A stretch of 64,000 bases of DNA from positions 62,001 through 126,000 of the forward strand of contig CDROCS010002621.1 of assembly GCA_977020255.1 (NCBI GenBank). Reading direction: 5' to 3'. The translations under genes were made by a program, and so were the position numbers. This DNA is from Obrimoposthia wandeli. Taxonomy: Eukaryota. Below are positions 1 to 64,000 of this stretch, piece after piece. Position 1 is the stretch's first letter, and the number at the start of each line of letters is the position of its first letter. The notes under the pieces were generated by a model. That model worked only from the letters and a program-made list of their open reading frames with translations. It had not been told where the DNA came from and did no database searches.

Positions 1-233
1 TAACAATATTAAATGATCAACTGTATTTAAAGGCTTCATTATTCAACATTTTCATCCCAATTAAAATAGTTCAACATTTGGGTGAATCTCATAGTATTAC
101 TTCCCATATGTCGATTGGAATTTTAAAACTTACTGTTTTATTCTATCACCCAGGAACATTTTCTATGTTTGCTTTATAAAACACAAAAACTTGATTTCGG
201 TCTATAAGTTGAAACTACATTTTATTCTCGCAG

Positions 234-3200
234 ATCGTGGTTTTGGAAAGTGATGTCCCAGTTGTCATAGAAACCGTTCTCTACTGCTTCACGGTGATCA
301 TTCTTCAAATGCAAAGCGTCCCAAAAATGTGAGTGATTTTATTCCATATTTGCCATATATTTCGCCGTTTATTTTTCGAAAAAAATAATCGACGTTGACA
401 AATTTGTAAGCAACGAAATAAAAATTTAATTATATAATTGTTTTAATTAATTGCATTTGGTCATTACGTAAACATATTTGATATCAAAAAGACATTTCCC
501 ATGCATCTACAATTTCAGAATAAAATTCCTTTTTAGATTTGCCGATTTTCATACATGGTTCATAATTATTAATCATATACAGCTCCGACTTCTTTCTTAA
601 TTTATTTTTAAAGGAGATTTGAACAAATATATCAAGCGGTTGTAAATGTTTTGTGAGAACACCAGGTATTACACAAGATTTATTTCGTACTTTAAAAGTC
701 TTCTTTATATCATCTGTTAAATGAGCTCGACATGAAACCTTTCAAAACTGACGGTGGTTGGCAAAAGGAACTCTTTCGTTTATCCGATTCATTTTTTATT
801 CAATCAGCATAGACTTCCATTTCTTTTTGATTGGCCTTTTTTATTATTTCTTAGGAAATATTTTCTTTTGAAGAGTAGGAATGGGAAAATATAGGAGAAG
901 CATAATATATGAGATGGATTTATTCATTTGGAGTGAAAATTCAAATAAAATGACCTCTACAATGTTAATAAAAGATTTAATCTTAACCAAACATGATGAA
1001 ATTTTTAGTTTAATTATGTATGAAAAAGCATAATTTAATTTAGTTCACATATTTATCTAACCTGCAAAGAATTTTGACATCTACATTTCCCTTGATTACC
1101 TTGTATTAACATTAATCTTTGATTCGTTCACTGAGATTTGCAATATGACAATAAAAAGTAGCACATGTTAATAATTTAACTAAATATAATTTAAATTTAA
1201 GAAACTTAATTACAAAACACGTTTAATTTTAAATTTTTAATAATATTTGTCAACAATTTTAAAGTATAACTTTAATCTATATATATTTTGCTTTATAATT
1301 GAAGACCATTTAATTAGCAGATTTATATTGCTTAAGTTAGAAATTATATTCCTGGTCAATTTTGAGGCAAATAAGTTTAGGAATTAAGTAATTAGAATCA
1401 AGTTTTAAGTAAGCATTGTATTTTAAATTATTACGTATATCTAGAACATTTTTTATGAGTAAATCCAAAGACTTAACCAAAAAAGAGCGATTTTCAATAA
1501 ATATATTGAGAGGACTAGGAGTTAAAAGTTCAAAGATAGCTGATAGTCTTGGTAGACACCGTACCATCATAGAGAAATAAGGTAACATATAGTAAATACG
1601 AAAAGCCGTTATCTCCGAAAGAATGATTAGAAGAATCAGAAGATTAGTCACTTCCTTACCAGTTACGATTTCGTATATCAGGCAAGTGCTCAATATTAAA
1701 GCATCGAAAGAAACTGTAAGACTCACCATGCAAAAGGAGGGAATGAAGTGTATTTGGTGTGTCAAGATTTTCATTAGATATTTTGATTATCTTTAATTTT
1801 TATTTTTAGTTTAAGACTTTCTTTTCATTGTTTTCAATTTTTTTCTGTTATGCTATTTTAATTTAAAATAAATATTTCAACAAATAATATAATTAAATGA
1901 GTTATTTTTATGTAGAAAAATATATTCTATTTAACTATAATATGCAATTCAGTTAAATTAAATTTTTAAATAATTAAATTATGCAGCTTATTAATTGGAG
2001 CGACTTCAAATCAAGACTAATGGGTAATTTTCAATATTCTCTGATAAAATGAATAATATTTGTTAATCCTTTTATTTTATAATGCAAATGAAAATTATAC
2101 ATAAATATATTTTTAAAAATCAAATGTTCCAATCCGCCCACAAACCAAATACTTTAGATTATTTTAGTAACTTGTGAAAAGTAAGTTATATTAATAATTA
2201 ATACTATTTGCAATGATAGAAACAGTTTACACGAATGTTAGGTTTGGAAGAAAATCAGTCCCTGTGGTGGGGAATTGAACCATGGGTCTCACTTCTTGAA
2301 AGTCGCGTTTTCTACATCTGAACTGTCATAGCTCATAATTTTTCCAAATAAAACAATAAACAACACAAATTAAATAACACAATATATAAATTTATAATTG
2401 GTAAATAGCTGAATTTTGTCATCATTTTCTTAAAATAAATACATCTACTGATTCTAAGGAAATTGTTTTTTTGACTTTGTAAAAGTCGTTTGTACTTATT
2501 TTAAGTCTCATGCTTAAAAATATAAATATGTTATATAAATGTTTTGCAGAATCACAGAAAATATCGGTCTTTTGGTGGCTCTTCTATTGGATTCAAAGCA
2601 ACCCAGTCACACGGTGAGTAAAACTGATTTAATTTGAATATCAACATATTAATTTTCGAAATTTCACATTGTCATATTTTCTGAATAAATATTCATTGAA
2701 TATTATTTAGGCATGCTATTTACTATTATCAGTAGTCTTATTAAAATTTCAATCATATTTAAATATTATCTTTAAAAGAACAACAGATTTTTTTAATTAA
2801 AATCTTTAATTAACAGTTAATCAATCAAGCTCTTTTAGTTGATTTCTTATACTTTTATTTTTTTATTTTAAAGACCAATTGTGCAACTCTGTTTTGAATA
2901 ATTTGTAGTTTTAAGTAACATTCTAAGGTATTATAAAGGAGCGAATTTTGAAAATCTAGTTTAAATGAAAAAATACTTTGTGTAATTCATATATTCAAAA
3001 AGTTGATATTTAGCACCAAATAAATAATGTTACACTACTTATAAATTGTAAGTACCATAAATATCGAAGTATGTAATCAAAAATTAAGGTTGCATATCAT
3101 ATTAGAATTTGAAATTGTATTCCCCGCTAAAAAACTTTCAAATAGACAATTGTTTAATCTAAATTATGCGACTTTGTAAGATTCTATTTAGAAATAGAAA

Positions 3201-6200
3201 TAGCGCTGCTTGTCAGTTCCTAAATGGTGCGATAAGAATCTACTGTATATTAAAACATTTTAGGTATATTTAAGTAACAATGTTAAGGTGCGTTTAAACA
3301 TGGTAGCATATTTTACTTTGAATTTTTACGGTAGTATTAGTGCGTATTATGTAGTGCACTGTTATGTTGCCTAGATGGGCACCTGATAAAGCCTTTTTAC
3401 AGGCGACTACGGCTCTGCTGTGCAGTCAGTTGATGAGCCACAATGTCGTGATCAAAATCGAGGCACACGAACTCATCAACACCGCCAAATACCTCTTCAC
3501 AGAGCTCGAGCAGGTGTGTCAAGCGACCCCCCTGAACTATGGCGTTCTTGATGGCATCTTCAGTTTCATTTACCATCATCTCACTCTCGCCACCTTTGAG
3601 GTTAGTAATTTAACATCACAATAAGCATGCACAATTGTATCGGAAATCTATATGAAATAAAGTATGTAAAATAATCACCAATTTATGTCTTTCGAACTGT
3701 ATTACATATAACAATAACTGTAATTTCCATAGTGTACCTTCTGCTTGTTCAAGAAGGTCGATATGGCAACATTTATATATCTAAAATAAATATGACATAC
3801 GTATATGGCGAATGGATCATATTACAACATGTATATAAAACTGTTATCAAGATTAATTTAGTTATCATTAAAAATAATATATTTAATTTAGCGCTAATAT
3901 CTAATAAATCTATGGTTTATTACTCAAAAGTGCTTACTGTTTTCTTTTTAACTTTTTACTGAATACTAAATTTTTGGCTGCTTCTTAATTTTTACAACAT
4001 TGTTGAAGTTTCTTAAATACATCAAAAAAAAATGTTATGATTCTTGATTCTTATGGCTCTTGACAAATCTGCAGTCATCATCATTGATCCTGAGGTTCGA
4101 GAATTGAGGCATTGATCGTTAGCCAATAGAGCTTTTGTTCAATTTTTCTAACACTTTTCTTTAATGTGAAAATAATTCTAAAGGCTTTGTTTAAAAAAAT
4201 CTAAGGAATTTAATTGATCATCTGGAACAGAAACTAATTTTTAAAATCAAGTCTTGATTTAATAACTGCATACGTTAGGTTTGTAGTTATCTCAGTAGTA
4301 AGGTATTTTCTTATTTGATAAATCTTTTTATGTGACTTGTGCATGTTCTTATTACATTATTAATTTGAAAATTCTGTGTAATGTTTTAATCGAGGACGCA
4401 ACCAATGTTATTTATGGTAATTTTTAAATTAGTAATATTTTCACTGCCATGCATGAAACTTCTTTTTTCTCTAATACGGTTTGTATTATTCTTAAATCCA
4501 AATAATATGGCATTTCATTCATCTTCAATTGTCTTGATTTCATCCAAAAAACTATTTGATTACTAAAATTTCCATTCTAATTAATGTGATTTCAGTCATT
4601 AGAATCAAAATATCAACCTAAAGTTGTGTATCATCAGCATAAAGATATAAATAGATATTTTATTGCTTAATAATCGCTGCAATTGACGAAGTATAAATCA
4701 AAAATACGATTGTACCAATAATTGTGATTCAGTATTTTCTCAAATATTTGAAATTTGAATTGGCCAATTGGGACCGACATGTTTAAAAGGCACCATATAT
4801 AAGTGGTTTTTGTAAAATTATTTAGGTATATTGGTCATTGTGGTTTTGATTGCACATGTGTTGTATCTATCTGAGGCATTTTGATGTGTTTGATTTAGAT
4901 ATTTATCTCAAGAACGATGGTTTGTTTATATCATGAATTGGAGAAGTGATGTTTATCTCACCTATTTTTACTAGAAAATTGTCCCTAAACAAGCATATTG
5001 ATCACGCTATTGTGGAGTTAAAAAACTCATTTTAAACGTGATACATAGGTTATTAACTATTTTGTGTAAAATGAAAGATTCTTTGGGAGTTATTTTGAAT
5101 TTTTTTTTTTTTTATGTTGAATTTTAAAATTAAAAAATAATTTTTATGAAATAACTTGATAGTTTCAGGATTTATACAATACTAAATTTCTGGAACTTCT
5201 ACAGATTTTATTTACTTGTAAATTCATATGAATAATATTTTTTTATATAATGCATGGGTTGTCAATAATTCTGAATGTAATTGATTAAATTATGTATCTA
5301 AGGTTGCTATGTAAGCAAAGATTTAATTAAATAAATTTAATTTCATATGTAAAAATATGTAGGTTTATTATTTATGTTTGAAAAATAACTAATGTTATAC
5401 TACTTATAAAGGTAAGTAACTTGAGTAAAGCACAATTACATTTCTGCAGGCGGAACTGACGTTCGTGCAAATGGTATTCGAATCTCACTTGTGGGAGTGC
5501 TTCTGGCATAGACTGGCTCAGACCCTCGGCATACTTGATCTTGACGGCAGTCATGGAGACTGCATCCCTGATAATGGTGATCAGGACGTGCCTGTCGTGT
5601 GGACACTCATTTCACCTCAGGGTCTGCTCGTTTTCCTCAATGTTGCCATCAATATTTTCACAAAGGTTGGCAGTGGTTTTGGATGCTTTTAATGTATTAA
5701 TTATTAATTTATTTTCGATTAAAATATAAGTGGTATTTTTTTAACAACATACAAAATTTATTTAATTGTTGAATATTCTTTTCTGGTTTAAGTTTAATTT
5801 CATTTTAGCCAGTTCTTTAATTAAAATTAAAATATATTTTATTTAATCTAAAAAAGTATTAATTTTATCAGTTAATAATAATAATTATTTTAATTTCACT
5901 GTCGTTGCTGCACAGGCTCCTCTCGAATCTGTGGAAAGTCTGGTCCGTGAGAACTCGTTCAGTCTTCGATGTCTTCGGACCTTAGTGGAGCAGTCCTTCG
6001 TTCAGACCGTCTACGAGTGGTGAGTTAATTTTATTACATTTCAGAAATGTCTTCTTGGTGAAAATAAACCATCTTGACAAAGCCGGATTTAAGTCCTTCA
6101 TTTTCGCTTAAAATTGACGCTAAACATATATCGTAATTTGTTCTGATTGGCTCATATAAACCTATTCTTGATATTGCATATTTATAGATCTTCTACGTTA

Positions 6201-9200
6201 ATTGATGCATTCCTATCGGTCAAAAGGTTTTGACAAATAAATTTTAAAACTAATTTAATAATGTACATAGAATTGAAAAGTAAATGCTAAAAAAGTAATT
6301 AGGGATTCAAATGTGTTTCTCATCTTTTATTTGAATATAACTACTTGAAAATTGAGGAAAGAACCATATTATGTCAAATGGTTAGTCAACTGAAAATATC
6401 TCTACAATGTATACGATCAACCAATCAGCTCCTGGCAATTATCTTATTGGTCACCCCGTGCAGCCCAATCAGCAAACCCAACAACAGTGGCCTGGTCCAG
6501 GATATGATAACTGCTGCACTTCAGCTGCTCTGTTTCCCATTCGCCTTAGAGACAAGCGCTGACATCACAAACAAGCTACTTGAGTAAGTATGCCCAAAAA
6601 ATTCTAAAACAATTATATCTTTAGAAAATGGTATTTATTGTTTTTTTTCATTTCTTTGCTGTGTTTTTGCAGATATTTAATTGTGATAGTTGCAAGAAAA
6701 AAAAGAGACTTGTGTGAAATTTATAGCATATTTATCTATATTTTCTATTACTTTTGGTAAAGTTTGGTAAAGTTCATTGTGAATTCGTTTAAAAAATTAT
6801 GTTTGCTTAACAGATTTTCTTAAATTATCTACAATTATATTATGAATTAAAGTGTGTATTACTGAAGGTGTCAAAGTTAAAATAAGAGACATTTCAAGGA
6901 AAACTTATTTTCATGTATAATATATACCCTTGCCGTTGGGGTCAGACGGGTTAAATTCTTTGTCTCTAAGGTTTGAGTACGTATCTGTTTAGTAGGCATC
7001 GTCGAAGAGATATACGATCGTCTAGAAATAGTTTGATAGCATATGGCGATGTGCATATAATGTTTGACTGACATATGGCTATGACGCCGAAAGAGGTAGA
7101 CTTATGACTGCGAAGCTTTGAATTATATCGTTGTTTTATCGTCTTTGGTGATGACCTTTGCATTAAGATGTAGTTATATCATGTATACGCAATTGCCACG
7201 ACTTCTGCTGTATGTCACGAACTCTACGAGCTTCTCAAAAACAAAAACTGTGCATCTTCTGTCTGTCGACACCAATTTTGGATGCTTATCTCGTTGATTC
7301 TTTATTTTGAGTCCTAGTGAAATGTGAATCAGTTCCAATACATTTATAAGATACATCAGAATTTAAGGCACGATTTTTAATTTAAACACCCGCATCTTAT
7401 ACACTCCGCTAACGGTATTCTACCATTACTTATTAATATTAGTAGGTGGATGTATCCGGTCTAATCCACCTCCCGGGGGGCTACCACTGTCCTTTAAAAC
7501 CGTGCATGTGTGTGGAGTGAAATTTCGTGCATGTGTGTATCCATTCCACCCTGTATATATGTATTGCTTGTCAGGCCACCGCGGGCTCGAAGGGCACGCG
7601 TTGGCCCTTAGATGGCCTCTCAGGCACTTCCTCACTCTGAGGGAGCACTATGAGATTTTCAATTTTAAAGGGTGTTATATGGGGTTAATTCGTTTTTTGT
7701 GTGTTGGGAGGGGGTGTAGAAAATTCCACTCCACACACATACATGAAATTTCACTCCACACACATGCACGGTTTTAAAGGACAGTGGTAGCCCCCCGGGG
7801 GAGGGGGTGGATTAAACCGGACACATCCACCTACTAATATTGTATAATGAAATTTGTCAAATCATTTACAGTCATTTATTATTATTGATTCTAAGTTTAA
7901 ATATTTTCTTTGATTATCAGTCGTTCATTGTACTTCACGTAATCATTAAATGGTTAAGTTTGTATTTTAATTTAAACTTTAAATTCTATGTTTTATAAAT
8001 TTATTTGAATAAGTATGTTTATGTTAAACGAATAAAAGATTAACGAATGTACAATACCCAATAGAAACTTTACAAAACGTTTTCTGATGCAAATTTATTA
8101 AATATGTTATTTCCGATGCAGAAGATATCAATGTCAGTTAGTATATGGTCGCCCAGTTAATAATGCCGGTGTGTATGTGTGAACAGGGCGTACAGTGAGC
8201 AGAAGCTGGCCTATACGGCACTGGCCTCAGCCGAGAAGTTTCTGCCGCGAGGCCAGTCCGAGATGGTGGTGGGTCTGCTGTGCTACTTGTCTATGAGCAG
8301 CGAGCACTTCCTCGACCAGATATACGCTACCTTCCACTCGGCACCCAAGGTGGGTACTTCCTACATTGATCACTAATTCACTGTTGCCCACTTTTCGCAA
8401 GCAATTACAACTTCACAGTCGGTCACACCGGACATCTCTATCATAATAAGAGGGGTGGAAATTTGACCCTTATCCGGCGCCGTTAAAATATTTACGTTTA
8501 TGGCGCAGAGGGTCTTCTTTTTTTCCTTCAATTGCTAATAAATACAGCATTGTAATAATTTATAATGATCGACTCAGACGCGTTACGGGATCAATTTTTA
8601 GGAGGTTACACGAATTCATTAAAACATATATGAAAAACATCCAGAAAAATAAGAATTTTAGCAACGAAAATAACCAATAAAATTAATTATAATTTCATGT
8701 TACAATGTTTCAAAATGTTTATTTCGCTCTTTTACTCTCAAGAATCATTAAATCACGTAAGCTTGCACAGTGAAGTGAATTCTTCACATATTTTAGTCCT
8801 CAGAAAGATCTTTCACAGGACAAGGATGAGATTGGCTAAATCAACATTGGCTTATATAAATTTAAAATGTTTAAATAAAGATTACCCATACTACTTTCTA
8901 AAAGTTGAATGTAAATATCGTGAACTTTAATTCTGGACAGATGTTTTCTGATGTCTTATCTTTATAAACGATAACAAATGTCATCAATGCTGAAGTTTGA
9001 TGACAATTTTGGTTGAAATGACTAACTTCAATATAGTTGTCATTCTCTTCATGTTTTGAAACTAAAAATTCCTCAAATGCGATTCTTATCGGATCATGCT
9101 CTTGACTTTTTCTTGAAGTAAAATTATAAATATGTATCAGTTAAATGTTTACTCAACCAATATAAATATAAAATAATGCTGAAGACTTTCCAATTTAAGA

Positions 9201-12200
9201 AATATAATGAAGAGTAACTTTATTATGAAAATTGAAGTAAATGTATGAAAGTTTTATTCGTCTTGAGTAATGCGTAGTATACTGTTAGATTCCTTCGCTT
9301 TATAAATATATTTTTTCTTAACTTTCTTAAAATAGTTGGAATAAATTGTTGATGGTAGTTGGTGTCTGTTGTAATGGGCAGTATCAGCAGCTGCTACGTG
9401 ACTGGCTTCTGGCAAAACCGGCACCGTCCTCAGAGTCGCAGGCAGATGGAGACACCAAGAGTGGCGTATGTGGTGTCCTGGGGCAAGTGCTGCGCTTCGT
9501 GCCGGACTCGCACCCCACTGTCGCTGACATCCTCCGCGGTGACAAAGGTGCTTACCTACACAGAGCAGCACATTTCATCGATTTTCTAAACTAAAATATT
9601 CGTTAAATCTGTAAAAATGTGATATTTGTTATTGAATGATCATTTTTGGTGCAGGAGACTACGACCCACTGTTGTTGTTGCTAAGAGACCACAGGCCGGA
9701 GGTGCTTGCCCGCGCAGTCAGTTTGGTGGGTCTTCTCATCAGTCCCGACGACAGCTTCTACTCCGTCATCCAGCAGTAGTGAGTAGCTTTTGTTGCTGCC
9801 TATTTTACTGAATAACTAGGTCCTTTTTCTTATAAGTCAGCATGTCAGTACTATTCACTTTAAGCTTTATTTTTCTTTATTTTAACTTTATTCATTATAT
9901 TTGCTGCGGTGTTACGATGAAAGACCGTATATGCATGTTATCAACAACAAAAATGTATGATGGAAAATACACAGTATTGATGTTTCGTGTACGTGTGGAG
10001 AAAAAAGTCATATCTAACCACTTTTACCATCTTTGAAAATATGAAAAATCGTAACTAGCTAATTCTTTTTAACAAATTACATTTTTGCAGATGTGGTATG
10101 TCTTTTTAAAACGATAAAAACTCTCTAATTTCATTTTTTTCCTTTCATTGTATTGTTATTAGAATATTTAACTTTTTTAATTATGAATGTTGTAAAATTA
10201 AGAAGATAGTACAAGAGTTTGAATTTTGCAAAAATCTATTAATATTAAAACAACAATACATATACAAACAAGGATTATTTCACCACACTTTCCCCTTTTC
10301 TTCTTTACTATCTGAATCGGATTGGTTTCTGTCTCTGTCATCTAGGATATTTCTTTTGCTATCGATCGGGGTGAGGGGTTGTATTAGACTGAACACATCC
10401 ACCTACTACTGTAATATCCAAAATTTATTTTATCAATGTAAAAACAATTATCTGCTTCTAAACAATTTCAAATGGTAATCTATTTTTTTAAATAATAATA
10501 AAGACTAATAAATAATATATTTATTTTGAGAAATACTTCCACAAAGTTGTTTTGTAACGTCTCTAAGAATCATGCATCGTTCAACGTTTGGGTCCGAGGT
10601 GATTATTAATTCACAAACATCGTCTACTTTGTTAATTAGCGTCGATTTTATTTTAAATTGACAAGGTTAAAATCCATATATAGCAAAATCCGCACTAATC
10701 AAGGACTGGCAGCATATTTTAAAGATTCAGAAAATGTGTAGTATACATTTCCAAACAAATTATTTTTTCTCACAGCCAGTGTGTCTGATATTTCCATAGT
10801 ATTTGTATGCAATAGAGAGAGTGAGAGGTTTGGTCTGATTAGCTGATACACTGAATATTTTGTCATTATGTTTATACTATATAATCGCCAAGAATTTTCA
10901 GTATATGGTGACTTAACAAAGTATCTTGTTCAATTCTGGCTTCTTACTAGTTTTGTTTCTTAACACTCGCAATAAAAACCTGGCCATGTCCTGAAAACCC
11001 CATTGGAATTCCTTAACATCTCCTGATGAATATGGAACTGAAGCTTATAAACCAACTGAAATTTGATAAAGTATGGTACGATAATGCTGTTATCGATCCT
11101 CATACAATTCTTCATTATGCACATTTTATCATTCCAGCTCGATGATCTCGATATTTGTGGCAAATCTGGACAATCCTGACTCCAATGTTCGAAGGGTAAG
11201 TTTATATTTTCCTATATGTTTAAATCAACTTTCCAATATCTCATATGACTTTTTATTGCCGTAATAAGTTAAATCGTTGAGTAACATTTTTTCAGTGTTA
11301 TGGAAAATATAAATAAAGTCTCAACAAAATTAAACAACATTATAAACCCTTGTCAAAATATCAACAACAAAAATTTCAGATATGTATGTAATTTATTGTA
11401 AGTGCTACTTTTCTTATTAACCTAAATGCATTTTCTTTATTCAATAACTTAATTAACAATCTAGAAAAAATACAGTTTCTTTTATCCATTGGTAGATTGT
11501 TGTAAAAATTCGGAGCATATATTTCAAATATTCTATCACTCTATTTGTTATTTGAGAATTTCTTGATCAATCTGCAGTTATAATCGTTGCCTTAAGAAGA
11601 TCTTATAAATATTTGAACTAATGTGAGAGTAGGATAATAAATAGAATGTTTAATTCATTTCTAGCAGTGATCGGTAGCCAATGGAGTTTAGCTTGTTATA
11701 TAATCCTTTTTGAACATTTTACAGAAAACCTGGCAATATGTTTTCATTCCAGAATCATGTTTCAATTTTTAAAACTATTAAATAATTTCTTTTTTAACTA
11801 AATGATATTAATTCTTTAATACAAATTATAATTTTAATTTATTAATTTGACTGGACAACAAAATCGAAATATATGGACTTTTTAAAATAAATAAATGAGT
11901 ATCTAAACCTATTTGTATGCTGATTCGAATAAAACCACTCTTAAATTTGTATCGCATCACCTTTTTTCGCCACGTGCTTACGAACTATTTATACAATAAA
12001 TTTATTTATACAATTAAAAATATACATTGTAATTAGTAAAAGTTATTCTTTTGATTGGGAAACACCTCGTTTTAAACTTCGGCAGTAATCAGCCATCATA
12101 TTGTAGTTATATTACCCTCAGTAGCATCTGTCCATTTTAGATATGAAAACCTTCACCATGTTCTTCACTGAATGCTCCTCAATTCTCTAAACAAAATATT

Positions 12201-15200
12201 TTTACTTAATAAATTATAAAAAAAAATTATCGAATTTTTGCTCATTTCAAATTTTAGCAGATTTTAATTTAAATGATTTAAGATTGTAATATTTATAATA
12301 AAAACTTTTATGGTTTACATTTTCAATTATAATAATAAATAAAATATTTTTGATATCATCAAAACTTAGTTGCATCAATAATCCTCAACATATGTGGCAA
12401 ATTGGCGATTTAAAGTCAACAGACTGCAGTAACATCCAAACTTTTAGAAGCATACTTAAAAACAGTGTAAAGTTCCGCTCTAGAAATTTGTAGCGTACAG
12501 TGTATTTTACCAACGACTTTCCCGGTTCAGAACTGTGCGCTGGTGTTGGGAAACTCCTTGATCCACAGTGAGTTACTCTACTCAGAGGTGCGCTCGGCCA
12601 TTCCGTCCCTGCTGCACCTACTCAGTGACACTTGTCCCAAGGTCAGAGTCAATGCCATCGGTGAGTCAAGATTAACTGGAATTGGGCTTCTCCCAGTGAC
12701 AAAATCGCTTCCAAGCTAAATATTTGAACTCGAATGTTCTGATTTCGACGGAAATTTATGAGTGATGAAAACATTAAAGTAAAATTCTTCTTCGGTCAGT
12801 TATTTTTGAAAATTCGTCATTAATTTGTATGTTAATCCTTTATTCGGAGACTCGTACATTTGAAACCAAAATTCGACTTTCGGCAAGCTTGTGGGATTCA
12901 CAGAATTGGAGATCCAAAAACGTGTTCTGAATCTTGTCTCGTCTTTCCATATAAAATATACAAATATAACAGTTATGTAATCAGAAACTGGATTTATCCT
13001 ACTTGTATTTATTGGTTTAAGTATTATTATTTAAATAATATAAATTGTGTTGTGGAATCTAACTCTTGAATTATGTCTACGAAAAAAAACATAAATATAA
13101 CATTTCTACTATTTACGATTGACAATTTAACATTAGAAACCTGTCATTTCATTGTGTGAAAACTTTTAAAGATTGTTATTGTATTATGGTCGTAAATTTC
13201 TAGTTAACGGAGGCAACTGAAGGTAGTTGATGTGTTATATAGGTGGATTTATATAAAATATCGGTTTGTGGTGCTCCGCTTTTTGACAGTCCTAAAAATA
13301 CTGGAAACTCGTATGTAGTTGAAATTCGGAAGGGCATTCACTAGAATGTTAGGCGTTCTTTGTGTCAAAGTGTTGACGATGTTCGAGTATGGACTTAGAA
13401 TCGTCGATCATACGAATTGAAGATTAACATTATAAACTACAACACTTTTAGACAATGACTGGACTTCTTGAGACCGTGAAGAGAAAAGAATTGACTGTTT
13501 ATTTTGCTTCGACGTTTTCAATATCCATCCATTTTTATCGAAATCAAATCCTTCAAGTTTGTCGGTGAAACAATATGCTCTAGATCAGGCATGTCAAACA
13601 CGCGGCCTGCGGGCCGCATGCGGCCCTCGTCAAGCACTGATGTGGCCCACGCATCGAATGTTGATTTAATAGCTAAATTATATAATATTGTTCTTCAATC
13701 GCGTATGTATAGTAGTTAATATCTATCACACGATCGAAGCATATAATGTGTTCGTGCATATATACATTTATATTAAATCAAGTGAGTAATCATCGAATAA
13801 AATACATAACACCATAAACTTTCGATGAAGAGGCGGTTTCGAAGATAAGTCAAATTTTTAAAATAATATTTTTTTATTAAAAAATAGGTATTGTTTTAAT
13901 ATTTCAATTTTTTTATTTGTGATCCCAAAATGGCTAATAATCCTCCAACAAAGAAAAAAAGGAAAATGTCTAGAGTCTAGATTATTGTCAAACTCTTTTG
14001 ATACTTTATCTGACACTAATTTTAATTGCAAGTAAACAAGGCCACGGAAGTGTTTTGTTTAACTATATCAACAAAAGAACACAACCGCGGTTTTTCAAAA
14101 TAAATAAAAACAAATGGATTCATTAGTTTACACTAATTGTTGTTGAGTTTTTGAGATTGTGAAATATTTGAGAAAGTAACTTTATTTAACTCAGTGTTGC
14201 TGTTGTTTGATTTTCGAATATATCTCAAATGGATTCCTTAGTTTACAATTAGATAGAATTGAAAAACTAAATAACTATTAAACGGATAAATCATTTTTGG
14301 CCTCTGATCAGCCATCTTCAGTCACTAAAAGCAATTGAAATTTGAAGTGTTTTTAGAAAGTATGATTGTGTCACTTTAATTTTACGTGTAATTTTTTGAA
14401 TACGTTTGAATATTATTATAGACTGTGTAGTCGGATAAATAATGATTCACAAACTTTACCTTAATAAAAATGAAAATTTTTACACAAAATTTTAAATTCA
14501 TTTATTGACGGTTTTATTTTTTCCACATTTTAGACAGTGATACGACTCAATTGAGTATGCTATCTGTTACCCTTTTAGAGGTGATGACCTTTCTCTCCAA
14601 TGTATAAATTTAGATGCATATGTTGGCATCTATCGTACATTATTTAATTCAATAATTTGACCTTTCATTTCAAGCATGAAATTCATAAAATCCTTCTGTA
14701 ATCGAATTGAGCTTTGCTATTTATTTCAGCGGCTCTAGGCAACATGGGTGTCCATTCCTCGATTCTCTGTGAAGATATTCTAGCTCACAAAGTGCTCAAC
14801 AGGTGAGTACAAAGGTTAATCAGGTTTGAAAGTAGCAACACACCCAGCAGTACAATAAAAACATATTTATTTACCGATCATATGATATTTGAAGGGTTTT
14901 TAAAATTATTTTTGATCATTTTGATACTTTCTATATTATTGGTAAACTTTTGGCCTAACATTAGCTTTCTATTTAAATAATATCTAATATATTTTAATGA
15001 ATTGTAAATACTGAATATTAAATACTGTAAATACTTTCAAATATGAGGTGACCTTCCCTGACAGTAAAGTGTATTTTTTTTCTGTAACCTTCTTTTTTAC
15101 ACATGCAGCTTATATCAATTAAAAGGAAAATGTTTCAGCTGTAATTTGTAAGTATCAACGAGATTTGGAATTATTCAGTCTCAGACATGGTAAAAATTAT

Positions 15201-16182
15201 TTAAATGTTTTGTGTTTTCTTAACAAATTTTATGACGTATATCAGATATTTATTTAAAATAAGTGTTAGTGTTTGACAGGATTTAATTTGAACCTTTTGA
15301 AAGAAAACCGTAACGGAACTCACTCATATTATCTTTGTTGTTGGTGCAGTTTGCTGAATGTGGCATGTAGCAGTGATCTTGGGGAACACCAACAAGAAGT
15401 GTGTCTTGGAGCTTTACGGTCACTGTGCAATTATCAAGATGATCTCAAGAAGGTGGGTGCATATGTGCATTAAATGGAGATCGTTGGATGAATGAAGGAA
15501 TTATAGATGCGTGTATGGAGGAATGATCGATCATTGGATGGAGGGATGATAGATGAGTGGATGGATGAAATATTGATAAATGGATTGATGTAGGGTGATA
15601 GATAAGAGGATGGTGGATAAGTGGATGTAGCGATGATGGATGAGTAGATGAACAGATAATGGATGGAAGGATGATGGATGAGTAGATTGATGGATAATGA
15701 ATGGAGGGATCATGGATAAGTGGATGGAGGGATCATGGATGAGTAGATTGATGAATAATGGATAATGGATAGAGGGATGAAAAAGTGGAAGGATATCGAG
15801 ATGAATGACTGCCTGAGTAGATAAAAATGAATTTGTTTCCCATTTCTATAAGGAACTGCAGAAACTGCAGCCGCGTGAACGCCTAGACAAACTGCAAAGC
15901 GGCATACAGGAGCACCATCGTCAACTGGAATCGGCAGGAGGACATACTCTATCAGGCTTGCCTCGTCCTGCTACTGCAGCTGCCTCGCCAGCCGGCACTG
16001 GGTCGCAGCTCTCACATCGCGGTACCTCTATGTTGCCAAGACCACTGACCGCCGTCACTCCACGACAACGGAGACCAATATCCACAACAAGCAGCAGCGG
16101 ACAGCATCATTTCACTTCGGCAGCGCTGGCTAGATATACTGCAATGCGCTGCCACATCAGCTATCTCACTAACCTGGCCTAG
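234..16182 (+). CDS. STK36: Serine/threonine kinase 36 / fused, C-terminal ARM/HEAT-repeat region; 5'-partial, kinase domain lies upstream of the window
   Basis: Fourteen GT-AG exons with consistent phases: 234-328, 2550-2613, 3403-3600, 5450-5665, 5916-6019, 6464-6583, 8187-8349, 9382-9547, 9655-9778, 11138-11195, 12531-12660, 14730-14802, 15350-15452, 15853-16182 (stop TAG). They join into about 647 aa. Motifs [48 protein letters not shown] and VCLGALRSL match vertebrate STK36 as I recall it ([35 protein letters not shown]). Confidence 0.88.
1455..1760 (+). mobile_element. Tc1/Tc3-like transposase remnant (N-terminal HTH region)
   Basis: [41 protein letters not shown], then in another frame [37 protein letters not shown]; both fit paired-HTH Tc3-type motifs. 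Confidence 0.6.
2260..2334 (-). mobile_element. Degenerate tRNA-derived (SINE-head-like) sequence
   Basis: Minus strand has a B-box-like GGTTCAATTCC about 55 nt after an A-box-like start; no intact cloverleaf. Confidence 0.35.
3990..5060 (-). mobile_element. Decayed non-LTR retrotransposon (CR1/L2-type RT) in an STK36 intron
   Basis: Minus strand LYADDTQL at 4621-4644. Related fragments of the same 3' region recur at about 11480-11720, 43940-44120, 49820-50500 and 62000-62110 (shared GATCAATCTGCAGTCATCATCGTT...CCTAAG-like core). Confidence 0.65.
6890..7420 (+). mobile_element. Possible DNA-transposon coding remnant (Academ-like motifs; family uncertain)
   Basis: Frame-broken translation [16 protein letters not shown] and a later TRILY resemble the VHxxFDxY...SxK and EEADTRI motifs; weak. 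Confidence 0.3.
7435..7841. mobile_element. MITE with about 100-bp terminal inverted repeats
   Basis: AATATTAGTAGGTGGATG...GGCTACCACTGTCCTTTAAAACCGTGCATGTGTGTGGAGTGAAATTTC is inverted at 7745-7841. A half copy of the end (CATCCACCTACTACTG) is at about 10395-10411. TA flanks are possible. Confidence 0.85.
13586..14000 (+). mobile_element. hAT/Charlie-like transposon 5' end, truncated
   Basis: CAGGCATGTCAAACACGCGGCCTGCGGGCCGCATGCGGCCC is a typical Charlie terminus, preceded by CTCTAGAT (fits the NTCTAGAN target preference). A possible transposase start [12 protein letters not shown] lies at about 13930. No right TIR found. Confidence 0.6.
15480..15800. repeat. Imperfect (GGAT/GAT)n low-complexity repeat in the last STK36 intron
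   Basis: Visible GATGGATGGATGAGTAG-type iterations. Confidence 0.85.
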
Positions 16183-18784
16183 TTAAAATCATATTGTCAT
16201 GGTAGCCTGTTCGTGGATACCATGGCAACCGATGTTTCTATACAATCCACTTTCTCCCAGCTCGGTAGACAATCAATACTCGTGACACCCCATCATCGTC
16301 TCCACGCATCCTTTCTTTCCTGGACCTTTGCGTCTTAGGCAAATCCCGCATATCTGTACAATACGCCCCACTGTATCAGTTCATATATCTGCTGCTGATA
16401 CTGCTTCCTCCTTCTGCGCTCGATGGCCACGCCAGTCTGGCACACGAGAATATCCCATCAGTGTTGCATACAAGTAATAAATATGGTTCTGAATATATCC
16501 CGCACTCGAGTCTTCGTGGATCGTTTAACAACTATATATCTGATTCGGAAAGCAGTCATTTTATAATGTTCCTAATTTGGCCTAAACCCACTAAAAGAAC
16601 ATATAACCCAAATTATTAAATATCTGAATAAGAAAAGTTTAAGCTAATGACAAACATTTGGAAATATAAAGTCATTGATTATTTGAAATAATAAATCCAT
16701 ATTTAAGTTTTAGAAAAGTGGGGGAAATCAAATTTATATTTGCTACTTGTATAACTCTTTTTGAGAAGAATAAAACAAATTCATGGACACTATGTTATAC
16801 AAAGACCATACAGCAGTCTTAAGATGAAGTTATCTATTTTCCTCAAGACATTCACTTCAGTTGTACGTACGTTACAGAAGCACATGTGTGTTGCACTAAC
16901 AATATTTCTCTGGGAATAAATCGTGTATACACTCCAAGCAGATTACCTTCAGATAAAACCGGGATAAGCCAGTTTGTAAGACGTACTCTCTTAAAAACTC
17001 ACAAGTTAGAGGTTTAATAGTAAGTTAATTAAACTCCAATAAAAGCAATTGTGATGAGTTGAAGTTTTATTATTGAAGATAATGTTGCTGGACCATCCTC
17101 GCATAGCATTATTTAGCCAGAAGTTAATTAATCAATTTTCACTGTAAAAAATCCAAAATTTCGTCCATGGAATGCAATTTGACAACAAAACCAGTACAAA
17201 TTTTCTGCGAAAATTTCTCTGTAAGGATATTTCAAAAGGGTAAACCTATGATTTTGCACATTATACTCGAGCCAATAAACTAAAAGCAATCTTAACTTCA
17301 ATTAAATATAATATTTTATTTAAAAACAATCAGCTATAAATTTTTAAATAATCAATTTATGAACTACAATTTTTATATTTGTTATTAAAATATTTATACA
17401 ATGCGGTGTATGTTTCAAATAATATTTCAAAATCACTTTGTGGCTCAGAATCTCGATATTTGAGAATGAGTGTGGCTGTGGCTATCCAACTTTTTGACAG
17501 CTAAAGAAATATTAAAGTAAAAACAATGAAACACATTTTATTAGTAAAACATTCAAATTTTAACACACACATAAAATATTAACACAAGTGTTGAAAATGA
17601 TTGTCATTTGGATATGCATAAATTCAGTATTTTAGAAAAGTTTGAAACGTTTTAGTTATAAATTTTTGAGAAAGATGTTTAATATTATCATTCATCTTTT
17701 GCTGTAGTTCTTCAGTTCTTGGATAACTTTTTGTAATCAATAGATTTTTACATAATCTGTAAATAAAAGTCCAGCACTGTTAAATCTCTTATCCTCGCTG
17801 ACCAATGAAATTCACCGTCTCGCATGATTTGACGACTGAAAAACGTGTCATTCAAAAAGGTTCGCACTATAAAACGCCAGTGTCGAAAATAAGTTGTATC
17901 TTTGAAGTATTAGAATAAAATATTTTAAGAATCTTTATATAACTTTCCTTGTTTACAGTTACAAAGAAAAACGAACCAATGACAAACATATCAGCCCATA
18001 TCGATAACACTTGCTTCTTCGGGGTAACTTCCTCAAACATATGAAGATTTTCATGTCTTCAAATCATGCGTTAATTTTACCATTCATATGAAATGTGACT
18101 ATCTGAAAACAAAGTATATTCAAAAATTAGTTATCTTCAAAGTCTTTATTTCATGGTGTTATTGAACTCTTAGTTCATAGTCTACCATAAAAATGTATGG
18201 TATCTAGTTGTTGTCGTAGGTTTTAATTCATAAGAGTACAATGAACAATCTCGTAAGAAATCTTAAGGTTTTTGGAAGACTCCATGATTGATGACCTTAC
18301 TTTCAAAATTTCTTTGATTATTCAGACAACGAAGGGCGTCCACTTTGATGGGCAACCAGAATATTATCACTTTTTGAAATGTCTTACGGATGGATTTGAA
18401 TGTGTGATGTTGATTAGATTTATTTCCCCTACTGAATCCGAGTCAATACAACAGATTCAAAAAAGTCTATTTTCCTTTAACGGTTAGCATGGTTGTGATG
18501 ATGTGATAAATGTATTGATTAAAAAAAATGAAGTAACAATTTCTTAATTTCTTAATATAAAAAGTCATTTATTGAATTATGATAATAGAAAAGAATTGAT
18601 TTTATGCCACTTTGAAACCCCTTAAATACTTTTAAAATTGATTTTGTTTTAAATTATAATTATTTTAAATAACCAACAAATAAATTTTGAAAATACAATA
18701 TGGTAATTAATTTTAGATAACTAACGAATTGATTTCAGATTCTAAGTAAGTTTGTAATAATTATTTTGTAAATAATTATTTTTA

Positions 18785-19105
18785 GATGAGGATGATGAAG
18801 AAGATGAATGATTACAATAAAATATTGCATTGACGAGATGAAGGATGAAGGATTGCAATTATGATGAAGATAAGATGACAAGATGAAGAATTACGATAAT
18901 GAAGATTAGATGCTGGATTATGATGAAGACAAGATGTGGATGAATGATTGCGATGAAGGATTATTATGAAGATTCATGGATTATGATGCTGGATTTCATT
19001 GATGAGATGAAGGATTATGATAATGAAGATTAGATGCTGGATTACATTGATGAGATGAAGGATTATGATAATGAAGATTAGATGCTGGATTATGATGAGG
19101 ATGAA
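18785..19105. repeat. GAT/GAA-rich degenerate tandem repeat
   Basis: Iterated GATGAAGGATTATGATAATGAAGATTAGATGCTGGATT units, including a near-perfect duplication of about 48 bp. Confidence 0.85.
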
Positions 19106-20154
19106 GGTATTTTAAGGTATTTTAAGATATTTTAATAATGATATTTGTTTTTTTCTTTACTATCTCTCAATATTTGTTTTAATTAACTCCTGTTTCTTTC
19201 AATATTATGTAAGAATATATTTTATTAGTAATATCATAGATAGTGTTAACCCTTCAATTAGATTGTTCCCAACAATGGTGCTAATCAGCATTTATCTCAC
19301 ATATACTCTTGGTATTTATACTTATTGCGATATAGTTTAGTAAATTATATACTACTTATTTTGATTAATATTTAAATGAAACTAGAAAAGAAATTATAAT
19401 CAGTAGATAGTTTGCTACTTTTAGTAGTAAGTAGCTAAAGATTTAAAAAATATTATTCTATATAAAGTTTTAAGATTCTCCAAAATACTCTAACAAAAAG
19501 TTAGAAGCCCTCCCATGCCTTTCTAACGAGGACTTGTTTGTGCATGCGTGTGAAGGACTCACTGCCAGTCTTTATGTGGCAGTATGAGTGGTTGGCCATT
19601 TGGCCATGATGCCCGGGATCTCTTCTACTTCAAGAGACTCCCGGAGCATCAACCCTTCTGTGAGATAACACTTCTCTGCTAGAGAGTGCTTCTCGCTGTT
19701 CATGAGCTCGTTCGATAATATTTTCTCTCTTGAATTCCATTTTATCAATAATGAAATGAAACTAAAAAATTATCTTATATACTCTTTTTAGCCTAATTTA
19801 TTTCATTGATGTGTTAAAACAAATTATATTTTTAAAAAACAATGGATAATATTATAAAATTCCTATTAAAATACACATGGTATAGAATAACCTGGATGCA
19901 TTAACCTGATTAAAATTATATTATGTATTATCATTTAGATAGATTACATTTGTTTGAATAATATATTATGAAATTAATGTATTTAAACATAAAATCTTTA
20001 TGATGAAGGGATAATAATATAAAACACTAAGATAGAATTTTGAAAAATATATGTTACTTGTTATTAAAAGTAATACAAAATATAAATATTTTAAAGTTTT
20101 TAAGTTTTTGAAAATTGTAAGTTTTTTGAAAATTTTGAGTTTTTTGGCAAAGGC

Positions 20155-22583
20155 CACCAACAATATATACAAAAAATTAAACTCATAATGACAGACAACC
20201 ATATGTAAAAGTAGAAAACAACAAAACGAATACGACTTAGAATACACAGATTTGATTAACATAATATTCCGTTAACAACAAGCACAGCAATTAAACAACG
20301 ACCTTATTGTATTCCATATGCCTAGAGAGATTAGGGTCAAAGACAAATAAAATGAATATTGGAGAATGGAACTATTAGAAGAATTTTTCAGCATGGACAT
20401 CTCCTGTCGTCTTAATTAAAAGGAAAGATAGTTCGTTAAGATTCTGAGTAGATTATTGAAAACTAAACGAAGTCACACACAAAGACACCTATCCACTTCC
20501 AAGAATCGTTTAAATTCTAATCAAATTAATAACTGCTAAAGTATTCACGACCTTAGATCTACAAAGTGGGTACCGATAAAGAAATAACGGCCTTCTCAAC
20601 AGGATGAGTACTGTACGAATTCAATGTCTTAGTATTTTGATTAACAGGTGTTCCTGTAATATTTCAGAAATATATGAGCCACATTCTAATGGATGCAGAG
20701 CATGTAATGGTATTTGCTGATGACATCCTTATTTTCTCAACAAAAAATTGAAGAACATTTAAAAGATTTAGAAAAGTATTCTTAAGATGGAAAGTAGCAG
20801 GTTTAAAATTAAAACCAAAAAAATTGTGAATGGATAAAAGACAAAGTATATTATTTAGGTCCTGCGTTATCTGCAGAAAAATACAACCAGATCAGAGTAA
20901 TATAGAAAAAGTAAAGAATTTTCCCATTGTTTGGGTTTCTGTGAAACTAGATCCCCTTCCGGAGGCCCCCAACGTAAGTTCTGTAGCAATGGGGATTACA
21001 GATGGACGTGGCCTACATATTCTTACTTTACTGAATTCTTGTCTCAAAATTTGTGTGCAAAGAGTTGTATTTAGGATAACTAAAAAAGGACTCTAAAACT
21101 AATGTGGTGTACTGTAGGGTTATATTATTGAGCCGGTTAGACTGGTCTGAAATCTATTCAAAAAGGGTTCTGGTCAAAACCTAGATAAAATATGTGAAAC
21201 AAAACCGGAGCTAAGCGATGCTAACGATATTCCTTCAATGTATCAGGCCTTAACTATCCTATGTATACACTGGGGTTCGGAACATGTTACATGTTTAGCT
21301 CTCGGCTAGCCTATAGTTTAGTTGGTCTACTTCGTATAAGCATGTAGAAAGTAAACCTTGGTGTTGGTTACAATTATATATTCCAACTAAGATTAGACAA
21401 TAAACTCCTAAATAAAAAGGCGTATACTTAACAGTCTTCAACAGCGACACGTTTCCTAGTTCCCGTTGTTTAGTTCAGTTTCTTTATACAAACTCTTACG
21501 CAATTTATTAATCAAATCAATGTTACACAACATTTAACTCTTTTCAAATAACAAATCAAATCAATGTTACGCAATGTTTCTCACCAATTATCTGTTTTCC
21601 CAATTGGATGGTATGGACTCGTCTCTTATGGGGATTTTGGGTGTTTTTTTTCCAAGGCACTTGCGTTTCCTTCGAACTGTGTCAAACCTTATAATAGATT
21701 TCAGGCGTTTGAATTGTTTCCGTAGCGTAGTTTACTCTCCTTTATCTAGTGACCTGTGTTTATTTTGATTCGCTTCTCCTACGTGACACTCCTCGGTGAT
21801 TTATGTTGTCTTAACTTGAGTCGTATGTCGCTTCGTTGAAATCTATTCTGTTTTCCGATAATGTGAATAATTGCTTATATACTAATCGTTTACGTAGTGA
21901 TGACTGTAGTGATTTCGTCTACCTGACGTTTCACGTGCTTGATTTCCTTACAATCGAGGTCACAAAAAATGCACTATTGGGATTGAGAATTTTGTTTTCT
22001 CTGTTTACTTTTGGGATTAGCTTTCCTCTTTGGTGGCCCTTTTACACATTTTTGAATTTATTTTATACTTGCTTATATGACCTTTAAGATCTCAATTATT
22101 TAACACACATATTTCAATTTCGCTTTTAAAACATTTTTCTATTTTTTAAATTATTTATTTAACCTTCTATTTTAGGTTAGATTTCTACTATAAATAAACG
22201 TGTTTAATTATTATTTGACTAATTTTGTTAATCTAACCCAAAGCCGTAAAAATATACAAGATTTATTAGAAATTTCACACAAATAGTGACACCACTTAAT
22301 AAACTCATTAGTAAAAAAAAAATTTTGAATGGGAAATGGAACAACAAGAATCGTTCAAATACCTAAAACAAAAATTAATTAAAAAAGCTCTTCTCAAATA
22401 TCCAAACTTTAATAATTCATTTTTAGTCATGCTGAGGACAGTGGTTATGCGTTAGGAGCAGTCATAGGACAACAAGACAATATAGAAAAAGATCATGTGA
22501 TAACATACACAAGCAGATGTTTTAAAAACATGAAATAAATTACTCAATAATAGTAAGAGAATGCTTAGCTATGTTTTTTGCTC
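20155..22583 (+). pseudogene. Copy B, 5' remnant: degenerate PR-flank/RT/RNase H of a related Gypsy element
   Basis: Colinear with copy A 29445-29515 and 30232-31340 (e.g. CATGGACATCTCCTGTCGTC, FTTLDLQSGY, GGTTATGCGTTAGGAGCAGT). Many stops and indels; protease region deleted; split by a solo LTR. Confidence 0.85.
20928..22236 (-). mobile_element. Solo LTR related to family C, reverse orientation, inserted in pol of copy B
   Basis: Interrupts the codons for NFPI|PK in copy B pol. The reverse complement of its left end (...ACAGAACTTACGTTGGGGGCCTCCGG...GGATCT...GAAACCCAAACA) resembles the 3' end of the 25912-27971 insert (...ATAGAACTCACGTTGGGGCCCTCCG...GGATCT...GAAACCCCAACA). The right junction and TSD are eroded. 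Confidence 0.65.
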
Positions 22584-23866
22584 AAAGTTTATAATATTAA
22601 AAAATATGTTTTAATTCATTTTTAATAAGATTATACTGTATTTTTTAGAATAAAATTATACTGTATTTTTTTTTAGAATAATTTCTTGGTTGTAATAATT
22701 AAAGTAAAGTAAAAATACTTTGTGGTACAGAGGTTTTGTAAGAAGTTTTCATTATTATTTTTAACTTTGTGGTACATACCGCCAGAGATTTTGCAAGGAG
22801 TTTTTATTGTTTTTAAACCCAACTACATTGTCTCGATCTATTAAAATACAAATTTAGAACAATAAATATACATTTATAAAATAAAAGCAAAAATAATAAA
22901 GATACATAATTCATATTTAAAATTCAATTTTCTATAAAAAATAAAAATTCGAAATTTAGTTGTAAAATATTAGGACTATTTTTGAAATAAAATACAAACA
23001 TATTATTTTATTTGGATTTGGGATTTTCACCAATTTATTTTGATATTTTTACTGATTCGAGTTGGAGGTCAGATACACTGGGATTATCAAATTAACAAAT
23101 TTTCATAGTTTTTGAAGCAATAGTTTTTGATTCAAAATTATCCTGTAATTGATTGAAGATATATTAATAGTTTATCTAAACATAATTTAAAATTAACAAA
23201 TTTTCAATATCAGTTTTTAAAATAAAAATAACGATAGCAGATTTGACTTAAGAATATATATTGATAGGTTAGAAATTTTTTCTATTACTTTGGTTGGAAT
23301 TACAGTTCAAATCACGGTAATCGATTATCATAAGGCCGAGCTGTATTTTGATCACAGAGTAGAGATAATTCCTGACTGTTTTAAAAAAAAAAAAAAAAAT
23401 CAATTTATTTAAATATACATTTTCTTTAATCGTTTTCAATAAAACTAGACAACAATATATAAACACATAAATTAATTTTCGACCCAGTACGCAGGATAAT
23501 AGTGAACAATACACAAAGATTTCAAAATCTAAACGTAGTGCTAATCTTCGCTGGAGACGCATTCAAACTAGGTTAGTAAGAACTAACATAAGTGAAACAC
23601 TACCACAGAGACCTAAATCTCAGATAAATTTTAGAACCAATAACGAATTTTTCCCTGAAACTCCGTTAGTTCACCAACACACGGATCGCTTAATTTCAAC
23701 CGACTCTGAAAACCAAAATCTAACATCAAATTCGGATACAGAAAGTTTATCTTCACCACAAACATCTGACTCGGATAGTTCGTCAGAGATAACAGAAGCA
23801 GTGGCCGTACCAGAACCACCTATTGTACAAATAAACAACGAACAAATAATCAATCAACCTCAAATA

Positions 23867-24968
23867 ATGGCTGAACATAAATTAAATGTTCCATTAGACG
23901 CTTTCAATGACGATAAATCTTCACTACCCGAATTTTTAAATAGATTTGATTCATTTGCCTAGGCATTTGAATGGACTAATGTAGAGAAACTTAGGGTTTT
24001 TCCGGCGTATTTAAAGGGCACTGCCTTAACAATTTATAGAGGATTAAATAATGAACAGAAAGACACATGAGACCATTTAGTTCAGAATTTTAAAATATGA
24101 TTTTAGGAGCACAGTCTGAACAAAATTACCTTAACCAATTTAGGCAACGTGAACAACATTTGGGAGAACCCACAAATATCTTTGCAGTTGAATTACGAAG
24201 ATTAGCCTTAAAATCATTTCCCGGAATTGAGGAAGTCTTAAGAGAACGTTTACTCATACATCAATTTCTATATGGGCTAAACAGTAAAATAAAAAATCAC
24301 CCAGCACTACTAGAAGTAGAAAATTTTCAACAAGCTGTAAATAAGGCTCAACTTGTAGAAACAAGATTAAACATGTTACAACAATCTAAAGTTTCAGCAT
24401 TAACCTTTGAAAAAATACAAAGACCAACAACACCACCAAATTTCAATCAAACTCAAAACTATAACCCAAACACGCAATCTAATTACCAAAACCAACAACA
24501 ATATACACCACCGACAAATAACTTTTATAGAAATCAAACAAACAGAAACTATAAAGACTCACAAATTACACAAAGACAAATTGTGGACTGCAAAATCACA
24601 CAATAGAGAATTGTTATAAAATAACCAACAACAAATTTTGTAGATTTTGTAAAAAAGACAATCATACTATAGAAACTTGCCGAAAATTGTTATACAGACA
24701 AGGTAATAATATAAGACCACAAAATAATAACTTTAATAATCCAAATAATAATTTCAAAAATGCAAATAGTAATTTTAGAAGCCCATATAATAATTTCAAT
24801 AATCAAAATAATCAAGCTAAATATTTTAATACTAATACAAAATTTTGTAAAATTTGTAATATGAAAAATCACAATACTGATGAATGTAGCAAACTAAATA
24901 CTATGATGAACCAATTTGGTAACACAACAATAAAACAACAACAACAACAACAACCACAGATTCAATAA
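23867..24968 (+). pseudogene. gag: gag (capsid plus nucleocapsid with CCHC zinc knuckles), copy A
   Basis: MAEHKLNVPLDAF...FLNRFDSFA*AFEW...LKGTAL...FRQREQHLGE...FAVELRRLALKSFP...LLIHQFLYGL is retrotransposon gag-like. Knuckles CRFCKKDNHTIETC (24639-24680) and CKICNMKNHNTDEC (24846-24887). Stops at 23960 and 24068; frameshifts near 24093 and about 24560. Confidence 0.88.
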
Positions 24969-25346
24969 ACAGTACAATTTAACAATCAAAATCAACAATA
25001 TACCCCAAGAAACCCTATTCGCACTATAGAAAATACAGAAACAACTCCAAACACAGACGAATTAGCATTGTTAAAATTACGACTTAAAGAAAGGGATAAT
25101 CGCTACAGAGAAATACACCAACAATGCCATAACAGTGAACCACAAACAGATAGAACAAACTTACAATCCGAATTTGGAGACATGTTTAGAGATGGTTGTT
25201 TGACATTACAAAAAAATAAATATACAATCACAAAAACAAACCAAACTACTCAAACACAAGAAAAGAAAGTAAAACACAAGAAAAAACGTAAAACACTAAA
25301 AAATCTAAAAACTAAAATTTTTAAAAATACAAATAATCTTAATAAA

Positions 25347-28300
25347 ATGATGAAAAAATTATGGAAAATTATTCAGATAATATTAATAATATGTCTAATT
25401 ATGAACATGATAAAACCAATTAATGCTTTAGAAGCATATGATTGTTCAAAATATAAAATTCAAAATCAATATTCTTTAATGGATTTACAGCAATGTGCAG
25501 ACGCTGACCCAAATGAGGTAAAAATCCAAAATACTAAGTTGTATCAAGTATATCAGGAAACAGATTTCATATATGCAGAAGTTTTCGAATGTAGAGTACA
25601 TGTAGAGACATTTATAACATATTGTGGACAACATAGTCACAATTCAATAGTAAAACCAGCATTAGGAAAAACACCAATAATAGTTGACGCTTTAAATTGT
25701 AAAGATGCTTTCGCAACATGAGAATTGAGAATAGATAGAGAAATTAAAGTCCGAGCAGCGAAAAATAAAATAATTCAACAAATGATATCAGTTCTAAGTA
25801 CGATTAAATCTGATGGAGAATGTACAACAGGAACTTATGTCGTAATGGGAGTTAAGCAAAGTGGTTTAGTAGTTAATAAAAATTTTGAAGTCGAAATAAG
25901 AACTTTCAAAGCGTTAGGATTAGGTTTTGATTAAAATTGAATAAATAATTGTTTTTTATAGTAAAATGAAAATCCTTGAAAGCAAGGTTAAGAATTAAAT
26001 AAATTTTAAAATCAAAATTAAATTATTAAAATTAAAATAAGAATAAATATTAGAAGACCACGAAGGTCGTGTATAATGCGTTGTATATAAAGGTTAAGTT
26101 GACAAAAGCAAAGTGCAAGAAAAAAGAGAATTAATCAACAGAAATTAATTAGCAGAAATTAATTAGCCAACGTCAGAAATCGCCACGTCAGCAAACGTCA
26201 GCAAAAGGTAAGCACATTTTAGTGCGATCAATTAATTTGCCTTGCAGATCCGAAGAAGTCAATCAACGGATCGCCAGGTGGAATTAGACTATATAAGTCT
26301 ACTCAGTTATTAGTTAGACCACGAAAAGCCAAAACAATACACAAGACAACAGATTCCAGTATCAGCAGCGCTTCGCAATCACGGTTAGTATTTATAGTGT
26401 TGGACTGACTAAATTATTGATTTCTAGAATCAGTCGATTAACAATTGTCAAATTCCCACACTTCGCCACGGGTCAGAAAATTACCGGCAATTTCGTTTAA
26501 CCGATCTCAGTCTATATTAACCGATCTCAGTCTATATCAACCAATCTCAGTCTATACCAACCGAGACAGTCTAATCTATAACATCTCGATCTCGGAGAAC
26601 TCTCTGGAATCGGCGAGAATCTAGGAGCCCACGAACCTGAGCGATCTTGGAAAACGGAACGACAGCAGAGATATCGGACACCTCCAGTCTTAGTGTAAGA
26701 CAGATAAATTAAATTGCTAAAAGTTTTATCGCTAAGAAGTTTTGGAAATTGCTAAAATGTTTTATCACTAGAAGTTTTGGAATTATTAAATTGCTAAAAG
26801 TTTTACCACTAAAAGTTTGAAATTGTTGAATTGCTAAAGAGTTTTATTACTGAAAGTTTGAAATTATTAAATTGCTAAAAGTTTTATCATTAGAAGTTTT
26901 GGAATTATTTATCACTAAAAGTTTTATCACTAGAAGTTTGAAATTATTAAATTGCTAAAAGTTTTATCATTAGAAGTTTTGGAATTATTAAATTGATAAA
27001 AGTTTTATCGCTAAGAAGTTTTGGAATTATTAAATTGCTAAAAGTTTTATCACTAAGAATTTTGGAATTATTAAATTGCTAAAAGTTTTATCGCTAAGAA
27101 GTTTTGGAAATTGCTAAAAAGTTTTATCACTAGAAGTTTTGGAATTATTAAATTGCTAAAAGTTTTACCACTAAAAGTTTGAATTATTAGATTGCTAAAA
27201 AGTTTTACCACTAAAAGTTTTGAATTATTGAATCGCTAAAATTGCATTAGAGTATATTATCAGTTTGATTAGTTGTGAAGTTGGATTACACCGATAATTC
27301 GACAAGAAAGTGTATTCCCATTTTAGAGGGGTTACCCTATCTAGAATCAACCCATATTTTTAGAGCAACCAGCTCTATAAATCTATAGCTTTGAACTTAC
27401 CCACGATCTAGAGGAAAGACTCTAAGAATCACCAACCCTAACCTTAAAATCCCATTTGGAATTTAATATTGATCACAGTTTTTAAAGAACATTGAAAGCT
27501 AAATTGGTTCAGTTATATTTCCTATATTTCTAGCAAACAACTGGCCCATCCTTTTAAAGCAACAGCTCTGTAAAACCTATAAACTTAATTTCCGTATTGG
27601 TTGGAGTAAAGACTCTAGCAACCAACTAATCCTATCTAAAAATCGATACGTGGTTCATCCCCACTTGTGTAGAGACTTATAGAAGTCTTAGAAATTTTTA
27701 CTGTAACCTTTTAGAAAATACGTACGTAAACGTATTGTTGTGTTTAATCTAGTGTGTTAAAAATAAACGATTTCCTACATTAGAAAGTATTGTTTTAAAC
27801 CCTTCAGATTAAGAGACATCAAAAGCAAACACCTTCAGATAAGCAATTGAGATAGGCAACCATAACATTAAGTAGGCCACGACCATCGTTAAGTCCTGCT
27901 TCTATAGAACTCACGTTGGGGCCCTCCGCACACAAGAGGATCTATATAAGTCTCATATAGAAACCCCAACAAAAGCAACATTCGACCCTTCCACAAACAG
28001 AATGGTAACAATGCCATTTTGTGAAGCAAACATAGGTCACTGTAACACGGGTTCTTCAATACTTTACTACAAAGTAAAAATGGATCAATGTAAATTAACA
28101 CATTTAAAATCAGAAACTTTTCAAATAATTCAAGGAAAAAGATTTAGAGATGATCCGGAACTAGATCAACAAATTCCAAAGGACATACGCAAAATATATA
28201 GAACTAGAAAAATACGAAAAACACCAACTCCAACTATATTAATGTCTATTGAACAAGGTTCAGGAATGCGATTTATTAAAAAGAAAGAGGAATCCCGATG

Positions 28301-29305
28301 TGGACACTCTGTTTATACAACTAATTATAAAGGAATATATTTATGTAATGAAAAATACATAATGCATAAACGACACCAACTAAATTTGATATTAAAAATT
28401 ATGATTATTTTAACAATAAAATAGATTATTTTTATCACAAAGGACTAATGACAATAGAAGCAATATATAGAGAAACCATAATGAATGATTGTAAATTAAA
28501 TCAAGAAATATTAAAAACAAAATTGGCAATTATTGCTACTAACCCAGAATTAATAACACCATTATTACCATTAGCTGACGGTACTTTTGGAAGAGTAATG
28601 GGAGAAGTGTTATACACTTATCAATGTAAAAAAGTAATAGTTAACATAAGAAATCACCAAAAATGTACAAAAGAATTACCAATTTCTTACAAAAATAATT
28701 CATTATTTGTAGAACCAATCACTAGAATCATACTTTTTAACACATTTAGTATAAAAGAAATAAACTGCTCAAACATAATGGCACCTCATTATCAAATTTC
28801 AAAAGATATTAGGATTTCACTTCCAAGAAGAGATATTGTCGCAGAACCAAAAAAATTACAATTAACCACTCTCAGCAACGACATCAATATACAATCAGAT
28901 AACGAATTAAACACAAAAGGAATTTATATACAGGAAAATATAGATAAGTTAAGAAAAGAAATTTTATTTCCACAAATAAGATCCAGAATTTTAACACAAA
29001 TCATAGAAAGATCAGTACTTGACGGAATTAGCCGTCTCGATTACGACTTATTACTTTCTCCAAATCATTTTATAAAAGCCACTAAAAACACCATGTCAAA
29101 AATATGGGGAAAATTTTTAATTTTTGGACAAGCATTTTCTGGATTAGTTGGAATTTATGCTATATTAATTTGCTTTAAGATTCTTCTAAGTCAAATTTTA
29201 TCAACATATTATATTTATAAAGTTGGAGGATTAACATGGAAATTAATCTTAGGATGTTTCCCATTTTTGGCAAAATTCTTATTTTTAATCATCATCAAAA
29301 CATAG
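25347..29305 (+). pseudogene. env: env-like glycoprotein resembling Chuviridae/Jingchuvirales glycoproteins, split by a solo LTR (25912-27971)
   Basis: Signal-peptide-like MMKKLWKIIQIILIICLIMNMIKPINA, then LEAYDCSKY...SLMDLQQC...EVFECRVHVETFITYCGQHSHNSIV, later NNKIDYFYHKG...MNDCKLNQEILKTKLAIIATNP...YTYQCKKV...ELPISYKN...FVEPITRI, and a C-terminal hydrophobic anchor (29100-29290). This cysteine/motif pattern is the one I recognise from chuvirus-type glycoproteins. Removing the insert restores RTFKATFDPSTNRMV in frame. TGA at 25719, frameshift about 28350-28400. Confidence 0.72.
25912..27971 (+). mobile_element. Solo LTR (family C, about 2.06 kb) inserted in env of copy A
   Basis: Ends CGTTAGG (probably TG mutated to CG) ... 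ACCCCAACA; 4-bp TSD AAAG (25908-25911 and 27972-27975); excision restores the env frame. Internal 20-bp repeats (26499-26570) and about 41-bp repeats (about 26710-27245). No internal coding sequence recognised. Confidence 0.8.
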
Positions 29306-32300
29306 TAAACACATTATCAAATGAAATGCGAGAAACAAATATACAAAAAATTACAAGTACCAAAGAAACAGAAAAAACGGAATCTTCACAATATCCTGAT
29401 TTAGAAAAATATATAGATAAAACAACTATACAAAAACCATCTGCACCAACAATATATACAATAAATCAAAAAGATAACGACAAACGACCATATGTAAAAG
29501 TAGAAATTAACGAATATAAACTTAAAGCTTTAATTGACACAGGATCAAGCGTAACAGTTTTAGACGAATCTTTCTTAAAAACACAACAAAAATTACTTCT
29601 TCTTAAGGAAAATAGTCAAGTCACAGCAGCAAACGGTCAACCCGTAAATATAATAGGAAAATTAGACTGTCTTTTTAAAAAAGGAGATAAATTCATAAAA
29701 ATACCTACAAGAATAATGAAAAATTTTCCTTGCCAAATGATCATAGGAATAGATACATTAAGAAAATTAGGAAATAATTTCCATTTTGATTTTGAAAAAA
29801 ATCAAATAAAATACATTTACAGACCTAACGCCAAAAATGAATACGAGTTAGAAATAAAAGGAGATATCATTCTCCAACCAAGAACAGAAACAATGTTACA
29901 ACTAGAAACTAACATAATCACAGAAAAAGATGTATTATTTGAACCTTATAAATATCAACAAGAAACCTTGAACTACGTTTTGCCAAATATAATTTGTAAA
30001 ATAAAAAACAACACAATACCAATCAGAATCCTAAATGCAAACATTAATGAAATTCATCTCAAGGAAGGAGTACGTCTTGGAAAAATAAGTGTTATTGAAA
30101 ATATTGAATTAATAGATAATGAAAAAATAGAAGATAAATCTAAGATAAATTTTAACGATATCAAATTAAATGATTATGAAAAATCAAAACTTAAAACTTT
30201 AACAGAAAAATATGATGTAATATTTGCTAAAAATGAATACGATTTAGGTCGAACAAATTTGATAAAACATAATCTTCCGTTAACAACAAACACAGCAATA
30301 AAACAACGACCCTACCGAATTCCATATGCCTACAGAGATGAGGCTCAAAGACAAATAAAAGGAATGTTAGAAAATGAAATTGTTAGAAGAAGTTTTTCTG
30401 CATGGACATCACCTGTTGTTTTAGTAAAAAAGAAAGATGGTTCTTTGAGATTTTGCGTAGACTACAGAAAACTAAACGAAGTCACTCACAAAGATACTTA
30501 TCCACTGCCAAGAATTGATGAAATATTAGACAAACTAAAAAATGCAAAAGTATTTACAACTTTAAATTTACAGAGTGGATACTGGCAAATAGAAATTGAG
30601 GAGTCAGATAAATATAAAACAGCTTTCTCAACAGGAGAAGGATTGTATGAATTCAATGTCTTACCATTTGGATTAACCGGAGCTCCAGCAACATTTCAGA
30701 GATGTATGAGCCATATTTTAATGGATGCAGATCACGTAATGGTATATATCGACGACATTCTTATTTTTTCAAAAAATTTTGAAGAACATTTATAAGATTT
30801 AGAAAACGTATTCTTAAGATTACAGGTGGCAGGATTAAAACTAAAACCAAAGAAATGTGAATGGATAAAAGATACAGTAAATTACTTAGGACATGCTGTA
30901 TCAGCAAAAGGAATACAACCAGACGAGAGTAATGTAGAAAAGATTAAAAATTTTCCGATCCCAAAAACAGTAAAAAATATACAGGAATTTTTAGGGCTTG
31001 CAGGATATAATCGAAGATTTATTAGAAATTTCGCACAAATAGCGATACCATTAAATAAACTTATTAAAAAAGATGAAAAATTTGAATGGGAAAAAGAACA
31101 ACAAGAATCTTATGAATATTTAAAACAAAAACTAATCGAAAAACCTATACTTAGATATCCTAATTTTAATAATTCATTTTTAGTTATGACTGACGCCAGT
31201 GGTTATGCGTTAGGAGCAGTTTTAGGACAACAGGAAAATAACGAAAAAGATCATGTGATAGCATATGCGAGCAGAGGTCTTAAAAAACATGAAAAGAATT
31301 ACTCAACGATAGAAAGAGAATGCCTAGCTATTTGCTTTGCAATGGAACATTTTAAACATTACTTATTAGGTCGAAAGGTTTATGTTTACACAGATCAAAG
31401 ACCATTACAATGGCTTTTAAATCATAAGGATACAACATCTAGATTAATGAGATGGGCATTGATTTTACAAAAATATGATATTGAAATAAAATATAGAAAA
31501 GGAAAATCTAACGCTAATGCAGATTGTCTATCACGAATAAGAGAAGAAATAAACGAAATAACTGCAAACGACATCGAATTAAATCTTTTTACAATAATTC
31601 AAGCTAAATATGATGAAAAAGTAATTACTAAACTTCAAAGCAAAGATAATGAAATTCAGCAAATAACTAAATACATTAGCACAAACGAAGTACCAACAGA
31701 TGAAAAATTAAGAAAACATTTAAAAACTCACGAATCACGATACAAATATAGTAATGAAATATTATATTATTTAAATGACAAAAATCTATATTCACTAGTT
31801 ATTCCTAAAGAAATTCAGTGTCAATTACTTCTTCAATATCATAATGGAGCCCTAGGAGGACATTTATCATCAAAAAAGACATATTCACGATTAAATTTAA
31901 AATACTATTGGATTGACATGAAAGAAGATGTAAAAAATTGGTGTAAAACATGTGAAATATGTCTTAAACGGAAAAATACTTTACGTACCACAAAAATTCC
32001 TTTAAAACCAATACCTTATCCATCAGCCCCCATGGAAACTGTTGCCATGGATGTAATGGGACCATTACCTGAAACACCCCGAGGAAATCGATATATAATA
32101 GTATTTTCTGATTATTTTACAAGATGGCCAGAGGCTTTTCCAACACATGATCAAAAGGCTGAAACCATCGCGAAGGTTTTAGTCGAAAAAATTATTTTTA
32201 CTTTCGGTGCACCCCGAAAATTATTAACCGACAAAGGTCCTGAATTTATAAATAATGTATTAGCGTCAATAGCTGAAATTTTTCACATAAAAAGATCAAT

Positions 32301-32858
32301 ACAACTCCATATCACCCTCAAACTGACGGGTTAGTAGAAAGATTTAATAGAACCCTCGAAGATATGATGGCATCATACACAAACAACAACCAAACAGATT
32401 GGGATTTACACATACCTCCATGCCTTTTTGCATATAGAACATCAGTACATGCATCCACAGGAGAAACACCTTTTTATCTTATGTTCCTCAGAGATCCTCA
32501 AATGCCTATTGACCTAACATTACTACAACCAACTACACAATACTTAGAAATACCTGAATATAAAATAGAAATTAGAGAAAGAATAAAACTAGCATTCGAA
32601 AAAGCTAAACTATTTGTAAAAAACATACAAGAAAATTACAAAGAATATTATGATAGAAGAACTAAGCCATTAAATATAAAAAGTGGAAGTAAAGTGATGA
32701 TTCACAATCCACAAATTAATGTAGGATTATCACACAAATTATCAAAACCATACAAAGGACCATATACAGTCATTAGTACCAACGGAACCAACATAACAGC
32801 TAAACTAGATAATGAACCAAAATCAAAAGAAATAAGAGCACATATAAACAGATGTTGA
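29236..32858 (+). pseudogene. pol: pol: aspartic protease, reverse transcriptase, RNase H, integrase (copy A)
   Basis: Protease ALIDTGSSVT. RT: SAWTSPVVLVKKKDGSLRFCVDYRKLN, YPLPRID, FNVLPFGLTGAPATFQ, YIDD. RNase H: TDASGYALGAVL, YSTIERECLAI. Integrase: zinc-binding H..GGH...CKTCEIC, MDVMGP, TDKGPEF, GLVERFNRTL (after a frameshift about 32290), KGPY. In-frame TAA at 30793. Confidence 0.97.
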
Positions 32859-32936
32859 GAAATACCTGAGGAGAATACAAAAGTAAAAAGTCACAAATAT
32901 AACTTAAGATCAACTAATGATAATACAATTCTACAA

Positions 32937-34253
32937 ATGTTGACAATAAAAAACTCACAAAAACAAAATAAAACTATTTTGAGTCATCAAACCATAAATA
33001 CAATAAAAATGTCAATAAAAGAAATTGGTAAAATAATGATGTTATTGATAATATATTTTACAATAAAATATAACCTACTGAAAGTAAACGCAGCAAACAT
33101 AAATGACAATCAATCAATCATACAACAACAAACAAATAAATACGACTCAACAACTCATCTCATAAAAAATTTTTGCTTAATAACAATAATACCTGAAATC
33201 ACATCAATAAAGTTAAAAATTTCTCTTCATACAAACAAAACAGGAAATGTGCAAATCACACAAACAGATAGAAAACAAAATATAATTATTTCAGGAATAA
33301 AATCACAAAAATATACAATACCATTTTTAAGAACAGAAACACAATATAAAATAAGAATTAAGTCGAAATTAAAAAATATAACAATCTATGAAAGAATTAT
33401 AGAAACTCACATATACCTAGCATCAATATTAAAAACAACAGCAAAATATATATCAAAACATAAAATAATGATAAAATGGGAATTTCAACTAAAAATAGAT
33501 GACTTAGATAAAGCCCTCATTAGAATTAGATATAGAGGACATAATGCTAATTTTTGGAAAGACTCAGAAAAACAATTAGAAAATACACAAACTAAAACAA
33601 ATTTAACCATAGAAAATATAAGATATCCGGAGAAAATAATAATGGATAATAGAGAATGCGTAATCACTAATAAACCAATAATGTACAGACAATGGAGTCA
33701 AAAGTTTGAAAGTTATAAAAATCTAACAAAATTAACAATTTTAGGAAATAAGATATCCAAACTATATCAACCTACAATTTTTTGTGGTCGTTGGTCAGCA
33801 GTAAAAATTAAGAAATATGTTAAAGAAACAACCAAAAAACAAATGCTACATACCACAGCATTAACATCAAAGATTTACAGAATTACAAATCAAGTTGAAA
33901 TTACGGAGAAAATAAGAATTAAATTAAAATTAAAAACAACAAAAACAATATCCTATAAATCATTTAATAAAAGTTTAAAAATACACTATGGTAAACAAGA
34001 ACATTCAAGGAATGAAGATAAAAAAGAACTTATAATAATAGTTATAGTAATCGAAATAATTACATTTATAAATCAAATATCATGGAGAATTTTAATTTTG
34101 AAACATACAAAAATGATAGAAACAAAACAACGAAAACACTTTTGTGGCCCCCCAGGCCCTTTTACTATTTATATTATTCCCAAGGATGAGAATTCTTCAG
34201 AATTATCCATAAATACTGTAATAGAAAATAAGAAAAGAAATATAACACAATAA
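32937..34253 (+). CDS. Element-encoded putative type I membrane protein with FN3-like beta-sandwich domains (438 aa)
   Basis: Uninterrupted ORF. Hydrophobic signal-like segment IGKIMMLLIIYFTIKYNLLKVNA; FN3-like motifs YTIPFLRTETQYKIRIKS and IMIKWEF...IRIRYRG...FWK; several N-x-S/T sequons; C-terminal hydrophobic stretch LIIIVIVIEIITFINQISW. The FN3 call is motif-level inference only. Confidence 0.55.
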   Translation: MLTIKNSQKQNKTILSHQTINTIKMSIKEIGKIMMLLIIYFTIKYNLLKVNAANINDNQSIIQQQTNKYDSTTHLIKNFCLITIIPEITSIKLKISLHTNKTGNVQITQTDRKQNIIISGIKSQKYTIPFLRTETQYKIRIKSKLKNITIYERIIETHIYLASILKTTAKYISKHKIMIKWEFQLKIDDLDKALIRIRYRGHNANFWKDSEKQLENTQTKTNLTIENIRYPEKIIMDNRECVITNKPIMYRQWSQKFESYKNLTKLTILGNKISKLYQPTIFCGRWSAVKIKKYVKETTKKQMLHTTALTSKIYRITNQVEITEKIRIKLKLKTTKTISYKSFNKSLKIHYGKQEHSRNEDKKELIIIVIVIEIITFINQISWRILILKHTKMIETKQRKHFCGPPGPFTIYIIPKDENSSELSINTVIENKKRNITQ

Positions 34254-34449
34254 TCAAATTTTTTTTAAAATAAAACCATTTATGTAACAAATAATGTTAG
34301 TACTATTAAGTAAATCTAAATTAGTTAGGAAACAGAATAAAAATTTGATATATGTATATTTTAAAGAGGATTTAATGAAAATAATATTAAAATAAAATCA
34401 CCAGGAAACGCATCCTGAAATTTAATAATGGTTATTTTTAGATATAAAA

Positions 34450-34845
34450 ATGAACAGATTGGCAAAAGTTTGTAAAAAATGCAAAAAATTAGAGAAAAAG
34501 ATTCGAGATGTTTCCAGACAGCATGACGACTACTATATAAAGATCACAACTCAAAATGAATCACTGAAACAGTTAATAAAACAAAGTGTGGAAGAAAAAT
34601 TGAATAATGATTTAACAATTGACGAACTAGAAGGGAGATTGACACATAGTTTTGGCAGAATAGACTATTTAATACAACAAACTTTAAGTCAACGATCAAC
34701 TATAGCCTCATTAAGAAGACAAATGATGACCTATAGCGACATGATAAACTTTTATATGACCATTAATCCTACTATCCCAACTAATACAACACTTGATGAT
34801 GGATATGACTCGGATATGAACATTGGTGAACAAAACTCTGGTTAA
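34450..34845 (+). CDS. Element-encoded small coiled-coil protein (131 aa), function unknown
   Basis: Intact ATG-to-TAA ORF with heptad-like helical composition and N-terminal CKKC. A degenerate homologous sequence lies in copy B at about 38750-38900. Confidence 0.6.
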   Translation: MNRLAKVCKKCKKLEKKIRDVSRQHDDYYIKITTQNESLKQLIKQSVEEKLNNDLTIDELEGRLTHSFGRIDYLIQQTLSQRSTIASLRRQMMTYSDMINFYMTINPTIPTNTTLDDGYDSDMNIGEQNSG

Positions 34846-35013
34846 ACTATAACCATACATCCTTCTTTTGTACAAATTGTCTAACTTTTTGTTAATAAGT
34901 TTATTTTCATGACAAATCCCACATACTGCATGGATAAGACTGATATTTTTATAACTTTAAGACTGTGAAATAATTATATTATTTTATTCAACTAACAAAT
35001 TGATTAAAGCAGA

Positions 35014-36225
35014 ATGGATAACAATCACCTGGATACGACTCCAGACCAGCTCACTCGGTCAGATCAAACAAAAAGCACAGCAAAAATAGAAAGAGGAAAA
35101 TAGGAAAATATGCCAGAAAGGTGGTATTTAGCAAAATTCCTTTATCAAAAGATGCGTCAGTTTAGCATTGCATACTTTAGAAACAACGGAGGAAGAAAAA
35201 TGTTTTCAAATCAAACATTTCTTCCTAATAAGTTAAAAATTACCACAGAGGAAAGAACAAGCGCACTTATTTTTTCCAATGAGAAAAGACCAACCCATAT
35301 GGCTCTCAGCGAAATATTCCCCGATAATAATTGTGAAAAAATATATATTCACGTGGCACTAGGAGTGGCCCATTTAAAAACCAAATCAGATAAGACCTTA
35401 AACTTTCTGATGATAGGAAATCATACCTACACCTTACAAGCAGCACAATTAGAAAATAAATATAGCATAAAAATAGGAAGAGGACCAAATCTATTATTTA
35501 TAGAAAAAATAAGAAAAGCAGAAGTACCTCAACAAATAGCCCTTTTTGAATTAAAAAACGCACAGAAACCAGCAATTTTGTTCCTCGATTGCGAAATGGT
35601 GATATCAGTGGATAAACAGCCAGTTTTAGCAAGTGTTTCTATTATAAATTACATAGGCAACGTAATTATAGATACACTGTGCATAACTAGAGACAGAGTA
35701 AGAAATTACGTTACTAGAATAACTGGACTGTCAGATAGAAAGTTACAAGGATGTAGAGATGCTGATGAAGTAATTGAGGAAGTAAAAAACATTGTGAATG
35801 GTAACATCATCGTAGGTGTGGGACTAACAAACGATTTAAAAGCTTTACGCCTACAGAAATGGATGTTATTCAACATTGTTGATTTAGGAATATCTAAAAG
35901 CATAAAATCAGAACTAAATCACAATCACCCAAATATTGGACTCGCCAACATGGTACGGAAATACTTAAATGTAGAAACACAAAAAGGAGTCCACACTAGC
36001 ATGGAAGATGCAAATCACACCCGAAAAATTTTCATAATGAAGGAGGAAATGTTGAATAGAGAGTTTGATTTGACCGAGGTGATGAATCCACCATCTAGCG
36101 AGAACAACCCCAGTTCATCGTTCTCACAAATCCGGAGTCCGGTACACAAAACTCCCCGATTTTGTTGGATTAAGGTAGTACTATTATTATTTTTATTCTG
36201 TTTTCATTCTTGTCTAAATTTTTAA
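35014..36225 (+). CDS. Element-encoded REX4/ISG20-like DEDDh 3'-5' exonuclease with an unknown N-terminal domain
   Basis: ExoI LFLDCEMV (D 35587, E 35593), VLASVSIINYIGNVIIDT, NYVTRITGL, ExoII IVGVGLTNDLKAL (D 35833), ExoIII QKGVHTSMEDA (H 35992, D 36007). The ORF track starts at 35110; the upstream in-frame ATG at 35014 is separated by one TAG (35101), and copy B is open across the equivalent segment. Confidence 0.85.
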
Positions 36226-36570
36226 CGATATTTAAACAGACATGATTGTGATTAGTAAAACATTGATCAGTTATAACATACAAACAACACTAGTTAACCA
36301 TAGAAACAAGACAAAATAGTTTTACTAATAATTAAGATAAAAATTATAATTCTGAGGACAGAGACTTTTATGACCCGGAGGATTGTTGGGAAAATATTAT
36401 AGCTATTTATTTTGAAAAAATAAAAATATAAATATATATATAAAAAATCTTAAAAATAAAAAGTAAATAAGAATTAATTAACTAAAGAATTAATTAAGAA
36501 CTTTCCTTAATTAGGGAAAAGTTCTATTTAGAAAATATGCACTTTGGCATTTTAGTCTCAAGAGTGATCA

Positions 36571-36622
36571 ATCTCCGACGGGAAAAAAGCCCGTTTCGCC
36601 CTACCGGGCTCATCAGGGAGAT
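36571..36622 (-). ncRNA. Type I hammerhead ribozyme
   Basis: Minus strand reads AUCUCC-CUGAUGA-GCCC-GGUA-GGGC-GAA-ACGGG-CUUUUUU-CCCGU-C-GGAGAU: complete catalytic core, three perfectly paired stems and a GUC cleavage triplet (cut between 36577 and 36576). Confidence 0.92.
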
Positions 36623-37309
36623 GGCTTGTTATCTCTAACTTCGCGGTGGATTCCGCGAAGCCAGAGATAACAATAATAAAATGCCAGGGAAAAGAGGGAA
36701 AGATTCCCCCTTTCATGTGCCGATGAATATCGTCGACATGTGATGTTGGTGTGCGCAAGTGCACAATTCAACACACACACACACTCACTCAACTTTCACT
36801 CACTCACACTCACAACTCACTCAACTTTCATACTCACTCTCCTTACTCACTCACTCACATTATGTTTGGTGTGTATGTGTGTATAAAACTTTCCCATCTG
36901 CCCAGATACGATGTTTATGGATGGAATTTTCGGATCGGCGTCGGTGTGTTTGGGCTGCACACCGAGTTCCCTCTCTGCCCAGATCCGCTGCCATCGGTGT
37001 ATGTGTGCAGCAGTATTTCTTCTTGCAGTTTCTGATTTGTCTGATCGTTTACCAGTGGAATTGAGGTTGTAGTGCAACTGATTGACTTGTTTTCTATAGT
37101 TTGAAGTGGAGCTTTGATTTTTTAAGATTCACATTCGAACAAGATAGTCTAATTGGATTAACAAACAGAAAAAGCTCTGGAAATTGCAACATCACTGTCA
37201 GCAGTTTGTTTGAATATTTAAGCTGCACACTGCTTACTAAAAGGCCAGTGGAAAAAATTTTATTACTAAATTCTTAAAAATTTGGAATCGAATCTATCGA
37301 ATAAATATA

Positions 37310-37805
37310 TTATAACAATTTGAACAATTTTATTTGCAGCTATAACAATTTGAACAATTTGACCATTTCCGGATATTGATTTGATTTAGGAACAGGACTA
37401 TATTGTTATTCTAAAATATAACAATTTGAACTATTTGATTTGCAGCTATAACAATTTGAACAATTTGACCATTTCCGGATATTGATTTGATTTAGGAACA
37501 GGACTATATTGTTATTCTAAAATATAACAATTTGAACAATTTGATTTGCAGCTATAACAATTTGAACAATTTGACCATTTCCGGATATTGATTTGATTTA
37601 GGAACAGGACTATATTGTTATTCTAAAATATAACAATTTGACTTTCAGCTATAACAATTATAACAATTTGACTTTCAGCTATAACAATTTGAACAATTTG
37701 ATTTGCAGCTATAACAATTTGAACAATTTAATTTGCAGCTATAACAATTTGAACAATGTGATTTGCAACTATAACAATTTGAACAATTTGACCATTTCCG
37801 GATAT
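37310..37805. repeat. Nested tandem repeats (106-bp x3 and about 30-bp units) in the copy A LTR
   Basis: GACCATTTCC recurs at 37361, 37467 and 37573; ATAACAATTTGAACAATTTGATTTGCAGCT units follow. Confidence 0.9.
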
Positions 37806-37871
37806 TGATAAGATTGGGAAAATAAAAAGAATTGATAATCAGAAATTACTTGTTTTTTCATTTAATTAACA

Positions 37872-40650
37872 CATATATGGCATAAGTATTAACAACAGAA
37901 AAACAAAAAACAAAAAATAACATAATGATCAAGTGGAAAATTCAACAAAAAATAGACGACTTAGACAAAGCCATTATTAGAATTATATAAAAGACTTAAT
38001 TCTAATTTTTAGAAAGATACAAAAAAACAATTAGAAAAATTTCAAGCCAAACAAATTTGATCATAAAAAATTTAAGATATTCAGCAAAAAAATCATACAG
38101 AATAGGGAATATGTGATCACTAACAACCCAATAATGTAAAGACAATGAGGAAACAAATTTGAAATTTGTAAAATAATTAACAAAATTAACAATTCTAGGA
38201 ATAAAGATAAATATAACAATTCACGATTTTTTGCGGTAACTGGCTATTAATTGAAGTTAGTGAATACATTAAAGAAACTGCCACAAAACATATACAACAT
38301 ACAATAAGACACACAACTAAAATATATCAAAATACAATTCAATTTAATATCCCAGAATTCAAAATTTTTAAAACAAAATAAACAATATTTTAAAAGTTTT
38401 AATTAAAACGTTGGGGTGTTTTATAGTAAACAAAACTACTCTTACGATGAAGATGGAACAGAACTCATAATAACAATAATAATAATTGAAATATTAATAC
38501 TCGTCATAAAAACATCGTGGAAAATCAGAATTTCAAAACACAAGAAAATTTCAAAACAAACTCCTCGAATTAATTTTATGGGCTCCTAAGACCATTTATA
38601 ACATATATTATACCAAACTCTACAAACTCATCCAATGTATCAATAAACACGTTAATTGAAAACAATAAACAAACACGACAAAAAACCTTTACTAATTCTA
38701 GGTATTTTTATATTAGTAAATGTATCATCATTTTTTTAATAAATTTAAAATATCATTGGGAAAACTCCACGCCTGCAATCAAAGTCATAAACTAAAAAGA
38801 AAAATTCAACACGTAAAACATCAGCAAGATGATTATATTAAAAATATAAACAAAATGACAAACTGAAATAGAATATCAAAGATTGGTGGACGAAAATATT
38901 AATCAAAATATAGAAATCAATAAACATGAAAAGGAAATTAAATCTAATTCCTATACAAGTAAATAAGATAATTTTTATCGTCGAATTGATGCCTAACAAA
39001 CAATATTATTATCTCTACATGCGCAAACCCGACTATTGATAAACATATTTATTTTTCCAAACATGAAATGAAATTTATTTTTCGAAACGATTCGGGAAAT
39101 GTGTCTGAAAATTAGTCTTTGTAACCAAATTAACGTTTTTCATTTGTTATTAAAACCAGCTATCTCATAAAGCGCAAATATTTTTTTATTTCTGACAATG
39201 ATAAATATTCATTGTAATAAACCCCCTAATAACCCCCCACAAACTAACCATTCTTTCATAACTTTTCTTATTACCAAATACATTTTTTTATGAAAATTTA
39301 CATATTTTTTGAAACACCAACAGATGGATATAACCTCCAATCACTTGGATATGACTCCAGACCAAAAAGGGAATACTCGGTCAAATAAAAAACTAAACTC
39401 AAAAACAATTGCAAGAGTGACGCTAGGGTGCATGCCAGAAAAATCAGTTTTAGCAAGATTTCCTTACCAAAAAATGCGCCAGTTTTGTATCGAATTTTTT
39501 AAAGAAACGGTAGAGGCAGAAAATTGTTTGCCATCAAACGCCCATTCACAATAAGCCAAAAATCACCACAGAAGAAAGTATGAGTGCATTGATTTTTGCC
39601 AACGAAGATAGTGATTGTGAAAGTGATTGAAAAAGTGATTGTGAAAAAATATTTATTCACCTGCACGAGGAGTAGCTCATAGAACATATAATACGCTAAT
39701 TTTTTTATGATATGGAATCACACATTCACTTTACTAGCAGCATAGTTAGAAAATTTGTACTACATAAAAATAGCAAAAGATCTAAAGCAATTATTCATCG
39801 ACAAAATAAGGACATCGGAAATACCACAACAGATAACCCTAATGGAATTGAGAGAAAGTCAGAGGTCGGCAATACTGTTCATTGATTCTGAAATGGTTAT
39901 AACAGTGAACAAACAACCTGTATTGACAATTGGGTCTATTATAAATTACACAAGCGAAGTAATGGTAGATACACTATGCATTACCAGGAAAAGGGTAAGA
40001 AACTATGTGATGAGAATAACAGCCTTACGATTAAAAATGTGGATTTTGTTCAACATTGTTGATTTGAAAATATCAACGACCCCAAAAATGAGTTAAATCA
40101 TAGCCACCCAAACATTGTACTTGCAAACATGATACGCCAATACCTAAACATAGAAACTCAAGCAGGAGTTAACACTGCCATGGAAGATGCAACTCATATC
40201 AGATAAAATTTCGGATTAAGGAAAACAATGTCGAGAGAAGAGTTTAATTTGACCGAGGTACTAAACCCTATAATAGACAATACGAACAGACAAAGTTCCT
40301 CGGTTGAGACAGTGACCAAAGGCCTCGAATGCGGCACACAGAAATTTCCAATTGTCCTGATTTAAGGTATTTTACTCTTCTCGTTCTTTCTTGATAAACA
40401 GTTTTATTTCTGAAAAACATTACCTACCCAAACATATAGCAATAACAAACCTTTTTATTTACTCAATAACCTATAGATGCAATACTTTAAATTTTATCTA
40501 AAATAACCAACTATTGACTTTTAACATTAATGCATTTTTCGTTTGCACTAGGTACAGTTAGTCGTAACATTGATGATCAAATCGAATAATTTAAATTTTA
40601 GTACAAAAACGTTGTATTTCTGAAGATAACATTTTTTCTAACCCCGGTAT
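37872..40650 (+). pseudogene. Copy B, 3' remnant: degenerate FN3-like ORF, coiled-coil ORF and DEDDh exonuclease
   Basis: Colinear with copy A 33408-36383, e.g. AAATAGACGACTTAGACAAAGCC vs AAATAGATGACTTAGATAAAGCC; MPEKSVLARFPYQKMRQF vs MPERWYLAKFLYQKMRQF; FIDSEMV; TAMEDA. Confidence 0.85.
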
Positions 40651-41300
40651 TGTTGGGAATATTAAAGATTCCCGTGAAATCAAATATAATAATGGCAGAA
40701 GTGCGTTACGGTAGGGAATATTCGATCATAGATCAGGTGGCCCCTTCTGGGTCGCTTCAATCTGCAATCGAAATAAATTCAGAAAGGATTTGATGCATCC
40801 CTCTTTTTTCACCTGTACAGTACATTCTCCCTGCCAGTCCCCAAGATATCTCATCTCTACCCTGATGTGGCTTCTCACCGTATCTCCTTTATTGCAAGTC
40901 CCAGGATCAACACTTCTCCATGTGAGTTTCCCAAGCAAGGTCGAATGTCTTCTCGTTACCAGTAATGAACAAAATGATAAAAACCTACACAATCCAACTT
41001 ACAATCTTGTCTGAATTATTGTGTGTGCTGAGTTATACAAGATGTATTTGATTAAAAGTGAGCAACATCCGTGTGTGTGTGTTTGATTATTTTGCATGCA
41101 CACTTTTCTGTATTATTCTTGTCTCGTTTTACCCATTTTCCTCTCGTTCTTGGCAGACACAAGTCATAATGTTGCCACCACCACATTGAGTTGTTGTCCC
41201 ACTTTCTGAGTTTTATCCTGTTGACTATGTGTTTGAATGTCACTATCTTTGATTGCATGTTGAAAAATATTGTGTGGTAAATAATCCTCCCTTATAAACT
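40651..41300 (+). repeat. Putative 3' LTR of copy B (right end not resolved)
   Basis: TGTTGGGAATATT starts directly after TTCTGAAGATAACATTTTTTCTAACCCCGGTAT, the counterpart of the sequence preceding copy A's LTR. The end coordinate is a guess. Confidence 0.45.
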
Positions 41301-42146
41301 GAAGTTTTTCTGCAAGAAATCCCTCGCATATTTACAACAAATAAATAATCAGACACAAATTTCTCAATCTTGATCTTTTAATTTTTTAGTAGAACAACAG
41401 TTTTGGTTTTGTAACAATTTCAGTTTGGAATTTTCGATAATTATAATGTTGGTATTTGACAAAAAAATCTGATTTAGTCGCAAGGCATTGATTATTACTT
41501 TTGTAATTTATATTACAATATAAACTAATTTTGACTTTTAAGTTTATAAAATATTGCTCAGCACAAATAGCTAAACCAAAATTTCCCATATTTTCCGTTT
41601 ATCCAATCAATTTTTATTTATTTACGACTTTTATTTATTATTGAATAAAAATCGGAAAACTTTCATGATTTTACATTATGTTAACATTAAAAAAATTTAC
41701 AGATACTTTAATTGTTCAATGCATTTTACATTATTAACATTTAAAGAACATTATCTATACATTATTTAATTTTTTATAAATTATAAAAACTTTAGAAATC
41801 AATTTAACAAACTTACTATTTCTCAAATTATGACATGAAAACAATAAAAGCAATATAGTTAATTATTAATAAAATACGATATTTCTTTGTAATTTTATGT
41901 GCGAGCGAACATTTTACACTTTTACATCTGCTCATATTGTTTTAATATCATAAGGTGTAAATAACCATCAATTCAAATTTTCAAATATAATTTTTATAAA
42001 AATTTTATTTAATCTTTTGAAAGATAGTCATTACATATTTTCAATAAATTAACTTTCTTTACATTTTTTTCTTAATTAAACTAATAATTTCTGTAAATTT
42101 TTTCTATTGAATTACATTCTTTTATTTTTTAGTTTTAGGGAATGAA

Positions 42147-45100
42147 ATGAGATTTCGACTATTTTTCATTTATTATTGTATCCAGACAGTAATATCCCTG
42201 AGTTCTTTCATTAAAAACTATGATTCTGTGAACTATGATACTGATTCACATAAGCGATTTCGGCGGTCAGCAATTCAGAATAATGACGGCAGCTACAATG
42301 TTATATTTCAAGCATTTAAAAAGAATTTTCATCTGAAATTGAATAGAGTTGAAAATATATTTGACGATAATACTGAAGTTTATCTGGGAAATAATCGCTA
42401 TGAACTTGACGATATGGTGCCGGTTAGTGGCAAATTGAAATACAAGGCATCGAGTAGTATTTACGGAACTATGGTTGATGGAGTATTTCGTGGAGTGATT
42501 GTGGAAGATTCCCGAAACATATCCGATGGAAAATGGTTCGTTGAACATTCGGGGTACTATTTCGACAGTGATCCTGGATTTCATTCCATTATTTACCACG
42601 ACTCTCACGTCAATCACCGCACTAGTGGCTGTGGCTGGCTTAATTCCAATGTCAGCAATGAAATGTACCGAATGACCTTATCTCACAATAAACATCCAAA
42701 CTTAACACATTGTAAAAAGTGAGTGTAGATTTACAATTTATTTTATATAATTATTTGCGTAACATTAACATGATCAACTTTAAAAATGTGTCAAAAAGTG
42801 TCAGAATTACATAAGGTAAATAATTACTTGATTGTTGCATGTTTGATAAGTGTTACATAAAGCCAATTTTAATTTTGTTTTATGCAGGTTTCTAAACTTT
42901 AATTATAAACTAAATTATCTACTAAACGATACCATTTACTACACACCATATTCTATTTGATTTTCACTTTTACCCATACGTTTTAATATTTTATTGAGTA
43001 ATGTGATTTAATCGAATTTTAAGGGCTGTTTGAAATTCGCATGAACAGCTAATCATTTTAAAATTAGTATTATTATTTTATTCGCGTCTGGTTTTCAGGA
43101 TATTTTGATTTTATAATGTGTTTCTTATGTTATTTTGAATCCTGACATAATAAAGAAACTGCATATTTTGATGGTTTAATATAAGTAATGGGTGAGTGTT
43201 TACACTATTGACAATGCGAGCATAGTTGTTAATGACTGTCAAACACTGGGATAATGAGCAGCCTCTTTATTTGTACAGCCACACAGACAATAATAGACTT
43301 GAACATAATTAACATAAGCGATACACATGACATACAGTGTTGGTTAGTATCTGTATAACAGTGTAATGTTGCTTTACATTTTTAAAATATCTTATGCATT
43401 GCTGTACACCACTCTCAGTTTCCTGACAAGCTTATAATTACATAAGAATATTGGGTCAACTGTTTTCTTTTCTGCTACCTTAACTGTATGAAAACCAACG
43501 AACCTACATTTACTGTCAGTCATTGAGAATATAAACAAAACATCGATATGCATTAGAAGTCATCAATAGTGACCTATTTGTGTCAAATATTCGTTATCAA
43601 CTTGATTGTGAACTAGATTACAGATAACATAATGATGATTTGTGTTTACAAAACTTGGACAATTATCTTAACCAGTTTTTTTGACTCTATTCGGATTTGA
43701 GAGAATTATTATGATAAATAAATATGTTGGTTTTTAACTGTTTATTAGATAATTATCTGTTTTATGGGGTTTAAGGTCCTAGTTGCAAACGTTTACTAGG
43801 CTTAACAATAGTATATTTAATATGGTGCTAATATCTATTTAATCTATGATTTATTACTCAAAAGCACTTCTTGTTTTCTATTATTTTAGGTAATATTTTC
43901 TAAACTGTACAGTTTTCTTCTGCTTCTTGAGTTATTCAACATTGTTACAGTTTCTTATATTCATCGGTAAATTGTTGTAAAATTTCAGAGCAATAAATTT
44001 CAAATAGTCCATTACTCGGTTTGTTATTCGAAAAATTCTTGATCATTCTTCAGTCATCGTTGCTCCTAAGATTTTTGTGAGATAATACATCGTCAATTAA
44101 GTGATAACTCGTAGCCTAAATGAATATATAAAAACACAATATCAGATTTTATGTTTATGCTGAATGGAAAGAAAATCCTGGAACGAGTGGGTTTATGGTA
44201 AATTGTACACAGTTTGAGGAGAAGAGTGTTTCGACGAATAATTGTAATTTGTGATGACTTCAAGTTATTACATGTGGTAAATGTTTAGTGTATGGCAACT
44301 AATTTGCAGATATGGAAGTTATACTTATAATTTATCATTTTGTCGGATCAAGCTTATAGACTGTTGATTTTTTTAATGTAAAACATTCCAGTAGAAAAAA
44401 AATTGTTTAACGATGTTATCAGGTCCTCAAAAGTCACCGAAGACATCTTTCACGGTCGCCAGAAACGGTCCGCAAAGTCCAAAAGCAGTCAGTACGTGTG
44501 CAATCTCTACTTGCAGTCTGACACTTTTTTGTGGAACAAGGTCTTCAATCTGCCTCACATCCGACAGAAAAAACATCTTGCCATGAAAGAAATCAGCTCC
44601 ATTTTCACGCAGCATGTCCAGGGCGCTCAAGCCATCTATCAGAATACTGTCTTCCAGAAGATAGAGGTAAGCAGCGAGAAGATACTACACTTCTTCGATT
44701 GATTGTAAAATCCAACATTTATGTTAGATGTAAGCCGCATATACTGGTCACAATTCGTGATAACCTTGGAAAGGAAACACCAAATAGGAATTAAAATAAA
44801 AGTTTACATATTTAACATCCATTTAATTCAAATTTTAATTTTCGATATCATCTCCATCAATCTCTATAACTCTCTATAGTCGATATCTGCAATTAGCGAA
44901 ACCATCCTTTAACAATACGTATGAAACTTCTTCAACATATTTTATTCTAATTTTGAGCTGTGAACAAGTCAGTGTAGTTTTTTTAACTTAAATTGCCCAA
45001 AAGATATACAAAAAGTGTAAAGTTCTGTCAACATATAAATTTATATGGACATTTAGGAAAAACAACTATTTGGCATCTCAAAAAACTTATATTTACAAAA

Positions 45101-48100
45101 AACTACTTGTGTAAAAAAATTTAAGACAAATATTTTTCCTACCAAAATGACGTACAACTTTTATAAAGAAAATCAATTTTGTCGCCAATTTTATTTTGAA
45201 AACCCTCTAAGGTCATACCATTCCTTACCCAAGTCTATTATGATTCCCAATGAAAAGAAGAAAACAATTGTCCATTATGACTCAAATTTGATTTCTGTTC
45301 ATTTCCAACTTGTGCAAAACCAATAATGTCATATTATGGTTCTAACGACATTTAAATATTTTTTATGTTGAAAAACGTTTTAGTTTATCTTGTATAATTT
45401 CGGCTCAGTTTCGGATTAAATATCTACACTGGTTTTATTTACACTGTTTGATTGTTTATAATAATGTTTGTGAACTCGCCAGTTATTTTAATCCACAATC
45501 GATCAGGGAACTTTCCAAACAACTTTTTTTGACATGAAGATCCATTTTGCATGAAAATCATATTTCGTTTCACCGACATTAAATTAGGATAAAATGTTTC
45601 AACCAACTTGTATAAATAATTAATATCAATTACATTTAAAGTGAAGAAAAAGGGGCAGCGAGTCTTGCTCAAACAAGTTAAAGTGAGTGTAGCCAATGTT
45701 AAAACTATTGTCTATTAACTCATCTTGTTCAAAATTTAGTCTCTTCCCCTTTCAGTTTATTTAAAATAAGAGTTTTTACTTCTGTTCGTATTCTCACCTT
45801 ATCTGAGTACAAGACCGAGAATCGTTCGACTTCTGATTTGTCACTCCATCCCTCATCAATTACAATATGAAAAGGAATTCATTATTGTCAATTATAAGTA
45901 GATACTTTCTATCAATTAATCATGTCTCAACATTTTGCTCCATTGTGTAGGGCGGCGGCTCCGTCTACCACGGCATTGGATTCCGAGTGGACCGAGTCCG
46001 CATCAACACCACATTGGACTGCCAGGCACCACACGACGCCAGAAATCCCTTCTGTGATGCCAACATCGATGTCACCAATTTCCTGAATCTCAACTCCTAT
46101 GTACAGCACGACGACTTCTGTCTGGCCTACGTGTTCACGTACCGGGACTTCTCGGGCGGTACCTTGGGGTTGGCCTGGGTCGCTGAGCCCGGAGGCAGTG
46201 GCGGCGTCTGTGAGAAGCACCGCATGATGCAGGAAGGCAGCGTCAATGTGCGCAAGAGCCTCAATACGGGCATTGTCACTCTGCTCAACTACGGCAGCTA
46301 CGTGAGTTTTCTCTATGTCTCTCATAATGGAATCAGACTTACAGAGACAACATATTTCTACCATAGGAAATAAGTTCCGTGAAGAAATAGTTCACACAAA
46401 TTATGATCTAGCCAATTTCTAGAGATAGCAAATTTACAGAGATAAATACAGTTTTTGTTTGCACCCGTTTTACGACGTGTTTCACATTTAATTCTGATAT
46501 AAACCGAAATACCTTGTCGCAAAAGCGTTGCCTGTATACCCGAAAAGTATTCATATTTGCCCAGTAGACATAAAATAACGTATAAATAAGTAGACTGAAT
46601 AGGGATCTAGCCAAATCTAAAAAATCTATCCCCATACATAAAAGTAAATTGTAGTAAAATTAATTATTTATGTCACCTAGTCGTAAAGCAACGAGTTATG
46701 AATTGGAAAAGAAGATACAATGATATGCTTATGTGCCTATATGTGCCTATGCTTACTTTAAAACTCGATGTGGTATTAATCCGCTTCAAATAATCAAACA
46801 ACTATGAGAGCAGGACTCAGATGAGGTTCCATCAAAATGCTGCAAGAAAGTTAAATTTAGCTTAATGAGGATGTTGGTTGTGATCGTCCGTTGATTGCAG
46901 CTGGGGATGAAAGTGTTCGGTTCATAAACAAATTCTTTGATGAATTCCCAGCGCTGTCTCTTCGTATCCTCATCGATGATTTGCAGAAGAGTAAGGTCTA
47001 TTAGACAAAAAGTACATCATCATTTTCCACAACAAGCAAAAACAACGAAGATCGTATGGTGTGTGAACTATCAAAAAGGATATGATTGGGAAAGAATCTA
47101 TGAATGATCTGCTCCGATGTTGGGCAACAGAAGACAAAACTCGATTGACAGCTGTTTTTCAGCGTTAATAAATCGGAAAGTAATGCTTCTGATTGCCTTT
47201 GCTAGAGACGGGAAGGTTTCAATTGAATATTGTAGACCGAGAAACACAATAACCTCAGAACGGTATATAGAAAATTTTCGTAATAATCGAAATAAATACC
47301 AAGCTCAGTGAATTGTGGTGACAAAACGACAATGCGGATCAAACTGTACGATTTTGTGAAGTTAAGCAAATGAAACTAATCAAACAGTCTCTTTACAGTC
47401 CTGTCTTCAGTCACTGCGATGGTTTGTATTTAATCTTGAAAAGGGAGTTGAGGAAAGATCATTAAACTGATGAAAAATAAATTCAATGTCAGATGCTATA
47501 TCTTTCTTCTACTTTTGCTTACACTTCAAATAATTAAAAAAACAATAAACGTATGATTTATCATCATTCTACATTATCAGTATGAATGTTATAGGAACAA
47601 ACTTAATTTTTCAAAGTGAAAATCACTTTAAAATCAAATGAGTCAATGTAACTCGGGTATGAGTAGTTCTGAAATGTTGCAAAGAAATGGTTTCAATACT
47701 TATTTCACTGTGTGTTGGCTCTGACACTGCTTCAGTGCTGCTCTTTTCTGCAGTTTGTCTGTGACATTGACGTCCACTAAACCAATGAACATATGTCGGT
47801 CATTACGCTGGTCAGAAAGAAACTGCTGGCCGATTTTTGGAATCTTTTCTTTAGGATAGTTATATGAATGAATATCACCGCACTTACACGATGAAAAGTC
47901 AAACAATTTTTTCGAACCTTCCAAAAACATATCAAGTTTTTGTTTATAACTTTCCACATTCAAAGCCTTATAGGGTTTGATCAATGTTAGATACTTGTTA
48001 TGATAGGAGAGTATTTTATCATTAATTTGTTTCACAGTTACACTAGGAATGGGGGCACTACCGTAACATTTTGAAATTATTTCAGCCAATGTCTTACAGA

Positions 48101-51100
48101 TGTATTTAATAGACGGATCCTTTCATGTTTCATTTTTAACTGCCTCTTTCTGAACAAAGTTGATTTGATAATGTAAACATCAATTGGTAATTGGTTTGAT
48201 TTGAAATCAGAAACTACACCAAACACAGGGAAATCATATGATTTGCGTGTCACACTCGCCATGTTGACTCTTGCAATAGCAGCAACGCACTTATTTCAAA
48301 GTCGTGAGGCACTTCTCTCAGACGCTCAATTTAAACTTGTTCAGAACTGCACTACAAGTGGATTTTGATGAAAAACAGCATTATTGTTGACTATGAACCT
48401 GTAATGAGTAGTGGAGTAGTGAGTAACGCATTTGGATAATTTATACAAAATCAATATTTAATTATATTTATCGTTAAATTCAAAAAATATTAAAACTTTA
48501 ATGGCGTCGTGGGACCTCTTAATCATGCACGGATGACCTGAAATTTCATTTTACCCATTCACAACTTTTTATTATTCCCCACAGGTGAATTTCAAAATTT
48601 TTGGTTTTCGGCCAATCCTACTGAAGATGCGAACTATCAAATAAACATAGTTTTTACTAACGAAAATTAAATTCTACGAGATAATGCTCATTCATATATC
48701 TCAAAAAAACCCAAAAAATATGCAATCGAATTTTTACAGAATTCAAAATTGGATCCGTCAGATAATCATTTATTTCGGTTCATGGACCATCTTCTGCGAG
48801 AACATAGCTTTTCTAATACAGAGTGTCTCAAAATCAGGGGTCCGTGAAAAGATGACAACAAATCATTGATAGTGACTGTTCAAAGGAAACACAGCTTAAC
48901 TAACAGAATGTCAATTTTACAGAAAATAAATATTCATGACATAAACCTAAAATAACTGAAAACTATTTTTGACAAATTATTTTTGCTGCTATCATATGAT
49001 GTATTTGGTATGTAATTTCAGTTTCAGACAACTGATTTATATGATAACTCTGCAATGGAGTTGCTCGTGCATCAATTGAACTTTTTCCTGATTCAGGTGG
49101 CCCTGAAGGTGTCGCAACTGACATTCGCACACGAGATGGGCCACAACTTCGGCAGCAAGCACGACGACGACCACAAGGACCGCAGCGAGTGTCTGCCGCT
49201 GGTGGACGATCCTCGAGGCAACTTCATCATGTTCGCCAGCGCCACCAGCGGAGACAAGGAGAACAACAACAAGTTCTCCCAGTGCTCCAAGGACTCTATT
49301 GCGCGCCTTCTTGATCGGGTTACAAATGTGAGTGTCAAAGTAAACCTTAAAAATAGACTATTCAATGAAGAAATATTATTTCGGCTATACGGCCAACTAT
49401 CATTTTTTTACGAAATACTGAAATTGTCGGTACCGCAGCCATTGGATACGTTTGTGCAACTGAATAACACGGGAACCTTTTCAACTCATAATCACAGACG
49501 AATTTGAAGTGTATACCATATACATAATTAATTGTTCCAAGTTTTATATATATTTCTTATCGGACCATATGATCTAAGGAAAAACTAATTTTAAATTATT
49601 TAGTAGATATTTTCTTTAAATTGATTAACAAATGACCTAGAATCTAAATTAAATTTTTATTTTAACAATGTATATAATTAATCTGTAAATACTTGAGTAT
49701 TTAAATGTTGTAATCTTTTCAATTAAATTTGCTAAAGTTTACTTTGAAGGGTTAAAGCAACAAATTTAAAATTCATTTAATTTAAATATTTTCTGAAAAG
49801 TGAAGTTTTCAGCTGTTTCTTGAATTTTTCAACTTTACAGTTTTTTATATTTTTCGGTAGATTGTTGTAAAGATCTGGAGAATAAATTGCAAATATTCGA
49901 TCACTTAGTTTTTGAGAATTTCTTAACCAATGTGCAGACATCATCGTTACTCCTAAGATGCATATACATGCTCACTGCACTTTGTTCGAGAAAATTATAT
50001 AAACATTGTGTGATATAGTAATTTTGTTTATTTTACTTTTTAAATGAATGATGTTTTCACTGACATGCATGAAACTTATTGTTTCCTTAATAAGATGTAA
50101 GTTATTCTTAGGTTCAAATAATAAAGCTTCGGTTTTATTTTCATGCATCTTCTATTGTCTTGATTTCATAGTCAATAAATCAATATCTACATAAAATGTG
50201 GAAATTATTATTATAAATTTTTGTTACGGAATAATATATAACATTTATAGGAATTATTTGGATTGTTATCTTATGTTTCTTTCGCTTTTAAGGGGAAATT
50301 TTGATTCATGTAGTATAGACTATTTTGCTTATATTGAGTTTTGGACTCTAGCAGTTTATTTTTATTGGATTTCGTTCTGTGTTCGAATTTGTATTATTGG
50401 GGCACAGAACATTATTGGTGATAATTAAAAACTGCATACATAATAATACTGGTCTTAATGGGTTAATAATCGATTGACGAAGTATAAATTGAAAAAAGAA
50501 CTGAACCAAGTATCAAACCCTAAATATTGTAAAATTATTTTTCAAACGTTTTTGTAAATTTTAATATTTATGTAAAAGATTTTATGGGTATCTTCAGTGA
50601 AGCTATTCTCGATTTTTGCTTCAAGGGTAGCAACTAGCGCACACTACAATGTAGGTCTTTAAATTAAAAAAATCAGTTATTCTAACACATATTACCAAAC
50701 AGAAACTCCCATCTTTTAAAACGGGATTTTATTTGCAATACAAAACTACAGGAACTCTTTCGAAATTGTGGACAATTTATAATCAATCTGCCAATGTCCA
50801 ATTTCCCTCTTTTACTCCATTTATTCACAAAAAACGTAAAAGCTTATTCAGATATGAGGTTTCGTTTAAGTCACTTAGAACCACATATTGCTGCTCTTGG
50901 GACTCGATTTTTTTTTCAAAGGATCTCATTGACAATCGTTTGTTTTCAGATAGAATGAATAGAAACTTTTTGGTTTTATTATATCATATTTTATCAATTT
51001 AAAATCCTAATTTTCTAGTATCCATTTTTGGGGAAAAGCGAGGAAGTCCTATCGTACAGTGTTGCAAGAAATTCCAAAGTACTTATGTTCTGGTGACACA

Positions 51101-54100
51101 TGCAGAGCAAGAGCAACTGCTTCCAGCACCAGGAGGGCTCCTTCTGTGGCAACAAGCTGACTGAAGAGGGTGAACAGTGTGACTGTGGCTACTCTGAAGA
51201 CGATTGCCAGGACAGATGCTGTTTCCCAAAAAAGTCTGCTAAGCCGTGTCGGCTGCGAAAGACAACAACTGATACTTTCAGAGTGGTAAGCTGTGTTTCC
51301 TTTTGACACTAATTAATTAAATAGAGTAAATAATTGCTTGGATCCGAGATTTTCAGATGGGGATGTAAATTATGAGATTAGTGTCTAATTGGGCAAGTTT
51401 TATTTCAATAAAAAAGGTTGTTACATATATAGAATGTGTTGAAAGTTACATCCTTTCTAAGTTAGCGCCAATAAGATGTGCATCATAATACAGTCTAACG
51501 AAAGTATTTCATCGATGAAACATTTAACTTACCTACTCCATCACATATAATCACATATTAATTGTGCTTGATCTATGCTACATGCTAACTAACGAATAAT
51601 TCCTTACCTGTCTGTCTGCATATTTATTGTACCACGCCCATTTGTCCTGTATCTATCTGTCTCAGTATTTTTGTACTATTTTTGAACGACTTTCTGGTTG
51701 GGTAGTTGTCTCCTAGTGTTTTTGTCATATTCTGATTGCTAGCTTTAGTGTGGTCACTGCTAGTTGTGTTGTGTATTTTGTTTGATGTATCATATTACTG
51801 ACCATTCCAACAATTAAAATACGATAATCGGCGTGGAACTTGGAGATAGTATTTACATTGCGTAAAATTAAGTCCCAAAAAGCTAAATAGGTACATAATA
51901 ATTTAGGGGGAAGGGCTACTGCTTGTCTCCTACTCAGTCTCACCAGATAATTACTGGTGAACATTTATTACAATTTCTATCAGTATCTAATTACTGTAAT
52001 CATTAAATTAAATCTCTTATTAACCGTGTATTCTTACTCAAAAAACCCGAGATTTATATGATATCTACAATGTACAATTATATGCATCCCCTTCATAAAC
52101 GATTTCAGATTACTAATGTTCCGATAAAATCAACAATTAGGATCATTTAGTTTACTCCAACATTCGACAATCTCATGGAACTCCTCCAACGATGTAGGTA
52201 CAGTGCTCACCAACAGCCGGGGAATGCTGCACTACCGAGTGCCAGTTCCGCCCTGAACATCACATGTGCCGCACCGTCGGAGAGTGCTACAAGGCGGCGC
52301 ACTGTCAAGGCACCAACACCCGGTGCCCTGCATCAGAGAAAGTGCCGGATCTTACCAAGTGTCAGGCAAGTAGAACCACAAAACATAACCGCCACAAGAT
52401 ACAATATCCACATGACGAAACACCTATACCAAAGCTGTAAAACTTTCCTAGTATAAAATACTAACAAAACGAAACACTCACTCATTTTATAATATTATGT
52501 TTCCCAAAAGATTTAATAAAGATTACAATTTATTTATTGTCCAAACTTTGGGTTTATGTTTGAATATAATATAAAATACCTTTATTGATTCATAAATTAT
52601 TCATTTCAAATTACAGTTACATTTATTCAAAAACTGAAATATAAAATAGCAAACTCGACAATTTAAGAAAACAATGATTTATAGAAAATATAGAGACATA
52701 TGATAGGAATGTTTACAGTGTTAATGATAAACTGAAGTTTTTTGTGTTTTCTTTTCCCAAATAACAGCCCAGGAAGTTTTATCACTGTTTGGGAATTTGA
52801 AAGTCCAATCTCAACAGAAGTTATCGAAGGTGGATATAACAGATTTATACAATATTTTAAAAATGACTCATTTATCCTAAAATAAGTTATTAATTATTTA
52901 AAATATGTTTATATATTTAAATAATTATTTTAAGGTACAATTGTAACAAATGTAACACCAATTTTAAATGCGAAATTATGAATTTCTTTCAATTATCTAT
53001 TAAGGTTTTGTTGGTAAATATGTAATTCTAAATAATTTTAAAGGATTTGCTCATCTTTTATACTTTTCTTAACATTAAAGGGACTTCATGACGTAGAAAT
53101 ATTTTAAAGTGAAAAAGAAAATTAAATACATAAATTTATACAAACCAAATTAATGTAAATGTTATATAATTTGACTTTCTTATATCTCTAATACGGTTTC
53201 GTGGAGCTAATATTTTAGCAGTGTTCATGACATTTATTTTGTGCAGTATTTTGTCAAATATGTAGAACATGCCCAAACAGCCTATGTTATCTTGTAGGAC
53301 AACACACGAGTTTGCAAGAACGGCGAGTGTGTAGGATCAATATGCGAGAGTGTGACTGGCTGGCAAGAATGCTCCATCGTGCGCTCTGAGAAGGTCACGC
53401 CCAAGATGATGTGCTACGTCGCCTGCAAGGAGAACCGCACTGGAGCACCCTGTATCAGCACCTACGATCTTGTTAAGGTGATTACACTGAAAAGAGCACA
53501 CTCTAAACTCTCTTGGATGTGTTTTAACTCAATAAAAAATAAATCAAATTTGAACAAAAATTAACAGTTTTCTTTTCAAATCTCTATAGATTTTTTGATC
53601 TACAGAAAAATTATTTAGTTCATTGTGTAAACGGGTTCCAATAATAACAATAAAATATATTTAATAAAGTGCTAATGTCTAATAAATATATCATTTACTA
53701 ATCAAAATTTAAAAATGTATCTAATTTTTTTGTATGCCTTCCCCATTTATATAAACCGGCAACACAAAAATACAAATAAACGTTGATAGTATTTCGGTTT
53801 TTGTACATCATCACTATGATTTACAGGTCGGATTGCATAAGCAATATTGTTAGGTTAGATAATGTTGCATTTGTTCTTGTTGAAAACTTTGATGCTCATA
53901 ACACAAAAATGGCAATCGTTTGAGGGATATTTCTGTTCTCTCCATAAACTGGTCGTATCTATATAACTGCTAAACTACAACAATAGAAGTACTCGATAGA
54001 AGTACGGTCAAAAACAAACCACGGGAAGAGGGTCATAAAAGCGACACGACTAGAAATGTAGGCTGTCGAATGAAATTGGAAACTGTTTCTCAAAACCGGC

Positions 54101-57100
54101 ATAACAGTACAGGACATGTGGGTTCATATTTGTTGGTGATGGCATCGCTGTGAACTGTACGGTTCCTGAGAATATCACCACCTACAGCATGACTTCCTCC
54201 GTAGATAGCAGATGAGGTCATTCGAGTGAACCGTCAGTTTTCATAGTTTATGGCTTAGAATAACTGTATACAGTCAATGTTGCATGCTTGCTTTACTCTA
54301 CGATTTTATTCTGAATTGACACCCTTAACTAAAATAATTATTTACATAACTATGGAGTGTTTTTAACCAACCAAGTTAATCACAATTTATTCCTGGACCT
54401 GAGGGGCCAGGACAATAATATTTTATAATGAAGGTTGTAATGTAAGGACTAAGCTAATTCCCCAGTGTTGGATTAGTGGCGATTATTGGAGGCTAGGTGA
54501 TTTTTGGAGGCTAGGTGTTTATTGGAGGATATACGATCATTTGAAGCTACGAGATTATTTGAGGATATGCGATTATTTGAAGTTTTGTGATTATTGGAGG
54601 ATATGCGTTTATTTGAAGTTTTGATATTATTGGAGGATATGCGTTTATTTGAAGTTCGGTGATTATTGGAGGATGGGCGATTATTTGAAGTTGGGTGATT
54701 ATTGGAGGATATGCGATCATTTGAAGTTTTGTGATTATTGGAGGATATGCGTTTATTTGAAGTTCGGTGATTATTGGAGGATGGGCGATTATTTGAAGTT
54801 GGGTGATTATTGGAGGATATGCGATCATTTGAAGTTTTGTGATTATTGGAGGATGTGCGATTATTTGAAGTTGGGTTATTATTGGAGGATGTGCGATTAT
54901 TTGAAGTTGGGTTATTATTGGAGGATGTGCGATTATTTGAAGTTGGGTTATTATTGGAGGATATGCGATTATTTGAAGTTGGGTGATTGTTGGAGGAAAT
55001 TAATTTAAGAAATACGGTATATTTTTATTTTCACATATGCGCGTATGTGAGCAACTATGCGCATGTCAAGGCGAATATTGAGGTGTTCAATCAGTTTATT
55101 ATTTAAGGACTGATATATATTAGCACATAAATTGATATGAATTAACGTTAATATAATGATTAACGTAATAAATACGTTGTATTCACTATATATGGTGTAT
55201 GGAACTTGATTTAGACGACTTTTTAGTATTTTATGAAAACATGGGCGTCGGTTTATTGTCCTTTTTTGGTAAATGGGGGAAGGGGCTGAGTCGGGTCTTA
55301 TTTGCATTCCTGTAAAAGTATCCTTGACGTTGCAACCATCTGCAGAACGCAGAACTGCGCAGTCAGTATCCAGATTTGTCCAGGGAGCTGCTCATGCCTC
55401 TCCACAAGGCCATCCAGCTGAAGCCGGGTGCCCCCTGTGACAATTACCATGGCTACTGTGACGCCTTCTTGCGCTGTCGCTCGGTGGAAGCTGACGGACC
55501 ACTTGCTCGCATCAAGAACCTGATATTCTCGCCCAAGATGCTTTACACGATTAAGCTCTGGATTACGGTAAGTCTATCCGCCACCTATGCAAGAATCTAT
55601 TTATTGTGCCTGAATAAACATTTCTAAAAATTTTAACTATTCCGAAACTTAAGATAAAACAACATAAAACATATACACAAATAAGAATTGGCAACAAAAT
55701 CGGTAGCGTATATCCAGAGTCATTTGTTATTGGAATTGTGACCCTGATAATCGGAAAACTCTTGGAAAACTTATCGAATCAATACCATGCAGATTAAGTG
55801 TTTACAGTGTATTTCTTTCATTATTAAATCTCAAGCTAATCTTAGTTAGATTAAGTTAATGCATTAAATATCGAGATTCTAAACGTGTCTTTCTAAAGAT
55901 TTGCTAAATAAAAATGTCATGATCCAAAAAGTTACCAGAGGTCACTGAAATAAATATATTTTGAAAGTATTTATACAATTTTATGAATAAATTGAAATTT
56001 AAGAATATAACTTTATAATATATTCTGTTAAATTTACAATATTATATTTTTAGAACACATTCAAATGACTTAAGTTAACGGATAAATATGTGAACAAAAT
56101 TAAATTATGCTTTTTCATACAGAATTAAACTAAAATTTTGGCCATGTTCGTAAAAATCCCTTATTATCCCAATATAAGCATGCTAAAACTCAAAAATATA
56201 AAGAAAAGTAATACCTAATAATTTACTAAAAAATCAAGACACTATCTAATAAATATAATGCAGTTATTTTCCTCCACTGCATTTAATTTCATTGTATATC
56301 ACACAACAGTCTAAATTTCGCTCGTTTGCACACTGTTTATGTGTTATCTCAAAAATATGTTCTTGCATCTCGTTCAATTGCTAAATTTAATGAAATATAT
56401 CGTAAAAATACATGAATATAGTATTCCTCGCTATTTTTATCGTGAAAGAACTCGTTCTGTTTTTTTAAATGGAAATTTCCTGTTCCAAAATAATCGCCAA
56501 GAATTGGTTATTTACAAAATTTTATTCGGATGTTTATCTGATAAATTATAGAGCAGAGATTTTGAAAATCTCATCTTGAACTTATTACTGAGTTTGTTAC
56601 CGTAATCGTAAAATTCTTTAAAACTGCATACGAATATATCTTACAACTATATCTTTTAAAGTTTATAAAGTTTAAATAGAATTCGATAAAGAATGGAACC
56701 TAGGATATAGCAAATATATCTAAATTTAAATGAAGTCATTTTTATTTCAAATATAATGTCTTCATTAGACAATGTCTCGATGTGCTATTGTGGAAAATTG
56801 ACTAATTAGGGGAGTAGTTAATTGTGCAACTATGGGATTGGATCTCTCGATAATCCCTAGCGTTAGCATCAGTCATTCACATAACTGATAAGGTCGCATT
56901 ATCAATTATTCAGAGGTTCTCATCAGTATTGTTGGATACCAACCTGATTATTATAGCGGTAAGACGGATTGGCTATCTTGTGGCTTTCTCAACCTTTTGC
57001 CGATATTTTACCTTTTGGGATTAAAATTCAAAACCGAAATATAAAATTATCGATCCAACAATAACCATAGTTGCGAACCGAACCAGAAACCGTTCCAGTT

Positions 57101-60100
57101 CACACAATTTAAACCCGTTGAACCAAAATATTCTACCGTTTTTACCAATGTGAGATTTACAGTAAGTGCGTGCAACTTTAAGCAGCATTTATGATAGTTT
57201 TCAAATTGAAAGATTTGGATTTGATAGCATGTAAAAATGTAATGTGAATTATCGATTATTTATTTGAAATTCGTTTATTACTCAGACAACTAAACCTTAC
57301 AAAAATGGTATCTGATGAAACGAAGAAAAATATATTTAAAGTTGCAGAATGAACAAATGGATTTAGTCGATTTCTATGGACTAGGGTTAAGATTTACATT
57401 AGTCTTGCAAATATCTATATAATTGTATATACTGGACCGAGAAGCATTGGTATTGGTATATATATTAAAGGTCGAGTAGCACTTTAATATTTTTTAAATA
57501 AAATAAATGTAAATAATGCTAAATGAAATTGAAAACGACATAGTGATTAATAATGACTATATCAGAACAATTTAGGATTGTACTTTTTTTAATTATCTGC
57601 GACTTTTTAATAAAATATCATCCATAGCCAACACCTCGATCACTTCATGGAAGATTTTTAAAAAATCTAAAATAAGTTTTCTACCTCATTAGGTTCATAC
57701 GAAGAAGAAATTTAAGGCAATTTAGCACTGAGTGTGAAGATTACTTAGACTAACGATGACTTATTATTATGCCTCAAAAACATTTAACATACAAAATACC
57801 AATGCTATAGAATTGTCACCAATATGCGGGTGACTGTAGTCACCCTATATTTGGTAGGATGACTGTTCAACAGTACTGATGAGGACATGAAGCCATTTCT
57901 CCAGGCCTAGGGATGACGTCGTTGGCGTCTGTTACATACTAAGTTGGATGTGTGCGTTGGATGTGTGCGTTGGACCACTTTCTGTCACCTGGTGTTGATT
58001 TAGAGGGACGGCCACCCATAACTGCCTGCCTGGCCACTGCACATGTACCACAGAGTTCGAGGCAGCGCCACACACAAACACACACCCGCAAATCGGTGTT
58101 GGATTGTGCGACAAGTTTCACACCAGACAGAGTTTTGGGTCTGAATTCAGTGTGACTTCAAATGTTGCCAGCAACATTTAAAGCTACTTGATCTTCCTAT
58201 AACGAACAAGTCCAATAACCTTGCAAATACTAAATATTCTCCAGTGCGGTTTTTGATACAATGTACATTTTTAGTCAAACACAAGTTTGAATCATTACTG
58301 TTGTTTAATATTGGTTATATCGCGTTAATTTTGAAGCAGATTTTTAACAATGAATCTTATTATTATCATTTCTTATTAGTATTAAACTAAGTTTTAACAA
58401 AAACAATCTTCTGATTGACGAGGCTTACTTTTATTTACATTAAACTAATAATGATCTTTTGCTAAGGTACGGGTTTCAAGGAAAATTGCTAAAATTCTGC
58501 CATTTGTGCATTACTGTAAAACATGAATAGCACGATTCCAAGTCAATTTTAGTAGTGTTTAATTTAATTGTTTATTTATAGGAATAGTGACAAATATTTA
58601 ATTCTCAGATACATTTTAAATCAAACTACATGATCACCACCAACAGTTAAAAGATCTTCACAATGGTTGCAAAGAGAATTAAATTCATTCACAGCCTCTG
58701 GATCGTACGCTCTTCATCACTGACAAACTGAACACCGCGGATAATAATTCTTTCAGTTTTTGCAGGATTCTAGCGAACATGCCGCCATTTTCCTCCAGTA
58801 GTATGAATGTTCAGCATTCATGGTTTTTCCTCGACTTGTAAATCTGATATTGATCTTAGTGACTATCAGAAGCTTTTGGCATTGTTGTCATGTCATGTCC
58901 TGCTGTTTAGGCCAAAGTCGAATCATGCAGCAACCTGCTCAGCATTTCTGCAGATTTTCAATTGAGTGATCTTTAATGTTAAAAGCAAATATTTGGTACA
59001 CCAAACATTCAAAATATGCAATTGTAGGATGATATAACATATTTATTTTCAAAATAAGAAACTCTCAATTTGATTGGTCCCCATTGACTCGTGCAGCAGT
59101 ACTGGTGGGGTGTGATGCTCATGTGCATTGGGGGTATTATCGTGATTGGACTGTTCCTGAAGCTGTGTTCTCGCAATACGCCGAGCACTGTACCAACATT
59201 GCCAGCGTCCACAGTGACCCAGCGACACGGAGGCCACAAGAATGGTGCTCGAGTCCGCAACAGTCGCCATAGCAACGGTCGCCCTGGCAACAACAGTCGT
59301 CACATAAATAATGGCCGTTCTCACAACAACTGCCCGACGGCGCCACCACCGTTGCTCTTACCAAATGGCCGTGTGCACCACCAGCATGGAGGTGGTAACC
59401 ATGGCAACCATAATATGTTGCTCATGTCGCCGCCACTCCCATCTGCCACTGATCAATCTGTCTGCCCACCGAGACCTCCTCCCGTCCGCCCTCCACGCAG
59501 CCACAACCACCGACCCATCTCTATGATCCAAACCAAGTAGGTTGCATATTCGACCAAACAATCAGCACATCTATACCAATAATGACGACTTAGTTTCTAT
59601 GCACGATGATTAATGTAGGGAACGTTATTGAATTTCTCATCTTATTATGTACTTGTTATAACATATCAAATGCAACGTCAATGGGGAAGTTTCCTACTGA
59701 ATAAAGGTTATATAAACGAAAGAATGCGAAGATTATGATTATGCAGACACAGAGGATCAGAGAAAAGAGCGAACTTCTAGAGAGACTTTTAAAGGGTTTC
59801 TACTGTAAAATATAAATAGTATTTACTAAATAATAACCCCATATGAAAATACTACTACAAGGCTTTCATTTAGCACTAAGATCCGCACCAATGAGGTCTT
59901 TACTATCGCCATTCGTTATTTTCTATAACTTGGATTATGCAGGCGAATATATTCATGGGTTGAGATTTTAGTCTGACAACCATATACTCAAAATAAGAAT
60001 CAATAATTGAGTATTAACACTTTTCATTTTCTATAGCTGTGCAAATATTCTTATTGGCTATATCCAAAAACATGAGTAAATTTAAGAACTAGGGCATCGT

Positions 60101-60391
60101 AATATTTATGGTATTCGATCTTACAGTCTGAATTGGACTAATCATTAAGATATTTATTATTACATAACGGGTGCCGAGTTAATATAAGGAGGCAAAATGA
60201 GTTGCCTTTTGAAAGATGTTGGAAAACACTGTCATAAGCTGTTCTGGAAATTTTTGCGCAGTGGGCCCTTATCGGACGTTGCTACAAGACCAATTAGCAT
60301 GAACATCGAGTCCAGCATCCACATCCAGGAGTTCTATCGACCCGGCGAGCCTGGCTACCCCCCACCGGCCTACAACGAAGTGTCAGTTTAG
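42147..60391 (+). CDS. ADAM10: Disintegrin and metalloproteinase domain-containing protein 10 (kuzbanian)
   Basis: Ten coding exons with consistent phases: 42147-42718, 44423-44666, 45951-46301, 49097-49327, 51106-51285, 52198-52365 (GC donor), 53298-53477, 55346-55567, 59097-59536, 60262-60391; 2718 nt, about 905 aa. Domains in order: signal peptide, prodomain with cysteine switch (TSGCG), furin site RQKR, metalloprotease ([31 protein letters not shown], zinc motif [12 protein letters not shown]), disintegrin ([15 protein letters not shown]), Cys-rich region ([11 protein letters not shown]), TM ([20 protein letters not shown]) and a Pro-rich tail. Confidence 0.95.
45150..45700 (-). mobile_element. 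Tc1-like transposase remnant
   Basis: Minus ORF 45439-45696 contains [23 protein letters not shown], resembling the FQQDGA...FP.RWI segment of DD34E transposases. Confidence 0.4.
46740..47340 (+). mobile_element. mariner-like transposase remnant
   Basis: [32 protein letters not shown] resembles the mariner KVM.xVFWD..G...E....G.TIN...Y segment; frame-broken. Confidence 0.55.
47690..48620 (-). mobile_element. DNA transposon remnant (hATm-like), 5' part
   Basis: Minus ORFs carry QLPIDV...KSTL and LFDFSSCKC...KIP...[18 protein letters not shown], a motif set common in invertebrate cut-and-paste transposases; putative terminus TAGGATTGGCCGAAAACC at 48620. Superfamily assignment is tentative. 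Confidence 0.5.
49820..50500 (-). mobile_element. Second fragment of the same LINE family, in an ADAM10 intron
   Basis: Shares TTTCACTGACATGCATGAAACTT and ATAATCGATTGACGAAGTATAAAT with 4440-4700. Minus strand [15 protein letters not shown] resembles the LINE ORF2 C-terminal motif. Confidence 0.55.
54470..54995. repeat. 33-bp minisatellite (about 14 copies) in an ADAM10 intron
   Basis: Unit about GATTATTGGAGGATATGCGATTATTTGAAGTTGGGT; the 33-bp periodicity explains the repetitive ORFs on both strands. Confidence 0.9.
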
Positions 60392-63300
60392 TCCCCAATA
60401 CACATTCCCTTAATCTGAATTAATATTTAACTGGGTTCAAACCCACTGAATCATCTTCATAATGCTTAACAGCATTTTAAATAATGCAAATATGTACGAC
60501 GAGTCACTTAAATGTAGATATGACACCGTGGAAGGCAAATTATATCCATTCAATAGGAATACGTGGTCTGATTCACCATTTTCTTGGTTGTATACTTTCT
60601 GTTTGACAGTCCTCCAAAGCCAAAGGTCCAGTGGACTTTCGAAATGAAATATTTAGCATTCGTGTGTGAGCAGCAGTCTGTATCTGTGCAGAAATGTATA
60701 TGGAAGTTATGGAGTGAGCAAAATACAAGAATTATAAAAGATTACACGAGAACTAACTTTTTTTAAACAAATTTTGTCTTGATCCATTTAATAAAAATAA
60801 ATCAAAAAATTGTAGCATCCAATTAAAATTGTTGCTTTCGCTTTTGTAATAATCATATGGATATTAAAATTTTCACGTTTGACCTGCAATGAATGATGCA
60901 TTGAAATTAAACGTAAAATTATCTTAAGCCTAGCCAATCAAAATGATTTCTCGTGTTATTTTGGCGATGCATACTTTACCACAGGCCGTATATCATACAT
61001 GCGCAACGATTTCATGTATAGAGAATTATAATTTTCCCACGCTCTTTCTATAGGATGAATGGATATTTGTTTTCATTTGTGTTCTTGGTATTCTGGGAAA
61101 TAATAAATAGAATTAAAAACTAATAAAATTATGTTTTTCTCAAAGTTAAACAAAATTATATATCTAATATTATGTATTTGCATAAAAGTGACTAAATCTA
61201 AAGGAACGTATTTTGTCATTTGTCAATAATGTTTATACTAATATTTTAAAATGTGTGAAATTTGCAGCAAAATTTAATATGACTTTTATCTAAATTTGAT
61301 AAGGTTTCGGACTATCTTTGTATTCATCAATAATGGTAAATAAGTAAAGTAATGTCTGAATATGTCTATCTATTCCTAAAACTTAAGGCAGCTGATGGAT
61401 AAAACTAATTTGAGTGTGATAAAAATATTTACAACATTTTTAATGAGTCCTGTTTAGTATTGATTACTACAAACAGTTTATTGGGAAAGAATAGCACAAC
61501 ATTCAGATAGAAACATGTACGTCTACTAAATTTAACTGACAGCGAATAAGAAATTTTTATGTATAAAATGAGTCGCAAAATTTACCCAGCTGGGTGTGTT
61601 TTAAGAGGAATTAATCAAAGACAAAAGGGCTTATTTTTTTAACTACAAGTCATGGACAGTACCCCCGAACAGGCCAAAACCCGAGGAACTGAGTAATGAC
61701 CTCTAATGGTCGGCTCACCACACCGCACAGTGAGTAGCAGCTGATTCTAATGATGCTTCTGCTTCTGCTATCGTACACAGCCTACAAGTCAACATCAATT
61801 GGCGCATTAGCATTGATTGGCTGAATGTTCCAACCATATTATTCCGCTAACATACACATTCACGGGCAAAAAGTATAAGCTACAAAGTCAAAAGAGCGTA
61901 TGAATAAAGAGCGAAAAAAAGTTTTTTAAATAAAAATTACATATTTTGTAGCATTAATATCTAATTAAATCTATGATTTATTACTGAAAAGGACTTACTT
62001 GAATTTTTAATTGTTATAAATATTAGTTTGTTTTTTGAGAATTTCTAACTGATCTGCTGCCATCATCGTTACTCCTAAGATGTGTATACAAGCTCATTGC
62101 ATCAGGCTCGAGAAGAACATTTTTTTTGTATTTTTGGGATAGTATTGATTGACAGCTAATGAAGCTTCATTAAATGTTCACTTGTACCAGCACAATTTTG
62201 CAAGTATTTTGATTAAAAAGTTAAAATATTAAACCGTAATGAATTTTGAAAATCACGTTTTAATCTATTAATTCCATGCGTTACCATTGTAGTTAACTCC
62301 GTAGTTAGATATTTTATTATTATATAATTATTTTTGATATAACTGTTGCATATAACTATTGATTTAACAATTCATTGTAATTTTTCATTGAGGCCACCAA
62401 TGTTGTTTATTTTACTTTTATTAGACCAGACTTTCCTCTTGAAATAAGACGATTAGTGACTCTTGCTTAAGTTCATGGGATGACTTCTGCGGCACCGTGG
62501 CACAACAATAAACTATGTGATGCCACAGAATCGTCATGTTATTCTACTCACCGTTGTTTCAACTAAATTCTAGGATAGAACTATCCAAATATCTGGAAGT
62601 TTATACTTATAAATAACAAAGTTTATTGGGATACAGCTGAGCGAGTAGATGGTATAATGAGACAGTATAAATATCTGAGACCCATATCTTTAACCTTGAA
62701 GTTTGATATTAATGAATATTTTAATAACATTTGGCAGGTTCTTTTGTTCATATTTTAGTTTTGTATATTTCTACTTTTCTATGTTAAATTATGTTAAAAT
62801 ATAGCTGATACATTAACCTTAAAATGCAGTAATTTACTAAAAATCGAATAATTAACCTTTTAAACTTTATATTTTTCGCGTTTTTAGACATGCCTTTGGA
62901 GAAAAATTCTGTGACTTTTTGGCCTTTTAAATTTTACTCCTAAAATCAATGACGATGAATTCAAATAGGAATTTTTTTTTGTAGCATCACATGATTTTCG
63001 TTCAGAGGGAAATTAAATACAGACTTAGCCAATTGTTTTAGACAAATGTATTTCTTCAACCGACTCCCAACTAGTTTTAGATAGTATCTTTAAATGATTG
63101 CTGTGTTATAGTGCTACATTATTTTATAGAGTTATAGAACATAAAATGGCATATATCTTATCGAATTATTGAAAACCTATAATAAAAGCTAATCCATTCA
63201 GCATAATATTAAAATAATTTTTGTATTTGATCGATTTATTACTGTTATTTTATAAAAAACAAGCTACTTTATGGTACTTAACAAATGTTTGCTGTTACTT

Positions 63301-64000
63301 ATTTGTGAAGTTTCTGTTGTTGAAATTCACTGACAAATTTTTAAATTTAATTTAATGGGACTTTTCTACAATTGCACCAATCAACTTTCAGATGAAAGAA
63401 AAATAAATTACTTAAAAAATAAAACCTCATTTGTATTCTAAGTTTATTTATATATTATGATAAACATTTAGAGAATGTTTATTCGAAACCTTTTACAAAT
63501 AAATATTCTATTTTATACAATTTTTAATTAAACATTATATCATAGTTTATTAAGGAAATTGCCTCAGTGAGGTCATTTTGACAAATATTCAATGAAGTGA
63601 ATCTTATTTCAATCTGTCAATGGTATTATGATTCAATGTTATATTTAATCAGTGATTATTATAAATTATTTTATCTGAGAAGTGTGATTGTAGAAAAGCA
63701 CCTAATTAATTTCTCTACTTTTGAAACTAACTTATTGTAATAAGAAAGAAAATTATTTAAATTGTATTAAAAATTTCTTTACGTTAAATTATATTATTGT
63801 ACAATTCTATTAAAATTTATAATTATTGTTTGAATGTTCTAAAAGAATGCAAATATAAGTAGGTGTATATGATGGTTCCGGGCCAGTACTCCAATCCCCC
63901 CGATGACTCACACATCAATCAATATCATTGTTACATATATCATGATGAGTCTCTAAGTTTACTTGTATTTGCATTATTACATAATGTCACTATTCAACTA

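Follow-up and report, generated by a model that had tools for sequence, protein, structure and literature searches.

The window, a stretch of 64,000 nucleotides of Obrimoposthia wandeli DNA, contains a 5'-truncated and decayed Ty3/gypsy LTR element, in which a glycoprotein of the chuvirus/herpes-gB type (class III) lies between gag and protease. The parts of this element are as follows.

22582..23866, + strand: 5' leader, without a 5' LTR or a primer-binding site in the window copy
23867..24965, + strand: gag, capsid region and CCHC knuckles; two stops, two frameshifts
24966..24968, + strand: TAA, damage private to the window copy, not a programmed gag stop
24969..25346, + strand: polar/basic linker from nucleocapsid to Env signal
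25347..25427, + strand: predicted internal signal sequence of Env (M25347 to A25427)
25428..25911, + strand: Env ectodomain, N-terminal part; stop at 25719; PF24664 E 2.8e-18
25912..27971, + strand: nested solo LTR of a second family, 2,060 bp, splitting env
27976..29143, + strand: Env ectodomain, C-terminal part, and membrane-proximal region; frameshift near 28356; PF24664 E 4.7e-56
29144..29285, + strand: Env TM anchor and weaker second hydrophobic helix; frameshift near 29279
29479..29781, + strand: aspartic protease, catalytic Asp at 29536
30265..31479, + strand: reverse transcriptase and RNase H; stop at 30793
31795..32855, + strand: integrase; frameshift near 32289; terminal stop at 32856
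32859..34253, + strand: ORF X, which in siblings continues the polyprotein frame to its C-terminus
34450..34845, + strand: ORF Y, small and separate; weak coiled-coil-type Pfam matches only
35110..36225, + strand: separate DEDDh 3'-5' exonuclease ORF, ISG20/REX4-like; RNase_T E 8.7e-08
36372..37870, + strand: plus-strand primer tract and 3' LTR (LTR start 36384); right end approximate

The window copy is a dead member of a young, high-copy Ty3/gypsy family. Its leader is 93.9% identical over 22582-23467 to that of a sibling copy, beginning ~300 nt past the sibling's primer site, and no primer-site motif was found on the plus strand of the window. Relative to the natural frame, the copy has six stops (23960, 24068, 24966, 25719, 30793, and 32856) and five frameshifts (near 24092, 24577, 28356, 29279, and 32289), with a further in-register stop at 28367 directly after a frameshift, and therefore its env and protease are not in one frame. 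The solo LTR is flanked by 4-bp direct repeats (25908-25911 and 27972-27975), a target duplication, so that 25912-27975 (insert plus one repeat copy) is indeed the span to be removed, as the preliminary description had it. In all 11 other loci the end of the solo LTR was preceded by a T, giving TG...CA ends. The copy acquired the solo LTR, the six stops, and the five frameshifts later, as damage. The element also reaches past the coordinates given earlier (24960..29520), from integrase through ORF X and two separate ORFs to the 3' LTR, which matches sibling LTRs; sibling 3' LTRs are preceded by the same tract and TG start.

The family, though not the window copy, includes intact and recently inserted elements in multiple copies. 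The family comprises at least 127 scored copies with an element size of 13.8-14.5 kb, and has the Ty3/gypsy (Metaviridae) pol order PR-RT-RH-IN and a gag with capsid and CCHC knuckles. LTR pairs with TG...CA ends were 95.7-100% identical in all seven siblings analysed, indicating recent copying; a primer site was found in six of them, and a 4-bp target duplication in the three copies with both ends resolved. The primer site fits the 3' end of a host tRNA-Arg(TCT) over 13-14 nt, which makes this tRNA a candidate primer; another tRNA-like end matches over 12-13 nt. Some sibling frameshifts may be assembly errors, because several also occur in a copy whose LTRs show no difference across 1,450 nt. 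Membership of the BEL/Pao elements carrying chuvirus G (Dezordi et al., as cited in PMC13524379) was rejected, as the pol gave gypsy-type RT_RNaseH and Integrase_H2C2 matches and no BEL-type Pfam match.

A single 2,889-codon frame of one natural copy encodes gag, env, PR, RT, RH, IN, and ORF X, and its hydrophobic segments lie at aa 617, 1188, 1217, 2476-2481, and 2816. Env is likewise fused to protease in all five long database relatives (40-43% identity), which bears out the single chain proposed from the window copy. Each of the 47 full-length genomic PF24664 matches that were scored lies within a frame of 747-5,301 codons, and by an alignment-based count the stretch from knuckle through linker and signal to env is unbroken in 18 of 20 loci. 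The two exceptions are the window copy and a copy with a 1-nt insertion at the same spot as the TAA at 24966, and programmed readthrough there was ruled out. The preliminary description had followed the gag knuckle frame past this TAA into linker, signal, and ectodomain; direct reading finds all of these in one frame, including the ectodomain sequence AYDC...YCGQHSHNSIV, and the open gag-env frame that it proposed to look for in other copies exists. The interval from the Env TM to the protease is unbroken in 15 of 30 loci, carries private breaks in 13, and is partly covered in 2. No break site recurs in more than two loci, and these private, scattered breaks rule out a programmed stop or frameshift before the protease. 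When siblings were anchored on the protease, at least 1.2 kb of env lay directly upstream in 25 of 29 and a truncated env in the other four, while gag was found within 1.5 kb of the protease in none of the 29. No env-less gag-pol derivative was thus seen among these copies; the sample comprises the 29 closest copies, so rarer env-less derivatives may exist.

The window copy retains two intact CCHC knuckles (24639-24680 and 24846-24887), and intact siblings have three (aa 373, 395, and 447 of the sibling frame). Retrotrans_gag matched the sibling frame at E 4.9e-05 with 23.9 bits, slightly below the cut-off of 24.1. The signal-like segment of the window copy has a basic n-region and a hydrophobic core (KD19 ~2.0). 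In the sibling frame the core reaches KD15 2.86, and the preceding 30 residues include 12 K/R and no D/E. In the second family and in database relatives P0001-P0005, the [AE]YDC start likewise follows a comparable hydrophobic core.

Both env halves matched PF24664 (Monjiviricetes_fusion), which is therefore not a chance match, and over the whole domain the match reached E 4.4e-92. The N-terminal part of the window copy is 95.7% identical to sibling Env, and the C-terminal part also matched Borna G (E 0.012). The predicted structure has a gB/G-type fold with the long central helix that is a class III feature, and it matched chu-like G (E 5.6e-36), HSV gB (E 7.8e-13), and VIA (Z 10.4 over 357 residues, rmsd 7.8). 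Chu-like glycoproteins were the best structural neighbours, and the class III likeness that had been proposed is clear in both profile and structure. These matches came from the fold search only, a sequence search of the PDB giving nothing useful, and identity is 17-24% to viral G and 10-13% to gB. The model is of moderate quality (pLDDT 68.6, pTM 0.41, and <50 over most of residues 425-549) and for this reason does not settle the Env topology. Env is thus a class III fusogen by profile and predicted fold, with putative fusion activity and a putative trimer, and its ectodomain has no R-x-[KR]-R furin site. Chuvirus/Monjiviricetes G shares PF24664 and the fold, and the free G P0010 likewise begins with a signal and ends in two hydrophobic segments; here, unlike chuvirus G or herpes gB, the glycoprotein is an internal part of a retroelement polyprotein. 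Env is under purifying selection and constrained as RT is: pN/pS was 0.11 for Env, 0.09 for RT, and 0.56 for the linker, all resting on one shared reference and hence not independent. Between subfamilies, Env had pS of 0.46-0.50 and pN of 0.034-0.038.

In the window the TM anchor lies at ~29144-29200 and a weaker hydrophobic stretch at ~29231-29285. The protease had been placed about 80 codons beyond the anchor, and its catalytic Asp indeed follows the second stretch by ~84 codons. Across eight measurable proteins (two of ten had no anchor motif and were left out), segment 1 had KD19 of 1.97-2.42 in all eight and segment 2 had 1.01-1.69 with 3-5 polar residues, which suggests that the second helix is probably amphipathic. 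The helix reaches 1.69 in the window family, and a true second pass would place Pol in the lumen.

ORF X has a signal-like segment (~33010-33085), a beta-rich ectodomain, a TM anchor (~34023-34085), and a short tail. Besides the 2,889-codon frame, 4 of 10 ten-kb loci carry it in the integrase frame. Database relatives P0003 and P0004 have a similar hydrophobic layout after integrase; BLASTP, a shuffle test, and profile comparison with these parts were non-significant (z<=2.5, hhalign probability 0.4%), and therefore the homology is positional only. ORF X had no matches at E<=0.001 among 1.84 billion representatives and no Pfam fn3 match. Its single-sequence AlphaFold model had a pLDDT of 31, and Atlas FN3 clusters at 0.88-0.92 with low recognition are weak leads, so ORF X is possibly FN3-like. 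Multi-copy Pfam fn3 frames in the genome were rejected as element cargo, since six of six stretches had no env, gag, ORF X, or exonuclease match; one carried an RT/RH remnant, and the stretches look like exons of duplicated host genes. ORF Y, 89-98% identical in siblings, is probably a coiled coil. The exonuclease ORF, which precedes the 3' LTR in siblings as well, matched ISG20 (1wlj) at E 1.5e-09 with the D-x-E and H-x4-D motifs there, and a word search found no database relative. Rotifer LTR elements also carry a DnaQ-fold exonuclease as an extra 3' ORF (PMC5408684); theirs is a DEDDy ORF3, whereas the present one is DEDDh and is added to env, not replacing it.

Taken as a whole, these data are probably best explained by a dead copy of an element that makes one ER-threaded polyprotein and carries Pol on Env's tail. 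The genomic RNA would be translated into one chain of ~2,800 aa in the order Gag-linker-signal-Env-TM-PR-RT-RH-IN-signal-ORF X-TM. Two internal signals would thread this chain into the ER, and signal peptidase would cut on the lumenal side, freeing Env and ORF X at their N-termini; we infer this topology and cleavage from hydrophobicity and conserved small residues at -1/-3. Gag would remain cytosolic, kept at the membrane by the cleaved signal, and Pol would form a cytosolic loop from the Env anchor to the second signal, to be freed by the element's protease. Because signal-peptidase cleavage would unlink Gag and Pol, Pol would enter the particle on Env's tail during membrane budding, making Env required for replication, not optional. 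Flaviviruses alternate cytosolic and luminal domains in one chain (C-prM-E-NS), which is cut by signal peptidase and their own protease. The likeness would be one of topology only, an analogy without homology, and Flaviviridae membership was rejected, as the element has a class III Env with RT and integrase rather than a class II E with RdRp.

More tentatively, and with considerable doubt, these may be obligately enveloped retroelements with a one-chain, two-glycoprotein surface, Pol packaged only on the fusogen's tail, and an FN3-like attachment or receptor-mimic partner. Env clustering would then also join protease monomers, and ORF X would be a fast-evolving type I membrane protein serving as partner, as with herpes gB. 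If so, every transposition, including in the germline, would pass through a membrane-budded particle. One frame would also yield equimolar Gag and Pol, barring some unseen adjustment.

Methionines at or just before both signals make a spliced or internally started Env and ORF X possible. There is a Met doublet at 25347 and a Met ahead of the ORF X signal, the Env signal of the second family is likewise Met-rich, and in foamy viruses Pol is translated from a spliced RNA (PMC7828637). The frame could then be continuous, yet Env(-Pol) and ORF X would come mainly from spliced or internally initiated RNAs, Gag-Pol from an env-skipping splice, and packaging would be conventional. We regard this as unlikely, as gag has no stop of its own in the 18 unbroken loci, so that unspliced RNA must yield the fusion, and P0001 and P0003 have no Met in the ~30 residues ahead of the signal core. 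Contigs of four runs of one sample cover all 30 bins, with low-depth joints only, and are uninformative on splicing. It is still less probable that Env is a hitch-hiking relic of an intracellular element. In one frame a truncating env change also deletes Pol, which suffices to keep the frame open, and the family is very successful within the genome; however, an open frame does not explain the amino-acid constraint on Env, and relatives at ~40% identity keep the cysteines and the gB fold.

RT and integrase have to act in the cytosol and the nucleus, which counts against a two-pass C-terminal anchor as in flavivirus E, with which Pol of this chain would end up in the lumen and the active enzyme would need another source. 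All measured relatives, and P0010 too, retain the second hydrophobic segment, and gB-type Envs are described as flanked by two TM domains, ends unspecified (PMC13524379). However, KD19 of this segment is <1.6 in seven of the eight proteins and its polar residues include Lys and Pro, and we consider such an anchor very improbable. The stops and frameshifts that separate the parts in the window, with chu-like glycoproteins as nearest structural neighbours, would fit an endogenous chuvirus gene that had inserted on its own, in the window copy only, between a gag ORF and a separate pol ORF. This has a negligible probability: at least 38 full-length junction matches show this env at this position, it is fused in distant relatives too, viral G is distant in sequence, and the sole internal target duplication is that of the solo LTR. 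Junction matches, the 2,889-codon frame, and the unbroken loci refute it; env does not form an ORF of its own, and no target duplication marks it as an insertion.

The gag-env-pol layout is not new, having been published for planarian, nematode, bryozoan, and flatworm elements, and finding it again is a modest result. The nematode endogenous retroviruses (NERV), which are nematode-restricted unlike the present element, reportedly have a continuous ORF. In these metaviruses Env lies ahead of pol (Sacco et al. 2022, J Gen Virol, via PMC13524379), with an env captured from an RNA virus, as cited there. GAG-ENV-POL elements of gB type were reported for nematodes, bryozoans, and flatworms in 2026 (Chary and Hayashi, PMC13524379). 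As described there, the Platyhelminthes HSV/gB-type errantiviruses (Smed_errantivirus_1-6) share Ty3/gypsy pol, gB-type env, gag-env-pol order, and multi-copy state with the present element, in another genome and family. The supplement rows for Env domain I-II show the same motif run as the present Env by eye, and the likeness to the flatworm clade (C1a cysteine type, Smed) is a visual match to these rows only. In the main text of that paper we saw nothing on single-chain processing, ORF X, or the exonuclease.

Neither Pol left on Env's tail by signal-peptidase cleavage nor ORF X was found in print, and the group may share ORF X as a second surface protein that has been overlooked. The family is a good test case for whether invertebrate gypsy elements with an env put it to use, and for how Pol is packaged when Env separates it from Gag, being young, high-copy, compact without Burro cargo, and constrained in Env as in RT. 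In foamy viruses Pol is not packaged as Gag-Pol and release is Env-dependent (PMC7828637), with separate spliced RNAs and a class I Env, whereas the present element has one frame and a class III Env. If Pol rides on Env, the packaging route would be unlike either the Gag-Pol fusion or the foamy-virus route.

In the planarian element Burro/GYPSM1, as in the present family, env follows gag and precedes pol without a change of frame (Arkhipova and Yushenova 2019, PMC6431247). Burro exceeds 30 kb, with an ORF of 4,873-5,140 aa and BIR, Bcl-2, MATH, and ankyrin cargo, whereas the present family has ~14 kb, ~2,800 aa, and no BIR, Bcl-2, MATH, or ankyrin Pfam matches. The source of the solo LTR is a second, ~23-kb, Burro-like family with env in the polyprotein, and it is closer to Burro than the ~14-kb family whose env it split. 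Same-strand LTR pairs of this second family lie ~21 kb apart on several contigs, and the interior of one pair contains knuckle, env, PR, BIR, RING, RH, IN, and DSP phosphatase, plus an RT motif.

In the window copy, a single frame runs from two CCHC knuckles over a TAA (24966) and a polar linker into a signal-like segment (25347-25427) and the first part of a cysteine-rich ectodomain. The ectodomain is interrupted by a 2,060-bp insert (25912-27971) with a 4-bp duplication. In the Pfam search, PF24664 (Monjiviricetes fusion glycoprotein) matched each of the two env parts (E 2.8e-18 and E 4.7e-56), and the protease, reverse transcriptase (RT), RNase H as well as the integrase followed 3' of env in Ty3/gypsy order. 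The further features of the element are as follows.

About 29144-29200: Env transmembrane anchor
29536: catalytic Asp of the protease
32859-34253: ORF X, a signal-plus-anchor module in frame with the integrase in the long natural frame
Between ORF X and the 3' LTR: a small ORF
After the small ORF, before the 3' LTR: an ISG20/REX4-like DEDDh exonuclease ORF

The feature is real and belongs to the known gag-env-pol kind of gypsy element. The window copy itself is dead, since it has six stops and five frameshifts relative to the natural frame (that of an intact sibling copy) and lacks the 5' LTR and primer site. Remnants of an older related copy lie on both sides, with RT and RNase H upstream (20155-22582) and ORF X, exonuclease and LTR downstream (37850-40300, with an LTR-like start near 40650). 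The young copy looks nested in this older one, and the older integrase seems to have been lost.

The preliminary description had placed gag, Env and protease in one chain, and the siblings show that this was right. When aligned to the natural frame, 18 of 20 loci showed no break in the interval from knuckle through linker and signal to env; the other two are the window copy and a locus with a 1-nt insertion within that interval. The interval from Env anchor to protease was unbroken in 15 of 30 loci, carried scattered private breaks in 13 and was partly covered in two; no single break site was found in more than two loci. Because the first interval is mostly unbroken and the breaks in the second are scattered and private, there is no programmed stop or frameshift in gag-env-protease. 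In one natural copy, a frame of 2,889 codons spans three knuckles, signal, Env, anchor, protease, RT, RNase H, integrase and another two hydrophobic segments. The genome's 47 scored full-length PF24664 matches all sit in frames of 747-5,301 codons. When 29 siblings were chosen on protease sequence only, env of 1.2 kb or more lay immediately upstream of the protease in 25, and gag lay within 1.5 kb upstream of it in none. A continuous ORF is reportedly also present in the element studied by Sacco 2022.

Env was fused to protease in all five long relatives from the public protein set (40-43% identity), of which three have upstream knuckles and two have RT through integrase. The chains of P0002, P0003 and P0005, three of the public protein relatives, carry extra cargo; they contain Bcl-2-like and ankyrin domains along with two or three domains resembling proteases. 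Another relative, the gag-env-pol polyprotein P0004, is deposited under a Flavobacteriaceae MAG with the label hypothetical protein and most likely represents animal DNA in that bin.

The proposed likeness of Env to viral fusogens was borne out by its predicted fold. The Env model of the natural copy, built from a 12-sequence alignment, had a pLDDT of 68.6 and a pTM of 0.41, with a good N-terminal half and poor residues 425-549. Foldseek searches gave herpesvirus gB as the top PDB match (E 7.8e-13) and chu-like virus glycoproteins as the top BFVD matches (E 5.6e-36, 17-24% identity). An independent aligner placed HSV gB at Z 10.4 (357 residues, rmsd 7.8), followed by further gBs, rabies G and thogotovirus GP. 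Judged by this modelled fold, Env is a class III fusogen. Pairwise comparisons against one common reference, in values that include neutral decay after insertion, gave a pN/pS of 0.11 over the Env ectodomain (n = 11) and 0.09 over RT (n = 10); the linker reached 0.56 (n = 11), and the ORF X ectodomain 0.87 (n = 9, every comparison shallow).

A basic n-region and a strongly hydrophobic core mark the Env signal-like segment, and in all relatives compared the conserved start of the ectodomain comes directly after small residues. After the ectodomain, the first hydrophobic segment scored as transmembrane in all eight measured proteins. The second is probably a cytosolic amphipathic helix rather than a transmembrane segment, since it contains 3-5 polar residues and its KD19 is below 1.6 in seven of the eight proteins, the exception being the window family (1.69). 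In the arrangement suggested by these sequence features, Gag would be cytosolic, Env luminal and Pol cytosolic within one chain, and a second signal would place ORF X in the lumen with its own anchor. Two cuts would fall to signal peptidase, and the element's own protease would release the enzymes. Gag and Pol would thus be parted, Gag being anchored through the cleaved signal and Pol through the Env tail; therefore, packaging of Pol should require Env as well as budding at a membrane. This separation is a consequence beyond what the preliminary description had claimed. Met residues at both signals mean that Env and ORF X may instead be spliced or internally started products. We infer that the topology, with signal-peptidase processing and Env-dependent Pol packaging, is the most likely mode of working, and such packaging would fit the constraint on Env.

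ORF X was in frame with the integrase in four of ten 10-kb loci, the others being broken, truncated or ending before the motif. In P0003 and P0004, too, the integrase is followed by a signal-like segment plus an anchor, with no significant sequence similarity between these parts and ORF X. Atlas clusters for ORF X and the post-integrase part of P0004 were FN3 and cytokine-receptor, at low recognition. A T-x-Y-x-I strand pattern, which we take to be an FN3-like signature, is visible in ORF X, P0003 and P0004; neither Pfam nor folding supported an FN3 identity of ORF X. Elsewhere in the host genome, six fetched loci (L122-L127) contain multi-copy FN3 exons adjoining long simple repeats of Ser/His/Thr/Gln; these look like members of a host gene family that has expanded.

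Judged by its elements, the host is probably a flatworm of planarian type. In its 1.35-Gb genome, 40 loci were scored for the gag-env junction (38 full-length, 88-100% identity). The post-integrase region gave at least 127 scored matches at ≥93%, 93 of them stop-free; these hand-tallied counts, from top candidates only, are lower bounds biased to good copies. Siblings with both ends visible were 13.8-14.5 kb long, LTR pairs were 95.7-100% identical in all seven siblings examined, and 4-bp target site duplications flanked the three with both ends resolved. The primer site fits the end of host tRNA-Arg(TCT), and another tRNA-like end fits almost equally. A tandem array with a ~207-bp period (G000:C5734:143175-151119) has tRNA-like 3' ends with 12-nt complementarity to the primer site; ARAGORN, run on four dispersed sites with such ends, called no tRNA. 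In comparisons of window 23471-34253 with L021-L039, the window gag shared 93-96% identity with one subfamily and 75-87% with the other. Its env-to-RNase H part follows the second subfamily, opposite to gag (pS 0.02-0.05 vs 0.39-0.55), and the linker and ORF X are near-identical between both. These mosaic affinities suggest template switching between co-packaged subfamilies.

The insert in the window env is a solo LTR of a second, Burro-like family. Similar LTRs, with TG...CA ends, occur elsewhere in pairs ~21 kb apart, and one such pair encloses a knuckle, env, protease, BIR, RING, integrase and DSP phosphatase, its Env being 92% identical to the second-family Env. The 21 Envs extractable from 30 fetched loci form this one family, with 42% identity to the window-family Env. 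In L084/L085, loci of this family, BIR and RING sit between two protease domains, and a 1,263-codon frame downstream carries a dual-specificity phosphatase along with a number of signal or anchor segments.

The gag-env-pol layout has already been published. Planarian Burro polyproteins, with env in frame between gag and pol and matches to mononegavirus glycoproteins, are described as the first case in the text of PMC6431247; the window family does not match Burro proper in size and cargo. According to the text of PMC13524379, gB-type GAG-ENV-POL elements are known in Nematoda, Bryozoa and Platyhelminthes, and six Schmidtea elements are listed, whose Env rows resemble the window-family Env by eye. 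In the literature searched and that text, we found no description of Env-tethered Pol, of processing by signal peptidase or of a membrane module after the integrase for gag-env-pol elements; Sacco 2022, Grohme 2018 and the figures and further supplements of PMC13524379 may describe them. Exonuclease ORFs are described in rotifer LTR elements in the text of PMC5408684, and packaging of foamy-virus Pol without a Gag-Pol fusion in that of PMC7828637. The chain architecture suggested previously holds, and its likeness to flaviviruses would be one of predicted topology; the element is not a flavivirus relative.

Downstream of the element, window 42111-59537 (+ strand) contains exons of a host reprolysin metalloprotease gene, presumably ADAM10-like. 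An 18-bp tandem array of ~650 bp (54409-55056) probably lies within an intron of this gene.

Follow-up and report, generated by a model that had tools for sequence, protein, structure and literature searches.

A predicted DEDDh exonuclease with a beta-helix partner domain, kept as cargo by gag-env-pol errantiviruses of Obrimoposthia wandeli

A high-copy Ty3/gypsy errantivirus of gag-env-pol order, as its sequence identifies it, carries in Obrimoposthia wandeli a gene for a beta-helix domain joined to a DEDDh exonuclease; the gene lies downstream of pol as the last one ahead of the 3' LTR, and substitution patterns show that the nuclease is kept intact by selection on transposing copies. We analysed a 64,000-nt stretch of the genome assembly (the window; Table 1), in which two copies of this gene, A and B, are both damaged; judged across copies, the gene is real and functional at the family level. 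An initial annotation of the window had described a REXO4/ISG20-type DEDDh exonuclease with intact catalytic residues, carried by a retroelement and read as one ORF. The enzyme type, the residues and the position after pol within an LTR element all held in copy A; the single open frame did not, codon 30 of the reported ORF being a stop (35101-35103). As predicted from sequence, the product is very probably a catalytically active 3'-5' exonuclease, translated from a subgenomic mRNA of the gene's own that would arise by splicing in most lineages and from a dedicated promoter in one.

Table 1. Features of copy A with its carrier element, and of copy B, in the window
Feature	Position	Strand	Remarks
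gag region	23471..24968	+	several broken frames; two CX2CX4HX4C knuckles read from translation; same place in other copies
env 5' part, gB/Monjiviricetes-type fusion glycoprotein	24969..25911	+	PF24664, E 2.8e-18; between gag and pol
2060-nt insertion splitting env	25912..27971	-	4-nt duplication flanks; ends like reversed LTR of the group
env 3' part	27972..29305	+	PF24664, E 4.7e-56
pol: protease, RT, RNase H, integrase	29221..32858	+	Ty3/gypsy order (Pfam); stops and frame changes
orf4, no assigned function	32859..34253	+	distant elements continue the polyprotein after integrase
orf5, 131-aa ORF	34450..34845	+	AG 8 nt ahead of ATG
branch-point-like CTAAC and CAG splice-acceptor-like site	34992..35012	+	just before the family's start codon
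exonuclease gene, copy A	35014..36225	+	in-frame stop; open from second ATG at 35110
N-terminal double-stranded beta-helix domain (AlkB/cupin fold)	35110..35529	+	without the conserved HxD...H...R set
DEDDh 3'-5' exonuclease domain	35563..36069	+	five catalytic residues present; Pfam, PDB matches, fold model, alignment
3' LTR, first ~480 nt	36384..36859	+	~1.2 kb in other copies
copy B decayed orf4	37874..38672	+	
copy B decayed exonuclease gene	39324..40263	+	no ExoII (deletion) and no His in ExoIII; CAG immediately ahead of ATG
copy B LTR-like start	40650..40680	+	

The open frame that remains in copy A (35110-36222) encodes 371 residues (P0001). In 20 of 29 further top-scoring copies the frame starts at the upstream ATG and runs for 389-406 residues, and the hydrophobic C-terminal tail of copy A is common to only two of these 29, most of which differ at the end. 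Pfam places RNase_T on residues 158-308 (E 8.6e-08, above the cut-off), and the top PDB sequence matches are ISG20 (E 1.6e-09), ISG20L2 (E 3.4e-09) and SDN1 (E 6.5e-05). D160, E162, D242, H295 and D300, with codons at window positions 35587, 35593, 35833, 35992 and 36007, align with D11, E13, D94, H149 and D154 of ISG20, where Ala substitutions impair activity (PMC10085690). The fold model, built from a 12-sequence alignment (mean pLDDT 80, nuclease domain mostly 85-97), is closest to ISG20 (Z 22.2, rmsd 2.0, 162 aligned), a match that gives the nuclease domain a DnaQ-like fold; PAN2 follows at Z 17.5, SDN1 at 15.6, RNase D at 11.0 and nsp14 at 10.1. Arenavirus NP ExoN and coronavirus nsp14 are likewise virus-borne DEDDh nucleases, nsp14 being distant by that score, and we infer that the element nuclease arose independently of both. 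The proposed analogy with their action on dsRNA is weak, given the gap between the ISG20 and nsp14 scores and the arrest of ISG20 at a 3' hairpin (PMC10085690); we considered NP-like dsRNA degradation and ranked it low. ISG20 has no activity on ssDNA and attacks the RNA strand of RNA/DNA hybrids (PMC10085690).

Across the 32 element sequences compared, the ExoIII His and last Asp are present in every one, the ExoI Asp and Glu in all 31 that cover them, and ExoII has Asp or Glu throughout, with Glu for Asp in nine. The element nucleases resemble ISG20, ISG20L2 and REXO4 (Rex4) in fold, in the five catalytic residues and, for copy A, in the DCEM motif, but differ in being element-borne, in their N-terminal beta-helix domain and in residues around the active site: the Arg at ISG20 position 53 (Y-R-T motif) occurs in 0/32 against 113/123 REXO4-type proteins, and the GH-motif His (ISG20 H89) in 10/32 against 122/123. 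At the D90 position Asp stands in 27/32 and Gly in five, among them copy A, which has Val at position 53. Six of the ten REXO4-type proteins that lack the Arg are among the rows nearest the element clade; comparison of these rows suggests that its loss may have been inherited from the donor. Could the protein be an RNA-binding scaffold in which catalysis is minor, like Maelstrom or EXD1? The Glu substitutions in ExoII, the loss of the preceding conserved His in 22/32 and a mean net charge of the nuclease domain of -0.5, against +3.7 in REXO4-type proteins, would fit such a role, which we nonetheless consider very unlikely, the other four catalytic residues being invariant across 20-35% identity.

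How widely the family carries the gene was measured in two ways. A genome search with the nuclease gave 6052 candidates, a figure that is no copy number; 110 of them were scored, all 88-100% identical, which sets a lower bound. Because these had been chosen by nuclease likeness, we also took an independent sample by integrase, keeping every fourth of the top 150 integrase matches, which gave 38 places. The nuclease gene lies downstream in 35 of the 38, while one copy runs off its contig and two have no gene within 4 kb; all three motifs were found by pattern in 29/38. The gene is thus a family trait, as first proposed. Pairwise dN/dS was calculated with pieces below 85% identity dropped, piece ends trimmed and pairs that are not independent. 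The integrase C-part (38 copies) gave 0.08 and the nuclease (28 copies) 0.14, while the values were 0.44 in the N-terminal domain (27), 0.60 in orf5 (33) and 0.66 in orf4 (31). Variants common to at least two copies gave 0.09 in the nuclease and 0.23 in the N-terminal domain, against 0.34 and 0.76 for singletons (shared versus singleton variants over the whole gene, Fisher p 0.0015). One young copy compared with nine older subfamily copies gave 0.05-0.19 in eight of the nine pairs and 0.42 in the other, and three divergent subfamilies of the same genome, 43-46% identical to P0001, keep all five catalytic residues.

A HMMER search of 1.84 billion representatives yielded a set of proteins that share this two-domain architecture. 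Of 160 sequences, 155 entered a tree, the other five being left out for their short domains; it gathers the 32 element nucleases into a single clade and places the 123 REXO4-type proteins outside it. The tree is without ISG20, REXO1, SDN and PAN2 rows and hence unrooted. In a 39-row subset the clade has support of 100/100, apart from 24 REXO4-type rows. The host REXO4, which has an intron within its nuclease domain and a first exon 33% identical to P0001, falls outside the element clade and groups loosely with a trematode protein. Forcing it together with the element nucleases of the same genome is rejected (AU p 1.1e-05), and so is a constraint that joins both host REXO4 and the trematode protein to every element row (AU p 0.028). 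A query intended for host REXO1-like genes proved to be a REXO4 and returned element copies.

These results bear on the possibility, raised at the outset, that the gene is a neutral passenger, a processed copy of host REXO4. The element nuclease is indeed intronless, and old decayed copies compared among themselves give a dN/dS of 0.52, as expected from decay after insertion. The initial annotation had named three findings that would point to a passenger, namely nesting within host REXO4, neutral dN/dS and absence from most family members, and what we found is the AU rejection (in a tree without ISG20, REXO1 and PAN2 rows), a nuclease dN/dS of 0.14 and presence in 35/38 copies. Together with the low identity to the host exon, the gene's own N-terminal domain and its presence in the same slot of distant elements, this leaves the passenger reading virtually refuted. 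That the nuclease was captured from a host holds as an ancient capture only, from some member of the DEDDh cluster of REXO, ISG20, SDN and PAN2 (PMC3985635).

Among relatives 23-35% identical, four were placed in metagenome contigs (L031-L034). L033 and L034 have the nuclease gene in the same slot, behind one long gag-env-pol polyprotein (~3000 aa), and the L031 and L032 contigs are too short to show pol. The polyproteins, L033:1-9639 (3212 aa) and L034:2-8938 (at least 2978 aa), include env and pol; by eye, additional segments of protease type (DTG) and transmembrane stretches seem to lie on either side of pol in both. Comparison of such distant copies shows that the gag-env-pol Ty3/gypsy errantivirus lineage has carried the beta-helix and DEDDh gene for a very long time. 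Among other searches, a word-index protein search with P0001 scored none of 1941 candidates, an IMG/VR scan gave 13 pattern matches with none confirmed, and ESM Atlas queried with P0017 returned RNase_T clusters only.

By Pfam, pol has the PR-RT-RH-IN order of Ty3/gypsy elements (Metaviridae), and a class III fusion env (PF24664) is placed between gag and pol, all in one polyprotein in L033 and L034; the gag region had no Pfam match. Gag-env-pol order with a gB-type env has been described for nematodes, bryozoans and flatworms (PMC13524379), and the env motifs match those of Smed_errantivirus_1-6 in the supplement of that paper, a comparison made by eye and for env alone; this and the loose grouping of host REXO4 with a trematode protein are consistent with a flatworm host. 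There is no 5' LTR within the window. At two of five places examined elsewhere, paired TG...CA LTRs of 1.1-1.2 kb, about 99% alike, have 4-nt target duplications and a primer-like site starting TGG. The polypurine tract (36370-36383), short and atypical, is present in 24 of the 29 family-A loci examined. The insertion in env, which contains an array of ~40-nt repeats at 26756-27270, is probably a solo LTR of a related element, and weak, scattered Pfam matches suggest that orf5 is probably a coiled-coil protein. Older pol fragments, 79-85% identical to the element pol, lie just upstream (20155-20927 and 22258-22581).

At L093/L094, L097/L098, L100, L114 and L132, 3' cassettes of orf4, orf5 and nuclease are only 38-69% identical to the window on backbones (gag/env/pol or integrase) 90-98% identical to it, a pattern indicating cassette exchange between subfamilies. 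A sibling gag-env-pol family (L096:3290-9357, L095:5379-8000) has, past its integrase, an ORF for a dual-specificity phosphatase (PF00782, E 7.7e-39), a 799-aa ORF of no assigned function and three short RING-finger ORFs; downstream of integrase, its two loci gave no nuclease match. With phosphatase and RING in place of the nuclease, the slot appears to hold host-interaction cargo, not core machinery, and divergent nucleases on near-identical backbones likewise favour host conflict.

In another reading, the nuclease would help replication by acting on the element's own intermediates, through removal of hybrid or primer RNA, trimming of RNA or cDNA 3' ends or proofreading of reverse transcription, a role that would suit long elements. 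The action of ISG20 on hybrids is in its favour, as are the atypical polypurine tract and the lost 2'-OH contacts (R53 in 32/32, H89 in 22/32), which fit a DNA or hybrid substrate; for the DEDDy ORFs of rotifers, Rodriguez et al. put forward a role in the processing of 3' ends (PMC5408684). However, the nuclease has an ORF to itself and shows no sign of being packaged, and the sibling family does without it although its pol is ~50% identical. Backbones 90-97% identical to the window can also exchange nucleases that share just 44-46% identity, which looks less like co-adapted machinery than like host conflict. On balance we find a replication role somewhat unlikely.

Signals ahead of the gene point to a dedicated mRNA. 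An AG lies 0-3 nt before the nuclease start codon in 32 of 34 family-A copies, and a CTAAC-type branch point in 32 of 34; the AG also occurs, within the same distance, in copy B, L033, L034 and subfamily D (2/2), and before the ATG in one of the two subfamily C copies shown, being missing in L054. By eye, L031 (1-420) and L032 (1-280) have no AG and show CCAAT and TATA-like words, an apparent internal promoter, ahead of the nuclease, which in L031 is followed on its 3' side by a classic purine tract. Accessory ORFs with an AG within a few bases of the ATG start at 34450 and 35014 in the window and at L033:11586 and L034:9105. In flatworms, an AG before the ATG could mean spliced-leader trans-splicing instead of cis-splicing.

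The N-terminal domain had been called unrecognised, which is accurate as far as Pfam goes, with no match, but its fold is recognisable: residues 5-140 are modelled as a double-stranded beta-helix (block pLDDT 77-94) that matches Ofd2 (Z 10.6, rmsd 2.8, 127 aligned) and ALKBH6 (Z 10.3, rmsd 4.4, 134 aligned) and, tied with these AlkB matches, a cupin (Z 10.2, rmsd 3.4, 94 aligned); Foldseek lists cupins. Inspection by eye of 27 aligned domains revealed no conserved HxD...H metal triad and no 2OG-binding Arg, and a single His (H81) is near-invariant. Profile comparison with 15 bacterial AlkB proteins gave a probability of 0.1%, a PDB sequence profile search brought up neither an AlkB protein nor a cupin even with E allowed to reach 10, ESM Atlas gave no usable match, and a single-sequence fold (pLDDT 52, best Z 4.2) was uninformative. 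In P0001 the domain is basic (22 K+R versus 11 D+E), and from the model we infer a non-catalytic binding module. AlkB genes in the assembly, considered as element cargo, proved to be bacterial (15 of 20 matches inspected); they stand amid bacterial neighbours in bacterial stretches (L035-L049), some on long contigs, that represent contamination or symbionts.

What might such a nuclease do for its element? Both piRNAs and siRNAs are protected by a 3'-terminal 2'-O-methyl group, and our tentative first choice is a counter-defence enzyme that would nibble the 3' ends of single-stranded RNA, including the methylated last nucleotide of these small RNAs. In the host cell the nuclease would remove 3'-terminal nucleotides of single-stranded RNA, the protecting 2'-O-methylated nucleotide would also be taken off, and the trimmed piRNAs and siRNAs would be destabilised; the N-terminal domain, basic and non-catalytic, would contribute contacts to RNA or to a partner, comparable to the extra domains of SDN1. 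End-trimming is ranked first because the methyl mark protects these RNAs and because SDN1, itself a DEDDh nuclease, removes such a mark, taking the methylated last nucleotide from AGO-bound miRNAs and so initiating small-RNA turnover (PMC6123492). A 2'-O-methyl group runs into R53 and D90 of ISG20; at the 3' terminus of an RNA it stops the wild-type enzyme, but the R53A mutant degrades such RNA (PMC10085690), and R53 is the Arg that all 32 element sequences lack. In planarians, PIWI represses Gypsy elements (PMC8532177).

Several observations run against end-trimming. Loss of Arg53 is not specific to the elements (yeast PAN2 has Leu, and 10/123 REXO4-type proteins are without the Arg), and the second methyl sensor, D90, is still Asp in 27/32. 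Because R53 makes contact with the 2'-OH, losing it might just as well point to a DNA substrate, and SDN1 retains the Arg yet trims methylated RNA. A nuclease without guidance would put the RNA of the element itself at risk, and only 14 of the 38 integrase-picked copies have an open frame of at least 340 aa. A more elaborate form of end-trimming, an anti-piRNA factor in which an ISG20-clan nuclease without its 2'-O-methyl gate is steered by a dead AlkB-like domain to strip the methylated end of PIWI-bound small RNAs, on a 3' cassette swapped in an arms race with the host, seems to us unlikely. We give as little credence to a general destroyer of RNA, one that would attack host transcripts or rival viral and retroelement RNAs and so cause shut-off or superinfection exclusion: the nearest structure is antiviral ISG20, and retrotransposon accessory domains have been proposed to act in antiviral defence (PMC6338049), but no specificity determinant is known, and the selection we observe acts on copies that transpose and not on a locus fixed in the host.

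Exonuclease cargo has precedents. DEDDy exonuclease ORFs are known in rotifer LTR elements and Terminons, with suggested roles in 3'-end processing or silencing (PMC5408684, PMC6431247), and ORF3 of the bdelloid elements Vesta and Juno and of Terminons is, like the gene described here, an accessory ORF after pol for a DEDD 3'-5' exonuclease with intact catalytic residues (PMC5408684, PMC6431247). That ORF3 is RNase D/mut-7-like and takes the place of env, and intragenomic variation in the rotifer env and GDSL ORFs tested is mostly neutral (PMC5408684), whereas here a DEDDh enzyme occurs alongside env, is fused to a beta-helix domain and is under purifying selection. Identity with the rotifer ORF3 was rejected, ExoIII having His and not Tyr in 32/32 and the model matching RNase D at Z 11.0 against 22.2 for ISG20. 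Arabidopsis SDN1 offers another parallel, as a DEDDh nuclease with an N-terminal partner domain and a model for methylated small-RNA trimming (PMC6123492), but it is a host gene with an RRM domain, keeps the Arg and is structurally more distant than ISG20.

Among relatives of the carrier, Smed_errantivirus_1-6 of Schmidtea mediterranea share gene order and env class, and the available text and seven supplementary files of that study contain no occurrence of exonuclease or DEDD (PMC13524379). Burro giant gypsy elements of planarians also have env in frame between gag and pol and host-derived cargo; they are 25-30 kb long with apoptosis and ubiquitin cargo, and the sections available of PMC6431247 name no exonuclease. 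Our literature search, which took in few of the subscription journals and not Repbase, turned up neither a DEDDh/REXO4-type gene nor a beta-helix fusion of this kind in LTR elements. The gene would then represent a second, independent class of exonuclease cargo for LTR elements, with evidence from selection that such cargo works for the element, and an element-borne nuclease may help a retrotransposon to defeat the small-RNA defence of its host. Do animal transposons carry enzymes against piRNA defence? The question becomes testable with one recombinant protein, and RNAi and piRNA tools exist in the flatworm phylum; if confirmed, read-through of 2'-O-methyl by a naturally occurring ISG20-clan enzyme would also shed light on how ISG20 works.

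Copy B, at 69-74% nucleotide identity, belongs to an older subfamily and retains just the 3' part of an element. A homologue does lie at the same position there, as the initial annotation noted, but intact catalysis does not extend to it: the exonuclease aligns as four pieces in three frames with four stops, and a 39-codon deletion takes out ExoII. Elsewhere in the window, a host exon at 42147-42722 resembles a metalloprotease prodomain with a weak PF01562 match, presumably of the ADAM family; a host-gene search with it returned no scoring match. Tandem arrays lie at 37293-37858 (~30/106 nt), 54409-55056 (18/36 nt) and 15498-15795 (GGAT-rich).

Follow-up and report, generated by a model that had tools for sequence, protein, structure and literature searches.

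A type I hammerhead ribozyme on the antisense strand of the LTRs of a Burro-like Ty3/gypsy retrotransposon in the flatworm Obrimoposthia wandeli

The window analyzed here, i.e. the whole 64,000-nt stretch of contig CDROCS010002621.1 of Obrimoposthia wandeli, contains one copy of a repeat which, judged by its domains, is a Burro-like Ty3/gypsy LTR retrotransposon of 14-15.5 kb (Table 1). The domains of the pol region follow the Ty3/gypsy order (PR-RT-RH-IN), the region is split into three stop-to-stop pieces, and its database homologues are gypsy pol proteins (best identity 51%). Stops, frameshifts and an insertion of 2 kb disrupt this copy, which also lacks the 5′ LTR. The insertion (2.06 kb, positions 25913-27971) interrupts the fusion glycoprotein gene and is absent from four other copies of the element; it includes 40-41-nt tandem repeats (26700-27270) and no hammerhead. 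The gag region had no Pfam match, and neither of the two ORFs that follow pol matched a Pfam family above the cut-off. The motif residues of the exonuclease (D, E, D, H, D) are visible in the last ORF, for which a database word search returned no homologue; its look-alikes in the atlas (RNase_T/ISG20/REX4, at 0.88) are a lead only. The purine tract GGAGGAT precedes 24 of the 55 LTR starts counted.

Table 1. Coordinates of the retrotransposon copy, its ribozyme and a neighboring LTR (window positions).
Feature	Position	Strand	Remarks
5′ leader	22581..23470	plus	similarity to other copies begins at 22581
gag region, broken	23471..24968	plus	two CX2CX4HX4C knuckles, 24639-24680 and 24846-24887
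Fusion glycoprotein gene	24969..29305	plus	PF24664 (Monjiviricetes_fusion), E 2.8e-18 and 4.7e-56; between gag and pol
pol (PR, RT, RNase H, integrase)	29221..32858	plus	PF13975, PF00078, PF17917, PF17921, PF00665
Two ORFs, 464 aa and 138 aa (stop to stop)	32859..34845	plus	no assigned function
DEDDh 3′-5′ exonuclease ORF	35104..36225	plus	PF00929, E 8.7e-8; last ORF before the LTR
Putative PPT (purine tract GGAGGAT)	36377..36383	plus	directly before the LTR
3′ LTR (TGTTGG...TTAACA)	36384..37871	plus	first ~500 nt shared; remainder variable between subfamilies, with tandem repeats
Inferred U3	36384..36905	plus	TATAAA at 36882; 29/59 LTR matches (loci not de-duplicated) end at 36880-36919
Type I hammerhead ribozyme	36571..36622	minus	stems I (6 bp), II (4 bp) and III (5 bp); GUC site
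GCC adjoining stem I	36623..36625	minus	candidate 3-bp pseudoknot with loop II (36605-36602)
21-bp hairpin	36626..36673	minus	adjoins the ribozyme on its 5′ side; two of its minus-strand pairs are G.U
Older related LTR	40651..41340	plus	right end approximate; hammerhead lost by deletion

The element is surrounded by an older, decayed relative (pol, ORF, exonuclease and LTR at 20155-22581 and 37870-41340), whose LTR ends approximately 0.8 kb before the first ADAM10 exon found. This host gene occupies approximately positions 42150-60400 (42147-60382) of the plus strand and has at least ten exons; one exon is 86% identical to ADAM10 of Schmidtea mediterranea and 74-85% identical to that of parasitic flatworms, the other matches listed for the same exon reaching at most 68%, a pattern that points to a flatworm host, probably a planarian. 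The window also includes an 18/36-nt minisatellite, open frames being present on either strand (54409-55056), and a MITE-like element with long inverted arms (7435-7841).

The minus strand of the 3′ LTR can be folded into a complete hammerhead. Reading along this strand, (i) the 5′ strand of stem I (AUCUCC) occupies positions 36622-36617, (ii) the core CUGAUGA follows at 36616-36610, (iii) stem II (GCCC/GGGC, with loop GGUA) spans 36609-36598, (iv) GAA lies at 36597-36595, (v) stem III (ACGGG/CCCGU, 5 bp, closed by a 7-nt loop) covers 36594-36578, and (vi) C17 (36577) is followed by the 3′ strand of stem I (GGAGAU, 36576-36571). The core CUGANGA, the GAAA and the NUH triplet are all present, stems II and III are closed and stem I is open, as in type I hammerheads. 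The minimum free energy fold of the 52-mer is the hammerhead itself, the Rfam model RF00163 aligns over its whole length (positions 1-45 of 45; 32.5 bits, E 2.9e-5), and the full type I descriptor found this single match in the window as against none in 100 dinucleotide-shuffled windows (both strands). Taken together, these results confirm, at the level of sequence and predicted structure, that this segment is a canonical type I hammerhead; the core, stems and GUC site of the original prediction are thereby borne out, and the exact minus-strand coordinates place the predicted cut where it had been proposed (36577|36576).

Other measures are less striking. The core words by themselves occurred in the window at chance level (2 matches, 1.55 expected), and the folding energy of the 52-mer was unremarkable (z -1.33). 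The RF00163 score lies below the gathering score of the family (34), which is why the Rfam scan of the 64-kb window at the gathering threshold returned no match. Loop GGUA is a minority variant, since position 36603 is C in 57/63 and U in 5/63 copies of the family.

The ribozyme lies 187-238 nt inside the LTR, with the cut 193 nt from the LTR edge and approximately 300 nt before the TATA-like word at 36882. Its location in the U3, putative in the original prediction, is now supported by this word and by the point at which the LTR subfamilies diverge, and is the most likely one. Up to ~500 nt the subfamilies agree, and the rest is swapped near 36882-36919, the remainders containing different tandem repeats; a swap near the TATA-like word is as expected of recombination at the U3/R boundary.

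The 1.35-Gb genome was searched for further copies. The hammerheads fall into five lineages (A-E), that of the window being A. Five regions with two hits were examined for lineage A, four of which proved to be two-LTR elements and the fifth of which was rearranged; two further two-LTR elements belong to lineage B. Of the 12 hammerheads possible in these six copies the descriptor detected 10, all of them antisense to pol. Together with the pol domains of the window copy, these results uphold the earlier claim that the hammerhead resides in a gypsy LTR, antisense to gag-pol. The two-LTR elements measure 14.3-15.5 kb and have the paired LTRs that the window copy, lacking its 5′ LTR, cannot show; TG...CA ends, a putative PPT and, in some of the copies, a PBS-like sequence and a 4-bp target duplication complete the features of a Ty3/gypsy element. 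The PBS-like sequence TGGTGAGC follows the 5′ LTR in all three copies in which the pattern located a PBS (6 tried), and target duplications were seen in two of these three (CCAT and AATG), the third being flanked by an uninformative TA repeat. The LTRs of a pair are 93-99.6% identical, which indicates that the clade has been active recently.

The hammerhead region was present in all 63 distinct copies of the window LTR family that were examined, and the other lineages carry versions of their own in the same place; the possibility that some LTR copies lack the motif, which would then be a separate small insertion, thus finds no support. An exact pattern for lineages A-C had 5,262 matches in the genome as against 0 for its reversed control. 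A second pattern, which excluded the stem II of A-C, gave up to 572 matches, some places being counted repeatedly, as against 11 for the control. Among 25 distinct loci drawn from the latter set, 15 matched the pattern for the LTR terminus motif at a distance of 50-190 nt past position 1540, several more have a near variant of it by eye, and two look like chance matches; 24 of the 25 contain a single hammerhead core. Hammerheads in tandem arrays (spaced by 1.3-2 kb) were considered as retrozymes, which was ruled out: the arrays represent a solo LTR amplified within a satellite. This solo LTR, of lineage B, lies in a ~327-nt satellite (duplication CTTG; five loci), each unit with a hammerhead.

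The preserved pairing in an otherwise decayed copy had been taken as a sign of selection or of a recent origin. The second explanation stands, as the LTR is 95-98% identical to those of many copies, and selection cannot be read from this copy. Since conservation within a lineage reflects its youth, the evidence for selection comes from the comparison between lineages. Copies were assigned to five real exemplars by ungapped distance (at most 10 mismatches, pairing not required), a procedure that either loses copies with indels or places them out of register. An intact core was seen in 57/66 copies of A, 31/32 of B, 24/28 of C, 20/20 of D and 28/36 of E (160/182 in total), fractions that are biased upwards because the copies were chosen by similarity. 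The covariation that had been proposed as a check was found: when the commonest pair of each lineage is compared, 7 of the 15 stem pairs (I.2, I.3, I.5, I.6, II.2, II.4 and III.5) are changed on both sides, the changes representing few independent events since the lineages are related. The position beyond stem I pairs in only 4/182 copies. Read on the ribozyme strand, the 75 lineage-level pair positions include five G.U and no A.C pairs, which fits an RNA of the antisense strand.

This conservation contrasts with the divergence of the LTRs that carry the motif. In comparisons of 630-nt segments, the only part in which lineage A could be aligned with B, C, D or E was a stretch of 26-60 nt at the ribozyme; 140-210 nt are common to B, C and D, and E had no match to these three. 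The motif lies opposite an exonuclease ORF in all eight further loci with an adjacent ORF (4/60, 2/24 and 2/22 of those sampled), and the exonuclease ORFs of further loci are 35-53% identical to that of the window. The kept core, the covariation of 7/15 pairs, the polarity of the G.U pairs and the divergence of the LTRs together point to selection for cleavage of antisense RNA, and we consider it very probable that the hammerhead works, that it is built into the U3 and that it is kept by selection for this activity. The pol regions of A and B are 86-95% identical, as against 35-53% for the exonucleases, which means that the 3′ module is either older or faster-changing. The downstream ORFs of A and B are 35-56% identical and their LTRs are unalignable; this pattern suggests that the two lineages exchanged 3′ modules.

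RF00163 at E 0.05 revealed no hammerhead in eight loci of other lineages. Outside the genome the lineage pattern was found in two metagenome stretches and one viral stretch (the same contig as one of the former), all GC-rich, none of them type I by the descriptor and none near a matching protein. In four loci of a sixth, older lineage the hammerhead is decayed and stem III is a different one. The older LTR of the window belongs to this lineage, whose members keep decayed hammerheads and the hairpin; no other ribozyme was found in this LTR.

The sequences flanking the ribozyme are less uniform. The GCC that adjoins stem I and the GGC of loop II are kept in lineages A-D, despite otherwise differing flanks; in E only 2/3 positions of this candidate pseudoknot pair, and no compensatory change was observed among A-E. 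Pseudoknots of this kind are a common tertiary contact of hammerheads (PMC3088659). The hairpin directly 5′ of the ribozyme is far more stable than shuffled sequences in the window copy (z -10.05 on the minus strand and -6.62 on the plus strand). Among the lineages it is significant in A and E only, where it is formed by different sequences (z -8.6 and -6.1), and the ribozyme strand gives the better fold in 57/66 and 25/36 copies, respectively; in B, C and D it is not above chance (z -1.3, +0.5 and -1.7), which rules out a hairpin before the ribozyme in every lineage. A variant at position 36637, present in approximately a third of the contig depth (one sample) and in 4/63 copies, turns a G.U pair of the hairpin into G-C. 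An insulating hairpin 3′ of the ribozyme was also considered and rejected, as it was not above shuffles (z +0.2 to -1.4).

Nearest-neighbor folding predicts that these flanks matter. The lowest stem probability of the window copy was 0.65-0.75 with 6 nt of 5′ flank and 0.07-0.39 with 84 nt; native flanks disfavor the active fold in lineages A-D, which speaks against efficient cleavage, and only E folds well (0.71-0.99). In C and D the probability of the active fold falls to 0.00 once 18 nt of 3′ flank are present, due to a downstream copy of the 5′ strand of stem I. This 3′ decoy (CCUCC in B-D, GCCGC in E) pairs over 4-6 bp as compared with approximately 4 in shuffled sequences, which is no more than suggestive. 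Since the model leaves out tertiary contacts and the order of folding, low values may mean a timed, a regulated or a weak ribozyme. In lineages B-E the word TGTGGGCA / CGTGGGCA is conserved at a distance of 25-45 nt on the 3′ side of the ribozyme, where it directly follows a segment that looks like stem I and the start of the core repeated; it is possibly a protein-binding site or an old duplication.

The closest known arrangements each share some of these features. Plant LTR retrozymes, as described by Cervera, Urbina and de la Pena (2016, PMC4918200), likewise have one hammerhead per LTR, a PBS, a PPT, 4-bp target duplications and Ty3/gypsy-type ends; in contrast to the protein-coding flatworm element of 14-15.5 kb they are non-coding and 1-1.5 kb long, and their hammerheads are of type III, lie on the transcribed strand and yield abundant circles, whereas those described here are of type I and antisense. 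The animal non-LTR retrozymes (PMC7229834; bioRxiv 10.64898/2026.07.22.740005) resemble the present motif in being canonical type I hammerheads with thousands of copies in invertebrates; however, they form 150-450-nt tandem repeats without LTR, PBS or PPT, whereas each true LTR of the flatworm element contains a single motif. Autonomous retroelements with type I hammerheads in their terminal repeats are also known among the Penelope-like elements and Terminons, which are described as having minimal hammerheads without helix III or tertiary contacts, pseudo-LTRs and a different class of RT (PMC7761336; PMC6431247). The flatworm element differs from them in its full stem III (5-7 bp) and its gypsy pol (PR-RT-RH-IN).

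As regards the coding region, the element resembles the planarian gypsy element Burro/GYPSM1, which, according to a review (PMC6431247), has a flatworm host, a CCHC gag, thousands of copies and a mononegavirus-like fusion glycoprotein between gag and pol. Burro is described there as exceeding 30 kb and as having apoptosis and ubiquitin domains, whereas the present element is about half that size; BIR, BCL2 and MATH domains had no Pfam match in the window element, and its 3′-end exonuclease ORF also sets it apart from Burro as described. It looks like a compact relative of Burro, for which the review mentions no LTR ribozyme (PMC6431247). The Vesta and Juno elements of bdelloid rotifers (PMC5408684) are LTR elements that also have a DEDD-family exonuclease ORF downstream of pol; theirs is a DEDDy and that of the flatworm element a DEDDh enzyme, and the word hammerhead is absent from the main text on these elements. 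The full-text searches of the literature led to papers on retrozymes and Penelope elements and to reviews; a hammerhead located in the LTR of an autonomous gypsy element, or on the antisense strand of such an LTR, was not among their results, although the supplements of surveys might list such motifs without context. Ribozymes in fungal or plant Ty3 LTRs that act on sense RNA have reportedly been noted; if such a report exists, the presence of a ribozyme in an autonomous LTR element would be less new, and what stays new would be its antisense orientation, its type I form and the animal host.

What could an antisense cut do for the element? In the mechanism we propose, a polymerase would read the LTR backwards, either from a divergent promoter activity of the LTR itself or by host read-through (e.g. 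of a piRNA precursor). The antisense transcript would form the hairpin first and then the ribozyme, which would cleave the transcript at a point 193 nt short of the LTR edge, while transcription proceeds or soon afterwards. The cap would stay on a piece covering LTR sequence only, and at the 3′ LTR the RNA antisense to the exonuclease, pol, fusion gene and gag would be left with an uncapped 5′-OH end. Uncapped 5′-OH RNA is a poor substrate for cap-dependent export and, as PIWI loading needs a 5′ phosphate, for the piRNA machinery as well. In this way the element would limit antisense small RNAs directed against its own coding region, and the sense genomic RNA would never be cut. The motif is found in both LTRs because reverse transcription places a copy of the U3 at either end of the element. 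The two complete copies contain no antisense ORF of at least 150 aa; there is thus no obvious antisense mRNA for the cut to serve.

That the cut uncaps antisense RNA before the coding region, blunting small-RNA silencing, is a reading we favor tentatively, giving it slightly less than an even chance. The wider proposal, that the antisense U3 hammerhead is an RNA-encoded counter-defense to the piRNA trap, cutting piRNA-precursor or read-through transcripts that enter from the 3′ LTR and leaving them unable to feed the production of piRNAs against the coding region, is possible and rather doubtful. In a study of human cells, cleavage by a ribozyme left a stable 5′-OH downstream product and did not halt transcription (PMC6938672). 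A product of such stability implies that the cut would neither remove the antisense RNA nor stop the polymerase, and double-stranded RNA could still form after it. The same observations argue against the ribozyme as an XRN2 terminator (PMC6938672); a second paper on this question makes no mention of ribozymes, and no literature on kinase-assisted decay was found. Escape from silencing of the whole family is, moreover, partly a shared benefit, which would make selection on single copies weak.

The cleavage product could itself be the purpose. Type I cleavage leaves nearly the whole motif on the 5′ product, so that the ribozyme might serve to trim, at its 3′ end, a short structured antisense RNA with a role of its own: a capped 5′ product of approximately 100-300 nt, which would terminate in the hairpin and the hammerhead and might, to give two examples, lure away dsRNA-binding silencing factors as a decoy or regulate the LTR promoter. 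The very stable hairpin directly 5′ of the ribozyme in A and E, better formed on the ribozyme strand and common to the older lineage too, is what such an RNA would contain; however, this hairpin is at chance level in B, C and D and may merely insulate the folding of the ribozyme, and no antisense promoter was identified. Furthermore, the 5′ products of ribozymes were degraded from the 3′ end in human cells (PMC6938672). We regard such an RNA as unlikely, and rank it next after the preferred reading.

Type I hammerheads are common in animal repeats, which makes capture from one of them a likely origin of the motif (PMC7761336 and PMC7229834), and it might have stayed as an inert passenger from a Penelope-like element or a non-LTR retrozyme, or as a structure of the DNA or sense RNA conserved without catalysis. 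The U3 lies in the 3′ end of the sense RNA, where the stems form too (-20.9 kcal/mol), and the poor folding predicted in the native context would not trouble a passenger. On the other hand, loop III, the stem sequences and the flanks turn over whereas the unpaired nucleotides of the catalytic core do not, the G.U pairs fit the antisense strand only, and the motif is canonical, unlike the minimal hammerheads of Penelope elements, with a single copy in each LTR instead of 150-450-nt tandem repeats, all of which makes this explanation improbable.

The two LTRs carry the motif in the same orientation, an arrangement that could release a unit-length antisense copy (13-14 kb) for circularization, or short retrozyme-like derivatives; in retrozymes the 5′-OH and cyclic-phosphate ends serve this purpose (PMC4918200, PMC7229834). 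However, the strand in question is opposite to that of gag-pol and the PBS, a circle would thus serve neither as mRNA nor as a template, it is accompanied by no antisense ORF and no RdRp, and the tandem arrays are those of the satellite-borne solo LTR, so that we consider circles a little more improbable still. Finally, the 5′ product might anneal to the genomic U3, its 3′ end pointing towards the LTR edge, and act in reverse transcription as a primer, as an aid to strand transfer or in RNA-DNA ligation, type I hammerheads being able to ligate to 5′-OH nucleic acid (Perreault et al., PMC3088659), but the conventional PBS-like TGGTGAGC, the normal LTR ends, the 4-bp target duplications in two copies and a cyclic-phosphate end that cannot prime without repair make this highly improbable.

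In this flatworm a canonical hammerhead has been kept through deep divergence of the LTRs of a protein-coding gypsy element with an env-like gene, on a strand that the element does not use for replication. Self-cleaving ribozymes of retroelements (R2, Penelope, retrozymes) are described as shaping the element's own sense RNA. An antisense hammerhead implies an unrecognized antisense step in the life cycle of an LTR element. As the curated Rfam threshold misses this ribozyme, similar cases could hide in other invertebrate genomes. If the counter-defense proposal is true, the ribozyme may work together with the DEDDh exonuclease of the element, and the host genome would contain several thousand orientation-specific cut sites. 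Since the motif is present in more than 5,000 copies, host transcripts that run through an LTR in the reverse direction may be cut as well, which may bias the sites at which insertions are tolerated.
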